Below are positions 1-64,000 of a stretch of DNA of 64,000 nt, in pieces. Within the stretch, counting starts at the first letter, position 1. Every line of letters begins with the position of its first letter. The stretch lies in the sequence record MZ574431.2; one strand, 5' to 3'. A model generated the notes under the pieces. The model saw nothing but the letters and a program-made list of their open reading frames with translations. It searched no databases and was not told the origin of the DNA. A program made the position numbers and the translations under genes.

Positions 1-1
1 C

Positions 2-148
2 ACCGGCGCGGTCATGAACGGCGGCTCGGGCACCTTCGCCATCACCTTCGGCACCGAGTCGTCCACCAACGCCACCGGCAACGAAATCATCGTCCGCCTC
101 AAGCTGAACCCTGGCCAGTCGGTGACGGCGCTCAGCTTCACCAACTAG
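2..148 (+). CDS. 3' end of an upstream (probably virion) protein, truncated by window edge
   Basis: Open frame TGAVMNGGSGTFAITFGTESS...ALSFTN ending TAG at 146-148, GC3-rich codons, followed by GGAGG RBS of next gene. Confidence 0.75.
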   Translation, partial: TGAVMNGGSGTFAITFGTESSTNATGNEIIVRLKLNPGQSVTALSFTN

Positions 149-160
149 GGGAGGGGATGA

Positions 161-853
161 GTGACCATCACCATCGACCAGAAGGTCGACTTCCTCTGGA
201 AGCGGTTGATCTACGGGGTCACCAAGACCGCGACGGCGGACGATAAGGCCGGCTCCAACGAGTCGATCCCTTCGCCGATCATCGTCTCGGCCAACGACGT
301 CTGGTCCGATGTCGACCTGATCACCGCCAGCCCGCCCGTGGCGGACACTGCGGTGATCAAGCTGTGGACGGGCCTGACCCGTCTTCGGGCCTCCAGCGAT
401 CCGACGGCTCAGCCGAACTTCACCTGGATCGCGACCAGCACCTTTGGCGATCTGGCCTCCCGCAAGGGCGAGTTCATCCCGCCCGGCTTCGGCTCTGGCT
501 ACGCCGTCAAGGTCTACATCGGCGACCCGGCGACGGGACCCGCCGCCCGCATCTTCCCCGACACCACGGGCGAAGAGTGGGTCTTCGATTACGCCGCAGG
601 TGTACTCAACTTCGCCGGCGCAGTGCCGGCCAATAAAACCGCCACGATCGGTAGTGGAACAGTCTCGGTAGCCAGTAATGGAATCTACTTCGAGGCCTAC
701 CAGTACATCGGAGAAAAGGGCGGAGGCGGAGGCGTGGAACCCGAAGACTTGGGCACCATGGCTTACCAAGACTCCGACGACGTCAACATCACTGGTGGCA
801 CTATCGCAAACGCCACTTTCATCAACGTCACCATCGATGGTGGCACTTTCTAA
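161..853 (+). CDS. Hypothetical virion-associated protein (230 aa)
   Basis: GGAGG RBS, GTG start, typical codon bias, beta-rich composition, in structural gene run. Confidence 0.75.
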   Translation: MTITIDQKVDFLWKRLIYGVTKTATADDKAGSNESIPSPIIVSANDVWSDVDLITASPPVADTAVIKLWTGLTRLRASSDPTAQPNFTWIATSTFGDLASRKGEFIPPGFGSGYAVKVYIGDPATGPAARIFPDTTGEEWVFDYAAGVLNFAGAVPANKTATIGSGTVSVASNGIYFEAYQYIGEKGGGGGVEPEDLGTMAYQDSDDVNITGGTIANATFINVTIDGGTF

Positions 854-867
854 GAGGAATTGCCGTC

Positions 868-1284
868 ATGGCCTCTCTCGTCTACAACTCGATGCTGGAT
901 GATCTCGTCAAGGGCGCGATCAACTTCAACAGCGATACCTTCAAGGTTATGCTGGTGACTTCGGCCTACACGCCGAACAAGGACACCCACACCCGCAAGA
1001 ACCAAGTCACCAACGAAGTGACGGGCACCGGCTACACCGCCGGCGGTCAGGCCTCGGCCGTGACCATCACGCCCGACACCACCAACGACCGCGAAGACCT
1101 GTCGTTCGCCACGGTGACCTGGACCTCGGCCACGATCACCGCGCGCGCCGCCGTGATCTACAAGGACACCGGCACGGCGTCGACGAGCCCGCTGGTCGCC
1201 TATGTCGACTTTGGCTCGGACGTCTCGTCCACGAACGCCAACTTCGCCGTGTCGTTCTCCAGCCCGCTGCGCTTCCAGAACTAA
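868..1284 (+). CDS. Conserved phage structural/minor tail-type protein (138 aa)
   Basis: GAGG RBS; pattern (DTFKVMLVTSAYTP...NEVTGTGYTAGG...TWTSATITARAAVIYK...PLVAYVDFG) recalled from phage virion proteins. Confidence 0.7.
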   Translation: MASLVYNSMLDDLVKGAINFNSDTFKVMLVTSAYTPNKDTHTRKNQVTNEVTGTGYTAGGQASAVTITPDTTNDREDLSFATVTWTSATITARAAVIYKDTGTASTSPLVAYVDFGSDVSSTNANFAVSFSSPLRFQN

Positions 1285-1293
1285 GCGCGACCT

Positions 1294-1330
1294 GATGGCG
1301 ACGCCTTCGGGCGTCGCATCGGTTTTTCTT
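1294..1330 (+). terminator. Intrinsic terminator
   Basis: GCGACGCC-TTCG-GGCGTCGC stem followed by T-rich tract. Confidence 0.75.
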
Positions 1331-1353
1331 CCGCCCTCAACCAGGATCGCCTA

Positions 1354-4300
1354 GTGGCCACCCTTCCCCTTGGAACGCCCGTCAGCGTCGCCTATTCAGG
1401 CGCGTCGGTGTCGTACGTTCCTACTGCGGACGGGCAAGTCACGATTCACCTGTGGGGTGGGGCCGGTTCTGGCGGTTATTACGCCGACGGTAGCGGCAAC
1501 CTCAACAAGTATGGTGGGGCGGGCGGCTATACCAACGTCCGTTTCATGGCTAAGGCCGGCGACACCATCGACATCGAGGTGGGCCAGGGCGGGCAGGTGC
1601 CGACTGGCACCGGCACGACCGCTTCCTCGGGCGGCGCGGGCGGCTGGCCTGACGGTGGTTACGGCGGACGCTCGACCACCGCCTATGTCGGTCTGGGCGG
1701 CGGCGGGGGCTCCTCTCGCGTCTATCTCAACGGCGAACTTATCGCTGTGGCGGGCGGCGGCGGTGGCGCAACTGGCTTCTATGCCGGGGGCAATGGCGGC
1801 GGTGGCATCGGCGTAACGTCGACCGACACCTCCTCGGGTGCCGGCGGCACTCAGCTTACGGGCGGCGTGGCCGGCTCGGGCACGCTTGCCGTGCAGAGCG
1901 GCGGCTACTTCAGCGGCGGTAAGGGCGGCGCAACGGCGGCCACGGCGCATGCCTATGCGGGCGGCGGCGGCGGCGGCGGCCTCTATGGCGGTGCGTCGAA
2001 CGGCGGCGGTTCGCTCTCTCACGGCTCCGGCGGCGGCGGTTCAGGCTGGATCAGCCAGACCACCGAGTTTGCGGGGCTCTGTAAGGCGGGTCCTCAGGAT
2101 GGCCTGGGCACGCCCTATACCGTCGCGGGTGTCACCCTGCCTGCCGGCGTGGCCCAAGGCGGCACGGGACCGAAGGTCGCGAGCACCGGGTGGGGATCGA
2201 TCACGCCGGGCGGCAACGGCTATGCCTATCTGACGCTGACCGATATTGCGGCCAGCGCTCCGTCCCTGCCGGCTGGATCGACGACGCTCAGCTACACGGG
2301 CGCTCGCGAGGTCTACAAGGTCACGCAACTCTGCGCGATCGACCTTGAGATGTGGGGCGGCGGCGGCGCGGGCGGCTACTATACGTCGAGCGGCAACAAC
2401 GCGCGCTGGGGCGGCGCGGGCGGCTATACCAAGCTGACCCGTGTCTTCTACCCAGGCGACATTATCGAGGTCGAGGTCGCCCAAGGCGGTCAGCCGCCTC
2501 TAGGGGCCGTCGGAAACACCGGCGGTATCGGCGGCTGGCCGAATGGTGGTGACGCAGGCCGCCCTTCGGTCAATACTGGCGCGAACATGGGCGGTGGCGG
2601 CGGCTCGACGAATGTTTGGGTCAACGGCCGGCTTTTGGCGATCGCCTCAGGCGGCGGTGGCGCGACGGGCTTCTACTACGGCGGCAACGGCGGCGGCAGG
2701 TTTGGCCTGCAAGACGCAGGGACGACCGCCAATAGTGGCACCGGCGGCACCTGGGGCGGGGCCAACACCACCTCCAGCCAGGGTCGCGGTTACTTCCTGT
2801 CGGGCGGCGTTGGCTCTCCAAACGAGTCGAAGGACGTTGCACACCCAAACGCAGGTGCGGGCGGCGGCGGCGGCTTTTGGGGTGGTGGCGGAGCAAAGGG
2901 CGGCTCGGGTACGCACGGGGCGGGCGGCGGTGGCTGCGGCTATGTGTCCGGCGACAATACCTATAACCGCGTCATGCAGGCCGGCACGCCTCAGACGGGC
3001 GTGCCCTTTAGCACGGCCAATCGCCCTGCGGGAATTGGTCAAGGTGGAGCCGGCGGTAGCGGCAATACGGGCTACCTGACGACGACGGCAGGAGGCAACG
3101 GCGCTTGCCTTCTGACCGTCAACCCGGTCACGACCTCGACCCTGCCGACCGGCAAGACCGTCTTCAGTTTCACCAATGCCGCCGAGCATTATATCGCACC
3201 CTCCAACGGTGTGATGGCCCTCAAGGTTTGGGGCGCGGGCGGCGGCGGCTGCACCCGCTCGTCAGGCACGCTGCGGCGCGGCGGCGGTGGCGGCTTCCTC
3301 AAGATCGATCTCATCAAGATCGCCGCAGGCGATATTGTCACCTTCGTCGTGGGCGAGGGTGGCAAGGGCATGCCCGGCGCTAACCTGGGCGGCCGAGGCG
3401 GCTTCCCCAACGGCGAAGGCGGCAATGCCGGCGACGCCACCGGCGGTAACGGTGGTGGCGGCGGCTCCTCGCACGTCTACATCAATGGCAAGCTCGTCGC
3501 CGTGGCGGCGGGCGGCGGCGGCGGCGCGATCTCGTTCGACGGCGGCACCGGCGGCCTATCGTCCTATCCGCCCAGCGGTGACGGCTTTGGTCCCTCGGGG
3601 GCCTCCCTCTATTACGGGGGCTACTCGCCCCAACGCGGCGCCGAGGGCAACAACCGTGGCGTCTTCATGCTGGCCGGCATTGGTCAGATTGATGGCGCGT
3701 CGCTCGATACGCCCAACAACCTGGGCGGCGGTGGCGGTGGCGGTGGCTATTGGGGCGGGGCGGGCTCGACGCCGAACAACTCACGCTTCCAGCCCGGAGG
3801 CGCCGGCTCGACCTACATCCTGCCCGGCTATGTGGGCACCCAGCAAGTGGGCACCAATAGCGGCACCAACACCACCGACGCCGATTGGGGCTCGTCCGCC
3901 AGCGTCGGTGGCCAAGGCTCCAACACCCCTGGCAACGCGATCACCAACGGTGGTCATGGCCGCATCGTCTGCCAATTCGACATTCCCGCGACGCTGAACG
4001 AAAGCGTCAGCGCCAACACGCCCACGACCGCTCAATTGCAGACCTTCATGGTCGGCAATGACGGCACCTTGACGCTGAAGACCTGGGGTGCTGGCGGTGG
4101 CGGCGCCATGATGACCGCCAACTCCGGCACGGAGCTTGCGGGTGGTGGCGGCTACGCGACCGCGACGCTTGATGTCAAGCAGGGTCAAATTCTCCGCGTC
4201 TATAACGGCAACGGTGGTCAGGGCGCGCAATACACCAGCGGCGTCGGCGGCGCGTTCGTCGGCACGGGTGGTCCCGGCGGCTGGCCCGATGGCGGCCAGG

Positions 4301-7300
4301 GCGGCATGCACGTCTCGGGCATCTTCGGCGGCGGCGGCGGCTCCACGCGGGTCTACCTCGACGAAGTTCTGCTTCTCGTTGCGGGCGGTGGCGGTGGCGG
4401 CGGTATCCACACCACCACCACCACGGCTGGCGGCGGCGGCGGCGCGACAGGTCAGAACTCCGACACCGTCACGGTTTTCAACACCGGCGGCCAGACCTAT
4501 CGTGGTGGCGTCAACACCGGGCGCACTACCGATGCGACCACGTCGGGTAGCTGGTTCAAGGGTGGCGCGGGCTACCTTGCTGGCAGCACCGCCTCGACCA
4601 GCAACATCAGCCATGGCGGCGGCGGAGGCGGCGGCCTCTATGGCGGCTCGGGCTCGGGCTCTACCAACCAATCCTCGACGGGCTGGCTTGGCGGCGCGGG
4701 TGGCTCGGGCTTTGTCGCCGACGGCTGGGACATCACCGAGGACGACTATCTGCGCGACTATGTCGCTGCGCAGTATAGCTTCGACACGACCGGCGGCGTC
4801 GCCGACGACGCGCGCAAGCTCAACACCCTGCTGCTCGACACCGCGCCGACCATCACCACATCCGGCCCGAAGTACGGCACCTCCTGCCTGAACATCAACG
4901 GCGGCCACCTGACGACGACGATCCCGGCGATCGGTCAGCAGGATTTTACCCTGGAAGGTTGGTTCAACCCGGCGTCGATCTCGACGGGTGTGATGATGCT
5001 GTTGGGCGACCAGAGCATCGGCGGTTTGTCGCTGCATCACTTCGCGACCACCACGACGCTCGGTTTCCGCTATAACAACGCGGCGGTCGCGTCTGACCTC
5101 ACCTATGTGGATACGGCCCGAGCCGCCAACGTCTGGGCGCACTATGCGATCGTGCGCGACATCGGCGGCACGCGCATCTATAAGGACGGTATCCTGGTCG
5201 CGACTCAGACCGGCTCGCCGTTCGCGATCACCGCCACCACCCTGACGCTGGGCAACTATAACGCTGGTGCTGGCGCCAGCACGCGTTTCACCGGCAAGGC
5301 CGACGAAGTCCGCCTGACGATCGGCGCTGCGCGCTATCGCCAGAACTTCAAGCCTGTCCAGTTCCGCAACAAGCGGACCTTGGGCCTGACGAATACGGCG
5401 CTCGTCCAAGGCGCCAACAGCGGCAACGGCCTGCCCGCCTCGACGGGCGTTGCGGGCTATGTCGCGGGCCGTGGCGTCGGCGCTGCGGTCAAGACCACGG
5501 CGGCCAATGGCAACACCGGCGGCGACGGTCAGGTCTACTATTTCTTGCAGACCTCGACGGTCGCGGCCACGGGTCCGATCGGCACGGTCAATGTCGGCGG
5601 ACTGGTCACCGCTGCGGCCGGCGCCTTTTATCCTCTACCGGCCGCCGGCACGAAGACCGTCCACAGCTACACCGGCTCGCGGATCAACTACGTCGTCGAG
5701 GAACCCGGCGGCGCGCGTATTCGCGTCGAACTGTGGGGCGCTGGCGGCGGAGGCTGCTCGGCGACCAACTCCAGCACGTCAACGGGCGGTGGCGGCGGTG
5801 GCTACACCGTCTATGAGATGGACCTTGTCTACGACGACAGGATCACCTTGCAGACGCCGTCGGGCGGCTTTGGCGCCACGACCGCTGGTGGCAACGATGC
5901 CTCGGGCATCAATGCGGGCGGATACCCCGACGGTGGCAATGGCTATAAGCCGGCCTTCACCGCCTTCAACGGCGGCGGCGGCGGCTCAGCGCGCATGTGG
6001 GCGCGGGGCGATCTGGCGGCTGTTGCGGGAGGTGGCGGCGGCGGCGCCTATGGATCGGTCGCCTACGACTTCAACGGCGGCGCGGGTGGCGGCACGACGG
6101 GCGGCTCTGGCGCCTATGATGGCGTCAACGCGACCTTTCCAAACACCGGCGGTACGCAGACTACGGGTGGTTCAGGCTCGCCGAACGGCTTTGATGGCTC
6201 GTTCATGCAAGGCGGGAACGGCGGCGTCACCATCAGCATCGCCAACAACGGTCCTGGCGGCGGCGGCGGCTATTATGGCGGCGGCGGCGGAGGCGCCTAC
6301 AAGGCGGCCGGCGGCGGTTCCAGCTACGTAAACACCCTCCTGACGGGCTACCGCACCGGCTCCACGACCGGTGGCTCGGGTAACCTGCCCGGTGGCATGG
6401 CCTCGCCCAACTACGCCGCAGGCGTGGGCGTGGGTTCCAACAACAAGCCCGGTGTTCGCGACGGCGGCGCCGGCCGGATCGTCTTGTCGGTTATTACGCC
6501 GACCCCCGGTAACGCGGCAGGCACAATCGGGACGGTCAACGTCTCGGGCCTTGACACGACCGGACGGCTGATCGGGGTTCCGACCGGCGCGCTGCCGACC
6601 ATCAACCTCATCAATCTGGTGGGCCAGTTTGGCTTCCCAGCCAACGTCAATGTGCCGCTCCCGTCGGCCATTCTCGTCAATCCGGTCGAATCCAATCCGA
6701 CGACCAGCGCCCTGGTCATCGTCCCGATCAACGACAACACCTCGATCTCGATCACCGGGATCAATCCGGCCCCGTTCCACATCGATGCCGAAGGCGTGGG
6801 CGAAACGCTTCCGGTGCTGGTGCTGGCGCCGGAAGCCACGGTCTCCGTCCCGGCGGCCGTCAGCGGCTCGCTGGTCGACATCACGATCGAGCCTGTCGAG
6901 GCCACGCTAGACGTCATCGCGCCGGTTCAGGCGACCGGCGACATTGGCACGATCACGATCGAGCCGCTCCAGGGCGTGACGGACGTCAACAACGACGTCT
7001 TCCCGTCGGGCCTGCTCGGCACCATCTTGGTCGCCGCGCCCGAAGGCGTGGCCGAACCGGGCGATCCAACCGCGATCGGCGGTCTCACGACCATCACCGT
7101 CGTGGCGCCCGCAGGCTCGGCGCGTTCGTCGGCCACCATTCCGGGGACCATCGGCGACGTCACGATCAGCCCGCCTGAAGGCGGTGTCGATGGTACTGGC
7201 CAAGGAGACGTGAGCGAGACCGCCATCCAGGTGGTTCCGCCGCTGGTCTCGGTGGTGATCTCCCAGGATGGCGAGACGGACGTTGTCGCCGACATCGGAC

Positions 7301-9627
7301 TGATCTACGTCTACGGGCCGCGCGGCAATTTGCTGGTCATCGGCGACGACGAATTCTTCCACGTCCTGCCCGATCCGATCGTCGTCACCACCACCGCGCC
7401 CAACGCGACCGCGCGCGGTGATGTTCGCACGATCAGCGGGCTTGAGACCGTCACGGTCACGCCGCCAGAAGCCACGGTCTCTGTCCCGGCGGTCGTCGAA
7501 GCCTACACCGGCGACTTCATCATCCTGGCGATCCCGCCGTTCCCGCTGCTCGATCTGGCCGCCAACATCGCCGTCGCGATGCCGGCGCAGGTCGTCATCA
7601 ACGGCAACGACGCCGAAGCCTCGACCGACATTACGGTCCCGCTCACGGCGGCCGACATTCTGGTCACCGCGCCGGAAGCCAATCCGACGGGCGTCCATGG
7701 CGGTGATCTGGCCACGATCGTCGTCACCCCGCCCCAAGGCGGCCCGCAGATCGACGCCAATGCGGCGGGCACGGTCGGCACGATCCAGATCGAGCCGGTT
7801 CGCTCCTACCGCATCCCATCGATCACCGTCATCCCGCCTGAAGGTCAGGCGCTGGACGCGATCTCGGTCGACCTCAATCTGCCACTGCCGCCGGCCATCA
7901 CCCTCAACACCATCGAGGGCGGTTTCCAGGTCGGCGTCAACGTCTCGCTGCCGCTGACGACGATCTTCGTCTCGTCGATCTCGGCCATGGTCGTGATCGC
8001 CGCCGACGCCAAGGGCGCGATCGACACCATCGACGTGACGGGTCCCAGCGCCATCGTCCGCGTGCCGATCGCCATCAGCGGCACGGTCGGCACCATCCAA
8101 GTCCAGGCGCCCAACGTCTATGCGGGCGTTCCAGGCGATGCGACCGGCGCCCTGACGGTCATCAACCTCGAACCGCCTTCGACGACCGTGACCGGCGCGG
8201 TCCTGGCCTCGCGTCCGATCGACACCATCGACGTCACCGCGCCCGTCGGCATCCCCCGCGTGCCGATCGCGACCTCGGGCGATCTGGCCACGATCATCGT
8301 CTCCACGCCGACGGGCCAAGCTGTCGTCGACGCGGTCAACGTCGCTGGCGATCTGACCACCATCACCGTCACCTCGCCGACGGGTTCGGCGACGGGTCGC
8401 GCCCTGGGCACGGGCTCGATCGGCGTCATCACCGTGACGCCGCCGGTGGCCCATGTCGATGTTCCTGCTGCGGTCACCGGCACGGTGGGCACGATCATCG
8501 TCACCTCGCCCGAGCCCCTGGCCGGCGTCGCCGTTGATCTTTCCCTCGCCCTGGGCGTCATCACGCTCACCGCGCCCGAGGCTTCGACCCAGATCATCCC
8601 GCCGGTCCTGACGTCCGGCGACATCGGCACGATCATCGTCACGCCGGTGCCGGGCGCTTCGATCGTTCACGGCCAGAACTTCAGCCGCGCGATGCCGCCG
8701 GCGATCGCCGTCACCGCGCCCGTGGCCGACGTCAGCGCCGGCGTGGACCTGATCACCGAGCCGGAACTGACGGTGATCATCGGCACGCCCCAGCCGCTGC
8801 TCTACCAGGAAGCCAATGTCATCGTCGGCTTCCCGACGATCTTCGTCTACGCACCCGACGCCACGGCCCTGGAAATCGCCGAATTCGTCTCGGTGATCGT
8901 CACGCCGCCGGACTGCTATGTGACCGTGCCGCTGGCCGAGGGCGAGGCGCGCGTGCGCTACCGCCGCAGCCAGATCAAGGGGACGGCGCCGGCTTCCTTG
9001 CAACCGCTTGAGATTGCGCTTAATGAGTATGATGGCGTTCTCTTCACGCGTGACGGCTCGGGTAACGTCAAGCCGACGCCGCTGGGTTCGCTAGTCGACA
9101 CCGGCCTGCCGCCTGAAGGCGGTGACGAAGGTCAGGCTCTGAACGGAGCCTTGTCCTGGGCCGAGGTCGAGGCCACCTACACCGGTCCGATCCGCAACGC
9201 CCCGCCCGCCGGCGCCACCGTGCCGCTGAGCGATGGCGTGGTCGGGTCTGGCACCTTCACCCCGACCGTCGGCTTCACCTACACGCGTCCGTTCTTCGTG
9301 GCGCGGGAGATGGAGATCGATCACCTCGCCGTCGACGTGGTGACCAGCGTCGCCGCCACGGCGACCTGCGCCATCATCGAGTGGAGCCTGACGGGCACGC
9401 CCGGCGCGACCCTGGCGACGGGCGATGTCTCGACGGCCACGATCGGCGTGACGGCGGTGCCCGGCACGGCCATCACCCTGGCGCCGGGCTGGTACGCGGC
9501 CACCTTCGTCGTCAACGGCGCGGCGGGCGCAACCTTCCGTGCGGCGGTTTCGCCGGCCACGGTCGCGCCCGACATGACCACCACCCAGTCGACGCCGGCC
9601 TATGTCCTGGCGGCTTTGGAGACCTGA
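1354..9627 (+). CDS. Giant glycine-rich fibre/adhesin protein (2757 aa): five Gly-rich domains, a LamG/ConA-like domain, repetitive shaft, C-terminal anchor
   Basis: Five copies of W-G-x-GG-x-GG...GG-x-GGY...G(D/Q)...GGxP(D/N)GG...GGGGG-S(S/T/A)-x-(V/M) unit; LamG-like segment (DFTLEGWFNP...WAHYAIVRD...RIYKDG...FTGKADEVRLT); many GTIxVxxPxG repeats after aa ~1720. Confidence 0.85.
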   Translation: MATLPLGTPVSVAYSGASVSYVPTADGQVTIHLWGGAGSGGYYADGSGNLNKYGGAGGYTNVRFMAKAGDTIDIEVGQGGQVPTGTGTTASSGGAGGWPDGGYGGRSTTAYVGLGGGGGSSRVYLNGELIAVAGGGGGATGFYAGGNGGGGIGVTSTDTSSGAGGTQLTGGVAGSGTLAVQSGGYFSGGKGGATAATAHAYAGGGGGGGLYGGASNGGGSLSHGSGGGGSGWISQTTEFAGLCKAGPQDGLGTPYTVAGVTLPAGVAQGGTGPKVASTGWGSITPGGNGYAYLTLTDIAASAPSLPAGSTTLSYTGAREVYKVTQLCAIDLEMWGGGGAGGYYTSSGNNARWGGAGGYTKLTRVFYPGDIIEVEVAQGGQPPLGAVGNTGGIGGWPNGGDAGRPSVNTGANMGGGGGSTNVWVNGRLLAIASGGGGATGFYYGGNGGGRFGLQDAGTTANSGTGGTWGGANTTSSQGRGYFLSGGVGSPNESKDVAHPNAGAGGGGGFWGGGGAKGGSGTHGAGGGGCGYVSGDNTYNRVMQAGTPQTGVPFSTANRPAGIGQGGAGGSGNTGYLTTTAGGNGACLLTVNPVTTSTLPTGKTVFSFTNAAEHYIAPSNGVMALKVWGAGGGGCTRSSGTLRRGGGGGFLKIDLIKIAAGDIVTFVVGEGGKGMPGANLGGRGGFPNGEGGNAGDATGGNGGGGGSSHVYINGKLVAVAAGGGGGAISFDGGTGGLSSYPPSGDGFGPSGASLYYGGYSPQRGAEGNNRGVFMLAGIGQIDGASLDTPNNLGGGGGGGGYWGGAGSTPNNSRFQPGGAGSTYILPGYVGTQQVGTNSGTNTTDADWGSSASVGGQGSNTPGNAITNGGHGRIVCQFDIPATLNESVSANTPTTAQLQTFMVGNDGTLTLKTWGAGGGGAMMTANSGTELAGGGGYATATLDVKQGQILRVYNGNGGQGAQYTSGVGGAFVGTGGPGGWPDGGQGGMHVSGIFGGGGGSTRVYLDEVLLLVAGGGGGGGIHTTTTTAGGGGGATGQNSDTVTVFNTGGQTYRGGVNTGRTTDATTSGSWFKGGAGYLAGSTASTSNISHGGGGGGGLYGGSGSGSTNQSSTGWLGGAGGSGFVADGWDITEDDYLRDYVAAQYSFDTTGGVADDARKLNTLLLDTAPTITTSGPKYGTSCLNINGGHLTTTIPAIGQQDFTLEGWFNPASISTGVMMLLGDQSIGGLSLHHFATTTTLGFRYNNAAVASDLTYVDTARAANVWAHYAIVRDIGGTRIYKDGILVATQTGSPFAITATTLTLGNYNAGAGASTRFTGKADEVRLTIGAARYRQNFKPVQFRNKRTLGLTNTALVQGANSGNGLPASTGVAGYVAGRGVGAAVKTTAANGNTGGDGQVYYFLQTSTVAATGPIGTVNVGGLVTAAAGAFYPLPAAGTKTVHSYTGSRINYVVEEPGGARIRVELWGAGGGGCSATNSSTSTGGGGGGYTVYEMDLVYDDRITLQTPSGGFGATTAGGNDASGINAGGYPDGGNGYKPAFTAFNGGGGGSARMWARGDLAAVAGGGGGGAYGSVAYDFNGGAGGGTTGGSGAYDGVNATFPNTGGTQTTGGSGSPNGFDGSFMQGGNGGVTISIANNGPGGGGGYYGGGGGGAYKAAGGGSSYVNTLLTGYRTGSTTGGSGNLPGGMASPNYAAGVGVGSNNKPGVRDGGAGRIVLSVITPTPGNAAGTIGTVNVSGLDTTGRLIGVPTGALPTINLINLVGQFGFPANVNVPLPSAILVNPVESNPTTSALVIVPINDNTSISITGINPAPFHIDAEGVGETLPVLVLAPEATVSVPAAVSGSLVDITIEPVEATLDVIAPVQATGDIGTITIEPLQGVTDVNNDVFPSGLLGTILVAAPEGVAEPGDPTAIGGLTTITVVAPAGSARSSATIPGTIGDVTISPPEGGVDGTGQGDVSETAIQVVPPLVSVVISQDGETDVVADIGLIYVYGPRGNLLVIGDDEFFHVLPDPIVVTTTAPNATARGDVRTISGLETVTVTPPEATVSVPAVVEAYTGDFIILAIPPFPLLDLAANIAVAMPAQVVINGNDAEASTDITVPLTAADILVTAPEANPTGVHGGDLATIVVTPPQGGPQIDANAAGTVGTIQIEPVRSYRIPSITVIPPEGQALDAISVDLNLPLPPAITLNTIEGGFQVGVNVSLPLTTIFVSSISAMVVIAADAKGAIDTIDVTGPSAIVRVPIAISGTVGTIQVQAPNVYAGVPGDATGALTVINLEPPSTTVTGAVLASRPIDTIDVTAPVGIPRVPIATSGDLATIIVSTPTGQAVVDAVNVAGDLTTITVTSPTGSATGRALGTGSIGVITVTPPVAHVDVPAAVTGTVGTIIVTSPEPLAGVAVDLSLALGVITLTAPEASTQIIPPVLTSGDIGTIIVTPVPGASIVHGQNFSRAMPPAIAVTAPVADVSAGVDLITEPELTVIIGTPQPLLYQEANVIVGFPTIFVYAPDATALEIAEFVSVIVTPPDCYVTVPLAEGEARVRYRRSQIKGTAPASLQPLEIALNEYDGVLFTRDGSGNVKPTPLGSLVDTGLPPEGGDEGQALNGALSWAEVEATYTGPIRNAPPAGATVPLSDGVVGSGTFTPTVGFTYTRPFFVAREMEIDHLAVDVVTSVAATATCAIIEWSLTGTPGATLATGDVSTATIGVTAVPGTAITLAPGWYAATFVVNGAAGATFRAAVSPATVAPDMTTTQSTPAYVLAALET

Positions 9628-10301
9628 TGACCCTCGTCACCTTCCCTCAGGATTCGGTGATCTACCCCGAAGCGATCAAGATCAACGGCGGCTCGATCCC
9701 GCCGGGCTCGGTCGCGCCGGGTGAACTCTATCTCGACGAGGAGCACCGCCTACTGTACGTCGACACCTCCGCCGGCCTGGAGGGCGTGCCCCTTGATGTG
9801 GTGGCCGTACCGCCCCTGATCGATCGGACCGCCGACGACAGCCTCGTCCTGGTGCGCACCACGACGGGTGCGGTGTGGGATAAGCTCGACGCGGGCGGCG
9901 GCGGCACCATCTACGACAACGGCTCCTTTCGTGTGCCGGGTCTGGCGCCTTCCGCGCTTGGCGTCCTGGTCTTGCCGGCAGGCGCCGGCGGGCGGGCGAT
10001 CTTCGAGATGTCCCAGCCGGGAACCATCGTCGCCATCGGTGCGCGCGCCAAGTCAGGCTCGGGCGCGATCAGCTTCAGCCTCCATGCCTGGAACGGCGCC
10101 TTGGGGCCTTCGCTGATCACGCAGAACCTCTCCTTCGCCGGCGTCGAGGCCAAGGTCGCCAATATCAGCGTCGCGCTCGATGCGGGGCAATATGCCTGGA
10201 CCTGGACATCGACGGCCACGCTAACCCTGGAAACCGTCGAAGGCTTCCTGCCCTGGTCGAAGGGCGCCGAGGCCCATCCCGCTTTCATGCAGGTCGCCTA
10301 A
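9627..10301 (+). CDS. Fibre-associated protein (224 aa)
   Basis: ATG overlaps upstream stop (TGATG); N-terminal PGSVAPGELYLDEEHRLLY resembles a motif in both neighbours; the longer 9381 start lies inside the upstream gene. Confidence 0.75.
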   Translation: MTLVTFPQDSVIYPEAIKINGGSIPPGSVAPGELYLDEEHRLLYVDTSAGLEGVPLDVVAVPPLIDRTADDSLVLVRTTTGAVWDKLDAGGGGTIYDNGSFRVPGLAPSALGVLVLPAGAGGRAIFEMSQPGTIVAIGARAKSGSGAISFSLHAWNGALGPSLITQNLSFAGVEAKVANISVALDAGQYAWTWTSTATLTLETVEGFLPWSKGAEAHPAFMQVA

Positions 10302-10302
10302 G

Positions 10303-11085
10303 ATGGCCATTCAGAACCTCCACTCCTTCACGACCGGCACGATCCCGAATCTGCTGCCGGGCATGCTCGCGATCAACATCCCCGACGATGTCTTCTGGAT
10401 TCGCAAGGATGGCCGTCGCACGCCGGTCAAGCTGACGGAGGTCCGCGAGCGCGCTGTCCCCGCCACGGGCCTTCCTGGCGCGCCCCTGGTGCGCGAGGGC
10501 GGTAAGGCTGTCTGGGACAACGCCCAGGCCCCTTCGAGCGTGGTCAACGGCGTCATCCGCGTTGACCTGCCGCCGGCCCCAGGTGTTTTCGCCATCCCTG
10601 GCGCCCAGATCAATGGCTTTGCCGCCGACAAGACCCTGGGCGTCAATGCGGTGGAGATCGCCCCGTTCTATGTGCGCTCCGACAGCGTCACCATCACCCA
10701 CCTGTCGGTCGGCATCAAGTCGGCAGCACCTGGGCCAGTGCGCATCGGCATCTGCGATAGCCTTGGCATCATCATCACCGATCAGTTGATCTCTTCGCCT
10801 GTGCAAGGCGCCAATGTCGTCGCCCTGGGCGCGCCGCGTCTCTTGCCGCGCGGCACCTACCGCACCATCCTCTGGTGCTCGGCGATCACCACCTTCGGCG
10901 TGGCCAACGCTGTCCAGCCGGAACAGGGCTGGAGCCTCAACAACCCCAGCCTCCTGTTCACCCGCGCCTATCAAGGCATCAAGGACATGAGCGCGGGCAT
11001 CGGCAGTCTGCCGGCCCTATCCTCGCGCAATACCTCCGAGCCGGGCCAGGACAAGATGGTCATGCTGCGCTGGACCGTGCCCTGA
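10303..11085 (+). CDS. Fibre-associated protein (260 aa)
   Basis: Starts 1 nt after upstream stop; IPNLLPGMLAINIPDDVFW motif; C-terminal module similar to C-terminus of 1354..9627. Confidence 0.75.
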   Translation: MAIQNLHSFTTGTIPNLLPGMLAINIPDDVFWIRKDGRRTPVKLTEVRERAVPATGLPGAPLVREGGKAVWDNAQAPSSVVNGVIRVDLPPAPGVFAIPGAQINGFAADKTLGVNAVEIAPFYVRSDSVTITHLSVGIKSAAPGPVRIGICDSLGIIITDQLISSPVQGANVVALGAPRLLPRGTYRTILWCSAITTFGVANAVQPEQGWSLNNPSLLFTRAYQGIKDMSAGIGSLPALSSRNTSEPGQDKMVMLRWTVP

Positions 11086-11088
11086 CGC

Positions 11089-11120
11089 AAAAGGGCGGCC
11101 CACTACAGGCCGCCCTTCCC
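11089..11120. terminator. Terminator hairpin between convergent genes
   Basis: AAGGGCGGCC-CACTACA-GGCCGCCCTT. Confidence 0.65.
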
Positions 11121-11151
11121 TGGTTGATGAAAGAGACGAAGAAGACCTGGA

Positions 11152-11511
11152 TCAGGTCTTGCCGGCCCCCGATCGCTCATGCAGCCAGGGCATGATGTCC
11201 TGACCCGTGAAACGGCTTCCCTGCTGACTCTTCAGGTCGTCCAACTGGTCGACCGAGACGCCCAGCGACTGCGCCACGGCGTTGCGGTCGTCGAACGAGA
11301 CGTCGAGGGCGTCCTGCTTGCCGAGCACCGAGGTCGACAACCCCCTCTGGAACGCCTGGACGATCTCGGGCGTGGCCTGGATCGTCTGGGTCTTGCCATC
11401 CGCCTCGATGGTGATCGTGGCGTTGGACGAGCCCGCGCCGCTGAGCGCTTGGAGCGCCCCGTAGGCTTGGACATATTGGGACTTGTCGGCCGGCAGATTC
11501 AGTTCACGCAT
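11152..11511 (-). CDS. Hypothetical protein (119 aa)
   Basis: GGAG RBS on minus strand, own TTGACG-N17-TAGCGT promoter (11600-11572), GC3-rich codons. Confidence 0.7.
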   Translation of the reverse strand: MRELNLPADKSQYVQAYGALQALSGAGSSNATITIEADGKTQTIQATPEIVQAFQRGLSTSVLGKQDALDVSFDDRNAVAQSLGVSVDQLDDLKSQQGSRFTGQDIMPWLHERSGAGKT

Positions 11512-11644
11512 GCGTAACTCTCCCTCAGGATCAGGACTGCGCCATCGACGCCAAAACAGCGCCTGAGAAGGACGCTATGCCCGGCCCAAACCGGCGTCAA
11601 CCGGCCAAAATGAAAAAATGACGCGTGTCAAGCACTACATCCCC

Positions 11645-11685
11645 GTGACGTAATTCTTGACATGGTTAATCCGTGAGCCTATCGT
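11645..11685 (+). promoter_or_regulatory. Sigma70-type promoter with phage upstream motif and CtrA-like half-site
   Basis: GTGACG-TAATTC-TTGACA(11657-62)-N17-TATCGT; ATGGTTAA (=TTAACCAT) at 11662-69. Confidence 0.7.
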
Positions 11686-11712
11686 GCGGCTCCAGACTTC
11701 AGGAGTGCCGCT

Positions 11713-12021
11713 GTGACTGTCCGTGTTTATGCCCCCGATGGAGAGCCGTTCGACATCCCAGCGCACCGGGAAGCCGATCTGCTGCTCTACAAGGGCTTCA
11801 GCCGGACGCCGCACGACCCCAACGCCGAGCCGATCGTCCAGGACGTTCCGGGCTACCGCGCGCTCAAGCAGCGCGAGTGGGAAGAACTCGAAGCCGAACG
11901 CGACTACATCGCCGGCCAAGAGATCGACTTTGGCGCGCTGCTGGGCGGTGAGCCGACCGTGCAGCCGATCGAGGAAGAACCCAAGCCCCGACCGCGTCGC
12001 CGCCGCAAGGCCGCCGCGTGA
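11713..12021 (+). CDS. Hypothetical protein (102 aa)
   Basis: AGGAG RBS, GTG start, overlaps next gene by GTGA; basic C-terminus. Confidence 0.7.
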   Translation: MTVRVYAPDGEPFDIPAHREADLLLYKGFSRTPHDPNAEPIVQDVPGYRALKQREWEELEAERDYIAGQEIDFGALLGGEPTVQPIEEEPKPRPRRRRKAAA

Positions 12022-12524
12022 GGGTCATCAACCTCTATGGCGGCCCAGGCGCTGGCAAGTCGACCACCAGGGCAGGCCTCTTCTATCAAATGAAGATGGC
12101 CCACCTCAAGGTCGAAGAAGCCCCTGAGTACGCCAAGGACCTGACCTACGAGAAGAACTGGACGGCCCTGTCCAACCAGTGGCTCGTGATCGGCGAGCAG
12201 AACCATCGGCTCAACCGCCTGCGCGGGCAAGTCGACTACGCCGTCAGCGACAGCCCTCTGCCGCTGGGACTGATGTTCGCCACCCCGGCCTTCCAGACCG
12301 AGTGGTTCTCCGATGCTGTCTGGGGTCTCTACGACACCTACGACAACGTCAACGTGTTCATCGAGCGCGTCCAGCCCTATCAGGCGTTCGGGCGCAATCA
12401 GTCGGAAGATGAGGCACGCCTGATCGACCGAAAACTACGCCACCTGATGCGCGACCGGATCGACCTCTACGTCCCTGGCGACGAGAGCGCTCCGGCCCGG
12501 ATCATGGGGTTCCTGGGCCTCTAA
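12018..12524 (+). CDS. P-loop NTPase, NadR/AAA_28-like kinase
   Basis: Walker A GGPGAGKST followed by EYAKDL and VSDSPL motifs typical of the phage NadR-like family. Confidence 0.75.
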   Translation: MRVINLYGGPGAGKSTTRAGLFYQMKMAHLKVEEAPEYAKDLTYEKNWTALSNQWLVIGEQNHRLNRLRGQVDYAVSDSPLPLGLMFATPAFQTEWFSDAVWGLYDTYDNVNVFIERVQPYQAFGRNQSEDEARLIDRKLRHLMRDRIDLYVPGDESAPARIMGFLGL

Positions 12525-12535
12525 GGCCCACCGGT

Positions 12536-12610
12536 GCGGCTATAGCTCAGTGGTAGAGCGCCTGCTTGCCATGCAGGAGGTCGAGGGTTCGAGCCCCTCT
12601 AGCCGCTCCA
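12536..12610 (+). tRNA. tRNA-Gly(GCC)
   Basis: GCGGCTA/TAGCCGC acceptor, anticodon arm CCTGC-TTGCCAT-GCAGG, TTCGA T-loop, U73, CCA. Confidence 0.95.
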
Positions 12611-12632
12611 TTCTAAGCACAAGGACAAGACT

Positions 12633-12893
12633 ATGAAATCGCGCGACTTCTGTTATTGGCTCCAGGGCCTGTTCGAACTGCAAAACCCCGTGGTGATCAA
12701 CGAGACCCAGACCCGCCTGATCAAGGCGCATCTGAACATGGTCTTCACCCACGAGATCGACCCCAGCTTCCCGGCCGCCCAGCAGGCGGCGTTGAACGCC
12801 GATCACGAGGCCGGCAAGAAGCCCGCGTCGAAGAACAACGGCTTCTTCGAGATTGTCGATTCGGGCCGCCAAGAAGGCCTCATGCGCTGCTGA
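12633..12893 (+). CDS. Conserved hypothetical phage protein (86 aa)
   Basis: AAGGA RBS; N-terminal FCYWLQGLFE...IKAHLNMVF pattern. Confidence 0.7.
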   Translation: MKSRDFCYWLQGLFELQNPVVINETQTRLIKAHLNMVFTHEIDPSFPAAQQAALNADHEAGKKPASKNNGFFEIVDSGRQEGLMRC

Positions 12894-12923
12894 CGCGGCG
12901 CCCACTTCCCAGGACAATTCATC

Positions 12924-13214
12924 ATGCAGACCGTCGACCTTCTGGGCGACGCGCCATTCTGCGCGCGTCCAGGCTACCATCTGCGCGACTTCCGCAAGGG
13001 CGTACTGGGCGAGGCCTCCAAGGTCCGTGAGGAGACCGAGGAGTTCCTGGACGCCGTCGAGCAAGGCTCGCTGATCATGGCGTTGGTGGAGCTTTCCGAT
13101 CTCCACGGCGCCATCGAAGCCTATCTGGCCAAGCATGCGCCGGGCGTCACCATGGACGATCTCGCCCAAATGTCCGCCATCACCAAAAGGGCCTTCCGTC
13201 ATGGACGTCGCTAG
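12924..13214 (+). CDS. MazG-like nucleotide pyrophosphohydrolase
   Basis: All-alpha acidic motif KVREETEEFLDA...ELSDLHGAI (EExxE...ExxD) characteristic of dimeric dUTPase/MazG fold. Confidence 0.6.
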   Translation: MQTVDLLGDAPFCARPGYHLRDFRKGVLGEASKVREETEEFLDAVEQGSLIMALVELSDLHGAIEAYLAKHAPGVTMDDLAQMSAITKRAFRHGRR

Positions 13215-13779
13215 CTGGAAACGCCTTTCGCAGGCGATCGAGTTCTACACCGCGCGCGGCTACACCTATGTCGACGCGCCCTGGGCCGTACGCCGGCCGG
13301 TCATGGACATGACCTGCCCGCGCCCCGATCTAGCCAGTCCTCTGGGCGAGAAGTTCCTGGTCGGTTCGGCCGAGCAGTCCTTCCTGGACCTGGAGATCGA
13401 CGTCCTGGGCAAGGGACGCTTCGTGGCCTTGACGCCGTGTTTCCGCGTCGCCGATGAAGGCCGCTCACCGCTGCATGACGGCTACTTCATGAAGGTCGAG
13501 CTTTACGCCAATCTCACCGAGAACCGAGGGCGTGTCCTCAATCGCATGATCGACGACGCCATGACCTGTTTCCGATCCTTCGGGGCCGGTGACCTGGACG
13601 TCTACAACACCTTCGAGCAGGACGCCAAGCTGACCCGCGACATCGTCATGCGCGGCGTGGAGATCGGCTCCTATGGCATGCGCACGCGTCGCCATCCCGT
13701 GCTCGACGAGGACCACACCTGGGTCTACGGCACTGGCCTTGCCGAACCGCGCTTCTCGCGCGCCCTCCAGCGCCTCTGA
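13201..13779 (+). CDS. Minimal class II aminoacyl-tRNA synthetase-like catalytic domain (192 aa)
   Basis: LVGSAEQSF, motif-2-like TPCFRVADEGRSPLHDGYFMKVELY, VEIGSYG, motif-3-like GTGLAEPRF; no anticodon-binding domain; ATG overlaps the MazG-like gene. Confidence 0.65.
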   Translation: MDVASWKRLSQAIEFYTARGYTYVDAPWAVRRPVMDMTCPRPDLASPLGEKFLVGSAEQSFLDLEIDVLGKGRFVALTPCFRVADEGRSPLHDGYFMKVELYANLTENRGRVLNRMIDDAMTCFRSFGAGDLDVYNTFEQDAKLTRDIVMRGVEIGSYGMRTRRHPVLDEDHTWVYGTGLAEPRFSRALQRL

Positions 13780-13794
13780 TTAGGATTTCACGAC

Positions 13795-13840
13795 ACGCTG
13801 TCGTAATCCTTGACAAGCACGAATTTCTGTGAGACACGTC
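13795..13840 (+). promoter_or_regulatory. Promoter of tRNA operon 1
   Basis: TGTCG-TAATCC-TTGACA (13810-15) matching the repeated phage promoter motif. Confidence 0.6.
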
Positions 13841-13845
13841 GCCTT

Positions 13846-13911
13846 ATGACCTTCTCGATCTTCCTTTTCCGAGAGACCGGCTCGCCGAGCCGAGATACCA
13901 GCGCCTCCTAG
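13846..13911 (+). CDS. Candidate leader peptide of tRNA operon 1 (MTFSIFLFRETGSPSRDTSAS)
   Basis: ATG near predicted TSS; contains one Glu and one Asp codon; alternative CGGCTCG/CGAGCCG pairings. Confidence 0.35.
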   Translation: MTFSIFLFRETGSPSRDTSAS

Positions 13912-13939
13912 GCTGCTGGTACGACGGCTCGCGCTATGT

Positions 13940-14016
13940 GGGCCTGTCTTCTAAATGGACTAGGAATCTCGGCTTTCAATCGAGCAATGCGGGTTCGAGC
14001 CCCGTCAGGCCTACCA
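13940..14016 (+). tRNA. tRNA-Glu(TTC)
   Basis: GGGCCTG/CAGGCCT acceptor, CTCGG-CTTTCAA-TCGAG arm, T-arm, CCA. Confidence 0.9.
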
Positions 14017-14040
14017 ACATCACGATCGAAAGCCACCCTG

Positions 14041-14116
14041 GGCTCTAGGGTGTGAAGGTTAGCAGCGCCGGCTTGTCAGGCCGGAGGAAGGGGTTCGAGT
14101 CCCCTTAGAGTCGCCA
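14041..14116 (+). tRNA. tRNA-Asp(GTC)
   Basis: GGCTCTA/TAGAGTC acceptor, CCGGC-TTGTCAG-GCCGG arm, G73, CCA. Confidence 0.9.
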
Positions 14117-14118
14117 TT

Positions 14119-14362
14119 TGCCCAAGCGGGCACATCCAATCGAAAGCGCCGGGCAAGAGACTTAGCGGTCTCCAAGCGCCTGGGTCGAGCCAAAAACGCA
14201 GGGGTCGTCGGGTCCGCAAGGACAGCCCTGGTCAGTGAGCGATGGCGGATAAGAAATGGGTCCCAACCTGCTGAAGGTGGTTGGCGCCGCCGAGGGCGTT
14301 ACCTCGGATTTCACGTGACGACACTGCCCCACTGGCTTTTGCCATGCGCGTCCGTTGCTCTA
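14119..14362 (+). ncRNA. Candidate structured ncRNA co-transcribed after tRNA-Asp
   Basis: No credible ORF; nested helices (GAGAC/GTCTC, CAGGG..GTCC-GCAA-GGAC..CCCTG, GAGCGATGG/CCGTTGCTC long-range helix, CCAACC/GGTTGG, CCGAGG/CCTCGG, TGGC/GCCA), followed by a terminator. Confidence 0.6.
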
Positions 14363-14405
14363 GGACCCCAGGACAGGCTAGCCCTCTCCTGGGGTTTCCT
14401 TTTTG
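14363..14405 (+). terminator. Intrinsic terminator ending tRNA operon 1
   Basis: CCCCAGGA...TCCTGGGG stem followed by TTTCCTTTTT. Confidence 0.75.
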
Positions 14406-14431
14406 TGGGACCCAAGAAATTTTTCACGGAT

Positions 14432-14474
14432 TCGTGCATCGTTTCTTGACATCCTCTTGAGCCTGTGTCATAGG
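14432..14474 (+). promoter_or_regulatory. Promoter of tRNA operon 2
   Basis: CGTTTC-TTGACA(14446-51)-N17-CATAGG. Confidence 0.65.
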
Positions 14475-14525
14475 CTCAATCCTCAACAGCCCAGATCGGG
14501 CTTTCACTCCGCCGGAACAAGGTCC

Positions 14526-14645
14526 ATGACCCGCATCCATACCACGCTGACGACCGCCAAGCCCGCCTCCACCGGCGCGCTTACGCTCGCCTCGTGGCCG
14601 GCGTCGAGCAAGCCGCTATTGCGGCACTCAGCGGTTCTCGCCTAA
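14526..14645 (+). CDS. Leader peptide of tRNA operon 2 (MTRIHTTLTTAKPASTGALTLASWPASSKPLLRHSAVLA)
   Basis: AAGG RBS; 33 of 38 non-Met residues are P/T/K/L/H/A/S/W, the amino acids of the 12 downstream tRNAs; overlaps antiterminator helix. Confidence 0.7.
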   Translation: MTRIHTTLTTAKPASTGALTLASWPASSKPLLRHSAVLA

Positions 14646-14700
14646 CAGGCGACCGCTCCGGGTGCCGCTTCTAAGCCGCACCCGATCTCTCCTCCGACAC
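14612..14700 (+). promoter_or_regulatory. Attenuator-like RNA switch of tRNA operon 2
   Basis: Segments 1 GCCGC(14612-16), 2 GCGGCACTC(14621-29), 3 GGGTGCCGC(14660-68), 4 GCACCCG(14678-84); 1:2, 2:3 and 3:4 pairings are mutually exclusive; tail after 3:4 is pyrimidine-rich, not a U-run. Confidence 0.6.
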
Positions 14701-14770
14701 ATCTTCCCAAAACGTCGTAGCTGAACCGGGTGCTCCTGATCTCTCAGGAGATCGCCATCTATTTCAGTTT

Positions 14771-14846
14771 CGGTGTGTAGCTCAGTTGGTAGAGCACGGG
14801 GTTTGGGACCTCGGGGTCGGAGGTTCGAGCCCTCTTGCACCGACCA
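14771..14846 (+). tRNA. tRNA-Pro(TGG)
   Basis: CGGTGTG/TGCACCG acceptor region, CGGGG-TTTGGGA-CCTCG arm, CCA. Confidence 0.92.
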
Positions 14847-14916
14847 ATTCGCCCTCCGCCGGCCTTAGGCCGGACCGCGATCGCTTGAGCGTCGGCGGAG
14901 GCGTGTTCTTTGTCGT

Positions 14917-14995
14917 GCCGGTATAGCTCAGTCTGGTAGTCAGCGACTGCCTCGTAAGCAGTAGGTCCGGGGTTCGAATCCTCGTGCCGGCACCA
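14917..14995 (+). tRNA. tRNA-Thr(CGT)
   Basis: GCCGGTA/TGCCGGC acceptor, ACTGC-CTCGTAA-GCAGT arm, CCA. Confidence 0.92.
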
Positions 14996-15039
14996 CCAAG
15001 AACACGATCAACAGAAGGATCAACAAGACACAGACTTTC

Positions 15040-15126
15040 GGGCGAGTAGCCGAGTGGTTAAAGGCACCTGACTCTTAATCAGGCGTGAGAAATCCTACGT
15101 GGGTTCGAATCCCACCTCGCCCTCCA
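15040..15126 (+). tRNA. tRNA with Lys(CTT) anticodon on a class II (long variable arm) body
   Basis: GGGCGAG/CTCGCCC acceptor, 3-bp D-stem, CCTGA-CTCTTAA-TCAGG arm, 15-nt variable region, U73, CCA. Confidence 0.85.
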
Positions 15127-15213
15127 TCGATAAAGACTTCCATGTTCCCGTACGGGAACATTTCGGCCAGGACAAGGGTCCTGGGATGGAAATGTTCCCG
15201 ATCGGGATCACGG

Positions 15214-15300
15214 GCGGGTGTGGCGAAGTTGGTAGCCGCGCGAGTCTCAGGTACTCGTGGTCGAAAGGCCGGGGAGGTTCGAATCCTCTCACCCGCACCA
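15214..15300 (+). tRNA. tRNA-Leu(CAG)
   Basis: GCGGGTG/CACCCGC acceptor, CGAGT-CTCAGGT-ACTCG arm, long V-arm, A73, CCA. Confidence 0.93.
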
Positions 15301-15312
15301 ACACTCCTCTGG

Positions 15313-15399
15313 GCGGCGCTGGCGGAATGGTAGACGCGCCGGCTTCAAGTCCCGTGTGTCCGTAAGGATGTCCGAGTTCGAATCTCGGGCGCCGCACCA
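15313..15399 (+). tRNA. tRNA-Leu(CAA), imperfect anticodon stem
   Basis: GCGGCGC/GCGCCGC acceptor, CCGGC-TTCAAGT-CCCGT arm (3 WC pairs), long V-arm, CCA. Confidence 0.8.
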
Positions 15400-15442
15400 A
15401 GACGAGGGTTGGCGATGGAAAGCGAAGGTCAAAGCGAGACGT

Positions 15443-15529
15443 GCGGAAGTGGCGTAACGGTAGCCGCGCCAGACTGAGTATCTGGTGATCTAAAGGGTCG
15501 TGGAGGTTCGAGTCCTCTCTTCCGCACCA
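15443..15529 (+). tRNA. tRNA-Leu(GAG)
   Basis: GCGGAAG/CTTCCGC acceptor, CCAGA-CTGAGTA-TCTGG arm (U37), long V-arm, CCA. Confidence 0.9.
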
Positions 15530-15564
15530 AACACAAGGAGAGGTAAGAGACAGATTTGGTTTGT

Positions 15565-15636
15565 GCTGAAATGGCCTAGCGGTAAAGGCGCTGCATTGTG
15601 GATGCAGACACGATGGTTCGAATCCATCTTTCAGTG
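15565..15636 (+). tRNA. tRNA-His(GTG), no G-1, no encoded CCA
   Basis: GCTGAAA/TTTCAGT acceptor (G1:U72), CTGCA-TTGTGGA-TGCAG arm; next tRNA starts 2 nt after position 73. Confidence 0.85.
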
Positions 15637-15637
15637 C

Positions 15638-15713
15638 GGGGATATAGCTCAGTTGGTAGAGCAGTTGCTTTGCAAGCATCAGGTCGTCGGTTCGAGCCCG
15701 ACTATCTCCACCA
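15638..15713 (+). tRNA. tRNA-Ala(TGC)
   Basis: GGGGATA/TATCTCC acceptor with G3:U70, TTTGCAA loop, CCA. Confidence 0.95.
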
Positions 15714-15778
15714 GACCAGGGGACCCAGGCTGCGGCGCCGGATCGGCGACCACCTGGGTCCGTGACAACAAGAAAACT

Positions 15779-15872
15779 GGAGGGCTGGCAGAGCCTGGGT
15801 TAATGCACCCGTTTCGAAAACGGGCAGGGGCTGAAAGGTCCCTCGGGGGTTCAAATCCCTCGCCCTCCGCCA
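15779..15872 (+). tRNA. tRNA-Ser(CGA)
   Basis: GGAGGGC/GCCCTCC acceptor, CCCGT-TTCGAAA-ACGGG arm, long V-arm, G73, CCA. Confidence 0.93.
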
Positions 15873-15891
15873 ACACCAAGCCGGCATCTTT

Positions 15892-15983
15892 GGAAGGATG
15901 GCTGAGCCGGCTGAAAGCACCCGCCTGGAAAGTGGGTCGACCTCACAAGGGTCGCGGGGGTTCGAATCCCTCTCCTTCCGCCA
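15892..15983 (+). tRNA. tRNA-Ser(GGA)
   Basis: GGAAGGA/TCCTTCC acceptor, CCCGC-CTGGAAA-GTGGG arm, long V-arm, G73, CCA. Confidence 0.93.
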
Positions 15984-16018
15984 GATACCGAGCCGGCGCG
16001 GATCGCCGGCCGAAGCTA

Positions 16019-16108
16019 GGTGGGTTGACCGAGTGGTAAGGTGCGCGGTTGCTAACCGCAGGTCAGCCTGGAAGGGCTGCGGGGGTTCGATCCCCTCACC
16101 CACCGCCA
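16019..16108 (+). tRNA. tRNA-Ser(GCT)
   Basis: GGTGGGT/ACCCACC acceptor, TTGCTAA loop, long V-arm, G73, CCA. Confidence 0.93.
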
Positions 16109-16123
16109 TAGCTTCGACGATGC

Positions 16124-16200
16124 AGGGGTGTAGCTCAACTGGCTAGAGCGTCGGTCTCCAAAACCGAAGGTTGCGGGTTCGAGTCCCGCCGCCCCTGCCA
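16124..16200 (+). tRNA. tRNA-Trp(CCA)
   Basis: AGGGGTG/CGCCCCT acceptor, TCGGT-CTCCAAA-ACCGA arm, G73, CCA. Confidence 0.95.
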
Positions 16201-16222
16201 ACATTTTCCGCGATTCAGGACC

Positions 16223-16501
16223 ATGACCAAGAAAGGAGGACCCCTGATGAAACCCGCACCCACTATGACCCAATGCCGCTTGACGCGCGGTGACCAGGGC
16301 GTCCAAGTCTCCTGGATTCCCAGCGAGTTCGCCCAGGTCGGCCGCATCGTCGATCTGAAGGAAAAGGACTACTGGTCCAACGGCTGGCGGGTCGACCAGA
16401 CCTGGGGCACCATGGACGCCAGCGTGATCGCCGATCGCAGTCGAGATCACCTCAACCACAGCAAGGCCACCGGCGATCGATGGCCCACCGCCCGCGCCTA
16501 G
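16223..16501 (+). CDS. Hypothetical protein at end of tRNA operon 2 (alternative start ATG 16247 has the stronger AGGAGG RBS)
   Basis: GC3-rich codons, RBS, followed by terminator. Confidence 0.7.
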   Translation: MTKKGGPLMKPAPTMTQCRLTRGDQGVQVSWIPSEFAQVGRIVDLKEKDYWSNGWRVDQTWGTMDASVIADRSRDHLNHSKATGDRWPTARA

Positions 16502-16504
16502 CGC

Positions 16505-16539
16505 AAAAAGGCCGCCCAGGTCTCCCTGGGCGGCCTTTC
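16505..16539. terminator. Bidirectional intrinsic terminator
   Basis: AAAAAGGCCGCCCAGG-TCTC-CCTGGGCGGCCTTT. Confidence 0.85.
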
Positions 16540-16544
16540 ACGTT

Positions 16545-17045
16545 CTAGGCGTGTGGTGGGAAGTCACCCGTCAGGACGCCCGCCGTGCGCGCGTAGCAGA
16601 ACCAGTAGGAGCCGGTCCAGCGCAGCATGGCCACTTCGGGGACATGCACGGCCTCGACAAGGCGTTGATAGCCTGTGCCATCGCCCTCAGTATCCGCTTT
16701 GCCGTCCATATCCACATCAGGCTGCGAGGCCTGGGGAACCTGTAAGGTCAGAGCCGCCGAAACATCGGAGAAGACGATGCGAGGGTTTGCGACCCCGTAG
16801 TGAGGACGTGCGAAGACGACAACCTGAGAGGAGCCAAAGGCCGTATTTGTCCTCGGATAGAACTGAAGCTGAAGCTCATCGCCGACTTCCGTCGCCGGCA
16901 TGAGCGAAGCGTAGAAGGACCCTTGAAACGGTTGATCGGGATCGACTTGCTTCGTGTAGATGTCGATGATGCCGACCTCGCCATTGGCGTTCAGGATTTC
17001 GGCGGCGGCCTCGTAGACCGTGTTGATGACGATGGTTCTGGACAT
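16545..17045 (-). CDS. Hypothetical protein, paralogue B (166 aa)
   Basis: Shares PHYGVANPRIVF, (M/F)DGKAD(T/V)EGDG(T/P)GYQRL and LRWTGS(Y/F)WFCYAR blocks with 17066..17551. Confidence 0.8.
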   Translation of the reverse strand: MSRTIVINTVYEAAAEILNANGEVGIIDIYTKQVDPDQPFQGSFYASLMPATEVGDELQLQFYPRTNTAFGSSQVVVFARPHYGVANPRIVFSDVSAALTLQVPQASQPDVDMDGKADTEGDGTGYQRLVEAVHVPEVAMLRWTGSYWFCYARTAGVLTGDFPPHA

Positions 17046-17065
17046 GTGTCTGGTTACCCTAGGCT

Positions 17066-17551
17066 TTAGAGTGAGAGGCTGTCAGTGGTCATCATGCCGA
17101 GCGAGCGGGCATAACAGAACCAGAACGAGCCCGTCCACCGAAGGAGTGCAACGAGAGGGACGCCGGGGGCTTCGCCCAAGCGCTGGTAGCCAGGACCATC
17201 ACCCTCGACGTCAGCCTTGCCGTCGAAGTCCAGGTCTTTCTGCTCTATCGCACCCGCGTACAGAGCCATAGCATCTGTGATGTTCGGCGCACGATCAGCG
17301 AAAACGATCCTCGGGTTGGCCACACCATAGTGCGGCAAGGCGAAGATCAGCACGGTAGCGAAGCTACCCTTGCTGGCGGGGAAGACCTGAACCTGGAGGT
17401 CGTCTCCGACCTCTCGACCGGGAGCGAGGGCGGCGTAGAGAAAGCCACCACCGATTTCAGGAATGATGTTGATCACCCCTTTGAGGCCGTTGGGATTTAT
17501 CGGCTCAGCTAATTGCCGTTCGGTGGCGCGCACCAGCACGTTCATCGCCAT
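17066..17551 (-). CDS. Hypothetical protein, paralogue A (161 aa, start MAMNV)
   Basis: AAGGA RBS before ATG 17551; homology to the neighbour begins after this start; the longer 17821 start crosses a terminator. Confidence 0.8.
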   Translation of the reverse strand: MAMNVLVRATERQLAEPINPNGLKGVINIIPEIGGGFLYAALAPGREVGDDLQVQVFPASKGSFATVLIFALPHYGVANPRIVFADRAPNITDAMALYAGAIEQKDLDFDGKADVEGDGPGYQRLGEAPGVPLVALLRWTGSFWFCYARSLGMMTTDSLSL

Positions 17552-17671
17552 CGGGAGTCTATCCTTAGGAAGGCCGGCCCAGCGCCGGCAAAGCTCCCTA
17601 CCCGATCTAGGAACACCGATCGACCCAAGATCGCAAACTATCCACAGCAACTTTTGCGACAGTCTAACGAC

Positions 17672-17700
17672 AAAAAGAAAGGCTCCCGAAGGAGCCTTCC
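17672..17700 (-). terminator. Intrinsic terminator (minus strand)
   Basis: AAGGCTCC-TTCG-GGAGCCTT-TCTTTTT on minus strand. Confidence 0.85.
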
Positions 17701-17703
17701 AAA

Positions 17704-18060
17704 TCACGCCATCGCTGCGTTGCGTTTCCCGCGCTGCTTTTCCAACGCGGCCTCCATCGACTGCCAAACGAGCCGAGGCCGCCACGGCTCCTCGTTGTAA
17801 GGCGTGTCCAGGTAGCACCACCCCTCGCTAGGGGTCGCCAGGATCGGAAGACCTTCGAAGTCTTCGTCCTGCTGCTCCTCGGGGGTCAAACGCCGCGTCG
17901 ACCAACGCAACCCGCCGCTCGGCAGTTTGGCGAATTCCAGGCCGCTAGGATCGCGGTCCTCGTCGAGGATGTCGAAGAGTTCGGTGAGGTCCTGGGCATT
18001 GACCAGGAAGGCCTCGGTCTGTTCGTCGGGATCGATCGCCCGCACGAGATAGAGCGCCAT
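17704..18060 (-). CDS. Acidic hypothetical protein (118 aa, start MALYLV)
   Basis: GGAG RBS, GC3-rich codons, bracketed by two near-identical terminators. Confidence 0.75.
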   Translation of the reverse strand: MALYLVRAIDPDEQTEAFLVNAQDLTELFDILDEDRDPSGLEFAKLPSGGLRWSTRRLTPEEQQDEDFEGLPILATPSEGWCYLDTPYNEEPWRPRLVWQSMEAALEKQRGKRNAAMA

Positions 18061-18147
18061 GGGTGTCTCCTTTGTAGGCAAAGCCAAGGTGGGAGACAAG
18101 GACCGGGTTGTCCAGGCACTATAGTGCTGAAAAGAGGTCCAGACACG

Positions 18148-18173
18148 AAAAAGGGCTCCCGAAGGAGCCCCTT
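18148..18173 (-). terminator. Intrinsic terminator ending the large ncRNA
   Basis: GGGCTCC-TTCG-GGAGCCC-TTTTT on minus strand. Confidence 0.85.
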
Positions 18174-18174
18174 G

Positions 18175-19016
18175 CGTAGGGTTCAAAGGCTTGAGACACT
18201 AGGGCCTTCACGACGAGACCTCAGGGATTATCCTTGTTCAGGTTCCCCTGGGTGTCCAGGAGCCTTTCGGCTTCTCTGTCCCGCCAACGACGGTCATTTT
18301 AGGTCCACCACAGACCGTCCTGATGTACTACTCAGCCTCTCCACTACCATCAAAGGCTGGCCGGCCCTCAAAGGAAGCTTCCTGACACTCGTTACGACAC
18401 CTTGCGAGGTCCCGCAACGTCCCTGCTAAGCCGAAGCCCAGGGAACGTAGTCGTCTATTGCACACCAGCGGCCAGACTTTCGCTTTTGCTTCGTCAGCCA
18501 AATGATGATTGGAGGTTGGTTTACGCCCCCAGCTTGCCTTCCCTAGTGACGACGTGCTGTCCAGAGCTTCGTGGCTTTTGGCCACAAAATACTCGACGCC
18601 GTCCTGATCCCTAGATGGGACCGATCTGATCCGATTACCCCTCCAGGTGCTTTTCACACCCAGCTTGGAACCCAGAACAAATTGGGTCTCGCCCTAAGCC
18701 GGTATCACTCCGACCTCGAACTGTCGCAGATAGCTGTCGCTGATCCGCCCCCTACACCTGAATCCTCGTCCACTCGGTCGTTTGAGTTGACATGTCCGGT
18801 GGTTCTCAGGCCACACCAGAGCGTCTCACGACGCCTTTCGAACACATCACGACCTCATCGACTATCCTCCACCCCCGCTTTTAACGGGCTATGAAGGACG
18901 GGCTGGTTAGACCCGGTCTTCGATGCCTGCTTGAGTGGTCCCGGTTGCCCAGGCGACGAGGGGTAGGTCCCCCGCCCAGCCTCCGAGTTGCCCCGGCGGC
19001 CCCGCTCTCAAGCGAT
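18175..19016 (-). ncRNA. Large ornate ncRNA candidate (GOLLD/ROOL class), ~840-870 nt
   Basis: Bounded by a minus-strand promoter and terminator; no ORF with the phage codon bias; many minus-strand GNRA/UUCG-capped hairpins and long-range helices. Confidence 0.75.
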
Positions 19017-19022
19017 GACTGG

Positions 19023-19051
19023 GTTGTAGACGGACGATTTCCGGCGGTCAA
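19023..19051 (-). promoter_or_regulatory. Promoter of the large ncRNA
   Basis: Minus strand TTGACC-N17-TACAAC. Confidence 0.75.
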
Positions 19052-19094
19052 CAGCCAAATCGCACTTTTTTCGAAAAAGTTTCGATCGGCGTCG

Positions 19095-19137
19095 CGATGA
19101 CGCGTTTCTTGACCCGCCCTTCGCGATCAGGCAGAAC
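19095..19137 (+). promoter_or_regulatory. Divergent promoter with phage motif
   Basis: GATGACGCGTTTC-TTGACC(19109-14)-N17-CAGAAC. Confidence 0.6.
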
Positions 19138-19139
19138 CA

Positions 19140-19473
19140 TCGGCGAGGGCGCCACGCGTAGTGGAAGAATCCGTGATCCCGCCCAAGGCGACGCCGCGTA
19201 TCGACCTACGGTCATGCGCAATAGGCCGACCCTAAGCCGCATCGCGTCGACTACCTGCATGCTCCAGGCACTGAGCAAATCCCGGTCCGGCGGACATCCC
19301 ACGAAGCTGGTGGAGATAACCGGAGGTTACCGTTCCTGTGGAGCGGATGGAAGGAAGGGTCTCAGTCGAGCCCTGGTAGGCCGTCCAGCCAGTAGCGCTG
19401 CTGTCTGGGTCCGGGACCGCCCAATCGACGACTCGCGAAAAGAGCCCGGCTGGTTTCGCGGCTGGCCGGGCTC
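19140..19473 (+). ncRNA. Candidate structured ncRNA divergent from the large ncRNA
   Basis: ~330 nt after a promoter; TCCCGG/CCGGGA and CGGAC/GTCTG long-range helices enclose several hairpins; terminal GAGCCCGGC/GCCGGGCTC stem. Confidence 0.5.
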
Positions 19474-19494
19474 ACTAACCGCTTGAGAACCCTC

Positions 19495-19818
19495 ATGATC
19501 GACAACACCTTCATCCAGGCCGACGGCCCGCTCTATCTGACGCTGGAAGCGGCCCTGGAGGCGCCCGGCGCGATCTACACCCACGTCAAGAAGGGCGGCA
19601 TCTATCGCCGTATGGGTGAGGCCAAGTACGCCGGCGACGCGGCGGCCCAGACGCTGGAAGGCGTGATGATGGCCGTCTATGAGCACCTCTACCCATACGC
19701 GCACTCCTTCTTTGTGCGTCCTCAAAGTGAGTTTGTCGAGGTCGTGCGGACCCAGCATGGCGAGCACCGCCGTTTCGTCTTTCACACCAATGAGATACTG
19801 ACCGTTCTCGACACTTGA
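19495..19818 (+). CDS. DUF1653-like small protein (107 aa)
   Basis: IYTHVKKGGIY...VYEHLY...FFVRPQSEF...RRF matches the YxHxKG..Y / VY..LY / xVRP..F / RF pattern of DUF1653. Confidence 0.65.
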   Translation: MIDNTFIQADGPLYLTLEAALEAPGAIYTHVKKGGIYRRMGEAKYAGDAAAQTLEGVMMAVYEHLYPYAHSFFVRPQSEFVEVVRTQHGEHRRFVFHTNEILTVLDT

Positions 19819-19920
19819 GGGTACGTGAGACCCCATACCGTGCCCTGCGGCATGGTGACGCAATCCTTGACTTGGCCTACGATCTAGGGTAGAGACGAGA
19901 CCCTCTCTCCCAAGGAAATC

Positions 19921-21645
19921 GTGATGCTCAAGCCGCAAGCCTCTTCGCGGCGCGCGCGCCTCGCGCCCGCGTCGATCCCCATCATTCCGGCTGACATCGC
20001 CCTGGTCGGCGCGGTCATCCCCGCCGGCAGTCCGGCCGGGACCCTGGTCGGCACGCTGAGCGCGCTACCGGCCGCCGGCGACTACGAGTTCACCCTACTC
20101 GACAGCGCGGGCGGGCGCTTTGCCATTCAGGGCTCGGCCCTGGTCGCGGGCGCCACGCCTTCGGCCGGTGGGGAGAACCCGACGATTACCGTGCGCACCA
20201 CGGCGGCGTTCTCGCGACTGACGTTCGACAAGACCTTCTCGATCGCTGTCCAGACCGTCGTCGCCCCGATCACGCTGTCGCCGACCAATCCGACCGTCGC
20301 CGAGAACACTGCTGCCGGCGTGACGGTCGCGTCGATTTCCTCGCCCGGCGCGACCTTGAGCCTGACCGACAATGCCGGCGGCCGGTTCGCCATCAGCGGG
20401 ACCAATCTGGTCACCGGCGCGACGGCGACCAACTATGAGGTGGCCACCAGCCACGATGTGACCATCCGCGCCGAGTATAACGGCGATGTGACGACCAAGA
20501 CCGTGACGGTCCAGGTCTCCAACGTCGTCGAGATCACCAATATCACCCTGGCCGCCAGCAGCATCCCCGAGAACTCGGCCGCCGGCGTGGTCGTCGGGCA
20601 ACTGGCCTCGGTCCCGCCCGGTGCGGCCCTGACCCTGACCGACAGCGCCGGCAGCCGCTTTGCCATCGACGGCAGCAACCGTCTCGTGGCTGGCTCGGTC
20701 GCCACGGACTACGAGACCAACACCACACACGACGTCTCCGTGCGCGCCACCCAAGGCCCCGACGTCTACAACAAGACCTTCACCATCAGCGTCACCAACG
20801 TCAATGAACTGACCGACATCACCCTGTCGGCCAATTCGATCGCCGAGAACTCGGCCGCTGGCGTCGTGGTCGGCAACCTCGCCAGCGTGATCCCCGGCGC
20901 CTCGTTCGCTGTGACCGGCCAGACGCCGTCAGGGACCTACTTCACCGTCAACGGCTCCAACCAGCTTGTGACTGGGGCGACGGCGACCAACTTCGAAGTC
21001 AATGCCAGCCACTCGGTCACCGTCACCGCGACCAAGGGCACCGACACCTTCCAAAAGACCTTCACGATCAACGTCAGCAACCAGACCGAGATCACCGACA
21101 TCAGCCTGAGCAACGCCAGTATCAACGAAGGTGTCGCCCAGGGCACCGCCGTCGGCACCCTGTCGTCGACCCCGACGGGCGCGACCTTCTCCTTGGCGCC
21201 AACCAACCCTGCGGGCACGCGCTTCCAGGTCTCGGGCACGACGCTGCAACAAGGCGCGACGCCGAACGATCGCGAAGCCACGCCGACCGTGACGGTGAAG
21301 ATTCGCGGCACGCGCCAGAGCGAAACCTTCGACAAGGATTTCGTCATCACCATCAACAACGTCGTCGAACTGACCGACTTCACGCTGTCGGGCCTGACGA
21401 TCGACGAGAACGCCGTCCAGGGCACTCCGGTGGGGACGCTGTCGTCGACCCCGACGGGCGCGACCTACACCCTGAACGACAATGCCGGCGGGCGCTTCCA
21501 GCTTGTCGCCGGCGCCATCCAGGCCGGCGCGGTGGCGACCGACTTCGATACCGCCACCAGCCACGACATCATCGTCACAGCCTCCCGAGGCGGCGAGACG
21601 ATGCAGAAGACCTTCACGATCACGGTCAACGACCTCGGCGACTAG
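19921..21645 (+). CDS. Cadherin-like repeat protein (574 aa), probable virion decoration/adhesin
   Basis: Five to six ~95-aa repeats: ITLS..SI.EN...G..VG.L....DNAGGRF......L......(N/D)(Y/F)E....HD(V/I)T.....FDKTFTI.V.NV; own promoter (TTGACT 19867) and terminator. Confidence 0.85.
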   Translation: MMLKPQASSRRARLAPASIPIIPADIALVGAVIPAGSPAGTLVGTLSALPAAGDYEFTLLDSAGGRFAIQGSALVAGATPSAGGENPTITVRTTAAFSRLTFDKTFSIAVQTVVAPITLSPTNPTVAENTAAGVTVASISSPGATLSLTDNAGGRFAISGTNLVTGATATNYEVATSHDVTIRAEYNGDVTTKTVTVQVSNVVEITNITLAASSIPENSAAGVVVGQLASVPPGAALTLTDSAGSRFAIDGSNRLVAGSVATDYETNTTHDVSVRATQGPDVYNKTFTISVTNVNELTDITLSANSIAENSAAGVVVGNLASVIPGASFAVTGQTPSGTYFTVNGSNQLVTGATATNFEVNASHSVTVTATKGTDTFQKTFTINVSNQTEITDISLSNASINEGVAQGTAVGTLSSTPTGATFSLAPTNPAGTRFQVSGTTLQQGATPNDREATPTVTVKIRGTRQSETFDKDFVITINNVVELTDFTLSGLTIDENAVQGTPVGTLSSTPTGATYTLNDNAGGRFQLVAGAIQAGAVATDFDTATSHDIIVTASRGGETMQKTFTITVNDLGD

Positions 21646-21648
21646 CAG

Positions 21649-21674
21649 AAAGCCCGGCTCCGGCCGGGCTTTTT
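21649..21674 (+). terminator. Intrinsic terminator
   Basis: AAAGCCCGGC-TCCG-GCCGGGCTTTTT. Confidence 0.85.
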
Positions 21675-21749
21675 CGTTGACGGCGTCATTGCGCCGCTTA
21701 TGGTGGCCTCACGGCGGAGAGATCGCGCCGTTCAGAAGGAGAAACCACC

Positions 21750-22283
21750 ATGACCATGATCGTCAAGATCATGACGGGCCATGACCTGCCCGACGATTCC
21801 CCCTACAAGACCTTCACCCTGGTGTCCGAAGTCAAGAGCGCGACATTCCACACCCAGGAAGACAGTGAGGGCCGGCGCCACTCCTACATGCGCGCCTACA
21901 TCGCTGATCCGGTCAAGACCGCCGAGGTCCCCGGTTTCAGCGAGCACGAAGTGGTCTATGACATCCCGCCCAACGTCAACGTCTACGTGATGAACGGCAA
22001 CGGCAAGACCATCTCGTCCTGGACCGCGCCGCCCGTGGCCGAGGGAAAGTTCACCTTTTCCGCTTCGGCGCCGATCAAATTTGTCGACGTCAGCCGTGAC
22101 ACCCTCTACGGGCGCATGGAAGCCTACTGCAAATATCGGGCAAATGGGTTCACCGCGATCAAGGCTGCCCTGGCCAGCGGCTTTCCTGATCCGACCAAGG
22201 TGATCGACGCGCTGGAAGCCGACCCACTCCTCATCTCCAGGATCGAGGAACTTTCGGCCCAGGCGTCCACCTCGACGACCTAG
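21750..22283 (+). CDS. Hypothetical protein (177 aa)
   Basis: AAGGAG RBS, typical codon bias. Confidence 0.75.
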   Translation: MTMIVKIMTGHDLPDDSPYKTFTLVSEVKSATFHTQEDSEGRRHSYMRAYIADPVKTAEVPGFSEHEVVYDIPPNVNVYVMNGNGKTISSWTAPPVAEGKFTFSASAPIKFVDVSRDTLYGRMEAYCKYRANGFTAIKAALASGFPDPTKVIDALEADPLLISRIEELSAQASTSTT

Positions 22284-22309
22284 GCCGGACGGGCCTGTCG
22301 AAAAACACG

Positions 22310-22357
22310 CGTCACGATGTCGTATTTCTTGACAGGCCCAAAAGCCTCCTGTATAAG
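22310..22357 (+). promoter_or_regulatory. Promoter of tRNA operon 3
   Basis: GATGTCGTATTTC-TTGACA-N17-TATAAG; predicted TSS at or next to leader ATG 22365 (leaderless). Confidence 0.8.
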
Positions 22358-22364
22358 CCCCGTT

Positions 22365-22463
22365 ATGAGCAAGTCGTATCGTCAATTTGTGCGCCAGATT
22401 CAGTTCGTCCGAGTTAATCGGGCGGGCCGTTCGCGCATGGATGATGGTGGGACCCGAGTGTAG
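22365..22463 (+). CDS. Leader peptide of tRNA operon 3 (MSKSYRQFVRQIQFVRVNRAGRSRMDDGGTRV)
   Basis: Codons 5-18 are all read by the eight downstream tRNAs; antiterminator segment begins immediately after. Confidence 0.75.
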   Translation: MSKSYRQFVRQIQFVRVNRAGRSRMDDGGTRV

Positions 22464-22535
22464 GGTCCAAAGACCTCTCAATCCATTTCTGCGAAGGCCC
22501 GCCCAGGTAACCCCTCGGCGGGCCTTCTGCGTTTT
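22420..22535 (+). promoter_or_regulatory. Attenuator: antiterminator/terminator of tRNA operon 3
   Basis: Terminator GAAGGCCCGCC(22493-503)/GGCGGGCCTTC(22517-27)+TGCGTTTT; competing helix GGGCGGGCC(22420-28)/GGCCCGCCC(22496-504), extended by ATGGAT/ATCCAT. Confidence 0.8.
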
Positions 22536-22591
22536 CACCCTTCGTTTTCATCCGGTAGCGAGCGAGATCATGACCGGAAACTAACCCCTTC

Positions 22592-22681
22592 GGGTCGGCA
22601 GGTGGGCACTGGCATGAGCCCAAGGGACTGTAACTCCCCCGTCGAAAGGCTGTGTAGGTTCGAGTCCTACCCGACCCACCA
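22592..22681 (+). tRNA. tRNA-Tyr(GTA), atypical acceptor/D-arm junction
   Basis: GGGTCGG/CCGACCC acceptor, GGGA-CTGTAAC-TCCC arm, V-arm, A73, CCA; 5-nt linker CAGGT before D-stem. Confidence 0.85.
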
Positions 22682-22714
22682 TTCTTCCGTGGAGCCCGAG
22701 TAAACGGCCTCTGC

Positions 22715-22786
22715 GCTTCAGTAGCTCAGTGGTAGAGCGCCGTCTTGACATGGCGGAGGTCGAAGGTTCGAACCCTTCCTGAAGCA
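22715..22786 (+). tRNA. tRNA-Val(GAC), no encoded CCA
   Basis: GCTTCAG/CTGAAGC acceptor, CCGTC-TTGACAT-GGCGG arm; abuts tRNA-Ile. Confidence 0.9.
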
Positions 22787-22787
22787 C

Positions 22788-22863
22788 GCTAGGTTAGCTC
22801 AGTTGGTAGAGCACCGGACCGATAATCCGGTTGTCACAGGTTCGAGCCCTGTACCTAGCACCA
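22788..22863 (+). tRNA. tRNA-Ile(GAT)
   Basis: GCTAGGT/ACCTAGC acceptor, CCGGA-CCGATAA-TCCGG arm (C33), CCA. Confidence 0.92.
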
Positions 22864-22978
22864 AACACTTATACGCTTTACCGTATAAAGTAAAAATATA
22901 CGATCTAGCGTATAAAATGACTTGAACTTACCGAATTCGGTAAATAAAAAGAGGTGAACAGAGGAAAGGACAAGTAAC

Positions 22979-23053
22979 GGGCCGGTAGCTCAGTGGTAGA
23001 GCGCTGCTGTCACATAGCAGATGTCGAGTGTTCGAGACACTCCCGGCCCACCA
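22979..23053 (+). tRNA. tRNA-Val(CAC)
   Basis: GGGCCGG/CCGGCCC acceptor, CTGCT-GTCACAT-AGCAG arm (G32), CCA. Confidence 0.92.
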
Positions 23054-23060
23054 GTTCAGT

Positions 23061-23134
23061 TGAAGCATGGTGTAATGGTAGCACATCAGAGTTTGGTTCT
23101 GGGAGTCTAGGTTCGAGTCCTAGTGCTTCAGCCA
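23061..23134 (+). tRNA. tRNA-Gln(TTG)
   Basis: TGAAGCA/TGCTTCA acceptor (U1:A72), TCAGA-GTTTGGT-TCTGG arm, G73, CCA. Confidence 0.92.
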
Positions 23135-23188
23135 ACTGAAAGAGTTTCAGGTCTCATGTGACGAGATCAGGAGAGAGAAGGCGAGTTT

Positions 23189-23263
23189 TTCCGAGTAGCT
23201 CAGCGGTAGAGCAGCGTGCTGTTAACACGACGGTCGGTGGTTCGATCCCACCCTCGGGAGCCA
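23189..23263 (+). tRNA. tRNA-Asn(GTT)
   Basis: TTCCGAG/CTCGGGA acceptor, CTGTTAA loop, G73, CCA. Confidence 0.93.
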
Positions 23264-23278
23264 TTACTTCTTCTCCAC

Positions 23279-23357
23279 GCCCGGTTAGCTCAGCGGAATT
23301 AAGAGCAGACGCCTACGAAGCGTAAGGTCGGGGGTTCGAATCCCTCACCGGGTGCCA
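23279..23357 (+). tRNA. tRNA-Arg(ACG)
   Basis: GCCCGGT/ACCGGGT acceptor, CTACGAA loop, CCA. Confidence 0.93.
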
Positions 23358-23386
23358 TTTTCACGTATGCAGTGCTTCGGCCCTGC

Positions 23387-23461
23387 GGGGATGTAGCTCA
23401 GTGGTAGAGCGGGAGACTGAAAATCTCCGCGTCGGTGGTTCGACCCCACCCTTCCCCACCA
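23387..23461 (+). tRNA. tRNA-Phe(GAA)
   Basis: GGGGATG/CTTCCCC acceptor, GGAGA-CTGAAAA-TCTCC arm, CCA. Confidence 0.93.
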
Positions 23462-23480
23462 GTTCTCGGTGACCGCGAGG

Positions 23481-23515
23481 CGGCCGTCAGGATGTTCGAT
23501 CCTGGCGGCCTTTTT
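23481..23515 (+). terminator. Intrinsic terminator ending tRNA operon 3
   Basis: GGCCGTCAGGA-TGTTCGA-TCCTGGCGGCC-TTTTT. Confidence 0.85.
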
Positions 23516-23607
23516 CATGCCCGTGGTTCAGTGAACGTCGGCCTCTCGACATTGAGGCGAGTTCTGGATTAGGTAAAACGTCAGGATGTATTTACGACCC
23601 ACGTCAC

Positions 23608-23649
23608 CGTGACGCAAATCTTGACATCTATCAGAGCTTCCCCTACCCT
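23608..23649 (+). promoter_or_regulatory. Promoter with phage motif
   Basis: GTGACGCAAATC-TTGACA(23621-26)-N17-TACCCT. Confidence 0.7.
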
Positions 23650-23763
23650 GCAAGCACATTTTCAATGGCTCAAGTCGGGGACGAGAGCATGGCCCATGCC
23701 CATCAGCGTCCTCCCGAAGCGGCCTCGGAGGAAACCGAGCAAACGCCGCAAAGGACAAATGCC

Positions 23764-23859
23764 ATGAAGACGCTCATTGAGCGCCTGCGAGCGGCCCACC
23801 TGGAGGCCGAAGCCGAGCGCGTTGCCCAGTACCTGTCCGCGCAAGCCTTGGAGGCCTAA
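23764..23859 (+). CDS. Small hypothetical protein (31 aa)
   Basis: AAGGA RBS, helical amphipathic sequence, ends 3 nt before next gene. Confidence 0.5.
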   Translation: MKTLIERLRAAHLEAEAERVAQYLSAQALEA

Positions 23860-23862
23860 GCT

Positions 23863-24207
23863 ATGACTTCCCAGGCCAACAATACCGCGCAGGCGCGTGA
23901 GCGTCACCTGCAAATCCAACTCTTCGAGACGATCAACGACAAGCTCGACAAGGTCGACGTCCGCTTCGACAAGGTCGAGGACCGCTTCGACAAGCTGTCG
24001 GACTCGATCACCGACGTCTCCACGCGCCTGACGCGCATCGAAGCCTCGGACGTGGCGTCCCGCGTCCAGAAGCTCGAAGACAGCCTTCACGAGAACGATC
24101 GCCGGATCACCAAGCTGGAGACGATCCTGCTGCCGGTGACGGGTCTGGGCTCGGCCCTGGCCGGCGCCCTCGCCACCTGGGTTTTCGGTTTGTTCCCGCA
24201 TGCTTAA
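23863..24207 (+). CDS. Coiled-coil protein with C-terminal transmembrane segment (XhlA/holin-like architecture)
   Basis: GGAGG RBS; DKLDKVDVRFDKVEDRFDKL heptads; hydrophobic C-terminus. Confidence 0.7.
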   Translation: MTSQANNTAQARERHLQIQLFETINDKLDKVDVRFDKVEDRFDKLSDSITDVSTRLTRIEASDVASRVQKLEDSLHENDRRITKLETILLPVTGLGSALAGALATWVFGLFPHA

Positions 24208-24355
24208 GGTTTAACGGCTAAGCTTAGGCGACCTGAAGGTGCGTCAAACGACCTCAGGTTAATTTTTCATAAACACGCCTTCGCACCTCTTGTTCCTTCC
24301 GAAACAGTCGGTAGGGTCGATCCAACAAATCGATCCGGCGTTTTGAGGAGAGAAC

Positions 24356-24580
24356 ATGCTGGCCGCCGTTTCCGTTCCCGACCACCTGGAAAATTTTGAT
24401 CTCCAGGAGGCGGTTGATCAGGCCCAAGGAAGCCTGATCGTGTCGTCCACCCAGCTTTCTGAACTGAGTGCGGAACCCCTGTCTGACACGGGTGTCGCGC
24501 GTCTGGTCAAGCTGGTCGCCCAGATCAATCACGATCTCTCGGCGACTGTCGAGGCCTGGAAAGCCAGTAATCCAGTGTAG
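24356..24580 (+). CDS. Hypothetical protein (74 aa)
   Basis: GAGGAG RBS, helical. Confidence 0.65.
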   Translation: MLAAVSVPDHLENFDLQEAVDQAQGSLIVSSTQLSELSAEPLSDTGVARLVKLVAQINHDLSATVEAWKASNPV

Positions 24581-24612
24581 TCCCTCGGCAGAGGGACCCG
24601 AAGGGAGTCCCT

Positions 24613-25488
24613 TTGACCGACCTGCTTCCTGACGACATGTTCGAGGCTCGACCTCTGAACAAGGCCGCAGCCCGCGCCCAGCGGCGTTCCGCAGCCAAGA
24701 ACAATCCCACCCCGGATCGTCGTCAACGCGCCGGAGACCAACCCGGCGCCAAGCCTCTCGAACCGAAGACGGCCAAGCAGGCCGAATATATCCAGTATCT
24801 TCAAGCCGGAAAGTCGGTCGCCGCCACTGGCGGCGCCGGCACCGGCAAGACCTACGTAGCCGCCCGCGTCGCCGCGCGCGGCCTGATCGAGGGCAAGTAC
24901 GAGAAGATCGTGCTGTGCCGCGTCGCGGTCTCCAAGGCCAAGCACGCCATGGGCTTCCTGCCCGGCAAGATCGAAGACAAGCTCAAGCCCTGGCTGGTTC
25001 CCGTGATCGACGGCCTTCGCGCCGAGGTCTCGGCCGGCACGCTCGAAGAGTGGAAGGCCAAGGGCATGTTCGAAGTCGTCGCCTTCGAGCACATGCGCGG
25101 CCGGACCTTCAACAACGCCTTCGTCATCATGGACGAGGCCCAGAACGCCGACTTCGGTGACCTGAAGCTGTTCCTGACCCGCACGGGCATGCACAGCCAG
25201 ATCGTCCTGACCGGCGACATGGACCAGATCGACATCCACAACTCCGGCCTGTCCGAGGTGATCGACATGATCCTCGAATACGACGTGCCGGTCGAAGTGG
25301 TGCAGTTCACGTCGGCCGACGTGGTCCGCTCGCCGCTGGCCAAGGCGTTCGTCACCGCGTTCGAGAAGCACGCCGCGCGCAAGGCCCAGGCGGTCAATGA
25401 TGTGGGTGCTCAGGAGGCACGTGTCGCGTTTCTTGACGCGCCGCCTCGCTTCCTCGACAATGGCATCTCCAGGCGGCAAGCCGCCTAA
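24613..25488 (+). CDS. phoH: PhoH-like ATPase
   Basis: GGAGTGKT Walker A, GFLPG, RGRTF, (I)MDEAQN, LTRTG, GDMDQ motifs. Confidence 0.93.
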   Translation: MTDLLPDDMFEARPLNKAAARAQRRSAAKNNPTPDRRQRAGDQPGAKPLEPKTAKQAEYIQYLQAGKSVAATGGAGTGKTYVAARVAARGLIEGKYEKIVLCRVAVSKAKHAMGFLPGKIEDKLKPWLVPVIDGLRAEVSAGTLEEWKAKGMFEVVAFEHMRGRTFNNAFVIMDEAQNADFGDLKLFLTRTGMHSQIVLTGDMDQIDIHNSGLSEVIDMILEYDVPVEVVQFTSADVVRSPLAKAFVTAFEKHAARKAQAVNDVGAQEARVAFLDAPPRFLDNGISRRQAA

Positions 25489-25577
25489 GCCTTCCGACAA
25501 TTAGCCGCCGTAATGGCAGGACCTCGTGTCAGGTGCAGGATTGTGCCGCGCACGGGGTCCATTTTTCTGGAACCCTC

Positions 25578-26123
25578 ATGTCCTTCACCTTCGTCGTCGA
25601 GACGGGTCAGGCTCTACCTGACGCCACGTCCTACGTCAACATCGAATTCGCCGACGACTATGTCGAGCAGGACATTCACAAGTCCGACGAGTGGCTGGGC
25701 CTGGACGAGGACGTCAAGGAGCGACTGCTGTCGCGCGCCAGCAAGATGCTCGACAGCCGCGTCCAGTGGAAGGGCCGCAAGTACGACAGCGACAGTGGCC
25801 TGAAGTGGCCGCGCGTGGGGGTGATGGACCCCGACAGCTACACGATGATCTCCGACGACGTGGTGCCCCGCATCGTCATGGAAGCCACCGTGGAATACGC
25901 CAAGTATTTCATGGAGGACGACATCGTCGCCGGCTCGACGATCTCCAACTACCGCGAAATCCAGGTCGACGTGATCGAACTGAAGATCAACAACGAAACC
26001 AACCCGGCCCTGGTCCCCGACGTCGTCAAGACGATGATCGAGAATTCCGGCCTGGGCACCGTCGATGACGGCACCTCCTCCACCAACGGGCGGATGGGCT
26101 TCAAGAAGATTCGTCGCACCTAA
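25578..26123 (+). CDS. Head-tail adaptor (DnaT-like family)
   Basis: FVVETG...ATSYV...ADDY...LKWPR pattern; first gene of neck block; motif promoter TTGACG(25433)-N17-GACAAT inside phoH 3' end. Confidence 0.7.
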   Translation: MSFTFVVETGQALPDATSYVNIEFADDYVEQDIHKSDEWLGLDEDVKERLLSRASKMLDSRVQWKGRKYDSDSGLKWPRVGVMDPDSYTMISDDVVPRIVMEATVEYAKYFMEDDIVAGSTISNYREIQVDVIELKINNETNPALVPDVVKTMIENSGLGTVDDGTSSTNGRMGFKKIRRT

Positions 26124-26503
26124 TGGCCTCGCTGAGCAAGGTAATCCAGCGCGGCGTCGACACCGCGTTCAAGGCGATCGGCGACATCGCCAAGCCCGGC
26201 ACGTGGCGGCAAATCCGCACGACCGGCACGAACGCGATCGACATCACCGGCGGCGTCCCGATCCAGCCCTACACCGACTACCCACTCCCTCGCGTCGTCT
26301 TCGCCCGCTTCAAGCAGGAAGAGACCGACCACACGACCATCACCCTCAATGACCAGAAGGTGCTGTTTCCTCGCCAGGACCTGCCGGTCGAACCGGCCGA
26401 CAGTGACGCGGTGATCGACAGCAAGGGCCGCCTTTGGCAGGTCGTGCGGGTCATGAGCCCGCCGGCCGACGCCGTGGTCATCTGTCAGGTCAGAGCGTCG
26501 TGA
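26123..26503 (+). CDS. Head-tail joining/closure protein
   Basis: TAATG coupling; size and position in neck module. Confidence 0.6.
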   Translation: MASLSKVIQRGVDTAFKAIGDIAKPGTWRQIRTTGTNAIDITGGVPIQPYTDYPLPRVVFARFKQEETDHTTITLNDQKVLFPRQDLPVEPADSDAVIDSKGRLWQVVRVMSPPADAVVICQVRAS

Positions 26504-27009
26504 CGACGCGCGGCGGCGGCTCGAAGTTCACGGCCGGCGTCCAGGGCAACTGGCGCCGCACGTTCGAGGCCTTCAAGCTGACGGCCAATCGCGCCTTCAA
26601 TCGCTACATCGATCGCTTCGCTGTGGCGCTCAACGAAAACCTCCTGGGCAACACGCCGGTCTGGGAAGGCACCACGGTGCGCAACTGGAACTGGTCGGTG
26701 GGCTCAGCGGATCGCTCGGCGGCGCTGCCGGCCGAGGGCGACGGCCCCACCGGACGAACCAACGCCATGCCGCTCGGTCCCGAACCGAGACGCCCGGCCA
26801 ACGAGAACGCCGAAGAAAGCGATTTCGAGAATTTCCGCCGGCAACTGGCGGCCCAAACCAAGCCGGTCAACATCTACGTGACCAACACCTCACCCAACGC
26901 CGTCTCCCTGGAATTCGGCATGCTGCCCACCCCCGCCACCTCGCGTCGCAAGAAGGGCATGCTTTTGCTGTCCGTCGTCGAGACGCTGGCGGCCATGGGT
27001 GTGCGCTAG
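26500..27009 (+). CDS. Neck/tail-completion protein (HK97 gp10-like)
   Basis: GTGA overlap; TPVWEGTTVRNWNWS and IYVTNTSPNAVSLEFG patterns. Confidence 0.7.
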   Translation: MTTRGGGSKFTAGVQGNWRRTFEAFKLTANRAFNRYIDRFAVALNENLLGNTPVWEGTTVRNWNWSVGSADRSAALPAEGDGPTGRTNAMPLGPEPRRPANENAEESDFENFRRQLAAQTKPVNIYVTNTSPNAVSLEFGMLPTPATSRRKKGMLLLSVVETLAAMGVR

Positions 27010-27034
27010 GCCCATTTCTTGCTAGGAGCCACCG

Positions 27035-27484
27035 ATGGCCGATGAAACCTTCGCCTTTGAAGAACTGCGCAAGCGCTTCCTGACCGAAGCGATCCAGGCG
27101 GCCAACACCGCTGGCCTGGGCGACGTCTTCAAGACGCCCGGCTACCCGTTCGTCCAGCCGCAAGCCACGCCCTGGGTCGAGTTCACCTACGAGGTCGGCA
27201 AGACCTTCCCCGCCAGCCTGGGCGCCGGAGAGGACCTGGACGCGCCCGACTACACCGTCGGCATCTTCCAGTTCGACGTCTATGTGCCTGAGGATAGCGG
27301 CACCGGTCCCGGAACCATCCTGGGCGAGAAGCTGCGCAAGCAGGTCAATCGCAAGGAGTGGCTGGTGGGTGACGTCGGGCACGTCAAGCTCGGGGCCTTC
27401 TCCACCCAGCCGGTGAACACCACCATGAAGGGCTGGAACTGCATCTGCGTGCGCGGCTCCTACGGATTCTGGCACCGAGGCTAA
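27035..27484 (+). CDS. Tail terminator protein
   Basis: VGIFQFDVYVPEDSGTG pattern; directly upstream of tail tube gene. Confidence 0.7.
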   Translation: MADETFAFEELRKRFLTEAIQAANTAGLGDVFKTPGYPFVQPQATPWVEFTYEVGKTFPASLGAGEDLDAPDYTVGIFQFDVYVPEDSGTGPGTILGEKLRKQVNRKEWLVGDVGHVKLGAFSTQPVNTTMKGWNCICVRGSYGFWHRG

Positions 27485-27529
27485 GCCTCCGACGAAAATC
27501 TGACCTAAGCTGGCGGTGACACGAACCGC

Positions 27530-27576
27530 GTCACGATGACGTGTTTCTTGACTTTAGGAATTAATTCCTATACGGT
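27530..27576 (+). promoter_or_regulatory. Promoter of tail tube gene
   Basis: GATGACGTGTTTC-TTGACT(27548-53)-N17-TACGGT. Confidence 0.65.
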
Positions 27577-27646
27577 CCCCACCAGCCTTTGATGCGCCAC
27601 CGGGGCGGTGCGCCATCCGCAACCCCACAACTTTAGGTGACGCCTG

Positions 27647-29479
27647 ATGGTCGCAATTTTCGCCGACTCGAACCGCGCTCGTATGCGCTACATCAAGTCC
27701 GTTGATGGCTGGGGCACCACCCCCGCCGACGGTCGCACCCGTGAGCTTCGCTACACCGGCTCGTCCGTGACCGCCTCCAAGGAGACGACGGTCTCGGAAG
27801 AAATCCGTGCGGACCGCATGGTCTCGGACATCATTGAAACGTCCGCCAAGTCGGCGGGCGAGATCAACATCGAATTCTCGGCCGGCTCGCACGACGACTT
27901 CCTGGAGTCGTTCATGATGGGCGCCTGGACGCGTCCGATGACCTTCGACAGCGCCCAGGGCAAGTCGCTCGTCTTCGCCGACGCCGACACGATCTACATC
28001 AAGGGCAAGGACGTCACCGACTACTTCTTCGCGGGTCGCCGCATCCGCACCAACGGCTTCGTCAACCCGGCCAACAACAACTACTGGCAGATCGACACGA
28101 TCACGTTCAACTCGGGCGCCAACCGCACCGAGATCACGCTGACGACCGCCACGGCCGTCGCCGAGAACGGCACCGCCAACACCTTCATGTATGACGCCAA
28201 CGACGTCATCGTCCTGCGCAACACCAACATCCGCGCCGGCACCAGCGGCCTGCCGACCTTCGACTCGAACGGCACCAACGCCTTCGCCTCGGCGATCGCT
28301 GCGGGTCAGATCGTTCCGGGCCAGAAGATTTTCGTCGACGGCCTGGGCTTCGCCACCGGCACGGTCACCCTGACGGGTCAACCGGCGGCCGGCTCCAAGG
28401 TGCGCCTGTCGGACGGCAAGAAGGCCATCACGTTCCAATTCGGCGGCGTCTTCACCCAGACGGTCGAAGGCGTGGACCTGGGCACGGACTTCAACCAGAC
28501 GGCCGAGAACCTCGCCCTGGCCGTGAACCAAGCGCGCTCGGTGGGCAAGATCAACGCCTCGGCGACCTTCGCCGGCGGTGTGGTCACCATCAAGCTGCAA
28601 GCGGACGCCGGCACCCTGACCGAAGTGACCGACACCGGCAACGTCATCGCCGTGGCCAACTTCACGGGTGGCGACACGAGCCTGCACGGCATCTTCACGA
28701 TCCTGTCGGCGACCGACGACGTCCTGGAAGTCTCGCCGGCCCCGACCACGTTCGCCAACGGCGCCAACCGCCCGGTGACGATCAAGGGCTCGATGCTGCG
28801 CAACCCGCACCTCGTCGAAGACATCACGCCGCAGGACTACGTCCTGGAGACGGGCTTCGAAGACGTCGGCCAATACTTCATCGCCGACGGTCAGCGCGTG
28901 GGCGGCTTCAGCTACGACGTCACGTCGAACTCGATCCTGACCGGCTCGTTCACCTTCTCGGGCCGCGCCATGACCCGTTCGGACGTCAGCGTCCTGGGCG
29001 ACGAGGCCATCTACACGGTCCTGGGCACCACCTCGACCGAAGTGGCCAACGCGACCGTGAACGTCGGTAACGTTAACATCAACGGCGAAGTGCTTTCGAC
29101 CGCGCTCCAGTCGATCCAACTGACCGGCGACAACAACCTGCGTGACCAGAACGCGGTGTCCTACAAGTTCCCGGCCGGCATCGGCTCGGGCCGCATGGAC
29201 ATCACCGGCTCGGTCAACGCCTACTTCGCCGACGGCTCGCTGTGGGACAAGTTCCTCAACCACGAGACCGTGTCGCTGTCCTACTCGGTGACGGACGTGG
29301 CGGGTCACACCTACCACTTCACGATCCCCTCGGCCAAGTTCTCGTCGGACCAAGTCAACCCGGCCGGCGGCAACCAGGACGTCATGGAAGCGCTGGAATT
29401 CACCGCCAAGCGCGACCCGGAAACCGAGTGCCAAATCCAGATCGACCGGTTCTCCTCGAACCACCCGATCACCGCCTAA
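27647..29479 (+). CDS. Major tail tube protein (610 aa) with internal insertion domain
   Basis: LRYTGSS...SEEIRADR...GEINIEFS N-terminus; ITGSVNAYF...PSAKF C-terminus; very strong codon bias. Confidence 0.85.
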   Translation: MVAIFADSNRARMRYIKSVDGWGTTPADGRTRELRYTGSSVTASKETTVSEEIRADRMVSDIIETSAKSAGEINIEFSAGSHDDFLESFMMGAWTRPMTFDSAQGKSLVFADADTIYIKGKDVTDYFFAGRRIRTNGFVNPANNNYWQIDTITFNSGANRTEITLTTATAVAENGTANTFMYDANDVIVLRNTNIRAGTSGLPTFDSNGTNAFASAIAAGQIVPGQKIFVDGLGFATGTVTLTGQPAAGSKVRLSDGKKAITFQFGGVFTQTVEGVDLGTDFNQTAENLALAVNQARSVGKINASATFAGGVVTIKLQADAGTLTEVTDTGNVIAVANFTGGDTSLHGIFTILSATDDVLEVSPAPTTFANGANRPVTIKGSMLRNPHLVEDITPQDYVLETGFEDVGQYFIADGQRVGGFSYDVTSNSILTGSFTFSGRAMTRSDVSVLGDEAIYTVLGTTSTEVANATVNVGNVNINGEVLSTALQSIQLTGDNNLRDQNAVSYKFPAGIGSGRMDITGSVNAYFADGSLWDKFLNHETVSLSYSVTDVAGHTYHFTIPSAKFSSDQVNPAGGNQDVMEALEFTAKRDPETECQIQIDRFSSNHPITA

Positions 29480-29795
29480 AACTCGCGGCGCCGGCGCAAG
29501 CCGGCTGTCCGTCCGCCTCGCCGGAGGGCGTTAACTTCCGGTTCCCATTTCGCCCGAACGGGCAACCTGACCAGCGCCCCCTGCTAGGAGGGGAAACGCC
29601 CTGATCCCTCACCAGGATCAGCCCGGCCGCCAAGGCCGCCGGGACCAAAACACCCCGACAGAGAAACAGAGCTTCGGACCCTCGCGGTCCCTCCCAAAGC
29701 TCACCGGTGAGCCGGACGGTGGGAGAGTTCTGTCGGGGTTCTCTCCCACCATCCACCCCGACCTAAAACCCCGAAACCTGTAGGAATTGAAGACC

Positions 29796-30218
29796 ATGAG
29801 CACCGTGCTCGACGACCTGTTCGCGACCAACACCACCGCCGAAGAAGACGGCGTCTGGGTTGACGTCACCGCCACCCTGAAGCTGAAGGTCCGCGCCTAT
29901 AGCGCCAAGGTCGTGGGCGACCTGCGCGACAAGCTGACCAAGCCCTATCAGATGCTGCTGCGTCAGAACCTGAAGATTCCCGACGAGCAGAACGAAGACA
30001 TCGCTCTGAAGGTGATCGCCGGCGGCGTTCTGGCCGACTGGAAGGGCCTGACCGCCAAGAACCAAGACGGCGTCGAAGTCGACGTGCCGTTCACGGCCGA
30101 AACCGCCTACGACTACCTGAAGCGCCTGCCCAAGCTGGCCAACTTCATCGTCGGCGTCGCCACCGACAGCACGTTCTTCAAGGATGAAGAACTGCGCGAG
30201 GACGGCGCAAAAAACTGA
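29796..30218 (+). CDS. Tail assembly chaperone G
   Basis: Between tube and tape measure; EDGVWV...LADWKGL pattern; ends in A AAA AAC TGA. Confidence 0.8.
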   Translation: MSTVLDDLFATNTTAEEDGVWVDVTATLKLKVRAYSAKVVGDLRDKLTKPYQMLLRQNLKIPDEQNEDIALKVIAGGVLADWKGLTAKNQDGVEVDVPFTAETAYDYLKRLPKLANFIVGVATDSTFFKDEELREDGAKN

Positions 30219-30622
30219 GAGCGGCGCTAGACGCCGCCTTGTCCAAGAAGACGGACAAGGTCTCGAAGTTTCTGGAAGACCTCCGGGCGGAAGGGATCAT
30301 TGATGGTCCCTCCGAGCCGGAGAACAAGCAGATCGAGGTCTACACCGATCTCATCTGGGTCTGGAACGCTTTTTGGCGTCTATCCGCCGCACGAGACATC
30401 GGTTTCGACCGCCCCAACCGCATCAAGGTCTCTGAAGTCAAGGCCTATGCCGACCTGAAGAGACTGGCCCCTCACAAGGCCTCCGAACTCCTCTTCTACG
30501 TAGACGTCCTCGACGAGTGCTGGATGGAGCACGCCGAAGACGCCCGCGCCAAGGCCGAGGAGGAGCGGAAGAAGAAGCAGAAAGACATCACACCAACCAA
30601 AGCACGCCCCAAAGGGCGGTAG
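30209..30622 (+). CDS. Tail assembly chaperone T portion, reached by -1 frameshift
   Basis: The -1 frame from slippery heptamer 30209-15 (AAA AAA CTG AGA GCG...) is open and in frame with ORF 30239..30622. Confidence 0.8.
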   Translation, partial: KKLRAALDAALSKKTDKVSKFLEDLRAEGIIDGPSEPENKQIEVYTDLIWVWNAFWRLSAARDIGFDRPNRIKVSEVKAYADLKRLAPHKASELLFYVDVLDECWMEHAEDARAKAEEERKKKQKDITPTKARPKGR

Positions 30623-30628
30623 GGGACA

Positions 30629-33600
30629 ATGCAAGCCGAGGCTCTCCAGCTTACAGTCGACTCGAAGGGCGCCGTTGCCGACCTCGGCGCCCTTTCGCGT
30701 GCCTTGGATGGAGCCGGCCGCGCGTTCGACGGCTTCGAGAAGAAGGTCTCCTCCGACGCGGGCAAGATCGACGCCGCGCTCCAGAAGTCCATGCGCTCGG
30801 CCGAGAAGTCGGCCAAGGTCGCCCAGCTTCTGGGTCAGGTCAAGATCAACGGCGGCTCGGCTTCCGCCCTCAAGGATTTCGCCGGCGCCCTGGACAGCCT
30901 GGGCCGCGCGCGCACCTTCACCGACGCCAAGCTCAAGGGTCTCCAGGAGTTCATCAAGCTCCTGCCGCAAATCCGCGTCCCCGGCGGCGTGGGCCAGCTT
31001 CAGCAGTTCATGACGACCATCGGCGGCGCCAAGGCCCCGTCGCAGGCCCAAATCCGCAATCTCTCCGAGTTCCTGAAGGTCCTGTCGTCGTATCGGGGCT
31101 CCTCGGCGACGCGCGGCGCAGGTCAGATCACCCAGTTCCTGCAAGCCCTTTCCGGCGCCACCGCTCCGAGCGCGGCGACGATCAAGCGCCTGGGCGACTT
31201 CCTCTCGACCCTGGCCAACGCCAAGGGCATCCCCAACGCCTCCCGTATCGCCAACGACCTGATGATGGTCGCCAACGCCGCCCAGCGCGCCTCGGCGGCC
31301 TTTGGCACGCTTCCCAACAACCTGCGCGGCTTTGCCGCCCCAGCCGGCGCGGCGAGCACGGCCGCCAGCAGCCTTGCGCGTAACGCCGCCAACGCCGGCA
31401 AGACGATCGCCGGCAGCGGCACGCAGATCGCCGGCGCACGCACCCACGTCAAGGGCCTGGGCGTCGACCTGGGCGGCCTGGGCGATCGCTTCAAGCTCTC
31501 CTACCAAGCCGGCACGATCTTCTCGGCCCTGTTCTCCTCGTTCACGATCGGTCAGTTCGTGAAGGGCATCTATGATGCCGGCATCGAGATGGCCAAGCTG
31601 CAAAAGGCCATGCTGTTCACCACCGGCTCGTTCGATGGCGCCCAACGCGCGACCGGCGAGTACATGGCGATGGCCCAGAACCTGGGTCTGTCGATCGACA
31701 AGACCGCCGAATCGTTCGGTCGCTTCTCGATCACCGCCAAGACCGCCGGCCTGTCGGCTGAGTCGTCCAAGAAGATTTTCTCTTCGATCAGTAAGTCCCT
31801 GCAAGTCGTCGGTGCGTCCAACGAACAGACGCAGTATGCGTTCTACGGTTTGACGCAGATGATGCAAAAGGGCAAGGTTTCGTCCGAAGAATTCAACCGC
31901 CAGATCGGCGAACAACTTCCAGGTAACGCTGAAGCTGGTCGTCGTGCTTTGTCTAAGCTTGAAGGTCGCGCCGTCTCGATGGGCGAATTCTTCAAGAAGA
32001 TGTCGACGGGCTCGATCATGTCGGCTGACTTCGTGCCCGCCTGGGCCGAAGAACTGAACAAGATGTTCGACCCGCTGAACGCGATCGCCCAAAAGCGCCC
32101 CGACGTGGCGCTGAACCGTCTGGGCAACGCCTTCAAGCTGTTCTCGGCGACGGCCGCCAACGCCGGCTTCATGGGCGCGGCAGGCAAGTCGTTCGACGAA
32201 CTGGCCAAGAAGATGGTCGTGACCAAGGACGGCATGCTCGAACTCACGCCCGAGTTCCAGGCGCTGGCCGACCGCATCGGCACCAACCTCGGCAAGGCCG
32301 TCAAGACCGCCGGCGACTTCCTGAAGTTCCTGGCCGAGAACATCGACACCGTCGTCAATGCCGCCAAGCTCCTGCTGGCGATCAAGATCGGCTCGACCGT
32401 GGTCCAGTGGGGCCGTGACGCCACCGACGCCGCGAAGGGCTTTGGCATCCTGGCTGAGAAGATCGGCTTGGCGACGGCCGCCAGCGCGGCTCAGCAGGAA
32501 GTCAAGATCGGTACGGGCGTCGCGGCGACCACCGCCGACATCATCGCCTCCCGTGGTCGCGGTGGCGGTCGTGGTGAGACCGGCCGTCCGATGACCGCGT
32601 CGAACTTCGGCCCGGCGGGTTTCGCCGTCGACGCCATGAGCAGCTTCGGCAAGCGCCGGGGCGGCGTGGGCGCGGCACAAACCGCTGGCCGTGTCATCCA
32701 GGGCGGTCGCGGTCTCGGCGGCGTGACCGCCACGGTCGGCGCCAACGCCGCCATGTCGGTCATGAAGAGTGAGCCGCTGCTGGGCGCAGGCGCGCGCGCA
32801 GGTCTGACGGGCCTGATGGGTCCGCTGCGCTCGGTGCTGGGCCTGCTCTCCAACGCCCACCCCCTGCTCAAGGCGCTCTATGTCACCCTGATCGCCGCCG
32901 GCGCGGCCTGGGCGGTCTTCGGCAACAAGATGACCGAGGTACAGGGCAAGCAGGTCAAGGTCAACGACGTCCTGGGCGCCAGCTTCAAGATTCTGGGCAA
33001 CAACCTCAAGCAAGGTTGGATGGACGGGATCGGCAAGAACTTCCAGAACTTCAACAAGTACCTCGATGAGGTCGCCAAGGGTAGTGGCGGCTTCGTCACC
33101 CAGATCGCCACCGGCCTTGTCTGGCTGGGCGAGTTCGTGGGCAAGCTTGGCCAGCAGATGGCCTACGACCTGCTGAAGCCGTTCAAGCAGGTCATGGCCG
33201 CGATCGAGGCCTGGAAGAAGACCGGCAAGGTCACCGACGCCATCAGCGCCGCTGACAAGTTCAACGCGCCCGCCAATCAGCCGCTGGCGCAAATGCGCTC
33301 GTGGAAGGACATCCAGGCCGAGGTCGAAAAGACCGCGATCAAGACGGCCGAGGATCGTAAGAACGCCACGGTCAACTCGGGCAAGAGCCCTGCCGAACTG
33401 GCGGCGCAAGAAGCGCTGCAACGTCAGAATCGCGAGAACGCCGCTGCCGAAGCGCAAGGCCGCCTTGAGCAACTGCGCGACATCCTCTCGCCGGTCAAGA
33501 CGCCCACGATCGAGGAACTGCAAAAGTCGTTCGTCGATCTGGCCGCTGCCGCCAATCAGGCCACCGACAAGGTCAAGGCCATGGGCGAGACGGGCACCGT

Positions 33601-36600
33601 CGCGCTAATGGGCGGCGACTCCAAGGAGATGGCCTATAGCCTGATCAAGAAGAAGGAAGGCTATAAGGAAAAGGCCTACTGGGACGTCAACGCTTGGCGT
33701 GCCGGCTTCGGCTCGGACACCTGGACCGACGACAAGGGCGGCGTCCACAAGGTCACCAAGGACTCCAAGGTCGGCGGTCGCGAAGCCGCCGCTGACTTGC
33801 AGCGCCGCATCGGCATCTTCCAGGACAGCGCCTCCAAGAAGGTCGGCGCGGACAACTGGAACAAGCTGGCGGACACCACCAAGGCTGCCCTGACCTCGAT
33901 CACCTACAACTACGGTCAACTGCCGGGCCGACTGGTCGCGGCGGTCAAGACCGGCGACAACAACAAGATCGCCTCGGCGGTCGAAGGCCTCGCTGGCGAC
34001 AACAAGGGCGTCAACCGCTCGCGTCGCATGGAAGAAGCGGCCCTGATCCGTGGCGGCAAGCAGCATCCGATCGGCGCCAACGACATCGAGGACCTCGCCG
34101 AGAAGTTCAACAACGCCCGAGGCACCTGGGAAGGCCTTGCCGCGTCGCTGAACCCTGGCGCTGCTGCGGTCTCGGACCTCAACAAGTTCATCCTGACGCT
34201 GGAGGACCTGCGCAAGAAGCAGGAGGACTTCAACAAGGCCAAGCCCGGCGCGCCGCAGATCGTCGACACCAAGGTGCTCGACCAACTGATCGCGCGCAAG
34301 CGCCAGGAAGTCGAGGACCTGACCAATCCGCTGGGCAAGGACAACCGGGACGCCGAAAAGGCGCTCGAAATCGACCGCATGCGCGCCAACGGCCTGGAAG
34401 ATATGGCCACGTGGCAGGAGAAGCTGAACCGTCTCCAGGATCAAGGCTACGACCTGTCGACCCTGAACCTGGACGCTGAGAAGCAGCGCTTCCTCCAGGT
34501 CCAGAACGCTAACCGCGTGCTCGAAGCCCAAGTCTCCCTGGCTGGCAAGCTGCGCGACATCGAGGCCCAGCGCGTCGCCCGCACGGGCAACGGCTTCCAA
34601 GCCGCCGAAGCCAACGCCGTGGCCAACCTGGGTCAGGGCCAGGAGACGCTTGACCAGACGCGTGCCCGCCTCCAGGCGCAAGGCACCTACAATCCCCTGG
34701 TCCAAGGCATCCAAGCCCAGGAAGGCGAGCGCCGCGCCGCCGCCATGCAGAACGCGCGCGACCAGTTCTCCGAAATGCGCGCCACGACGGGCCTGTCCGA
34801 CAAGGACAAGCGCTATCGCGAGGCCTATAAGCAGTACCTGAAGGACCTGACCGGCGCCCAGAGCGATGCGCTCTCGACGATCGAGCAGTCGGCGACGGCT
34901 GCCGAGCGCAAGATGGCGGCCGGCTACACCACCCTGCTGCGCCAACTGGAAAACCCGCCGGGCTTCCAGCGCTGGGCGCAGGCGCTGCAACCGTTCGCCG
35001 ATCGACTCCAGGACATCAAGTCCAACTTCATGGACGGCCTGTCGGACGGCATCACCGCCGCCCTGACCGGCGATAAGTTCGACTGGCGCCAGATGCTGCA
35101 TGGCATCTCCCAGCAACTGGTCAAGGCCCAGGTCGACTCGATGCTGAGCGGCGTCGTGACCGCGATCACCGGCAAGCCGGCGGCCCTCAAGCCAGAGCAG
35201 CAGGCTATGCTGGCGGCGGAGACGCAAACCAACGCGGCCATGACGCAAGGCCAAGCCGCGCAGATCAACCTGCAAGCAGCCCAGACGATCGCCCAAGCGG
35301 CGGGCGGCATGGGCGTGGCGGGTCCTGCCGGTTCGCCGGCCGGCGCCTTTGGCGTCCTGGCCAACGCGCAACGCCAAGGCGCCGGCGAGATCGCCAGCGC
35401 TGTGACCCAGTCGTCGGTCAACGGTCAGCAAGCCCTGGCCTCGATCGGCTCGATCCTGAACAAGCCCACGGCGCCGACCACGGCCTACGGCGCGGCGAGC
35501 AGCAGCATCGCCACGACCGGCGCCATGGACGTCACCAACGCGGCCATGCAGGTCGCCCAGTCGCAGATGAACGTCTCGGCCACGAGCGTCTCGCTCAACG
35601 CCGCCCAAGTCAATGGCCTGGGTGGTGGTGGTGGCGTCGCCGGCGCGGCCAGCGGACTGCTGAACACCGGCCTGGGCAGCGTCACCGGCGGCACGGTCGG
35701 TGGCAACGGCATCCAGGGCCTGGGCAACATCCTGGGCGGTCTGGGCGGCATCACCTCCTCGATCATGGGCAGCCTGAGCGGCGGCGCCAGTTCGCTGGCC
35801 AACATCACCAACAACGCCGTGTCGGTGGCCGACAACATCCTCAAGCCTCTGGTGCTGGACAGCACGGGCGGTCCTGGCTTCCAGGCGGCGGGCTCGTTCA
35901 TGTCTTCGCTGGGCAAGATCACCCCTCCGGGTGGCGCGGGCGGCCTGGGCGGTCTGTTCTCCAGCCTGGGCAGCGGCATGAGCGGACTGATGCAGGGCGC
36001 GGGCAGCATCTTCAGCATGTTCGCCGGTCCGCTGCTGGGCCAACTGACCAAGCCCAAGGCGGCCAAGTCGCAGAAGTTCAACACCGACAAGCCGCTCAAC
36101 GGCATCATCGGCGAGCGTCGCGCGGTCAACCTGGAAGGTCGCGCCGTCGGCCCCAAGCAGAACATCATCGGCACGATCCTGAGCATCGCCACCGACCTCT
36201 TCAACCCGGTCGGCGGCATCATGAGCGGCATGGGCATCGCCAGCAGTGCGGCAGGCGCAGCAGGCGCGGCCGGCAGCGCTGGCGGCCTGGGCGGTCTCAT
36301 GAGCATGTTCAGCGGCGGCGGCGCTGGCGGCATGGGCGGCCTGATGAGCATGTTCAGCGGCGGCGGCATGATGGGTGGCGCTGGCGGCATGGGCGGTCTG
36401 ATGGGCCTGCTCAACGGCGGTGGCGGCGGCATGGGCGGTCTGGGTGGCCTTTTCGGCGGCATGTCGGGCCAAGGCGGCGGTCTGGGCGGCCTCTTCGGTG
36501 GCCTCTTCGGAGCCTTCGAGGAAGGCGGCATCGTCGGCGCCCCGGTGTCCAAGGTCATGGGCATGGTCAGCTTCCGTGATGCGCCACATTACAAGGAAGG

Positions 36601-36850
36601 CACGGCCAACACCTCGGGCATCCCGTCGATCCTGCACCCGAACGAAGCGGTCATCCCGCTGAGCCGTGGTCGCTCGGTCCCGGTCGAGATGAACGACAAT
36701 GGCCGCTCCCAGCCGATCAACGTCAGTTCGAGCTTCACGATCGTGACCCCGGACGCCAACAGCTTCCGCCAGTCGAACGGCTCGATCATGCGCGAGCAGA
36801 ACAAGCAGCAAAAGCGCGCCGCGCGCCGCAACCTGACCCCCGGCGGCTAA
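30629..36850 (+). CDS. Tape measure protein (2073 aa) with embedded lysozyme-like domain
   Basis: Tape-measure block (QMMQKGKVSSEEFNRQIGEQLPG); lysozyme-like LIKKKEGYKEKAYWD...GFG...ALTSITYNYG...RRMEEAALI; Gly/Met-rich C-terminal region; GILHPNE-type tail end. Confidence 0.92.
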   Translation: MQAEALQLTVDSKGAVADLGALSRALDGAGRAFDGFEKKVSSDAGKIDAALQKSMRSAEKSAKVAQLLGQVKINGGSASALKDFAGALDSLGRARTFTDAKLKGLQEFIKLLPQIRVPGGVGQLQQFMTTIGGAKAPSQAQIRNLSEFLKVLSSYRGSSATRGAGQITQFLQALSGATAPSAATIKRLGDFLSTLANAKGIPNASRIANDLMMVANAAQRASAAFGTLPNNLRGFAAPAGAASTAASSLARNAANAGKTIAGSGTQIAGARTHVKGLGVDLGGLGDRFKLSYQAGTIFSALFSSFTIGQFVKGIYDAGIEMAKLQKAMLFTTGSFDGAQRATGEYMAMAQNLGLSIDKTAESFGRFSITAKTAGLSAESSKKIFSSISKSLQVVGASNEQTQYAFYGLTQMMQKGKVSSEEFNRQIGEQLPGNAEAGRRALSKLEGRAVSMGEFFKKMSTGSIMSADFVPAWAEELNKMFDPLNAIAQKRPDVALNRLGNAFKLFSATAANAGFMGAAGKSFDELAKKMVVTKDGMLELTPEFQALADRIGTNLGKAVKTAGDFLKFLAENIDTVVNAAKLLLAIKIGSTVVQWGRDATDAAKGFGILAEKIGLATAASAAQQEVKIGTGVAATTADIIASRGRGGGRGETGRPMTASNFGPAGFAVDAMSSFGKRRGGVGAAQTAGRVIQGGRGLGGVTATVGANAAMSVMKSEPLLGAGARAGLTGLMGPLRSVLGLLSNAHPLLKALYVTLIAAGAAWAVFGNKMTEVQGKQVKVNDVLGASFKILGNNLKQGWMDGIGKNFQNFNKYLDEVAKGSGGFVTQIATGLVWLGEFVGKLGQQMAYDLLKPFKQVMAAIEAWKKTGKVTDAISAADKFNAPANQPLAQMRSWKDIQAEVEKTAIKTAEDRKNATVNSGKSPAELAAQEALQRQNRENAAAEAQGRLEQLRDILSPVKTPTIEELQKSFVDLAAAANQATDKVKAMGETGTVALMGGDSKEMAYSLIKKKEGYKEKAYWDVNAWRAGFGSDTWTDDKGGVHKVTKDSKVGGREAAADLQRRIGIFQDSASKKVGADNWNKLADTTKAALTSITYNYGQLPGRLVAAVKTGDNNKIASAVEGLAGDNKGVNRSRRMEEAALIRGGKQHPIGANDIEDLAEKFNNARGTWEGLAASLNPGAAAVSDLNKFILTLEDLRKKQEDFNKAKPGAPQIVDTKVLDQLIARKRQEVEDLTNPLGKDNRDAEKALEIDRMRANGLEDMATWQEKLNRLQDQGYDLSTLNLDAEKQRFLQVQNANRVLEAQVSLAGKLRDIEAQRVARTGNGFQAAEANAVANLGQGQETLDQTRARLQAQGTYNPLVQGIQAQEGERRAAAMQNARDQFSEMRATTGLSDKDKRYREAYKQYLKDLTGAQSDALSTIEQSATAAERKMAAGYTTLLRQLENPPGFQRWAQALQPFADRLQDIKSNFMDGLSDGITAALTGDKFDWRQMLHGISQQLVKAQVDSMLSGVVTAITGKPAALKPEQQAMLAAETQTNAAMTQGQAAQINLQAAQTIAQAAGGMGVAGPAGSPAGAFGVLANAQRQGAGEIASAVTQSSVNGQQALASIGSILNKPTAPTTAYGAASSSIATTGAMDVTNAAMQVAQSQMNVSATSVSLNAAQVNGLGGGGGVAGAASGLLNTGLGSVTGGTVGGNGIQGLGNILGGLGGITSSIMGSLSGGASSLANITNNAVSVADNILKPLVLDSTGGPGFQAAGSFMSSLGKITPPGGAGGLGGLFSSLGSGMSGLMQGAGSIFSMFAGPLLGQLTKPKAAKSQKFNTDKPLNGIIGERRAVNLEGRAVGPKQNIIGTILSIATDLFNPVGGIMSGMGIASSAAGAAGAAGSAGGLGGLMSMFSGGGAGGMGGLMSMFSGGGMMGGAGGMGGLMGLLNGGGGGMGGLGGLFGGMSGQGGGLGGLFGGLFGAFEEGGIVGAPVSKVMGMVSFRDAPHYKEGTANTSGIPSILHPNEAVIPLSRGRSVPVEMNDNGRSQPINVSSSFTIVTPDANSFRQSNGSIMREQNKQQKRAARRNLTPGG

Positions 36851-36968
36851 GCCGTCGGGGACGCTGCTCCTTTCCCATGACGTTTTTCTTGACCGGTGTC
36901 ACCATCCGTGACACTAAGGTCGCCTGCGCCGTTAACCATGGCGCCAACCTCCAAAAGCACCTCCCCAC

Positions 36969-37619
36969 ATGCCTGTCTTCCATGAAGTCCTCTTCCCCGA
37001 GGACATTTCCTATTCGAGCGGCGGCGGTCCGAAGTTCAAGACCACCGTCTTCATGTCCGATTCGGGCTACGAGCAGCGCAACATCGACTGGTCGAACTCG
37101 CGGGCCGAGTACGATGTCAGCCAGGGCATCAAGAACCAGGACCAGATGGACGTCCTCACCGCGTTCTTCTACGCGCGGCGCGGCAAGGCCTACGGCTTCC
37201 GGTTCAAGGACTTCAACGACTATCGCATCAAGCAGCAGGTGCTGGGCGTCGGCGACGGCGTCAAGACCAAGTTCCAACTGATCAAGACCTACATCAACGG
37301 TCAGACCGAATCCGGCGAATCCTACACCTACACCCGCAAGATCACCAAGCCCGTCTGGGGTACGGTGGCGGGCGTGACCGTCGGCGTCGCCGTGAAGGTT
37401 TCCCCCGACGACTACGAGGTCGACTACACCACCGGGATCATCACGTTCTTCGTGCCGCCGCCCATGGGCGCCCAGGTCAAGGTCGGATCGGCCCAGTTCC
37501 ATGTGCCGGTCCGCTTCGACACCGACCAACTCGACGCCACCCACGAATTTTGGAACCACCAGACCTGGGGCTCCATCCCCCTGGTCGAGGTCCGCGACTG
37601 GACGGATGTCTTCGCATGA
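36969..37619 (+). CDS. Distal tail protein, GTA-like DUF2460 (TIGR02217)
   Basis: FHEVLFP...GGP.FKT...SG.EQRN..W...FFYARRGKAYGFRFKD...FHVPVRFDTD. Confidence 0.9.
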   Translation: MPVFHEVLFPEDISYSSGGGPKFKTTVFMSDSGYEQRNIDWSNSRAEYDVSQGIKNQDQMDVLTAFFYARRGKAYGFRFKDFNDYRIKQQVLGVGDGVKTKFQLIKTYINGQTESGESYTYTRKITKPVWGTVAGVTVGVAVKVSPDDYEVDYTTGIITFFVPPPMGAQVKVGSAQFHVPVRFDTDQLDATHEFWNHQTWGSIPLVEVRDWTDVFA

Positions 37620-39265
37620 AGGACTTGACCGACAAGCTCCTGGAGCACCTGCGCGGCGGCGTCACCACGATCTGCACGTGCATCGAGATCGTGCGCAAGG
37701 ACAAGAAGTCCTTCCGGTTCACCGATCACGACGAGCCCCTGACGGTGGCCAACGCCATCTACGTGCCCTATGCCTCCTATGCCCGCACCTCGATCTCGAC
37801 CTCGATCGAGAACGAGGTCGACGAGATGGAGATCAGGGGCATCCTGAACTCCAACTACATCGCCCGCGATGACGTGGCCGCCGGCCTCTTCGACCACGCC
37901 GACGTGTCCATCTTCGTCGTCAACTACAGCGATCCCGACAGCGGCACCTGCGTGCTCCGCACCGGCTGGATCGGCGAAGTGACGATGAACGAGGACAACA
38001 CCTACGTCGCCGAAATCCGGGGCCTGTCGCAAATCCTGACCTACCGGATCGGCGAGGCCTATTCCCCCGAGTGCCGCGCCGACCTGGGTGACAGCCGCTG
38101 CAAGCTCGCCCTCTCGCCACCGCGCTGGCAGCGCAACTATCGCTATGCGCGCGGGACGAGCGTTCTGGGCGTGATCAACCCGGCCTACCTCTATCTGAAC
38201 CTCAACTTCGTCAACCCGTCCTTCGACCAGGAGGGCTATGTCGAACTGACCCGCGACGTCGAGGGTTGGACCACCTACGGTGATCCGCGAGGCCGCTGGT
38301 CGATCCGTCAGGACCCGTTCTACAACACGCCGGGCAAGGAAGGCCACGCCCTCTTCGGGACCGACGACGGCAAGGACCAGGACCCGGTCAAGCACACCGT
38401 GGCCGACATCGGCATCTATCAGGACCTCGACCTCGTCGAGCAGGGCGTCGACGAGTACGACATCGACAGCGGCGAGTGCCGGCTTTACGCGACGCTCTAC
38501 AGCGCCTGCGTCAACGGCACCGAGGCCGGTACGCGTTTCCGCATCTATGCGCTGAACGAATTCGGCGGCCAAATCTCGCCGGCCGCGATCTACGACACCG
38601 GCCAGAAGAAGACCGCCGAGGACAAGTGGTTCCAGACCATCGTCCAGGACCTGCTGATCCCGGCCGGCACGCGCAAGCTGCGCTTCGATCTCTTCGCCCA
38701 CAAGCGCCCCCGCTACGAGGAAGGCGCGGCCTTCGACACCATCACCGCCGCGATCAACATGCCCGGCGGCAACTACGGCTCGGCCGATCAATACGGCGAC
38801 GTGGCCTTCCTGGCGCTCACCGACGGGGTCAGCGGCGACACCGAGCCGGCGTGGGGCAACCTGCTCAACACCACCTACACCGACGGCTCCATCACCTGGA
38901 AGGCGGTCAAGTCTTGGAAGCGCACGACCTATGTCGACAGCGCCACCAACGGCGGGCGCAACATCGTGCCGACCTACGTGCCCGAGGGCAACGGCTACTA
39001 TGACGGCGGACTGATCACCTGGGAGACGGGCAAGAACGCCGGCAAGTCCCAGGAGATCAAGTCGTGGAAGGACGGCGTCCTCACCACCTTCCAGCGCCCG
39101 TTCTACCTGCCCAAGGAAGGCGATCGCTTCGTCATTCACCCCGGCTGCGACAAGCGCCGGGTGACGTGCAAGGAGAAGTTCGCCAACATCCTGAACTTCC
39201 GGGGCGAACCCGACGTGCCCGGCCAGGACAGCTACTACTCCACGCCTGACGCGCCGGTGGCCTGA
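37616..39265 (+). CDS. Baseplate hub protein, GTA-like DUF2163/BR0599, with large internal insertion (549 aa)
   Basis: ATGA overlap; FRFTDHD, CRADLGDSRC, GCDKRRVTCKEKFANILNFRGEP motifs. Confidence 0.85.
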   Translation: MKDLTDKLLEHLRGGVTTICTCIEIVRKDKKSFRFTDHDEPLTVANAIYVPYASYARTSISTSIENEVDEMEIRGILNSNYIARDDVAAGLFDHADVSIFVVNYSDPDSGTCVLRTGWIGEVTMNEDNTYVAEIRGLSQILTYRIGEAYSPECRADLGDSRCKLALSPPRWQRNYRYARGTSVLGVINPAYLYLNLNFVNPSFDQEGYVELTRDVEGWTTYGDPRGRWSIRQDPFYNTPGKEGHALFGTDDGKDQDPVKHTVADIGIYQDLDLVEQGVDEYDIDSGECRLYATLYSACVNGTEAGTRFRIYALNEFGGQISPAAIYDTGQKKTAEDKWFQTIVQDLLIPAGTRKLRFDLFAHKRPRYEEGAAFDTITAAINMPGGNYGSADQYGDVAFLALTDGVSGDTEPAWGNLLNTTYTDGSITWKAVKSWKRTTYVDSATNGGRNIVPTYVPEGNGYYDGGLITWETGKNAGKSQEIKSWKDGVLTTFQRPFYLPKEGDRFVIHPGCDKRRVTCKEKFANILNFRGEPDVPGQDSYYSTPDAPVA

Positions 39266-39687
39266 TGCGCCGCCAGGAGATCATCGACGAGGCCCGCCGC
39301 TACGTGGCCGCCCGCACCCGCTGGCGCCCGCGCGGCCGGTCCATCCAGGCCGTCGATTGCATCGGCTTGGTTGCCTGTGTCGGCACGGCGTTCGGGGTGC
39401 CGTACGAAGACATCGACGGGTACTCCCAAAATCCCGACGGCCGCTTCGTCGACCACATCCGAAAGTTCATGATCTATCGCGATCCCCAGACGGTCGTTCC
39501 AGGCTGCGCGGTGATCTTCAACGACAACCACCAAGCCTGCCACATCGGGATCATTGGCGAGCGCTATGGCCAGCGCTCGCTGATCCACGCCTCCTTGGCG
39601 CAACGCCAAGTCGTCGAGGAGGAATATGACGGCCATTGGACGAGCCGCTTCCGCTGCGCGCTCGATTTCCCCGGAGTAGAGGACTAG
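39265..39687 (+). CDS. NlpC/P60 family peptidase of tail tip
   Basis: WRPRGRS..AVDCIGLV (catalytic Cys) ... HIGII ... IHA. Confidence 0.88.
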   Translation: MRRQEIIDEARRYVAARTRWRPRGRSIQAVDCIGLVACVGTAFGVPYEDIDGYSQNPDGRFVDHIRKFMIYRDPQTVVPGCAVIFNDNHQACHIGIIGERYGQRSLIHASLAQRQVVEEEYDGHWTSRFRCALDFPGVED

Positions 39688-42600
39688 ATGGCTCAAGCAG
39701 CCGCGTTCGCCGCCACCCAGGCTTTGAAGATCGGGATCAGCTATCTGTTCCCGAGCGATGGCCCGCGCCTGAAGGACCTCAAGCTCACCGCCTCGACCTA
39801 TGGCGCTGCGATCCCCTGGGTGTTTGGCATGATGCGCGTGCCCGGCAACATGATCTGGGCCAAGCCGATCCGCGAAAAGAAGAAGAAGAAGTTCGCCGGC
39901 AAGGGCGGCTTCTACAACCAGTACACCTACTATGGCACCTTCGCCATGGCCCTGTGCAAGGGTCCGGTCAAGTCGATCCTGCGCATCTGGGCCGACAACA
40001 AGATCATCTACGACGCCACCGCCGGCACCCCGCGCAAGGAAGGCACCCTGCCGTCGGGAACGCTCAAGCAGTACATCCGCACCCTGGCCCTGGAGGCAGG
40101 CAACCAGATCACCTCGTCCAAGTACAAGATGCGCTTCTACACCGGCTCGGAGGACCAAGTCCCCGACTCGACCATGGACGCGCACCTGGGCGTGGGCAAT
40201 GCGCCCGCCTTCCGAGGCACCGCCTACATCCTCTTCGACGACATCCCGCTGGCCGACTTCGGCAACCGCATCCCCCAGATCACCGCCGAGGTCTTCATCG
40301 GCGAGTTGAACGAGACGGTGATCGTCGAGAACCTCTTCGAGGCCGATGGCGACACGCCCCTGGCGACCGACTATTCGGTGACCGACGCGGCCTTCGACTG
40401 GAGCCGCAACTACGCCTTCCTGCGCTACGGGACCTCCGTCACCCAGGTCAATCTGCGCACCTACCATGCCGTCAAGACCTATGGGACCACTGAGTTCCAG
40501 TTCCCCGGCGGCGCGGAGATCGCCAAGCTGCATGCCTGCGGCCAGGACAGCTTCGTCTATGCGACCTACGGCCCCGACGCTCCGACCATGCCGCTGGCCA
40601 AGCTCGATCCCTATTCGTTGCAGATGGTCGCCACCCAAACCATCGCCAAGCCGTTGGAGGTCTCCACGGCCACCGACAGCACCGCGATCGAGCACGTCAT
40701 CGCCATCTCCGAGACGGGCGCCTACACCGTCATGAAGGCCGCCGACCTGTCGATCGAAGGCGCCGACCAGATCGGCTCCGGCCCGCACCTGGGCAATTTC
40801 AAGGTCTGCGGTCGCGACCCGGACGTGACGACCAAGTCCACCTTCTATGTCTTCCACAAGGAGGACGACAACACGCTCAAGCTCGTGCGCATCAATGGCG
40901 CGGGCCAGAATGTCGTCGACACCATGGTCGGCACGGGCATGGAAGTGGGCGGCGCCTTCTGGGACACGGTGATCCCTGGCGTGATCCTGTTCTGGAAGTC
41001 GGGCGGCCAAGCCTACATCTCCAAGTGGGGCGAGGATCGCGGCGCCGAGGTCTGGCGCGCGTCCATCCCCGGCTATCCCGAGCGCTTCGATGCGCAGACG
41101 CGGATCAACGGTCAGCTTTTCTGCTGGGAGTACGGCAGCGCCCTGTTCGGCGTCGACACCTCCAATGGCCTCTTCAAGGACCAGATCGTCGACCCGGCGA
41201 CTGGCGAAGTGAACGCCAACGTCGGCAAGATCGACTGGGACGACTACATGAACCGCTACCCCGACGTCCAGGCCGCGTGGCTCTCGTCGGGAACGTCCGT
41301 CGCCGGCTCGCGCGAGGGCTTCGCCCAGTGGCACTACGAAAACTACGGCAAGTCCGAGGGCCGCACGGTCAACAACATCGGCGAGGGTCAGGGCCAGGGC
41401 TTCCCCCTGCCCGAAGCCTTCGAGGGTGAGCACGCCGTGCTGCAAGCCTTCAGCCCCCAGCAGGGCCTGCTGGTCGCTCTGGGCGGCATCGACGGCATCG
41501 TGCGCGTCAACACCATCTCCTCGGGCGTGAGCGTCGCTACGGTCCTGGAGCGCCTGTTCCTGGAAGCGGGCCTGACCTCCGCCCAGATGGACCTCAACAG
41601 CCTCTACCAAATCCCCATTCGGGGCTACGGCTGGGCCAACGGCACCGACATCAAGTCGATCATCGACGAGTTGGGCCGGCTCTACCTCTTCGACATCTCC
41701 GAGCGCCAGGGCGTGATGACCGCCATCCCCCGCGCCCCCGACAACGAGTTTGGCCCCTCCACCCAGACCATTCCGCAAAACGCGCTGGGCTCGTCGAGCC
41801 CGGACGCGGTCGACTTCTGGCAGGAAACGCGCCTCCAGGAGGTCGACCTGCCGTCCCAGGTCTCCCTGACCTACATGAACTGGGACCAGGACTACGAGAC
41901 CGGCGTGGTGCGCTCCAAGCGCATCACCAACCCCAAGCCGACGATGTATTCGCGGCAGCAGGTCAACCTCGAAATGAACATGGTCATGTCGCCCACCGAG
42001 GCGAAGGTCCAGGTCAACAAGATTCTCTATTCGCAGTGGGGTGAGCGGACCAAGCACACCTCGACGCTCCCGTGGGCCTTGCTCAACCTCGATCCGTCCG
42101 ACATCGTGACGGTCGAGTTCAATGACGGCCGCAGCTACATCGAGCGCGTCCACCGTCTGGAGTTCGGCGCCGACTACCACATGGCGTTCGAATCCTATGG
42201 CCAGGACAGCGGCGCCTACGAGAACTGGGACGAGATCACCACCGCCGACGGCGGCGACGGCAAGCTGCCGGCCGTGCTCGACGACGCGCCCCGCACCGCC
42301 ATTCCGTTCATCCTTAACACCCCGCTACTGCGCGACTCCGACGACGCGGGCGGCGCGGTCTCGCGCTACTATGTCGGGATCGGTAACGGCTATCCGGGCG
42401 CCTACCAGGGCGCGGGTCTGTTCAAGTCCACCAATCTGCTGGACTACACGCAGATCGATGGCGGCGACAATGACGTCGAGTGGGCCACGGTCGTGGGCAA
42501 GCTGCCCGTGCCGCACGCCGGCCCGTTCGCCATGGATTGGCAGACCCGGCTGAAGCTCGTGCCGGCCGTATCCTGGTTCGAGCTAGAGTCGATCACCGAC

Positions 42601-43293
42601 GATGAGCTTTGGCAGGGCCTCAACCCGGTCATGGTCGGCGACGAGGTCATCCAGTTCCGCGACGCCATCGAGAACGACGACGGGACCTGGACGATCTGGA
42701 ACCTGCTGCGCGGCCGGCGCGGCACTGAGTACGCCTGCAACAACCACGTCAACGGCGAGCGGTTCATCTTCCTCAACGATTCGACCATCTCCCAGCAAGG
42801 CGAGTTGATCAACGCCAGGGGACAGGCGCGCTACTTCAAGGCCGTCGCCCAGGATCGCACCCTCCAGGAAACCGCCGCCACGACGATCCTCTACGAACCG
42901 CGCGACTTGATGCCCTACGCACCAGTCGACATCCGTCGTGAGTTCGCCACCGACAACAGCTTGGACATCACCTGGGCGCGCCGCACGCGCTATGGCGGCG
43001 GCATGGTCGACGGGACCGGAGAGGTTCCCCTGGGCGAGCGGTTCGAGCGCTACGAGGTCTATGTCCTGCCCTCGGCCTTCTCGGGCGACCTGTCGCGCGG
43101 CGCCGAGCCTGTGGGCTACACCCGCAAGTTCGAGACCACCAACTCGACCATCAGCTACACGCCGGAGATGCAGGCTGTCGATGGCTTCAATCGAGCCTCC
43201 GACACCCTGCACCTTGCCGTCTACCAGCTTTCCGACGCCGTGGGCCGGGGTTTCCCCGGCGTGCGCTCCATCCTGCCGACCAATCCGTTCTAA
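39688..43293 (+). CDS. Tail tip/host-specificity protein 1 (GTA gp15/J-like)
   Basis: STYGAAIPWVFG.MR.PGN.IW, PAFRGTAY..FDD.PLADFGNRIPQI, LLRGRRGTE motifs. Confidence 0.85.
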   Translation: MAQAAAFAATQALKIGISYLFPSDGPRLKDLKLTASTYGAAIPWVFGMMRVPGNMIWAKPIREKKKKKFAGKGGFYNQYTYYGTFAMALCKGPVKSILRIWADNKIIYDATAGTPRKEGTLPSGTLKQYIRTLALEAGNQITSSKYKMRFYTGSEDQVPDSTMDAHLGVGNAPAFRGTAYILFDDIPLADFGNRIPQITAEVFIGELNETVIVENLFEADGDTPLATDYSVTDAAFDWSRNYAFLRYGTSVTQVNLRTYHAVKTYGTTEFQFPGGAEIAKLHACGQDSFVYATYGPDAPTMPLAKLDPYSLQMVATQTIAKPLEVSTATDSTAIEHVIAISETGAYTVMKAADLSIEGADQIGSGPHLGNFKVCGRDPDVTTKSTFYVFHKEDDNTLKLVRINGAGQNVVDTMVGTGMEVGGAFWDTVIPGVILFWKSGGQAYISKWGEDRGAEVWRASIPGYPERFDAQTRINGQLFCWEYGSALFGVDTSNGLFKDQIVDPATGEVNANVGKIDWDDYMNRYPDVQAAWLSSGTSVAGSREGFAQWHYENYGKSEGRTVNNIGEGQGQGFPLPEAFEGEHAVLQAFSPQQGLLVALGGIDGIVRVNTISSGVSVATVLERLFLEAGLTSAQMDLNSLYQIPIRGYGWANGTDIKSIIDELGRLYLFDISERQGVMTAIPRAPDNEFGPSTQTIPQNALGSSSPDAVDFWQETRLQEVDLPSQVSLTYMNWDQDYETGVVRSKRITNPKPTMYSRQQVNLEMNMVMSPTEAKVQVNKILYSQWGERTKHTSTLPWALLNLDPSDIVTVEFNDGRSYIERVHRLEFGADYHMAFESYGQDSGAYENWDEITTADGGDGKLPAVLDDAPRTAIPFILNTPLLRDSDDAGGAVSRYYVGIGNGYPGAYQGAGLFKSTNLLDYTQIDGGDNDVEWATVVGKLPVPHAGPFAMDWQTRLKLVPAVSWFELESITDDELWQGLNPVMVGDEVIQFRDAIENDDGTWTIWNLLRGRRGTEYACNNHVNGERFIFLNDSTISQQGELINARGQARYFKAVAQDRTLQETAATTILYEPRDLMPYAPVDIRREFATDNSLDITWARRTRYGGGMVDGTGEVPLGERFERYEVYVLPSAFSGDLSRGAEPVGYTRKFETTNSTISYTPEMQAVDGFNRASDTLHLAVYQLSDAVGRGFPGVRSILPTNPF

Positions 43294-46200
43294 TGGCCGA
43301 TCAGCTTTTTTCCTTCGCCACCGACCAAGTCGTCAACATCGGGGTCAGCTTCCTGTTCCCGAGCAAGGGTCCGCGCCTGAAGGACCTGAAGATGAGCGCC
43401 TCGACCTATGGCGCGGCGATCCCGATCGTCTTTGGCTCCACCCGCGTGCCGGGCAACATGATCTGGGGAACCGGGATCAAGGAGCACAAGCGCAAGAAGC
43501 TTTCGGTTGCAGGTAAGGGCGGCTTCTATCTGAAGTACACCTACACCGCATCGGTCGCCTTTGCCTTCTGCAAGGGGCCGATCACCTCGTTCCGGCGTAT
43601 CTGGGCCGACGGCAAGGTGATCTATGACAACACCGGCAAGTCCAAGGTCGCCAACAAGAAGAAGTACAAGTTCCGCTTTTACCTGGGCGACGAGGATCAG
43701 GTCCCCAACTCGACGATCGAGGCGGACAAGGGCGTGGGCAATGCCCCGGCCTATCGCGGCTTGGCCTACATGGTCATCGAGGACATGCCGCTTGAGGACT
43801 TCGGCAATCACATCCCTCAGATCACCGCCGAAGTCTACAACATGGAGCGCTTCACCGACACGCCCCAGGTGCCGGTGACGGCGCTCAAGGAAGATGGCAC
43901 GCCGCGTCCGCTCAGCTACCAGGGCAACTCGTTTTCTGCCGACACCACGCGCGGCTACTTCTACCTGACCGACCACGACTTCAAGCATACGGGCAAGACC
44001 GTCCTTCGCCGCTTCAACATGGAGACGGGCGACGAGGACATGGCCATCCAGCCTGAGTTCATGAACACCGCCGCCGGGGTCGGCATCTATGACGATCAGT
44101 CGCTGCTCTACCTGCACGGGGTGAAGCGCGACGGCACGCTGTTCGTCGCCAATGGCGGCCTCAACAACTACGTGGCTGCCTCGCTCATCGAGCCGCAGGG
44201 CTATAACACCATCGCTACCCAGGGCGTCAGCGACGCCTTTGGGCGATCGAACGCGGGCCTGGGCCTGGAAGCGGGCTACCCACCCACCGATGGTTCGGCC
44301 CGGACGACGGCCTATTCGATCACTGGCAATGGCCGCGAGATGTTCCTGTGGTGGGGCCTCTTTGGCGACGTCACCACCTTCGACGTCACCGACGTCAACC
44401 AGTTCCAGAGGACAGGCGGCACGACGTGGCCGGTTCGGTTCGGTTCGGTCTACAACGGCGCCTGCGTCTGCGGCTCCGAAGGGCTGGCCAGCAACCAGTT
44501 CTATGGAGCCCTCGGCGCTGAAAACCCGGACCAAGCGGCGGGCATCGGGCTCTACGACATCACGACCGGGGGTCCTGGCCGGCTGCTGGGCTTCCTGGAG
44601 CGAAAGATCGCAGGCCTGGGCCTGCTGCCGTACTGGATCATGTACGACGCCTATGATCCTGGCATCCTCATGGCCTACACCGAGGGCGATAGCTCGGTGT
44701 GGATGGCCAAGTTCTCCCTGACGAACATGGATTGGCGCTGGCGCAAGCGCGTGGCCTACGACGCCATCAGTCTCGATCCGCGCCTGGGCACGATCGTCAA
44801 CGGCGAGTATGCGTGGCTTCAATCCACGCCCTACGGTCCCACGGCCGTGGCGGTCTATGTGATCGATACCCTCACGGGCCAGTACATCCAGAAGACGGCC
44901 CTGCCGCCGGAACTGATCGATCCAGACGACGTCCAAAGCCCCTACGTGCCCGATGAGGATTATCACGGCATCCCGGTCGATCGTCCTGGCCTGACCGCGA
45001 CCGGCTCTCAATTCTTCAACACCCGCAACTTCAGCATCGTCTCGGTGCAGACCTTCGCCGGCGTCGGCGACAATCGCATCACCTTCCTGGGTCCCAAGAA
45101 TGGCTATTGCAGCCTGGGGTTCATCTGCGACCGCCTGCTGCGCATGGCGGGCCTGACCTCCAAGCAGATCGACATGTCGCGCCTGATGGACACGCCGGTC
45201 TTGGGCTATGGCTGGGCGCAGGCCACCGATCTCAAGTCGGTCCTCGACCAGTTGAAGATGATCTACCTCTTCGACATCGTCGAGAGCGACGGCAAGATGA
45301 CGGGCTTCCTGCGCACGGAAGGCTCCAACGAAGGCGCGCCCGTCGCCTTTATCAAGAAGGCCGCCCTGGGCTCGTCGAGCCCGGACGCGGTTGACTACTG
45401 GACTGAAACGCGCCTCCAGGAAGCCGAAATCCCGCAAAGAATTTCGCTCACCTACCTCAACTACGATCGCGACTACCAGGAGTCGGTCGCGATGTCGAAG
45501 CGCATCGTCAGCCCCTACGCCACGATGCAGTCCAACCAGTTGGTCGCCATCGAGGCCAATCTGATCCTCAAGCCGTCCGAGGCCAAGGAGCGTGTCAACC
45601 ACATGCTCTACGACCAGTGGAACGAGCGCACGCGGCACACCACCAACCTGCCCTGGGCCTACCTTGATCTTGATCCGTCGGACTGGATCGAGGTTCGCCT
45701 GGACGACGATCGGACCTATTCCGACCGCATCCAGCGCATGGAGGTTGGGGCCGACTTCGCGCTCTCGGTGGAGGCCTACGGACGTGACGGCGGCGCCTAC
45801 GAGCCGCAGGCCGTGGCGGCCGACGGGGGCACCAGCCCCACCCAGACGATCCACGATCCGGGGCAGTCCGCTCCGTTCGTCATCAACACCCCGCTGCTGC
45901 GCGACAGTGACGATAGCGGTGGCAACCTGAGCGTCTTCTACTATGGCGTCGGCAACAACACCTCCAAGGCGTTTGACGGCTCCAGCCTCTATCGTTCGCT
46001 GGACCAGATCAACTACGACGAACTCGACAATTTCGACAAGGACCTGGAATGGGGCGTGACGACCAACGTCCTGCCCAAGGCCCGTCACGGCCACTTCGCC
46101 CTCGACTGGGAAAGCCGCCTGACGATCCAGCCCTACGCCCTTTGGTTCGAGCTTGAGTCGATCACCGACGATGAACTCTGGGCCGGGCATAACGCCCTGC

Positions 46201-46883
46201 TCGTGGGCGACGAGATCATCCAGTTCCGCGACGCGGTCGAGAACCCCGACAAGACCTGGACGATCTGGAACCTGCTGCGCGGCCGGCGCGGCACCGAGTA
46301 CGCCACCCACACCCACAAGAAGGGTGATCGGGTCATCGTGCTCCAGAACGAAGGCACGCTGGAGAAGGCCGGCGAGACAATCGACGTCAACGGGCAGGTT
46401 CGCTACTACAAGGCCGTCTCTCGCGGGCAGGATTTTGGCGAGGGCCTGACCCAGACCCTCGTCTACCGCCCGCGCGACCTGATGCCCTACGCGCCCAAGG
46501 ACATCCGCCGGTCGATCAACGGCGACGGGACCATGACCTTCACCTGGAGACGCCGCACCCGGCTGGGCGGCGGCTTACAGGACTACACCGGAACCGTGCC
46601 GGTCAACGAGACGACCGAGCGCTACGAGGTCTACATCTACGTCAACACGACGCCTGCGGTCGACCTTTCCGCCGGGGTCGTCGATCCGTCCTATGTCACC
46701 AGGGCGGAGACCACGACCGACAGCTTCGTTTGGAGCTATGCCGACCTGAAAGACTGGATGTCACTTCCCGTGACATTTGACGTCAATCTTGACACGGTGA
46801 CCGTGGTGGTCTATCAAGTTTCATCCGCTGTTGGACGCGGATTCCCCGGCATGCGTGTGATCGAGCCCTGGCAGGACTTCTAG
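43293..46883 (+). CDS. Tail tip/host-specificity protein 2 (paralogue)
   Basis: Same motifs as 39688..43293; divergent central ~450 aa; TAATG coupling. Confidence 0.85.
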   Translation: MADQLFSFATDQVVNIGVSFLFPSKGPRLKDLKMSASTYGAAIPIVFGSTRVPGNMIWGTGIKEHKRKKLSVAGKGGFYLKYTYTASVAFAFCKGPITSFRRIWADGKVIYDNTGKSKVANKKKYKFRFYLGDEDQVPNSTIEADKGVGNAPAYRGLAYMVIEDMPLEDFGNHIPQITAEVYNMERFTDTPQVPVTALKEDGTPRPLSYQGNSFSADTTRGYFYLTDHDFKHTGKTVLRRFNMETGDEDMAIQPEFMNTAAGVGIYDDQSLLYLHGVKRDGTLFVANGGLNNYVAASLIEPQGYNTIATQGVSDAFGRSNAGLGLEAGYPPTDGSARTTAYSITGNGREMFLWWGLFGDVTTFDVTDVNQFQRTGGTTWPVRFGSVYNGACVCGSEGLASNQFYGALGAENPDQAAGIGLYDITTGGPGRLLGFLERKIAGLGLLPYWIMYDAYDPGILMAYTEGDSSVWMAKFSLTNMDWRWRKRVAYDAISLDPRLGTIVNGEYAWLQSTPYGPTAVAVYVIDTLTGQYIQKTALPPELIDPDDVQSPYVPDEDYHGIPVDRPGLTATGSQFFNTRNFSIVSVQTFAGVGDNRITFLGPKNGYCSLGFICDRLLRMAGLTSKQIDMSRLMDTPVLGYGWAQATDLKSVLDQLKMIYLFDIVESDGKMTGFLRTEGSNEGAPVAFIKKAALGSSSPDAVDYWTETRLQEAEIPQRISLTYLNYDRDYQESVAMSKRIVSPYATMQSNQLVAIEANLILKPSEAKERVNHMLYDQWNERTRHTTNLPWAYLDLDPSDWIEVRLDDDRTYSDRIQRMEVGADFALSVEAYGRDGGAYEPQAVAADGGTSPTQTIHDPGQSAPFVINTPLLRDSDDSGGNLSVFYYGVGNNTSKAFDGSSLYRSLDQINYDELDNFDKDLEWGVTTNVLPKARHGHFALDWESRLTIQPYALWFELESITDDELWAGHNALLVGDEIIQFRDAVENPDKTWTIWNLLRGRRGTEYATHTHKKGDRVIVLQNEGTLEKAGETIDVNGQVRYYKAVSRGQDFGEGLTQTLVYRPRDLMPYAPKDIRRSINGDGTMTFTWRRRTRLGGGLQDYTGTVPVNETTERYEVYIYVNTTPAVDLSAGVVDPSYVTRAETTTDSFVWSYADLKDWMSLPVTFDVNLDTVTVVVYQVSSAVGRGFPGMRVIEPWQDF

Positions 46884-46930
46884 TCCTGTCGCGACGTGCG
46901 CGTTAGCGCCCGCTTTTCTCCCTGGACAAT

Positions 46931-47761
46931 ATGGCCAATTCGCCCATCCTCAACCTGCCCCAGGTTGCGCCGAACCAAAATCAAAAGGAATCCACGATCA
47001 ACACCGCCCAGGGCATCCTGGAAGCGGCAGCGAACGATGGGATCAACCTTGCCGTCGCGGCCAACCGGACCCTGACCGCCGACGAGTACACCAGGGCCTT
47101 CATGCTGACCCTGACCGGGCTGGCCAGCCCGTTCACCGTGTCGGCGCCCAACACCAAGCGCTTCTTCGCGGTGAGCAACACCGGCGCCTCCAACGCGACC
47201 ATTAAGGTTAGCGGATCGTCCGGGGCGACGGTCGTGGTCGAACCGGGCAAGCGGACGCTGATCTACAGCAACGGCGTCGACATGGTCGCCATCAGTTCGG
47301 GCAACAGCAACCTGTCGGGCATGAGCGACACGGCCGGCGTCGACGACGCCAGCGATGGCCAAGCCCTGGTCTGGGACGCCTCGTCCTCGCGCTGGACCCC
47401 GGCGGACATGCCCTCGGACCACTCGATCACGAGCATCCCCAAGCCGACCAACGGCCAGACGCTCTACAAGTACGTCTTCACCCGCAACGAGCGCTTCTAC
47501 AGCGACTACTCTGGCTCCCAGGGCCATGCGGACGATACCGCCACCGCCACGACGGTCTTCAACGTCTATAAGAACACCACCCTGGTCGGCCACGTCACCT
47601 TCACCGCTGGCTCGGCCACGCCGACCTTCAGCACCGATCTTGGCTCAGGCTCCTCTTCGGTCACCTACGCGCCTGGAGACCGCATGACGGTCACCGGGCC
47701 GGCCGTCGCCGACGCCACCCTGGCGCGCCTCTCCTTCACCCTGCGGGCTGTGTACCTCTAA
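46931..47761 (+). CDS. Tail fibre-associated protein (DUF2793-like N-terminus)
   Basis: LNLPQVAPNQNQKESTINTA N-terminus shared with next gene. Confidence 0.75.
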   Translation: MANSPILNLPQVAPNQNQKESTINTAQGILEAAANDGINLAVAANRTLTADEYTRAFMLTLTGLASPFTVSAPNTKRFFAVSNTGASNATIKVSGSSGATVVVEPGKRTLIYSNGVDMVAISSGNSNLSGMSDTAGVDDASDGQALVWDASSSRWTPADMPSDHSITSIPKPTNGQTLYKYVFTRNERFYSDYSGSQGHADDTATATTVFNVYKNTTLVGHVTFTAGSATPTFSTDLGSGSSSVTYAPGDRMTVTGPAVADATLARLSFTLRAVYL

Positions 47762-47762
47762 G

Positions 47763-50700
47763 ATGACCGACTACACGCCCATGCTCCACCTGCCCCTGGT
47801 TGCCCCCAACCAGGACCAGAAGGAAGCCACGATCAACACCGCCCTCGCCATCCTTGAGGCGGCGAACAACGACACGCTCCAGGTGTCGCTGTCTGCGGGC
47901 GACGTGACGCTGAACACCGATCAGTTCACCAAGTATTTCCACCACCAGTTCTACGGCCACACCACGGCGCGCAGCGTCACCCTGCCCGACACCAATCGCT
48001 GGTTCGCGGTGGAAAACCAGGGCACGGCCACCATCACCTTCGTGATCAGCGGGTCCTCGGGCCTCTCGGCGGAGCTTGCCTCGGGCAAGATCGGTCTGGT
48101 CGTGTCCGACGGCACGGACCTGCGTTTTGTCGTCCCCGATCCGACCAGCGGGCTTGGCCTGCTGTCTGACCTCTCCGATGTCGACGGCGGCCAGACCGAC
48201 GGCCAGCTTCTGCGCTGGTCCAATGCCGAGAGCGCCTGGAAGCCGTGGACGCTCGACTTCTCGTTCCTGAACCTCAACGACACGCCCACCACCTACGTGT
48301 CCAACATCGGCAAGCTGGTGGCGGTCAAGTCCGACGGCACCGGCCTGGAGTTCGTCTCCTCGGCCGCCAACGTCAATTCGTTCGTCGACCTGGACGACAC
48401 GCCCGACGGCTATGCGGGCTATGCCAACCGCACCGTCAAGGTCAACGGCGCCGCCAATAGCCTGATCTTCGATTGGCCTAAGCTGACGGAAGCCTCCGAC
48501 TTCCCGTCGTCCTACGCCGGCGCGGCCAACAAGTTCCTGCGCGTCAACGCCGGTACGAACGCCGTGGAATTCCATGCGCCGGTCGTGGCCGACCTTTCCG
48601 ACGGGCCGGGCGCGCCCACGGGCAACGCCCTGAAGTACCTGCGCGTCAAGGCTGACGGGACCGGCGTCGAATACGCCACGGGCACCGGCGGCCCGGACGA
48701 CTTCCTCGAATTGCTCGACACCCCCGACAGCTACGCGGGCAAGGGTCTCTACTTCGTGCGGGTCAAGTCCGACCTCTCGGGCCTGGACTTCCTGCGCGCC
48801 AGCTTCACCGACCTGATCGACGTGCCCAGCACCTATTCGGGGCAGGGCGGCAAGTACGTCAAGGTCAATGGTGGCGGGACGGGCTTGACCTTTTCGGCGC
48901 CGACAGTGCAGGAACTGTCCAACGGGCCGGGCAATCCGGCAGGTCAGGCCAACAAGGTTGTGCGCGTCAAGTCCGACGGCACCGCCCTTGAGTACGCGAC
49001 CTTGCCGATCACCACGCTCTCGGGCTTCCCGTCGAGCTTCGCGGGCCAGGGCGGCAAGTACCTCCAGGTCAAGGGCGACGAGACTGGCGTCCAGTTCGTC
49101 ACCTCCTCCTATACGACCAACTTCCTGGCCCTGACCGACACGCCGAGCAGCTACGTCGGGCAAGCTAACAAGCTGATCGCCGTCGACCCGACGGGCACGG
49201 GCCTGATCTTCGTCTCGCCGTCCAGCGGCGGGGCGACGAAGCTCGATGATCTCAACGACGTGGAGTTCCCGACCGGCACGCCGGCCGATGGCATGGTGCT
49301 GACCTTCCGGGGCGGTATGTGGTCGCCGGAGGTCTCCGCTGGAGGTTCCGATGGAACCCTGGCCGGCTTGACCGACGTGGCCCTGACCACGCCTGAGGAG
49401 GGTCAGGCGCTCGTCTATCGAAGCGGCGCCTGGACCAACGAGGACCAAAGCTCCACCGCGATCGGCGTGCCCTCGTACGGCGCGCATGCTTATTGGCGCC
49501 TGCTGCTGCACACGACGGATGGATCGACCATCCAGTACGGCATCCAGGAAATCCAGTTCAAGGCGACGCGCGACGGCCCTGATCTGGCCAACGGCGGCAC
49601 CGCCTCGGCCAGCACCGACGAATTCGGCACCGTCACGGGCGCGTTCGACAACATCATCAGTGGCGCATGGTTCTCGACCACCGCCGCCGATGGTGAGTGG
49701 ATCAAGTACCATTTCACCGCGCCGGCCGGCGTGCGCTATGTCACGATCCAAGGCTCGCAGTCCCAGCCGTCGACGTCGCCGGCCTCGTTCTCGGTTCAGT
49801 ACAGCGACGACGACGCCGAATGGACCACGGCCTGGGAAGTCATCGGTCAGACCGGCTGGGCGCCGGGCCAGACGCGCATGTTCCATGGTCCGATGGACCT
49901 CTTCTTCACCGATCTGGCCGACGCGCCCCAGTCCTATGTCGGGCAAGCGGGCAAGTCGCTGCGGGTCAACACCGGCGGCACCGCCCTGGAGTTCTTCACC
50001 CTGCCCTTCGTGCCGGTGTCGATCGGCGATCTGGCTGACGTGGAGATGGGCACGGGCACGCCGGCCAACGGCTCGGTCCTGACCTGGAAGGACGGCGTCT
50101 GGCAGGCGGAGCCAAACACCGGTGGTGGAGGCGGCGGCGGCGCGAGTTCCTTCCTGGGCCTCAACGACACACCCGACAGCTACGTCGGCGAGGGTGGTAA
50201 TGCCATCCGTGTCAAGATGACCGAAGATGGTTTGGAATTCTACACCGCCGGGACCGGAGGGGGTGGAGGCGGTAGCTGGCGCGGCGGCTGGGCGGCGGGC
50301 GCCGAGCAGGTCTTCATCGATTTCGAATCGGGTAGCCTCAATCCGGCGTTCACCTACGATGCGTCGGGCTTTGCCGTCGTTGTCCAGCCCGATACCTTGG
50401 CGGGCACGACCAATGCACTGAAGTTCCGTCCGATTGGCAATGGCGCGACCTGCTACTGCGAACTGCCGATCACGGACGTTCTCAGCGTCTCAAGCCTGAA
50501 GGTGCGCTACAAGGTCTCTTCCGAAGGCCCAGACTTTTTCCGCGTCTTGCAGGACGGGTCGCAGGTTCACCAGGACAGCGGCAACACCGGTCTTTACGAA
50601 GAATTCTCGCTGGCCACGACGGGTGACCACACCCTGCGATTCTCCTATACCAAGGACGGATCGCTCGCGGTTGGCGACGACACCGTCTATATCTCGCAGA

Positions 50701-52613
50701 TCACCTACTACAAGACCCTGGATAATCCGTACGTCTATGGCGATACGGTCACCTACCAGGGCGCCTATTGGCTGTGCCGCCAAGCAGGTACGTCCGAAGC
50801 CCCCGGCGCTGGCGATGACTGGATCAAGCTGCCCGAGACCTTGGCGTTGCTCAAGGACATCGACTTTTCGACTCCTCCGTCGGACGGTCAGGCGCTCGTC
50901 TATGATGGCGCCTCCAACAAGTTCAAGGCCGCAGACGTCGCGGGTGGCACAAGCGGCGGCAACAGATACAACATCGGCGTGACCCCGCGCACGCGCCTGC
51001 ACCGCGCCGCTGTTCAGTCGATCCCGACCTCGACCTGGACGGCCGTCCAATGGGATACCGAAACCGAGGACGCGGTCAACGCTTTCGTCTCCGGCGCCAA
51101 CACCCGCGTCACCATCCCCGTGGGTGTAAAGGCCGCCCGCGTGACGGCCTACGCCAACTGGGTCACCTCGGTTGATGCTGCGAACGTCGGTATGGCCCTT
51201 CGCCGCAACGGCGTTGAGATCGGCTCGACTGGCGGTTCGCCGATCGCGGCCTCGCGCCCAGGTCAGTACCAGTCTCATCTGAACTTCACCTCGGAGTGGT
51301 TCACGGTCACCGCCGGTGACTACTACGAGATGTTCGTCTTCCAAAATTCCGGCTCAAGCCAGGACCTGAACGGTCCGGTCACCAACTTTGGCGAGAACAC
51401 CTATCTCCAGTTCGAATGGGACGAAGGGGTGCCGGTCTCGTCGATCGAAGCTGGCGACTTCCACGCCCCGCACCAGGGCTGGAGAATGTTGGTTCTGGAC
51501 AGCCAGACGGGCACCTACGCCACGATCACGGAGTTGAAGTTCTACGACCGCAGTGGCGTGCAGATCGCCACGACGGGTGGCAAGCTGTTCGACACCAATT
51601 CCCACCCCAGCTACCCGGTGCAGCAAGCGTTCGATGGCTCGACCACCTACTGGTCGTCGTCCCAGACGACCTCGACCGGTCAACTTGCCGGCCCTGGCTA
51701 CATCTTCGCCGCGCCTGTCGATGTCGGTTCGGTCAAGGTCACCTCGCCCAGCACCGACTTCAACGCCACCAACTCGCCCAAGAACTTCGTCATCCAGTAC
51801 AGCGACGACGCCGGCGCCACGTGGCTGACCTTCGCCATGTTCACCAACCAGACCGCCTGGGGTGATCGCGAAGAACGCACCTTTGTCCTGCCGACGAGTG
51901 GTGTCGCCCGCGTCGGGGGCGCCCGTACACTCGACGAACTCAACGACGTCGCGATCGGCGTGCCCAAGCATGGGGACCTGCTGACCTACGATGGCGCGAC
52001 CTCGACCTGGAAGCAGAAGACCCGCTGGGGCTATGCTCCGCCTAAGGCGGCAGACTTCCCGACGGCCGTGGGCGCGGTCGCCCTGACCCTGTCGGATGAC
52101 GATGAAGCTGGGTTGATGATCGACTGCGGCGCCAGCGCCACCTCGGACATTCAGCGCGGCGTTTTCAAAAGCCTGCCGACGGGTGACTGGTCCGTTACGG
52201 CCAAGATCATCGATCATCTGGCGCCGGTCTACTATAACGCCGTCGGGATCATGCTGCGCGAGTCGGCCACCGGCAAGCTCGTACTGCTGGGCTGCGAGGT
52301 CGCCGGATCGAGCTTCACAGTTCCGATGCGCCAAGTGCGTTACTCGCGACTGCCGGGCCTGTCCGGCTTCACGGCCAATGACTATGGCCGTCCCTCCCCG
52401 TCGATCCCGCAATGGTATCGGATTTCCTTGACGGGCAGCACCCTGAAGGCAGAAGTCTCGGCCGACGGGAAGTTCTGGCGCACCATCGTCACGCAGGCTG
52501 TGACGACCGGGTTCACGACCAAGCCTGACCAGATCGGTCTGGGCTGTTCGCTGAACTATACCGATACCCAGAGCGCCATGCTCTCGGTTCCCTACTGGAA
52601 CCAGTCCTTCTAA
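47763..52613 (+). CDS. Tail fibre / receptor-binding protein (1616 aa)
   Basis: DUF2793-like N-terminus; ~10 DxPxSYxGxxxKxxxVxxxGTGLEF repeats; LxDLxDV motifs; two galactose-binding/discoidin-like modules; C-terminal lectin-like domain. Confidence 0.85.
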   Translation: MTDYTPMLHLPLVAPNQDQKEATINTALAILEAANNDTLQVSLSAGDVTLNTDQFTKYFHHQFYGHTTARSVTLPDTNRWFAVENQGTATITFVISGSSGLSAELASGKIGLVVSDGTDLRFVVPDPTSGLGLLSDLSDVDGGQTDGQLLRWSNAESAWKPWTLDFSFLNLNDTPTTYVSNIGKLVAVKSDGTGLEFVSSAANVNSFVDLDDTPDGYAGYANRTVKVNGAANSLIFDWPKLTEASDFPSSYAGAANKFLRVNAGTNAVEFHAPVVADLSDGPGAPTGNALKYLRVKADGTGVEYATGTGGPDDFLELLDTPDSYAGKGLYFVRVKSDLSGLDFLRASFTDLIDVPSTYSGQGGKYVKVNGGGTGLTFSAPTVQELSNGPGNPAGQANKVVRVKSDGTALEYATLPITTLSGFPSSFAGQGGKYLQVKGDETGVQFVTSSYTTNFLALTDTPSSYVGQANKLIAVDPTGTGLIFVSPSSGGATKLDDLNDVEFPTGTPADGMVLTFRGGMWSPEVSAGGSDGTLAGLTDVALTTPEEGQALVYRSGAWTNEDQSSTAIGVPSYGAHAYWRLLLHTTDGSTIQYGIQEIQFKATRDGPDLANGGTASASTDEFGTVTGAFDNIISGAWFSTTAADGEWIKYHFTAPAGVRYVTIQGSQSQPSTSPASFSVQYSDDDAEWTTAWEVIGQTGWAPGQTRMFHGPMDLFFTDLADAPQSYVGQAGKSLRVNTGGTALEFFTLPFVPVSIGDLADVEMGTGTPANGSVLTWKDGVWQAEPNTGGGGGGGASSFLGLNDTPDSYVGEGGNAIRVKMTEDGLEFYTAGTGGGGGGSWRGGWAAGAEQVFIDFESGSLNPAFTYDASGFAVVVQPDTLAGTTNALKFRPIGNGATCYCELPITDVLSVSSLKVRYKVSSEGPDFFRVLQDGSQVHQDSGNTGLYEEFSLATTGDHTLRFSYTKDGSLAVGDDTVYISQITYYKTLDNPYVYGDTVTYQGAYWLCRQAGTSEAPGAGDDWIKLPETLALLKDIDFSTPPSDGQALVYDGASNKFKAADVAGGTSGGNRYNIGVTPRTRLHRAAVQSIPTSTWTAVQWDTETEDAVNAFVSGANTRVTIPVGVKAARVTAYANWVTSVDAANVGMALRRNGVEIGSTGGSPIAASRPGQYQSHLNFTSEWFTVTAGDYYEMFVFQNSGSSQDLNGPVTNFGENTYLQFEWDEGVPVSSIEAGDFHAPHQGWRMLVLDSQTGTYATITELKFYDRSGVQIATTGGKLFDTNSHPSYPVQQAFDGSTTYWSSSQTTSTGQLAGPGYIFAAPVDVGSVKVTSPSTDFNATNSPKNFVIQYSDDAGATWLTFAMFTNQTAWGDREERTFVLPTSGVARVGGARTLDELNDVAIGVPKHGDLLTYDGATSTWKQKTRWGYAPPKAADFPTAVGAVALTLSDDDEAGLMIDCGASATSDIQRGVFKSLPTGDWSVTAKIIDHLAPVYYNAVGIMLRESATGKLVLLGCEVAGSSFTVPMRQVRYSRLPGLSGFTANDYGRPSPSIPQWYRISLTGSTLKAEVSADGKFWRTIVTQAVTTGFTTKPDQIGLGCSLNYTDTQSAMLSVPYWNQSF

Positions 52614-52628
52614 AACCCCGAGTAGCTT

Positions 52629-53273
52629 ATGCGTCATTACTGGAAGGTCCCCCGGCTTTGGGCCGGGGAGACCTGCGTCATCATTGGCGGCGGCCCCAGC
52701 GTCGCCGATGTCGATCTCTCCCAGATCAAGGGCCGCGCCCGTGTGATCACCCTCAACAACGCTTGGGAACTGGTCCCTTTCAACGACATCCAGTTCTTCG
52801 CCGACACCCGCTGGTGGCGCTGGCATGGCGACAAATTCCCGGCTGATTATCCGGCTCGGATCGTCACGGTCTCCAAGGGCGACTTGCCCAACGGCGAGCG
52901 GGTCTTCCGGCTGCGCAAGGAGCATGAGGGCGGCATCTGCACCGATCCGCAGGCTGTGTTCGGCCGCGACAGCGGGCTGATGGCGATGAACCTTGCCTTC
53001 AATCTCGGGGTGGGGCGCATCGTCCTGATCGGCTATGACATGCGCTTCACGGGCGGCCAAGGGCACTGGCACGAGGATCACCCGATCCCCGGCAAGGAAA
53101 GCTACTATACCGACGACTTCGCGCCGCTCTATCCGCCGGCGGTCGCCAAGATGCAGCAAGTGGGCGTCGAGGTGCTGCGCGTGACGCCCTCGGCCCTTGA
53201 CTTCATCCCCCAGGTCACGCTCGAAGACGCACTCTCGCGCCCACCGCGCCACCGAAGCGATCTCTATGCCTAG
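52629..53273 (+). CDS. DUF115/sialyltransferase-like glycosyltransferase
   Basis: CVIIGGGPS...VITLNN...FFAD...IVLIGYDM..GHWH pattern. Confidence 0.6.
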   Translation: MRHYWKVPRLWAGETCVIIGGGPSVADVDLSQIKGRARVITLNNAWELVPFNDIQFFADTRWWRWHGDKFPADYPARIVTVSKGDLPNGERVFRLRKEHEGGICTDPQAVFGRDSGLMAMNLAFNLGVGRIVLIGYDMRFTGGQGHWHEDHPIPGKESYYTDDFAPLYPPAVAKMQQVGVEVLRVTPSALDFIPQVTLEDALSRPPRHRSDLYA

Positions 53274-54090
53274 AGCCTATGTCGATCTCAAGGACACGCC
53301 CCACTATCGGCTGACGAGTTTCATCAACGGCTTTGCGCGCCTGGGCTTCTTGGTGCGACGCGGAGCGCCCGACCAGCCGCTGGGTCCCGACGACGCGGTC
53401 GTGGTCTGGAACCGGATGGGGCGCTCGCTGAAGGCCGAAACCATGGCCAGGGAAGGTGGAGCGGCGCTGATCGTCGCCGAGAACGGCTACCATGGCAAGG
53501 ACGCCGACGGCATCCAAAGCTATGCCCTGGCGCTGGATGGCCACAATGGCTCGGGCCGTTGGTTCGTCGGCGACGACGAGCGCCTGAAGGCCTTGCGCAT
53601 CGATTTCAAGCCCTGGCGCGTGCAGCAGACCGGCAAGTTCCTGATCGCCGCCCAGCGCGGGATTGGCTCACCCTTGATGCGTTCTCCGCCGCACTTCGCC
53701 GAACGGCTGGTCGAGCGGGTGGAAGCCCAGGGCATGCGCGCCTATATCCGCCCCCATCCAGGTCAGCACACGCCGCCAACGACCCTGCTCCAGGACCTGG
53801 AGGACAAAGAGGGCCTGCTGGTCTGGTCCTCGAACGCGGCGACCCAGGCATTGATCCACGGTGTGCCTGTTCATTACATGGCGCCGTCGATCGTGACGCG
53901 AGGCGCGGCCAAGCGCTTGACAACTCCTTTCTTGTGGAATAGCTCTGCGGATGCTCGCCCGGAGGCTTTCCAGCGGATGGCGTGGGCGCAGTGGTTCTTG
54001 AGCGAGATCGCTTCTGGCGAAGCGCTCAGAACCTTACTCGACGTCCACCAGGGCAAGCTGCCCTCCGTCCAAGAAGGATTTGGTATTTGA
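53266..54090 (+). CDS. Capsule-synthesis-like GT-B glycosyltransferase 1 (274 aa)
   Basis: YIRPHP...LLVWSSNAATQALIHGVPV C-terminal motif. Confidence 0.65.
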   Translation: MPRAYVDLKDTPHYRLTSFINGFARLGFLVRRGAPDQPLGPDDAVVVWNRMGRSLKAETMAREGGAALIVAENGYHGKDADGIQSYALALDGHNGSGRWFVGDDERLKALRIDFKPWRVQQTGKFLIAAQRGIGSPLMRSPPHFAERLVERVEAQGMRAYIRPHPGQHTPPTTLLQDLEDKEGLLVWSSNAATQALIHGVPVHYMAPSIVTRGAAKRLTTPFLWNSSADARPEAFQRMAWAQWFLSEIASGEALRTLLDVHQGKLPSVQEGFGI

Positions 54091-54947
54091 GCGATTTTGG
54101 GGTCTTCAAGCCTCCCTTCGTCGTGATCCAGCGCGGCAAGGAAAAGTCCGAGATGCTGGCCTCGGCCGTCGTCAAGGGCTATGGCATGGGCGTGGGCCAG
54201 ATCGGCTACGGCACGCCCCTGGCGGACATCCCCGAGACGTTCATGCCGGTCTACGTCGGGGTCCACCCCCAGACGATCCAGTCGCTCCGCGACTGCCACG
54301 CCGCCCAGCGCCCCTTCGTCACGGTCGATAACGGCTATTTCAAGGGCTACAAGCGCGGCGGCTATTTCCGCCTGACGACCAACGCCATGCAGTGGGCGCA
54401 CCGCCGCCATGGGGCCAACGCCCAGGACATGGCTCGCTTCAAGGCCCTGGACATGCCGGTCCAACCTCTGCGTCTGGGCCAGGGCGAACATATCCTGATC
54501 GCCTGCCAGTCGCCGACTTGGTATCAGATGATGGGCCTCGAAAGCGTCGAGGCCTGGGTCAATCCGCTGATTGATCGCCTGCGGCTGGTCACCGACCGAC
54601 CGATCCGCGTGCGCCAAAAACCCCTCAAGGGCGTCAAAGAGCCGCCGATCGAGGAAGACCTGGAAAAATCCTGGGCCGTGGTGGCCTATTCGTCCAACAC
54701 CTTGATCGAGGCGGCCCTAATGGGCATCCCGATCTTCCCTATGGCGTTCAGCGCTGCAACGCCTCTGGGCTCGACCGACCTCTCCACCATCGAGAGCGCG
54801 CCTTTCCGAAATCAGCGCACCATCAACCGTCCCGAGGTCTTTGCCCAATTGGCAGGCGCCCAATGGACGATCCCCGAAATCGAGTCGGGCAAGGCGTGGC
54901 TGGACCTAAGCCAGCGCTACGATCCCGACTTCAAGCCGCTGGCCTAA
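54087..54947 (+). CDS. Capsule-synthesis-like GT-B glycosyltransferase 2 (286 aa, TTG start)
   Basis: IRVRQKP...VVAYSSNTLIEAALMGIPI; paralogous to previous gene; AAGGA RBS, TTGA overlap. Confidence 0.65.
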   Translation: MSDFGVFKPPFVVIQRGKEKSEMLASAVVKGYGMGVGQIGYGTPLADIPETFMPVYVGVHPQTIQSLRDCHAAQRPFVTVDNGYFKGYKRGGYFRLTTNAMQWAHRRHGANAQDMARFKALDMPVQPLRLGQGEHILIACQSPTWYQMMGLESVEAWVNPLIDRLRLVTDRPIRVRQKPLKGVKEPPIEEDLEKSWAVVAYSSNTLIEAALMGIPIFPMAFSAATPLGSTDLSTIESAPFRNQRTINRPEVFAQLAGAQWTIPEIESGKAWLDLSQRYDPDFKPLA

Positions 54948-54956
54948 GGACCCACC

Positions 54957-55763
54957 ATGCCCCATCACGTCTTCGTCGGCTATGACAGCCGCGAGCAGGC
55001 CGCCTACGACGTCTGTGTCGACAGCCTCGTCGAGCATAACAAAGGTGACGACAACGACATCGTCGTCCACAAGCTGGAGCACCGCGACCTGCGGCGGCGT
55101 GGCCTCTTCACCCGGCCCTGGCGGATCGACGAGACGGGTCAGTTCTGGGACGAGCGCGACGGACGACCGTTCTCGACCGAGTTCAGCCACAGTCGCTTCC
55201 TGGTGCCGACCCTGGCCTCGCAGATGGGCATCGTCTCGCCGGTCATGTTCGTCGACTGCGACTTTCTGTTCGTCGAGCCGGTGCAGAACCTCTTCCACGA
55301 GGTCCTGGCGACCAAGCCCTTCGAGGACGGCAGCAATCCGCTCTGGGTGGTCAAGCACGAATTCAGCAAGGCCGAGGAAGGCGTCAAGATGGACGGCATG
55401 GTCCAGCAGGCCTACTTCCGCAAGCTGTGGTCGAGCCTGATGATCTACGACCTGCGCTTCCCGCTGCGATGGTTCCCGACCGCCGGCGAGGCCAACCACC
55501 ATTCCGGCTCGCATCTGCACGGCTTCTACATCGCCCCCAACCTGCCGATGGAGGATGATGTCATCGGAGCCCTTGATCCGGCCTGGAACTGGATTCCGGG
55601 CCATTCCTCGGACGACATCAAGCCCAAGGCCGTCCACTGGTCCCTAGGCGGGCCGTGGATGGACGGCTATGAAGACACCCCCTACGCCGTGACGTGGCGG
55701 CAGTACCGCAAGGCCACCCTGCTGGAGCAGGCTGGCATCCTCAAGAAGACCAAGGCAGCCTGA
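54957..55763 (+). CDS. GT-A fold glycosyltransferase (GT8-like)
   Basis: VFVGYDSRE...STEFSHSRFLVP...FVDCDFLF (DxD)...RKLWSSLM...WNW...HWSLGGPW. Confidence 0.8.
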   Translation: MPHHVFVGYDSREQAAYDVCVDSLVEHNKGDDNDIVVHKLEHRDLRRRGLFTRPWRIDETGQFWDERDGRPFSTEFSHSRFLVPTLASQMGIVSPVMFVDCDFLFVEPVQNLFHEVLATKPFEDGSNPLWVVKHEFSKAEEGVKMDGMVQQAYFRKLWSSLMIYDLRFPLRWFPTAGEANHHSGSHLHGFYIAPNLPMEDDVIGALDPAWNWIPGHSSDDIKPKAVHWSLGGPWMDGYEDTPYAVTWRQYRKATLLEQAGILKKTKAA

Positions 55764-56290
55764 TGTCGTCGACCATCTCCGAAGCCTACCGCCGGCTGAA
55801 CGCCCAGCTACACGCCGAAAACGACAGCTACGGCGTCCATGGCTGGATGTGGCTGGGACCGGTGCTTCACTTCGCCCAGGCCGCTGGCGCCCGCTCCCTC
55901 CTCGACTATGGCTGCGGCAAGGACACCCTGGCGCGCTGGATGCCCGTGACCGCGCCGGCCATCCGCGTCGAAAGCTACGACCCGGCCATCCCCGAGCATG
56001 CGGCCGATCCGCCGCCTTGCGACTTCGTCGCCTGCCTGGACGTGATGGAGCACATCGAGCCTGACCATCTCGATGCGGTGCTGGCCCATATCCGCACCAA
56101 GATGCGCAAGGGCGGCTTCATGGTCATCTGCCTGCGCGAGGCCAAGAAGGCGCTTCCCGACGGGCGTAACGCGCACCTGATCGTGGAGTCCTCGGACTGG
56201 TGGCTGGACAAGCTCCGCACGGTCTTCAGCCGCGTCGACAAGCTCAAGGGCCTGTCGAAGGATTCGCTGGTCGTGGTGGTGACCCCCTAA
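55763..56290 (+). CDS. Class I SAM-dependent methyltransferase (175 aa)
   Basis: LLDYGCGK motif I; DFVACLDVMEHI; DGRNAHLI. Confidence 0.85.
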   Translation: MSSTISEAYRRLNAQLHAENDSYGVHGWMWLGPVLHFAQAAGARSLLDYGCGKDTLARWMPVTAPAIRVESYDPAIPEHAADPPPCDFVACLDVMEHIEPDHLDAVLAHIRTKMRKGGFMVICLREAKKALPDGRNAHLIVESSDWWLDKLRTVFSRVDKLKGLSKDSLVVVVTP

Positions 56291-57159
56291 TGGGTATTGG
56301 CGACAAGATGATGGCGATCGGTGATGCCTGGAGGCTGCACCGAAACGATCCGTTCAACCGGCGCGTGGCGATCGGCGATGGCCGGATCATCGACCAGACC
56401 GACAACGACCTGCTCTTTGGCCTCAACTTCATCGCCCGCGCTGGCCACATGGTCGAGCGCGAAGAGGTCCAGTGGGTGATCAGCTACCCCGGAAATCGCC
56501 CGTACATCGACTATCAGGCGATGCGCCGCGCTCTGGTCGCCCAGGGCCAGCGGGTCTTCAAGCAGAAGAAGCTGGCCTCGACGTTGGGCCGGTACATCTG
56601 GAAGATGGACTATCGTCCAACGCCGGCGCCGATCAAGCAGACGGCCGAGGAGGAGATGATCACCGCCCGCTGGGCCAAGACCCCCTTCGTGGCGATCGAG
56701 CCCTATATCAAGGACGCAGCGCCCCGCGCCAAGCAGTGGCCCGTCGAGTACATGGCCGAGACGGTGCGGCGCCTCCGCGATCAGGGCGTCAAGGTCGTGC
56801 AGATCAGCGCCGGCGGCCAGGACATCATGCCCGGTGCCACCATGGCGGCCACGCGATCCTATCGAGAGGCCCTGGCGGTCCTGAAGGCTGCCTCGCTCTA
56901 CATCGGCCCCGAGGGCGGGCTGCACCATGGCGCGGCTGCCATGGGCACCAAGGCCGTGGTCATGTTCGGCGGCTACATCGATCCGCTGGTCACCGGCTAC
57001 GACATGCACGTCAACCTCACGGGCGGGGTCGAGCAGTCCTGCGGCGTCCGCGAGGGCCACTGCCCGCACTGCAAGGAGGCGATGGCGAAGATCACGCCCG
57101 ATCTGGTCATGGATCACGCCGTCCGGTTGCTGCGAGAGACCGTCACGAAAGTGCCTTGA
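56290..57159 (+). CDS. GT9/heptosyltransferase-like glycosyltransferase (289 aa)
   Basis: MGIGD N-terminus; LYIGPEGGLHHGAAAMGTKAVVMFG. Confidence 0.78.
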   Translation: MGIGDKMMAIGDAWRLHRNDPFNRRVAIGDGRIIDQTDNDLLFGLNFIARAGHMVEREEVQWVISYPGNRPYIDYQAMRRALVAQGQRVFKQKKLASTLGRYIWKMDYRPTPAPIKQTAEEEMITARWAKTPFVAIEPYIKDAAPRAKQWPVEYMAETVRRLRDQGVKVVQISAGGQDIMPGATMAATRSYREALAVLKAASLYIGPEGGLHHGAAAMGTKAVVMFGGYIDPLVTGYDMHVNLTGGVEQSCGVREGHCPHCKEAMAKITPDLVMDHAVRLLRETVTKVP

Positions 57160-57251
57160 CGCGTTCAGAAACCTCTGCTACGTGTCGTGATTCTTGACTT
57201 GAGACGTTAACCGTGACACGAAAGGGGCCTCTCCCCTTTCGTGAGCACCCT

Positions 57252-57887
57252 ATGCGCGTCTCCCCCGCAGGCTTGGCGCTGATCCAAGCCTGGGAAGGCA
57301 TCGAAGACGGCGATCCGTCGACGGTCCTTCTCGACCCCTATATCGACATCGTCGGCATCTACACCATCGGCTGGGGCCACGTGCTCCTGACGCCGGCCGG
57401 CGTCCAGATCAACGTCAACACCTTCGGCAAGGCCAAGGCCGCCAAGCTCGCCAAGGAAGCCATGGTCCGCATGTTCGGCGCCGAGGCGATCACCCGCGAG
57501 AAGGCCGAAGAACTGCTTCGCGCCGACATCTTCTCGTTCGAGAGCTACGTGTCGGGCATCGTCGCTGCCGACACGACCCAGGGCCAGTTCGACGCCCTGT
57601 GCGCCTTCGCCTTCAACGTCGGCAAGCAGGGCCTTGCCAAGTCGAGCTTGCTGCGTCTGCACAACGCCGGCAAGCGCGCGGTGGGCACGCTCGACGTGGC
57701 CAACCTGATCGCCACCTCCAAGGCCCAGAAGGCGCCGACAAACATCCCGCAGGGCTTCACCTCCTGGTCCTACGCGGCCAAGAAGTGGACGCGCGGCCTC
57801 TTCCGCCGCCGCTGTTCCGAAGCCCTGGTCTATGGCGGCATGCCCGGCGCCCAGGCGTTCAAGCAGGTGCAGAGCTATGCCGCCTAA
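57252..57887 (+). CDS. Endolysin, GH24 lysozyme (211 aa)
   Basis: LIQAWEG...YIDIVGIYTIGWGH; QGQFDALCAFAFNVG; GLFRRR..E. Confidence 0.9.
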   Translation: MRVSPAGLALIQAWEGIEDGDPSTVLLDPYIDIVGIYTIGWGHVLLTPAGVQINVNTFGKAKAAKLAKEAMVRMFGAEAITREKAEELLRADIFSFESYVSGIVAADTTQGQFDALCAFAFNVGKQGLAKSSLLRLHNAGKRAVGTLDVANLIATSKAQKAPTNIPQGFTSWSYAAKKWTRGLFRRRCSEALVYGGMPGAQAFKQVQSYAA

Positions 57888-58191
57888 GCGCAGGCTGAGC
57901 GAGCAGTCGGTCAGTCGGGTCCGCCGGGCGATCTTCGCCTTTTTCCTGACCCTGCTCTCGTGGGCCAGCATCATGACGCTGGCCCGCTTTCCTGTGCCGG
58001 TGAACCAGGAGATCGTCATGAAGGCGATCGACTCCCTGGGCTTCTTCGCCACGGCCATCGGCCTGGGCTACATCGGCGGCTCGGTCGTCGATTTCTCGGG
58101 CATGTTCAGCGCCATCGGCGGCAAGTTCGGGATCAACATCCCTCAGGCCATGCCGCCTCAACAACGCAACGATGAGATTGGAGGCGTCTGA
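57877..58191 (+). CDS. Holin (104 aa)
   Basis: Overlaps endolysin end; basic N-terminus and two hydrophobic segments. Confidence 0.7.
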   Translation: MPPKRRLSEQSVSRVRRAIFAFFLTLLSWASIMTLARFPVPVNQEIVMKAIDSLGFFATAIGLGYIGGSVVDFSGMFSAIGGKFGINIPQAMPPQQRNDEIGGV

Positions 58192-58721
58192 TGCTCAGCG
58201 CCATCTTCGGTCATCTCGACCTCTTTGGCCTGATCTTTGGCCATCCCAAGCTCTGGCTTGGCATCCTGGTCCTGGCGCTCGCCGCCGGGGTCATCGTCTT
58301 CAAGGGCGCCTTCCTGAAGTTCCTGCTCAACGCCAGGACGCTTCTGGTGATCGCCGTGGCCGTGGGCCTGCTGTCGGTCGCCAGCCTCAAGAAGGACATG
58401 CAGGTCCTGGAGGCCAAGAACCAGCACCTGACCGAACAGGTCCAGGCTACCGCCGACGGCATGGCCGCCGTCACCCACAAGTCAAAGGCTCAGCGCGTCA
58501 ACGCCGTCAAGACCGCGCGCCTGCACGAGGTCATCTCCAATGCACAACCCGACCAAGCCCTCGATGACGTCCTCGACGAGATCGCCGTTCAACAAGGCCA
58601 AAGCGACCCTGGCGGCGCTGGCCATGGTCCTGTCGCTAAGCCTGACGGCGTGCGCCACGACCAGCCCGACCTCACTCGACCCGGAAGCATTGATCCCTAC
58701 AACATTGACCGTCTGCGCTGA
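58191..58721 (+). CDS. Inner-membrane spanin (Rz-like)
   Basis: N-terminal TM segments followed by coiled-coil. Confidence 0.7.
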   Translation: MLSAIFGHLDLFGLIFGHPKLWLGILVLALAAGVIVFKGAFLKFLLNARTLLVIAVAVGLLSVASLKKDMQVLEAKNQHLTEQVQATADGMAAVTHKSKAQRVNAVKTARLHEVISNAQPDQALDDVLDEIAVQQGQSDPGGAGHGPVAKPDGVRHDQPDLTRPGSIDPYNIDRLR

Positions 58722-58929
58722 CGCGCCGGCGGTGCCGCCCAGGGTCGCTCCTGGCGAGCCGCGAACCGACGAGGCCCAGGCCACTTACGTGGCCGCGCTC
58801 AATGACGCCTACCGCGACTGCAAGTCGACGGTCGGCGCCGTGAAGGTGCGCCGTGACGCCCTTGACCAGCGCGCCTTCGAAGCCAAGCCCTGGTTCGAAA
58901 AGCTGTTCAAGAAGGGGCCGAAGAAGTGA
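58540..58929 (+). CDS. Outer-membrane lipoprotein spanin (Rz1-like), overlapping Rz; true start may be downstream
   Basis: Signal peptide with lipobox SLTA-C; Pro-rich periplasmic part; overlaps i-spanin 3' end in another frame. Confidence 0.75.
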   Translation: MHNPTKPSMTSSTRSPFNKAKATLAALAMVLSLSLTACATTSPTSLDPEALIPTTLTVCADAPAVPPRVAPGEPRTDEAQATYVAALNDAYRDCKSTVGAVKVRRDALDQRAFEAKPWFEKLFKKGPKK

Positions 58930-59297
58930 CGTCGCCTCACCAGGACATCAAAGCTCTGGAGGCGCGGATCGCGGCGCTGGAGGAAACGGTCAAGAGCCTG
59001 GAAAAGGCCCTCGACCGTCTTGTCTACCGTCACCCCGATCCGGTGATCCCGCTACCGGCGCTTCCGCCGATGCAGGTCTTTCCGACCCTGCCGGTGATGC
59101 CGGCTCCGATCCCCTACGAGCCGATCCCCTTCGACCTGCCAAGGCCCATCACCACGCCGAATGTTCCGGCGCAGGAGCCCTGGATCACGCCGATGACGCC
59201 CAGCTATCCGTGGGTTTCGCCAAACCTGCCGGCTCAGACGCCCTGGCTGACGCCCATCACCATCTGCACCGCCGACAGGGCCAGCGACGCCGCATAG
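58926..59297 (+). CDS. Hypothetical protein, coiled-coil N-terminus and Pro-rich C-terminus
   Basis: GTGA overlap; three PW(I/V/L)(T/S)P repeats. Confidence 0.6.
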   Translation: MTSPHQDIKALEARIAALEETVKSLEKALDRLVYRHPDPVIPLPALPPMQVFPTLPVMPAPIPYEPIPFDLPRPITTPNVPAQEPWITPMTPSYPWVSPNLPAQTPWLTPITICTADRASDAA

Positions 59298-60292
59298 GCC
59301 GCCGAGCGATCGGCGACCGCCTTCAGGTAGTCCTCGCCGGTCATGAACACCTCGACATTGGCGAAACCATCGCCGTTCTTGATGTCCTTCAGGTTCGACC
59401 GGAAGACCTCCTCATGCTTGCGCACGAGGTTGATTTCCTCCTTGCCGTGCTTCTTCAGCACCTTCAGGCGGTCGCCGGCCGTGGCCTCGATCTCTTCGAC
59501 CGGTCGGTGGATGACGACGTAGGCGACCTTGACGCCCCGAGGCGCGGCCTTGACCAGGGCGACACGATCGGCGCGGCGCACATTGGTCGCGTCCACCACC
59601 GTGGGCAGGCCCGCCAGCAAGCGCGCTTGCACCACCATCTCCAGCGCCCGGAACACCGCCGCATTGCGGTCCTGGGCTTCAGGCGAGCCGGCCAGCAGGA
59701 GGCGCAGCGTGTCGGTCGACGTCACCGACTGCGGCTCGAACGCACTGAGCGCAAAGGACGTCTTCCCAGCGCCGGCCGGGCCGATCAGCACCGTCAGCAG
59801 CGGCACGCCGCCCTCGTCATAGAGCCCGTAGGGGCGCACCTGCTTGGGCGCGTCGAAGTCGCCAGGATTGACCTGGAAGCACGGCACGTCATTGGCGCGC
59901 CACATGTCAACGACCTTCTGACGGTCATCGAAGATCACGTCGGGCGTATGCCCCAGCGAACGTTCCTCGTTCAGCCAGGAAAGCTTCAGCTTGTCGTCGG
60001 GCTGGAAGTCGTCGATCGGGCGCATGCGCTTGAGGTGGATGGGGTCCACGCCCTTGCGCGCCAGCCAGTCGCGAGACTTCTGCTCGACCGCCGCGCTGCG
60101 GCCCGACCAGATTTCAACGCGATGCCCGGCCTTGGCCAGGATGTTCAGGATGTCGATGACCTCTTGGATCGGCGCGTCCTGGTCGCAGGCTTCGAAGAAG
60201 GCGTTCCAGTCTCGCCTGCCGTCCTCCACGAGGTGACGGCGATGATCGATCTGGGCCAGCGTGCCGTCAAAGTCGAAAATGTAGAAGCCCAT
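59234..60292 (-). CDS. Polynucleotide 3'-phosphatase/5'-kinase (PseT-like), HAD domain first
   Basis: IFDFDGTLA (DxDGT), WSGR, DDKLK, FDDRQKVVDMW; then GPAGAGKT Walker A, STDTLR, VVDATN. Confidence 0.85.
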   Translation of the reverse strand: MGFYIFDFDGTLAQIDHRRHLVEDGRRDWNAFFEACDQDAPIQEVIDILNILAKAGHRVEIWSGRSAAVEQKSRDWLARKGVDPIHLKRMRPIDDFQPDDKLKLSWLNEERSLGHTPDVIFDDRQKVVDMWRANDVPCFQVNPGDFDAPKQVRPYGLYDEGGVPLLTVLIGPAGAGKTSFALSAFEPQSVTSTDTLRLLLAGSPEAQDRNAAVFRALEMVVQARLLAGLPTVVDATNVRRADRVALVKAAPRGVKVAYVVIHRPVEEIEATAGDRLKVLKKHGKEEINLVRKHEEVFRSNLKDIKNGDGFANVEVFMTGEDYLKAVADRSAAYAASLALSAVQMVMGVSQGV

Positions 60293-60404
60293 CAGGGTGC
60301 TCCGTGGCTTGTGTCACGGTGTCATTAACCCTAACATGGGAAGCGGTCAAGCGAACGATGTCGCGTTTCTTGACCTGTGTCGTGGATCGTGACATGGACG
60401 TGCC

Positions 60405-61037
60405 ATGCTCCTTTCCACAGCCGTCCACAAGGACCCGTCAATGCTCGGGCAGCAGCTTTATGCGCGCGCTGAGCTTGACCATTACCCCACGCCGCCTGAA
60501 GCCACCAAGGCCTTCCTCAAGACCGGCGTCGCCCAGGCCCTTCTGGCCAACGCGTTTGTCTGGGAGCCCGCGTGCGGCGACGGGGCGATCGTTAAGGTTA
60601 TCGAGTCCTGCGCCAAGTCGGTGTTCGGCTCCGACATCGCCGTCTACCCCGGAGACTACGAGCCCAACGCCCTGGTCGATTTTCTCAAGATCGTCAGCCT
60701 GGACGAGGTCTTCTACCACCATCCCCAGGGCCAGCCCACCGGCATCGTCACCAACCCGCCCTATGGCAAGGAAGCCGAGGCCTTCGCGCGGCAAGCCCTG
60801 AAACTCATGGCTGAAAGCGGCGGCTTCGTGGTGATGCTTTGCCGCCACGAATGGGATACGGCCAAGTCCCGCAAAGACCTCTTCGATCATCCGGCGTTCC
60901 TGGCCAAGGTCACTTTGAGGTTCCGGCCGCGCTGGATCAAGAACACCAAGGGTTCTCCGCGCCACTCCTATGCTTGGTATGTCTGGTCCTGGTCCAAGGA
61001 TCGCATCCACGCCCCCAACATCTTTTACGCAGGCTAG
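60405..61037 (+). CDS. N6-adenine/N4-cytosine DNA methyltransferase
   Basis: DHYPTP, WEPACGDG (motif I), IVTNPPY (motif IV). Confidence 0.8.
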   Translation: MLLSTAVHKDPSMLGQQLYARAELDHYPTPPEATKAFLKTGVAQALLANAFVWEPACGDGAIVKVIESCAKSVFGSDIAVYPGDYEPNALVDFLKIVSLDEVFYHHPQGQPTGIVTNPPYGKEAEAFARQALKLMAESGGFVVMLCRHEWDTAKSRKDLFDHPAFLAKVTLRFRPRWIKNTKGSPRHSYAWYVWSWSKDRIHAPNIFYAG

Positions 61038-61042
61038 TACCC

Positions 61043-62779
61043 ATGGGCATGCTTACCCCCGAAGAACCCGTCATCGTCGATGCGGGTGAAGCCGAAGCGC
61101 CGCGCCGAGCCAAGCTCGAAGACATGACGCTGACCAAGCTGGCGTCCATGGCGCACACTGAAATCCTGACCCTGGTCAAGAAGGCCGGCGGCCAGCGCGC
61201 CTTTTCCCGAAAGACCGGCATCCCGCGCACCACCCTCCAGGCCCATCTCTACAAGACCCGCGAGGACCCGTTCGGCCACAGGCCCGCGCCCGAGCCGATC
61301 GAGATGATCACCGACTTTGGACCGGCCTGCGGCAAGATCGTCCGCCGCTTTATCCTGACCTCGGCCCAGGACGGCACGCTGGTGCATGAGCCGTTCCTGC
61401 GCAATCTCGAAGCCTTGGTCGACTACTTCAACACCGATCGCGGCGACACCTGCGAACTGATCGTCGCCGGGTTCACCTACAACAAGTCGCTGTTCGAGGA
61501 CCACTCCAAGCAGAAGGTCTTCTGGCCGGACTCGATCGCCAAGTACATGCGCAACGAGCGCCTGCGCTTCAACGACCGCGTCGACTTCTGCGCCGAGATG
61601 AACACCCAGCCGACGGCCGACAAACCGCTGTCGGGCTTCTTCGGCTACACCCACGACAAGTGGGGCATCTACCCGCATCCGAAGGTGCAACTGGTCTCGA
61701 TCCCGACCATGGCCCACGAGCCGGCCTTGATGAACATGACCACCGGCGCGGTCACCAAGCCCAACTACGTGCCCAAGAAGGCCGGGCTGAAGGCGGCGTT
61801 CCACCACATCATCGGCGCCGTCCTCCTCGAACTCGATCACCGAGGCCGGTTCTTCGCCCGCCATCTGATCGCCGACGAAGCCGACGGCAGCTTCTATGAC
61901 CTGGATCGCTTCGTCTTCAACGGCGAGGTCACCACGGGCCACCGCGCCCGCGCCCTGACCCCCGGCGACGTCCACGTCTTCCAGATCGATCCGATGGTCT
62001 CGGCCGTCACCTTTGGCATGTCGCCGACCGAGATGCGCGATCCCGAGAAGGGGCGTATCTGGCAGACCGCCGAGTGCGTCTCGATCGTCGATCACCTGCG
62101 CCCTGAATACCTGTTCATCCACGACGTCTGCGACTTCCGGGTGCGCAACCACCATTCGATTTCCAGCCCCCTGGACCGTTTCCGGCTCTACATCGACGGC
62201 ACCGACACCGTCGAGGAGGAATTGAAGGAGGTCGCCTTCTTCCTTTCCAACATCACCCGGCCCGAGACCGAGGTGGTCGTGGTCGAAAGCAACCACGATC
62301 TGGCGTTGAACAAGTGGCTCGACACGGCCGACTACCGCCAGGACCCGCCCAATGCGCGCTTCTTTCTGGAGTGCCAGTTGGCGCGCTACAGGGCCGAGGA
62401 GGAGAAGAACGACGCCTTCTCGATCTTCCAGGAAGTGATGACCACCGCCTTCGACGACTATCGTTGCGAGGGCGTGACCTTCCTGAAGGAAGACGACAAG
62501 TTCAATGTCGACGGCGTGGAGATGGCCAACCACGGCCACAACGGCGTCAACGGCAGCCGGGGCAGCATCGCTCAGTACGCCAAGATCGCCACCAAGGTCA
62601 CGATCGGCCACTCCCACTCGCCGGGCATCCTCAACGGGGCCATGCAGACGGGCACCTCGACCAAGATGAAGCTGGGCTACAACAAGGGACCGGGCTCGTG
62701 GTCCTGGACCCATGCCCTCCAGTATCAGAACGGCAAGCGCACCTTGCTGACCATCCAAGACGGCCTCGCCTATCTGTGA
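61043..62779 (+). CDS. Calcineurin-like metallophosphoesterase with N-terminal HTH (578 aa)
   Basis: GDVH, HD, ESNHD, HGH, GHSH motifs; GGQRAFSRKTGIPRTTL HTH-like segment. Confidence 0.7.
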   Translation: MGMLTPEEPVIVDAGEAEAPRRAKLEDMTLTKLASMAHTEILTLVKKAGGQRAFSRKTGIPRTTLQAHLYKTREDPFGHRPAPEPIEMITDFGPACGKIVRRFILTSAQDGTLVHEPFLRNLEALVDYFNTDRGDTCELIVAGFTYNKSLFEDHSKQKVFWPDSIAKYMRNERLRFNDRVDFCAEMNTQPTADKPLSGFFGYTHDKWGIYPHPKVQLVSIPTMAHEPALMNMTTGAVTKPNYVPKKAGLKAAFHHIIGAVLLELDHRGRFFARHLIADEADGSFYDLDRFVFNGEVTTGHRARALTPGDVHVFQIDPMVSAVTFGMSPTEMRDPEKGRIWQTAECVSIVDHLRPEYLFIHDVCDFRVRNHHSISSPLDRFRLYIDGTDTVEEELKEVAFFLSNITRPETEVVVVESNHDLALNKWLDTADYRQDPPNARFFLECQLARYRAEEEKNDAFSIFQEVMTTAFDDYRCEGVTFLKEDDKFNVDGVEMANHGHNGVNGSRGSIAQYAKIATKVTIGHSHSPGILNGAMQTGTSTKMKLGYNKGPGSWSWTHALQYQNGKRTLLTIQDGLAYL

Positions 62780-62843
62780 CGTTTTCCTTGACATGGTTAA
62801 TTTCCATGTCATGAATGACGTCACCAAAGACCCCCGGACATCC

Positions 62844-63830
62844 ATGACCTTTCGCTACCTGACGACCTGCTCGGGCGTCGAGGCGGTGACGCTCGGCTGG
62901 GCGCCTCTTGGCGCCCGCGCCGTCGCCTATTCCGACTACGACCCCGACAACGACTTCCCGACGCGCTTCCTCAAGGAACGCTTCCCCGAAATCCCCAATC
63001 TCGGCGACATGCTGAAGATCGACGGCCGCCTCTGGCGCGGCCGGGTCGACGTGCTCTGGGGCTCCACGCCCTGCCAGAGCTTCAGCCTCGGCGGGCTGCG
63101 TAAGGGCATCAAGGACCCGCGCGGCGCCCTGACCCCGGCCCTGGTGGGCCTCGCCAACGAAATCGCCCCCAAGGTTCTCTGCTGGGAGAACGTCGACGGG
63201 GTCCTTACCGACAAGGAAAACGCTTTTGGATGCTTTCTCGCAGCGCTGGCCGGAAGCGATACTGTCCTCGTCGCTCCAGGGAACAAATGGCCAAGTGCAG
63301 GTTACGTTGTTGGACCCGAACGCCGCATCGCGTGGCGAGTGCTCGATGCCAAACATTTCTTCCTCGCCCAGCAGCGCCGGCGAGTGTTCCTTGTCGCGTG
63401 TCCTGTTGACGGACCCGATCCCCGAGAAGTTCTATTTGAAGGCTTCGCGCCTTTCGACGCTCTTGGAGAACGCCGCGAAAGCTGGGCGCCAGTTGTCGAG
63501 CGCCGCGATGTCAGCACTGACGCTTACGCCTGCGCGATCCGAGGCCGCAAGCACGGACAGCAGTTCGAGCAAGGCGGACTGATCGCCAACTGCCTCCGCG
63601 CCAGCCAGGGCGGCTCCGACAAGCCCCAGGTCCTGGCCAAGGAGGCCGACGACCAATGGCGTGTGCGCAACATGACCCCGGTCGAGGCCGAGCGGTGCAT
63701 GGGCATGCCCGACGATTGGACCCTGATCCCCGGCGCCTCTGACAGCGATCGCTACCACGCGATCGGCAACAGCCTCGCCGTTCCTTGCGTCCGCTACATC
63801 GGCGAACGCCTCCTCAAAGTGCTCGGGTAA
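62844..63830 (+). CDS. DNA cytosine-5 methyltransferase (328 aa)
   Basis: CSGVE (motif I variant), GSTPCQSFS, WENV, QQRRRVF, MTPVEAERCMGMPD, GNSLAV. Confidence 0.92.
   Translation: MTFRYLTTCSGVEAVTLGWAPLGARAVAYSDYDPDNDFPTRFLKERFPEIPNLGDMLKIDGRLWRGRVDVLWGSTPCQSFSLGGLRKGIKDPRGALTPALVGLANEIAPKVLCWENVDGVLTDKENAFGCFLAALAGSDTVLVAPGNKWPSAGYVVGPERRIAWRVLDAKHFFLAQQRRRVFLVACPVDGPDPREVLFEGFAPFDALGERRESWAPVVERRDVSTDAYACAIRGRKHGQQFEQGGLIANCLRASQGGSDKPQVLAKEADDQWRVRNMTPVEAERCMGMPDDWTLIPGASDSDRYHAIGNSLAVPCVRYIGERLLKVLG
63226..63582 (+). CDS. Overlapping alternative-frame ORF resembling M.EcoHK31I beta polypeptide (118 aa)
   Basis: TTG start 8 nt after AAGGA; RW...GECSMPN....P...ECSLSRVL...P..FYL...L....A...L..A..AL pattern; main-frame codon bias collapses over the overlap. 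Confidence 0.65.
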   Translation: MDAFSQRWPEAILSSSLQGTNGQVQVTLLDPNAASRGECSMPNISSSPSSAGECSLSRVLLTDPIPEKFYLKASRLSTLLENAAKAGRQLSSAAMSALTLTPARSEAASTDSSSSKAD

Positions 63831-63926
63831 GGCGCGTCCCGCCAACCCGGCCTCCCGGCGCTGACGAAGCGCCCACAACACGCCTACCCGCGACGGAAAT
63901 GCGCGGCCCTGGGCCTGGAGACCTCC

Positions 63927-64000
63927 ATGAAACTGCGTCGTCGCCGCCTTGTGTGGGACATCGAAACCGATGGCCTGCTGCACGAACTGACCCGCGTCCA
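63927..64000 (+). CDS. Start of family A DNA polymerase (3'-5' exonuclease domain), truncated by window edge
   Basis: GGAG RBS; MKLRRRRLVWDIETDGLLHELTRV contains ExoI motif DIET as in T7-type polymerases. Confidence 0.7.
   Translation, partial: MKLRRRRLVWDIETDGLLHELTRV

Follow-up and report, generated by a model that had tools for sequence, protein, structure and literature searches.

A predicted six-gene glycan-assembly cassette in Caulobacter phage RB23 and its relatives in uncultured phages

The cassette and its flanking genes

Within the window, the 64,000-nt stretch of DNA that was analysed as a whole, positions 52629-57159 are occupied by six co-oriented, overlapping genes that lie between the gene for a 1616-aa fibre-like tail protein and an endolysin gene. 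This DNA is 100% identical over 4531 nt to that of RB23, a Caulobacter phage (Bertelyvirus), and the six open reading frames located here by a preliminary description agree with the GenBank calls gp162-gp167 of that phage. All are read from the plus strand. The first, g1 (52629..53273; 214 aa), encodes a distant DUF115/MptE-like (Maf-type) protein and is followed by the gene for a KpsC-fold, glycosyltransferase-like protein (g2 or K1; 53266..54090; 274 aa) and that for its divergent paralog, which has a TTG start (g3 or K2; 54087..54947; 286 aa). The remaining three are predicted to encode a GT8/GT24-like glycosyltransferase of GT-A fold with a DxD motif (g4; 54957..55763; 268 aa), a class I SAM-dependent methyltransferase (g5; 55763..56290; 175 aa), and a GT9-family glycosyltransferase (g6; 56290..57159; 289 aa). 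The run is as tightly coupled as had been described, with overlaps of 8 nt (g1/g2), 4 nt (g2/g3), 1 nt (g4/g5), and 1 nt (g5/g6) and a single gap of 9 nt (g3/g4).

The upstream gene (47763..52613, plus strand; RB23 gp161) ends 15 nt before the start of g1, also as first reported, and a scan of the intervening sequence found neither a promoter-like nor a terminator-like site. Its product is labelled 'putative tail protein' in GenBank, belongs to PHROG 11660, and contains two F5/8 type C domains and a CBM5/12-like motif. The fibres had been called Ser/Thr-rich, which is true to a modest degree: serine and threonine together make up 19% of gp161 and 24% of gp160, against 7-10% of the six cassette enzymes. 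This upstream neighbour of g1 might be a glycan acceptor. On the other side of the cassette, an 11-bp stem-loop (57217..57243, plus strand) separates g6 from the endolysin gene, which starts at 57252; the folded region has a predicted energy of -38 kcal/mol (z = -3.95), and none of 200 shuffled sequences was equally stable. The stem-loop has no U tract and was not called by the terminator scan; it may mark a transcript 3' end or a processing site.

The cassette genes are real; they are also found in CcrSC, CcrBL9, CcrColossus, and CcrPW, where they keep the same order at 50-83% amino-acid identity. In the Caulobacter phages that carry it, it adjoins the lysis genes; phiCbK-type relatives lack it. 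The six proteins are predicted to be soluble, as none has a long hydrophobic segment (the highest 19-residue hydropathy average among them is 1.66), and a profile search of the cassette revealed no gene for a lipid carrier, flippase, or ligase.

Predicted activities of the six proteins

The g1 product belongs to PHROG 4603 (E = 1.3e-38; residues 19-204 align with positions 1-175 of the 178 in the profile), a family that includes P1 PmgO and D3 orf7 and whose name, 'alpha-2,3-sialyltransferase', is an annotation rather than a function shown by test; a functional test of a phage member was not found in the literature. The DUF115/sialyltransferase-like label originally given to g1 is upheld by this membership and by 23 of 24 g1 homologs that match the Maf-type family PF01973 (best E 6e-10). 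It is weakened by g1 itself, whose match to PF01973 covers profile positions 139-170 only and scores 23.9 bits (E = 4e-5) against a gathering score of 34.6, and the g1 family profile found no match in the PDB by sequence. Bacterial DUF115 proteins are flagellin glycosyltransferases. Nearly all g1 homologs thus resemble the Maf enzymes in sequence, whereas g1 differs from them in its single domain of about 210 aa and its score below the Pfam threshold.

The bacterial role of DUF115 raises the alternative of a target protein outside the virion, such as host flagellin or pilin, to which phiCbK-like phages adsorb, or of an oligosaccharide that is left free or is secreted. Because PF01973 also includes a pterin kinase, g1 may not be a glycosyltransferase. 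Its subthreshold score and the family name MptE-like favour this alternative, as do the Brevundimonas, Pseudomonas, and P1-type phages that have a g1 homolog but lack the KpsC-like genes. The alternative is nonetheless improbable, since the module is common to many phages of probably diverse hosts and is conserved in the company of virion genes rather than of features particular to a host.

In BLASTP the products of g2 and g3 align as paralogs, with 33% identity across 160 aa (E = 1e-16), and they fall into no Pfam family; no window protein matched Capsule_synth (PF05159) at E <= 1. Among 45 members of their KpsC-like family, which comprises 4024 representative clusters in metagenome-rich data, three matched Capsule_synth weakly (best E 0.084) and seven matched DUF6716 (best E 0.0015), and the family profile found no match in the PDB by sequence. 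In a Foldseek search with the g2 model (pLDDT 93), however, the nine top matches were KpsC and KrkA, followed by WbbB (probability 1.0; E 4e-8 to 1e-5; TM 0.34-0.56). By these best matches the g2 model has a modified GT-B fold, nearest to the KpsC/WbbB/KrkA Kdo transferases, and g3 probably shares it through paralogy. The 'capsule polysaccharide biosynthesis' (Capsule_synth-like) proteins of Tetraselmis virus 1 were also among the fold matches of g2 (TM 0.69).

The enzymes that share this modified GT-B fold, KpsC/KpsS (GT107), WbbB (GT99), KrkA (GT140), and KpsS1 (GT118), are retaining beta-Kdo or pseudaminic-acid transferases. Retaining beta-Kdo transferases bind CMP through a (K/R)XHP motif (PMC12887879) and carry an aspartate nucleophile in a QXXXD motif (PMC10148158, PMC12887879). 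The g2 protein shares with them the former motif, an acidic residue that is conserved in its N-terminal domain, and a similar order and spacing of motifs: across 71 sequences of its family the RxHP motif is maintained (R162 94%, H164 and P165 100%), E72 is invariant, and G134 is conserved at 98%. It departs from them at the position corresponding to QXXXD, as mapped by motif order and spacing rather than superposition, which reads Q130-x-x-x-G134 (glycine in 98%); no aspartate is 100% conserved in the family, the highest being D43 at 90%. In g3 the same site, mapped likewise, reads Q141-S-x-x-(F/W) with no aspartate, D81 is invariant among orthologs, and the HP-motif histidine, essential in KrkA, is missing, being K or W in each of the 67 orthologs that align there. 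Further differences from the KpsC-type enzymes are TM-scores for g2 of only about 0.5 and a Capsule_synth match that is not significant. The pair had been described as paralogous, capsule-synthesis-like GT-B proteins; the paralogy and the KpsC-type fold of the g2 model bear this out, but the label needs a qualifier because the defining catalytic aspartate is absent. A KpsC fold with RxHP and no aspartate nucleophile therefore suggests a different chemistry, and makes the family of enzymological interest.

The g4 model (pLDDT 90) matched WbbM, LARGE1, UGGT, XXYLT1, LgtC, GlyE, and glycogenin with a Foldseek probability of 1.0, and PBCV-1 A64R was also among its matches; the structure searches that had been suggested as a check on glycosyltransferase folds were thus run on two models, and returned GT-B for g2 and GT-A for g4. 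By sequence g4 belongs to PHROG 28018 and has no match to Pfam GT8; one homolog carries the JGI name 'lipopolysaccharide biosynthesis glycosyltransferase'. Its DxD aspartates, D100 and D102, are invariant in 54 family members and H227 is conserved at 96%, so that the model and these residues mark g4 as a predicted retaining GT-A enzyme of the GT8/GT24 clan with DxD and a downstream histidine, in keeping with its first description as GT-A (DxD). The assignment of g5 as a SAM methyltransferase likewise stands: it matches Methyltransf_23 (42.1 bits against a threshold of 27, E = 9.4e-11) and PHROG 24759, and its SAM motif D48-x-G50-x-G52 is 100% conserved. The label 'FkbM family', given to g5 in some GenBank records, is unsupported, as FkbM-type (Methyltransf_21) genes are separate genes of other modules.

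That g6 is GT9-like is confirmed by its match to Glyco_transf_9 (PF01075; 32.3 bits against a gathering score of 22). With the family profile, the PDB yielded WaaF (1PSW, 7.5e-8) and WaaC (6.5e-5) and no match to the TibC or Aah structures at E <= 1, which places g6 closer by sequence to WaaF/WaaC than to the protein heptosyltransferases. It scores far below the NCBIfam equivalog cut-offs for LPS heptosyltransferases I, II, and III and for Aah/TibC (14-22 bits against 134.6-467). The C-terminal nucleotide-sugar domain aligns with those of the LPS-core enzymes WaaC and WaaF, whereas the N-terminal acceptor domain is short and unmatched, and g6 has a C-terminal three-cysteine cluster (C251, C258, C261; 97-100% conserved). 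In the same way g4 shares the GT8 fold and DxD of the LgtC/RfaJ-type enzymes of the LPS core, yet both g4 and g6 lie far below all equivalog cut-offs, and their context is a phage virion operon.

The window contains no nucleotide-sugar synthesis genes of the families tested, in line with the initial observation. Host pools are a plausible source of donors, the check having covered a further 95 kb or so of the genome besides the window.

Gene neighbourhoods of the module in other phages

A scan of IMG/VR with three peptide patterns gave 245 matches, 205 of which encode a relative, and a collinear module occurs in at least 205 viral contigs of that database. In its layout the DUF115 gene comes first, followed by two KpsC-like genes, by optional methyltransferases and GT9, and last by the GT8-like gene. 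When the first KpsC-like protein was clustered at no more than 70% identity, 61 groups were obtained, in which the genes lie on one strand in constant order; g1 is present in 56 groups, both KpsC-like genes in 56, g4 in 46, g6 in 38, and g5 in 25. We found no paper describing the module.

Recognised virion genes adjoin the module in 35 of the 61 groups. Upstream stand terminase, portal, major capsid, or collagen/CBM5-12 fibre genes, with a fibre gene directly before g1 in 13 groups and a capsid gene in four; downstream stand head-tail adaptor Ad1, head closure Hc1, and Neck1. The usual site is between capsid and connector genes, in phages of 30-60 kb. No recognised structural neighbour was seen in the other 26 groups, partly because of short flanks and a limited profile set. 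The collagen-like fibres beside the module have G-X-Y repeats that are not Thr-rich. Among cultured phages, the Pseudomonas D3-like ones have a homolog of g1 that sits after the major head protein gene and before Ad1, or the reverse, and a g5-like methyltransferase among the connector genes. Modules of other phages additionally contain genes for NDP-sugar tailoring (C-methyltransferase, DegT aminotransferase, 4,6-dehydratase, TPP enzyme, and heptose-pathway-like genes), which fits a variable, exposed glycan.

In six of the 61 groups the module instead follows DNA polymerase and SNF2 helicase genes, and RB23 has a thymidylate-synthase-like gene and a dNMP kinase about 15 kb downstream. Hypermodification of DNA with diverse glycans by phage glycosyltransferases is known (work cited in PMC12619734; a paper on YerA41), and the module might similarly build a multi-sugar hypermodification on a hydroxymethylated base of phage DNA and so evade host nucleases. 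The customary position between capsid and connector genes speaks against this, as does the thymidylate-synthase-like gene that phiCbK-type relatives also carry without the module. We know, moreover, of no DNA-acting members of the DUF115, KpsC-like, or GT9 families, and DNA as the acceptor is very improbable.

Among 185,579 species genomes, scanned with one peptide pattern, the module was confirmed in two MAG contigs, and it appears to be phage-specific and close to absent from bacterial genomes. This scarcity, together with the hydropathy maximum of 1.66, sets the module apart from serotype conversion of the Gtr type, in which membrane-embedded transferases or a flippase are borne on prophages. 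The same distribution bears on the broader alternative that the module remodels an envelope glycoconjugate of the host during infection, such as the LPS core or a different glycan that is lipid-linked or lies at the surface. It might thereby keep progeny or competing phages from adsorbing to infected cells and debris, or change the envelope before lysis. Such a role would suit the LPS-core-like enzyme set, in which g6 resembles WaaF/WaaC, g4 LgtC/WbbM, and g2 the Kdo transferases, and the place of the cassette beside lysis genes in Caulobacter phages and beside an endolysin in one subgroup of the wider collection. It is nevertheless unlikely, given that the module is, in that scan, nearly missing from bacterial genomes and prophages, the usual home of surface-converting genes, that strongly hydrophobic segments are absent from the cassette proteins, that most sites lie inside head-gene blocks from capsid to connector, and that late co-transcription would leave little time for envelope turnover.

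A proposed glycan on the virus particle

The best reading, held with moderate confidence, is that virion proteins are glycosylated in the cytoplasm and that the nucleotide sugars come from the host. Hundreds of uncultured phages share the module, which in most of them stands among head genes, and a glycan on the virus particles is therefore probable. The acceptor we infer by comparison of gene neighbourhoods, with reserve, because the enzyme set is also LPS-core-like and a minority of modules stand beside replication genes. Further points against the proposal are the 26 groups in which no structural neighbour was recognised, the collagen-like repeats that are not Thr-rich, the subthreshold score of g1, and the histidine lost from g3. 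Of the earlier preference for virion proteins or the host receptor, the virion part has gained comparative support (head and virion blocks of many unrelated uncultured phages, rarity in bacteria, solubility), and the notion of a cassette building a multi-sugar, methylated glycan is supported by profile, structure, and motif evidence.

Under this proposal the six genes would form a cytoplasmic glycan-assembly module, co-transcribed with tail genes, and would most likely assemble an acidic glycan, short and methylated in part, straight on structural proteins of the virion. The likeliest acceptors here are the fibre-like protein encoded next to g1 or further tail or head proteins that are rich in Ser/Thr. 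Assembly would begin at a side chain of the protein, through the Maf-like g1 or another member. From a CMP-activated donor, g2 would transfer a ulosonic or nonulosonic acid of the Kdo or pseudaminic-acid type, by a mechanism that could not employ the KpsC aspartate nucleophile and for which the invariant E72 is a candidate base; g3 would either act beside it with another donor or have no catalytic role. With an ADP-heptose-like donor, g6 would add a heptose-type sugar, g4 would add a hexose from a UDP-sugar, g5 would methylate the glycan, and the donors would be drawn from host pools.

Glycans on the capsid and tail tube of mycobacteriophages are known (Freeman et al. 2023, as cited in PMC12619734). 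In that system phage glycosyltransferases were shown to decorate capsid and tail proteins in the cytoplasm, which is proposed here, and in both cases the genes travel with structural genes. The present module differs in its enzyme families (DUF115, KpsC-fold, GT9, and GT8-like), in its Gram-negative hosts, and in having methyltransferases and sugar-tailoring genes as integral parts. Cytoplasmic machinery for particle glycans, on capsid and fibrils, is also encoded by giant viruses of algae and amoebae (PBCV-1 A64R, Tetraselmis virus 1); those viruses and their hosts are unrelated, and the module architecture is not shared.

To our knowledge, glycosylated phage particles have so far been demonstrated for mycobacteriophages only, and the paper that described them reportedly saw little sign of the trait in other phages. 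It is possible, if rather doubtful, that the particles of many tailed phages of Gram-negative bacteria are coated by a variable, acidic, phage-made glycan from a dedicated phage-specific module, the core of which is a Maf-like enzyme and a previously unrecognised glycosyltransferase family (KpsC fold, RxHP, no aspartate nucleophile). Were this so, Kdo-, heptose-, and hexose-type enzymes would give the particle an LPS-core-like surface, a form of host mimicry or shielding. Particle glycosylation would then be a general trait, since the module has thousands of distinct relatives and is placed among head genes of uncultured phages and in cultured Caulobacter and Pseudomonas phages; this would matter for adsorption, for the stability of particles, for how defences and grazers recognise them, and for phage therapy. 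The Caulobacter phages offer a natural contrast, with phiCbK lacking the cassette and Bertelyvirus and Colossusvirus carrying it, that makes the question directly testable.

Position and conservation of the cassette

The six genes at 52629-57159 (g1 to g6) are best regarded as a phage glycosylation system, the core of which is probably a new family of glycosyltransferases. This region is 100% identical to its counterpart in Caulobacter phage RB23 (MZ574433, 114904-119434) and in five other Bertelyvirus isolates, and 99.9% identical in a sixth, BL47; the isolates are siphophages of ~312 kb belonging to the phiCbK group of the subfamily Dolichocephalovirinae. Upstream lie genes for a tape measure protein, GTA-like tail proteins, and a 1616-aa fibre-like tail protein, and downstream the endolysin and other lysis genes followed by DNA-metabolism genes. 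G+C content is ~64% throughout, and composition is unbroken at the cassette. The gene bounds drawn here coincide with the GenBank calls gp162-gp167, and the 15 nt that the preliminary description placed between the tail-protein stop and the start of g1 were measured again. The gene run is likewise as tight as had been described, with overlaps of 8 nt (g1/g2), 4 nt (g2/g3), 1 nt (g4/g5), and 1 nt (g5/g6), and a 9-nt gap between g3 and g4. Scanning the stretch from the tail gene to g1 for promoter-like and terminator-like sites found none of either kind; a hairpin with an 11-bp stem, without a U tract, lies 3' of g6. Because of the 15-nt spacing, the overlaps, and the lack of such a site before g1, the cassette can be read as the putative tail end of the virion operon. 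Long antisense ORFs over the cassette (51354-53252, 53874-54617, and 56287-57117, all on the minus strand) are missing from the GenBank calls and were dismissed as high-GC artefacts.

Several features of the surrounding window may be recorded here. The fibre-like protein (47763-52613) carries two F5/8 type C (discoidin) domains, a CBM5/12-like motif, many short 'DTP-x-SY-x-G'-type repeats, and two poly-Gly linkers. Two dense tRNA blocks occur amid structural genes at 12521-23458 (26 tRNA genes according to the RB23 annotation), and a 2757-aa ORF annotated just as 'tail protein' (1339-9612) is located well upstream of the genes for the tail tube and the tape measure protein.

All six genes are retained, with order and junction unchanged, in the cultured phages CcrSC and CcrBL9 (75-84% amino-acid identity) and CcrColossus and CcrPW (48-57%), and the cassette is also present in Colossus-like metagenomic contigs. 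At the same tail/lysis junction, phiCbK-type phages carry two genes unrelated to the cassette, and Brevundimonas jumbo phages carry g1 with two further genes, for which no family was found. Since relatives hold other genes at this junction, the cassette is an accessory island there. Relatives of g1 extend to Pseudomonas D3-like phages, P1 (PmgO), and Xanthomonas jumbo phages. In Pseudomonas phage PMG1 (locus L096), a g1 relative (4450-5046) lies between the major head protein and adaptor Ad1 genes, and a g5-like methyltransferase gene (7212-7829) sits among connector genes, between Hc1 and a gp10-like gene; the arrangement in these D3-like temperate phages resembles a module that has been cut down and split. 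In Colossus-type phages, a gene annotated as 'histidyl tRNA synthetase' is found between cassette and endolysin (L003, 13088-13942; L094, 17753-18837; L095, 17091-18500) and a Ro60/TROVE-like gene just beyond the lysis genes, and phiCbK (L092) has an intein annotated in its ribonucleotide reductase large subunit (14589-17396).

Predicted enzymes

The genes g2 and g3, previously described as two capsule-synthesis-like GT-B paralogs, are indeed paralogs, and a structural model of g2 built on 45 homologs (pLDDT 93) has a KpsC-type fold. Its best PDB matches by Foldseek are KpsC, KrkA, and WbbB, all retaining Kdo transferases, and among viral proteins the best matches take in the CcrColossus paralog as well as Tetraselmis virus 1 proteins annotated 'capsule polysaccharide biosynthesis'; comparisons with PDB chains by g2 sequence and by g2-family profile gave nothing meaningful. 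Three features define retaining Kdo transferases (PMC10148158; PMC12887879): an aspartate nucleophile within QXXXD, CMP binding through (K/R)XHP, and a glutamate acting as base. When these motifs were mapped by order and spacing, not by superposition, 71 distinct g2-type proteins were found to retain R-x-H-P (R in 94%, H and P in 100%) and an invariant E72; the KpsC-defining aspartate, however, has no counterpart, as no aspartate is invariant and glycine stands four positions past the conserved Gln/Asn in 98%. Given the retained RxHP and the missing nucleophile, g2 probably binds a CMP-type donor, with the KpsC double-displacement route probably closed to it. Among 67 g3-type proteins, all those aligned at the column of the HP histidine have Lys or Trp instead, and the position equivalent to E72 holds an invariant aspartate; because the histidine is replaced, g3 would either use a different donor or be non-catalytic. 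By these motifs, the KpsC-like pair is judged not to be a canonical Kdo transferase. In PMC10148158 itself, 'His94' is named as the general acid of KpsC-N, though the HP motif would be expected C-terminal to Asp160, and the numbering looks inconsistent.

The DUF115/sialyltransferase-like character proposed for g1 is backed by an end-to-end match to PHROG 4603 (1e-38) and by matches to PF01973 in 23 of 24 homologs, although the score of g1 itself against PF01973 (23.9 bits) falls under the gathering score. These profile matches identify it as a predicted distant DUF115/MptE-like protein. A g1-family profile recovered no solved relative from the PDB, and the T-cell-receptor chains returned by a g1 sequence search were noise. 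For g4, a sequence search of PDB chains gave nothing meaningful, and its model (pLDDT 90) is a GT-A fold of the GT8/GT24 type with an invariant DxD and one conserved histidine, which agrees with the earlier assignment; modelling and Foldseek, the latter named among the checks recommended previously, placed both g2 and g4 in glycosyltransferase folds. The remaining assignments also held: g5 is a class I SAM methyltransferase (Pfam and a conserved motif), and g6 is a GT9 protein by Pfam, with a C-terminal domain that aligns with WaaF and WaaC in a family-profile search, three conserved cysteines, and a wide distance from every named equivalog in NCBIfam. No family was found in Pfam or NCBIfam for g2, g3, or g4, and a long hydrophobic segment is absent from all six proteins.

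A related module in uncultured phages

Close relatives are numerous for both g2 (391) and g4 (416), with a Pfam family in none and many on shared contigs. Searched by profile against 1.84 billion representatives, the g2 family takes in 4024 clusters, and at least 205 viral contigs of IMG/VR encode a g2 relative by peptide-pattern scan. Genes of 80 fetched loci and the cultured phages were labelled with profiles built for this analysis, and loci were binned into 61 groups whose first KpsC-like proteins are at most 70% identical between groups. The shared architecture is collinear and on one strand, comprising g1, two KpsC-like genes, optional methyltransferases with g5, an optional g6, and then g4; g1 and the two KpsC-like genes each occur in 56 of 61 groups, g4 in 46, g6 in 38, and g5 in 25. 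Variable inserts encode an NDP-sugar C-methyltransferase, a DegT aminotransferase, a 4,6-dehydratase/epimerase, and a TPP enzyme, and heptose-pathway-like genes lie beside the module in one contig. A capsid-adjacent module in locus L007 (5965-6993 and 10194-11144) carries a Methyltransf_24 gene and two radical-SAM genes, one of which encodes a SPASM domain, a sign that its sugar or peptide chemistry may be unusual.

The likeliest reading is that the module glycosylates particle proteins in the cytoplasm, which fits enzymes that are soluble, lie with virion genes and appear to share their transcript, are nearly confined to phages, and vary in sugar-tailoring content. The main rival is remodelling of a host lipid-linked glycan, since the same enzyme set assembles LPS core. 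Against this, the module is nearly absent from bacterial genomes: a scan of 185,579 species (one genome each; one peptide pattern, compared with three for the viral scan) confirmed two MAG contigs of 27.9 kb and 3.2 kb. Its head-gene context also argues against host-glycan remodelling. Flanking ORFs were clustered and representatives annotated, with neighbour profiles representing families in this data set alone and many loci being short. Upstream neighbours include large terminase, portal, major capsid, and a collagen-like protein with a CBM5/12-like motif, and downstream neighbours include Ad1, Hc1, and Neck1. In 13 groups the gene directly before g1 encodes a fibre (the Caulobacter fibre, with the CBM5/12-like motif as its only shared feature, is included), and in four it is a capsid gene. 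In six of 61 groups the module instead follows DNA polymerase and SNF2 helicase genes and faces an endolysin; glycosylation of DNA would fit these replication-adjacent groups but is at odds with the capsid-connector position. Less probably, the target may be a host protein, or g1 may have a role other than that of a transferase.

Candidate donors and acceptors

Judged by the enzyme families, the putative donors are a CMP-ulosonic or nonulosonic acid, an ADP-heptose-like sugar, and a UDP-hexose. Caulobacter makes all three donor types. As had been stated, no nucleotide-sugar genes are visible in the window, where 14 phage-encoded sugar-nucleotide enzymes used as queries found no relative; nor did these queries, which did not include CMP-sugar synthetases, in RB23 1-50 kb and 94.9-139.4 kb (~95 kb). 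Literature searches found no paper describing the cassette or module, and the cassette genes go unmentioned in the phiCbK genome paper. Virion glycosylation in mycobacteriophages, as cited in PMC12619734, offers a parallel to the proposed mechanism.

The fibre (19% Ser+Thr) and its Ser/Thr-rich neighbour (24%) are candidate acceptors. The earlier suggestion that virion proteins are modified gains from the virion genes adjacent to the module in 35 of 61 groups; the acceptor itself is what we infer. Known O-glycosylated collagen-like proteins have Thr-rich G-X-Y repeats; such repeats were ruled out in the module-adjacent collagen-like fibres, where Asp, Pro, and Lys dominate. A collagen-like fibre with the CBM5/12-like motif lies directly between the portal gene and the module at L014 (3237-4607), L063 (6392-8947), L087 (8507-9394), and 14 further loci of uncultured phages, and PHROG 2271 hints at the existence of fusions between portal and fibre.
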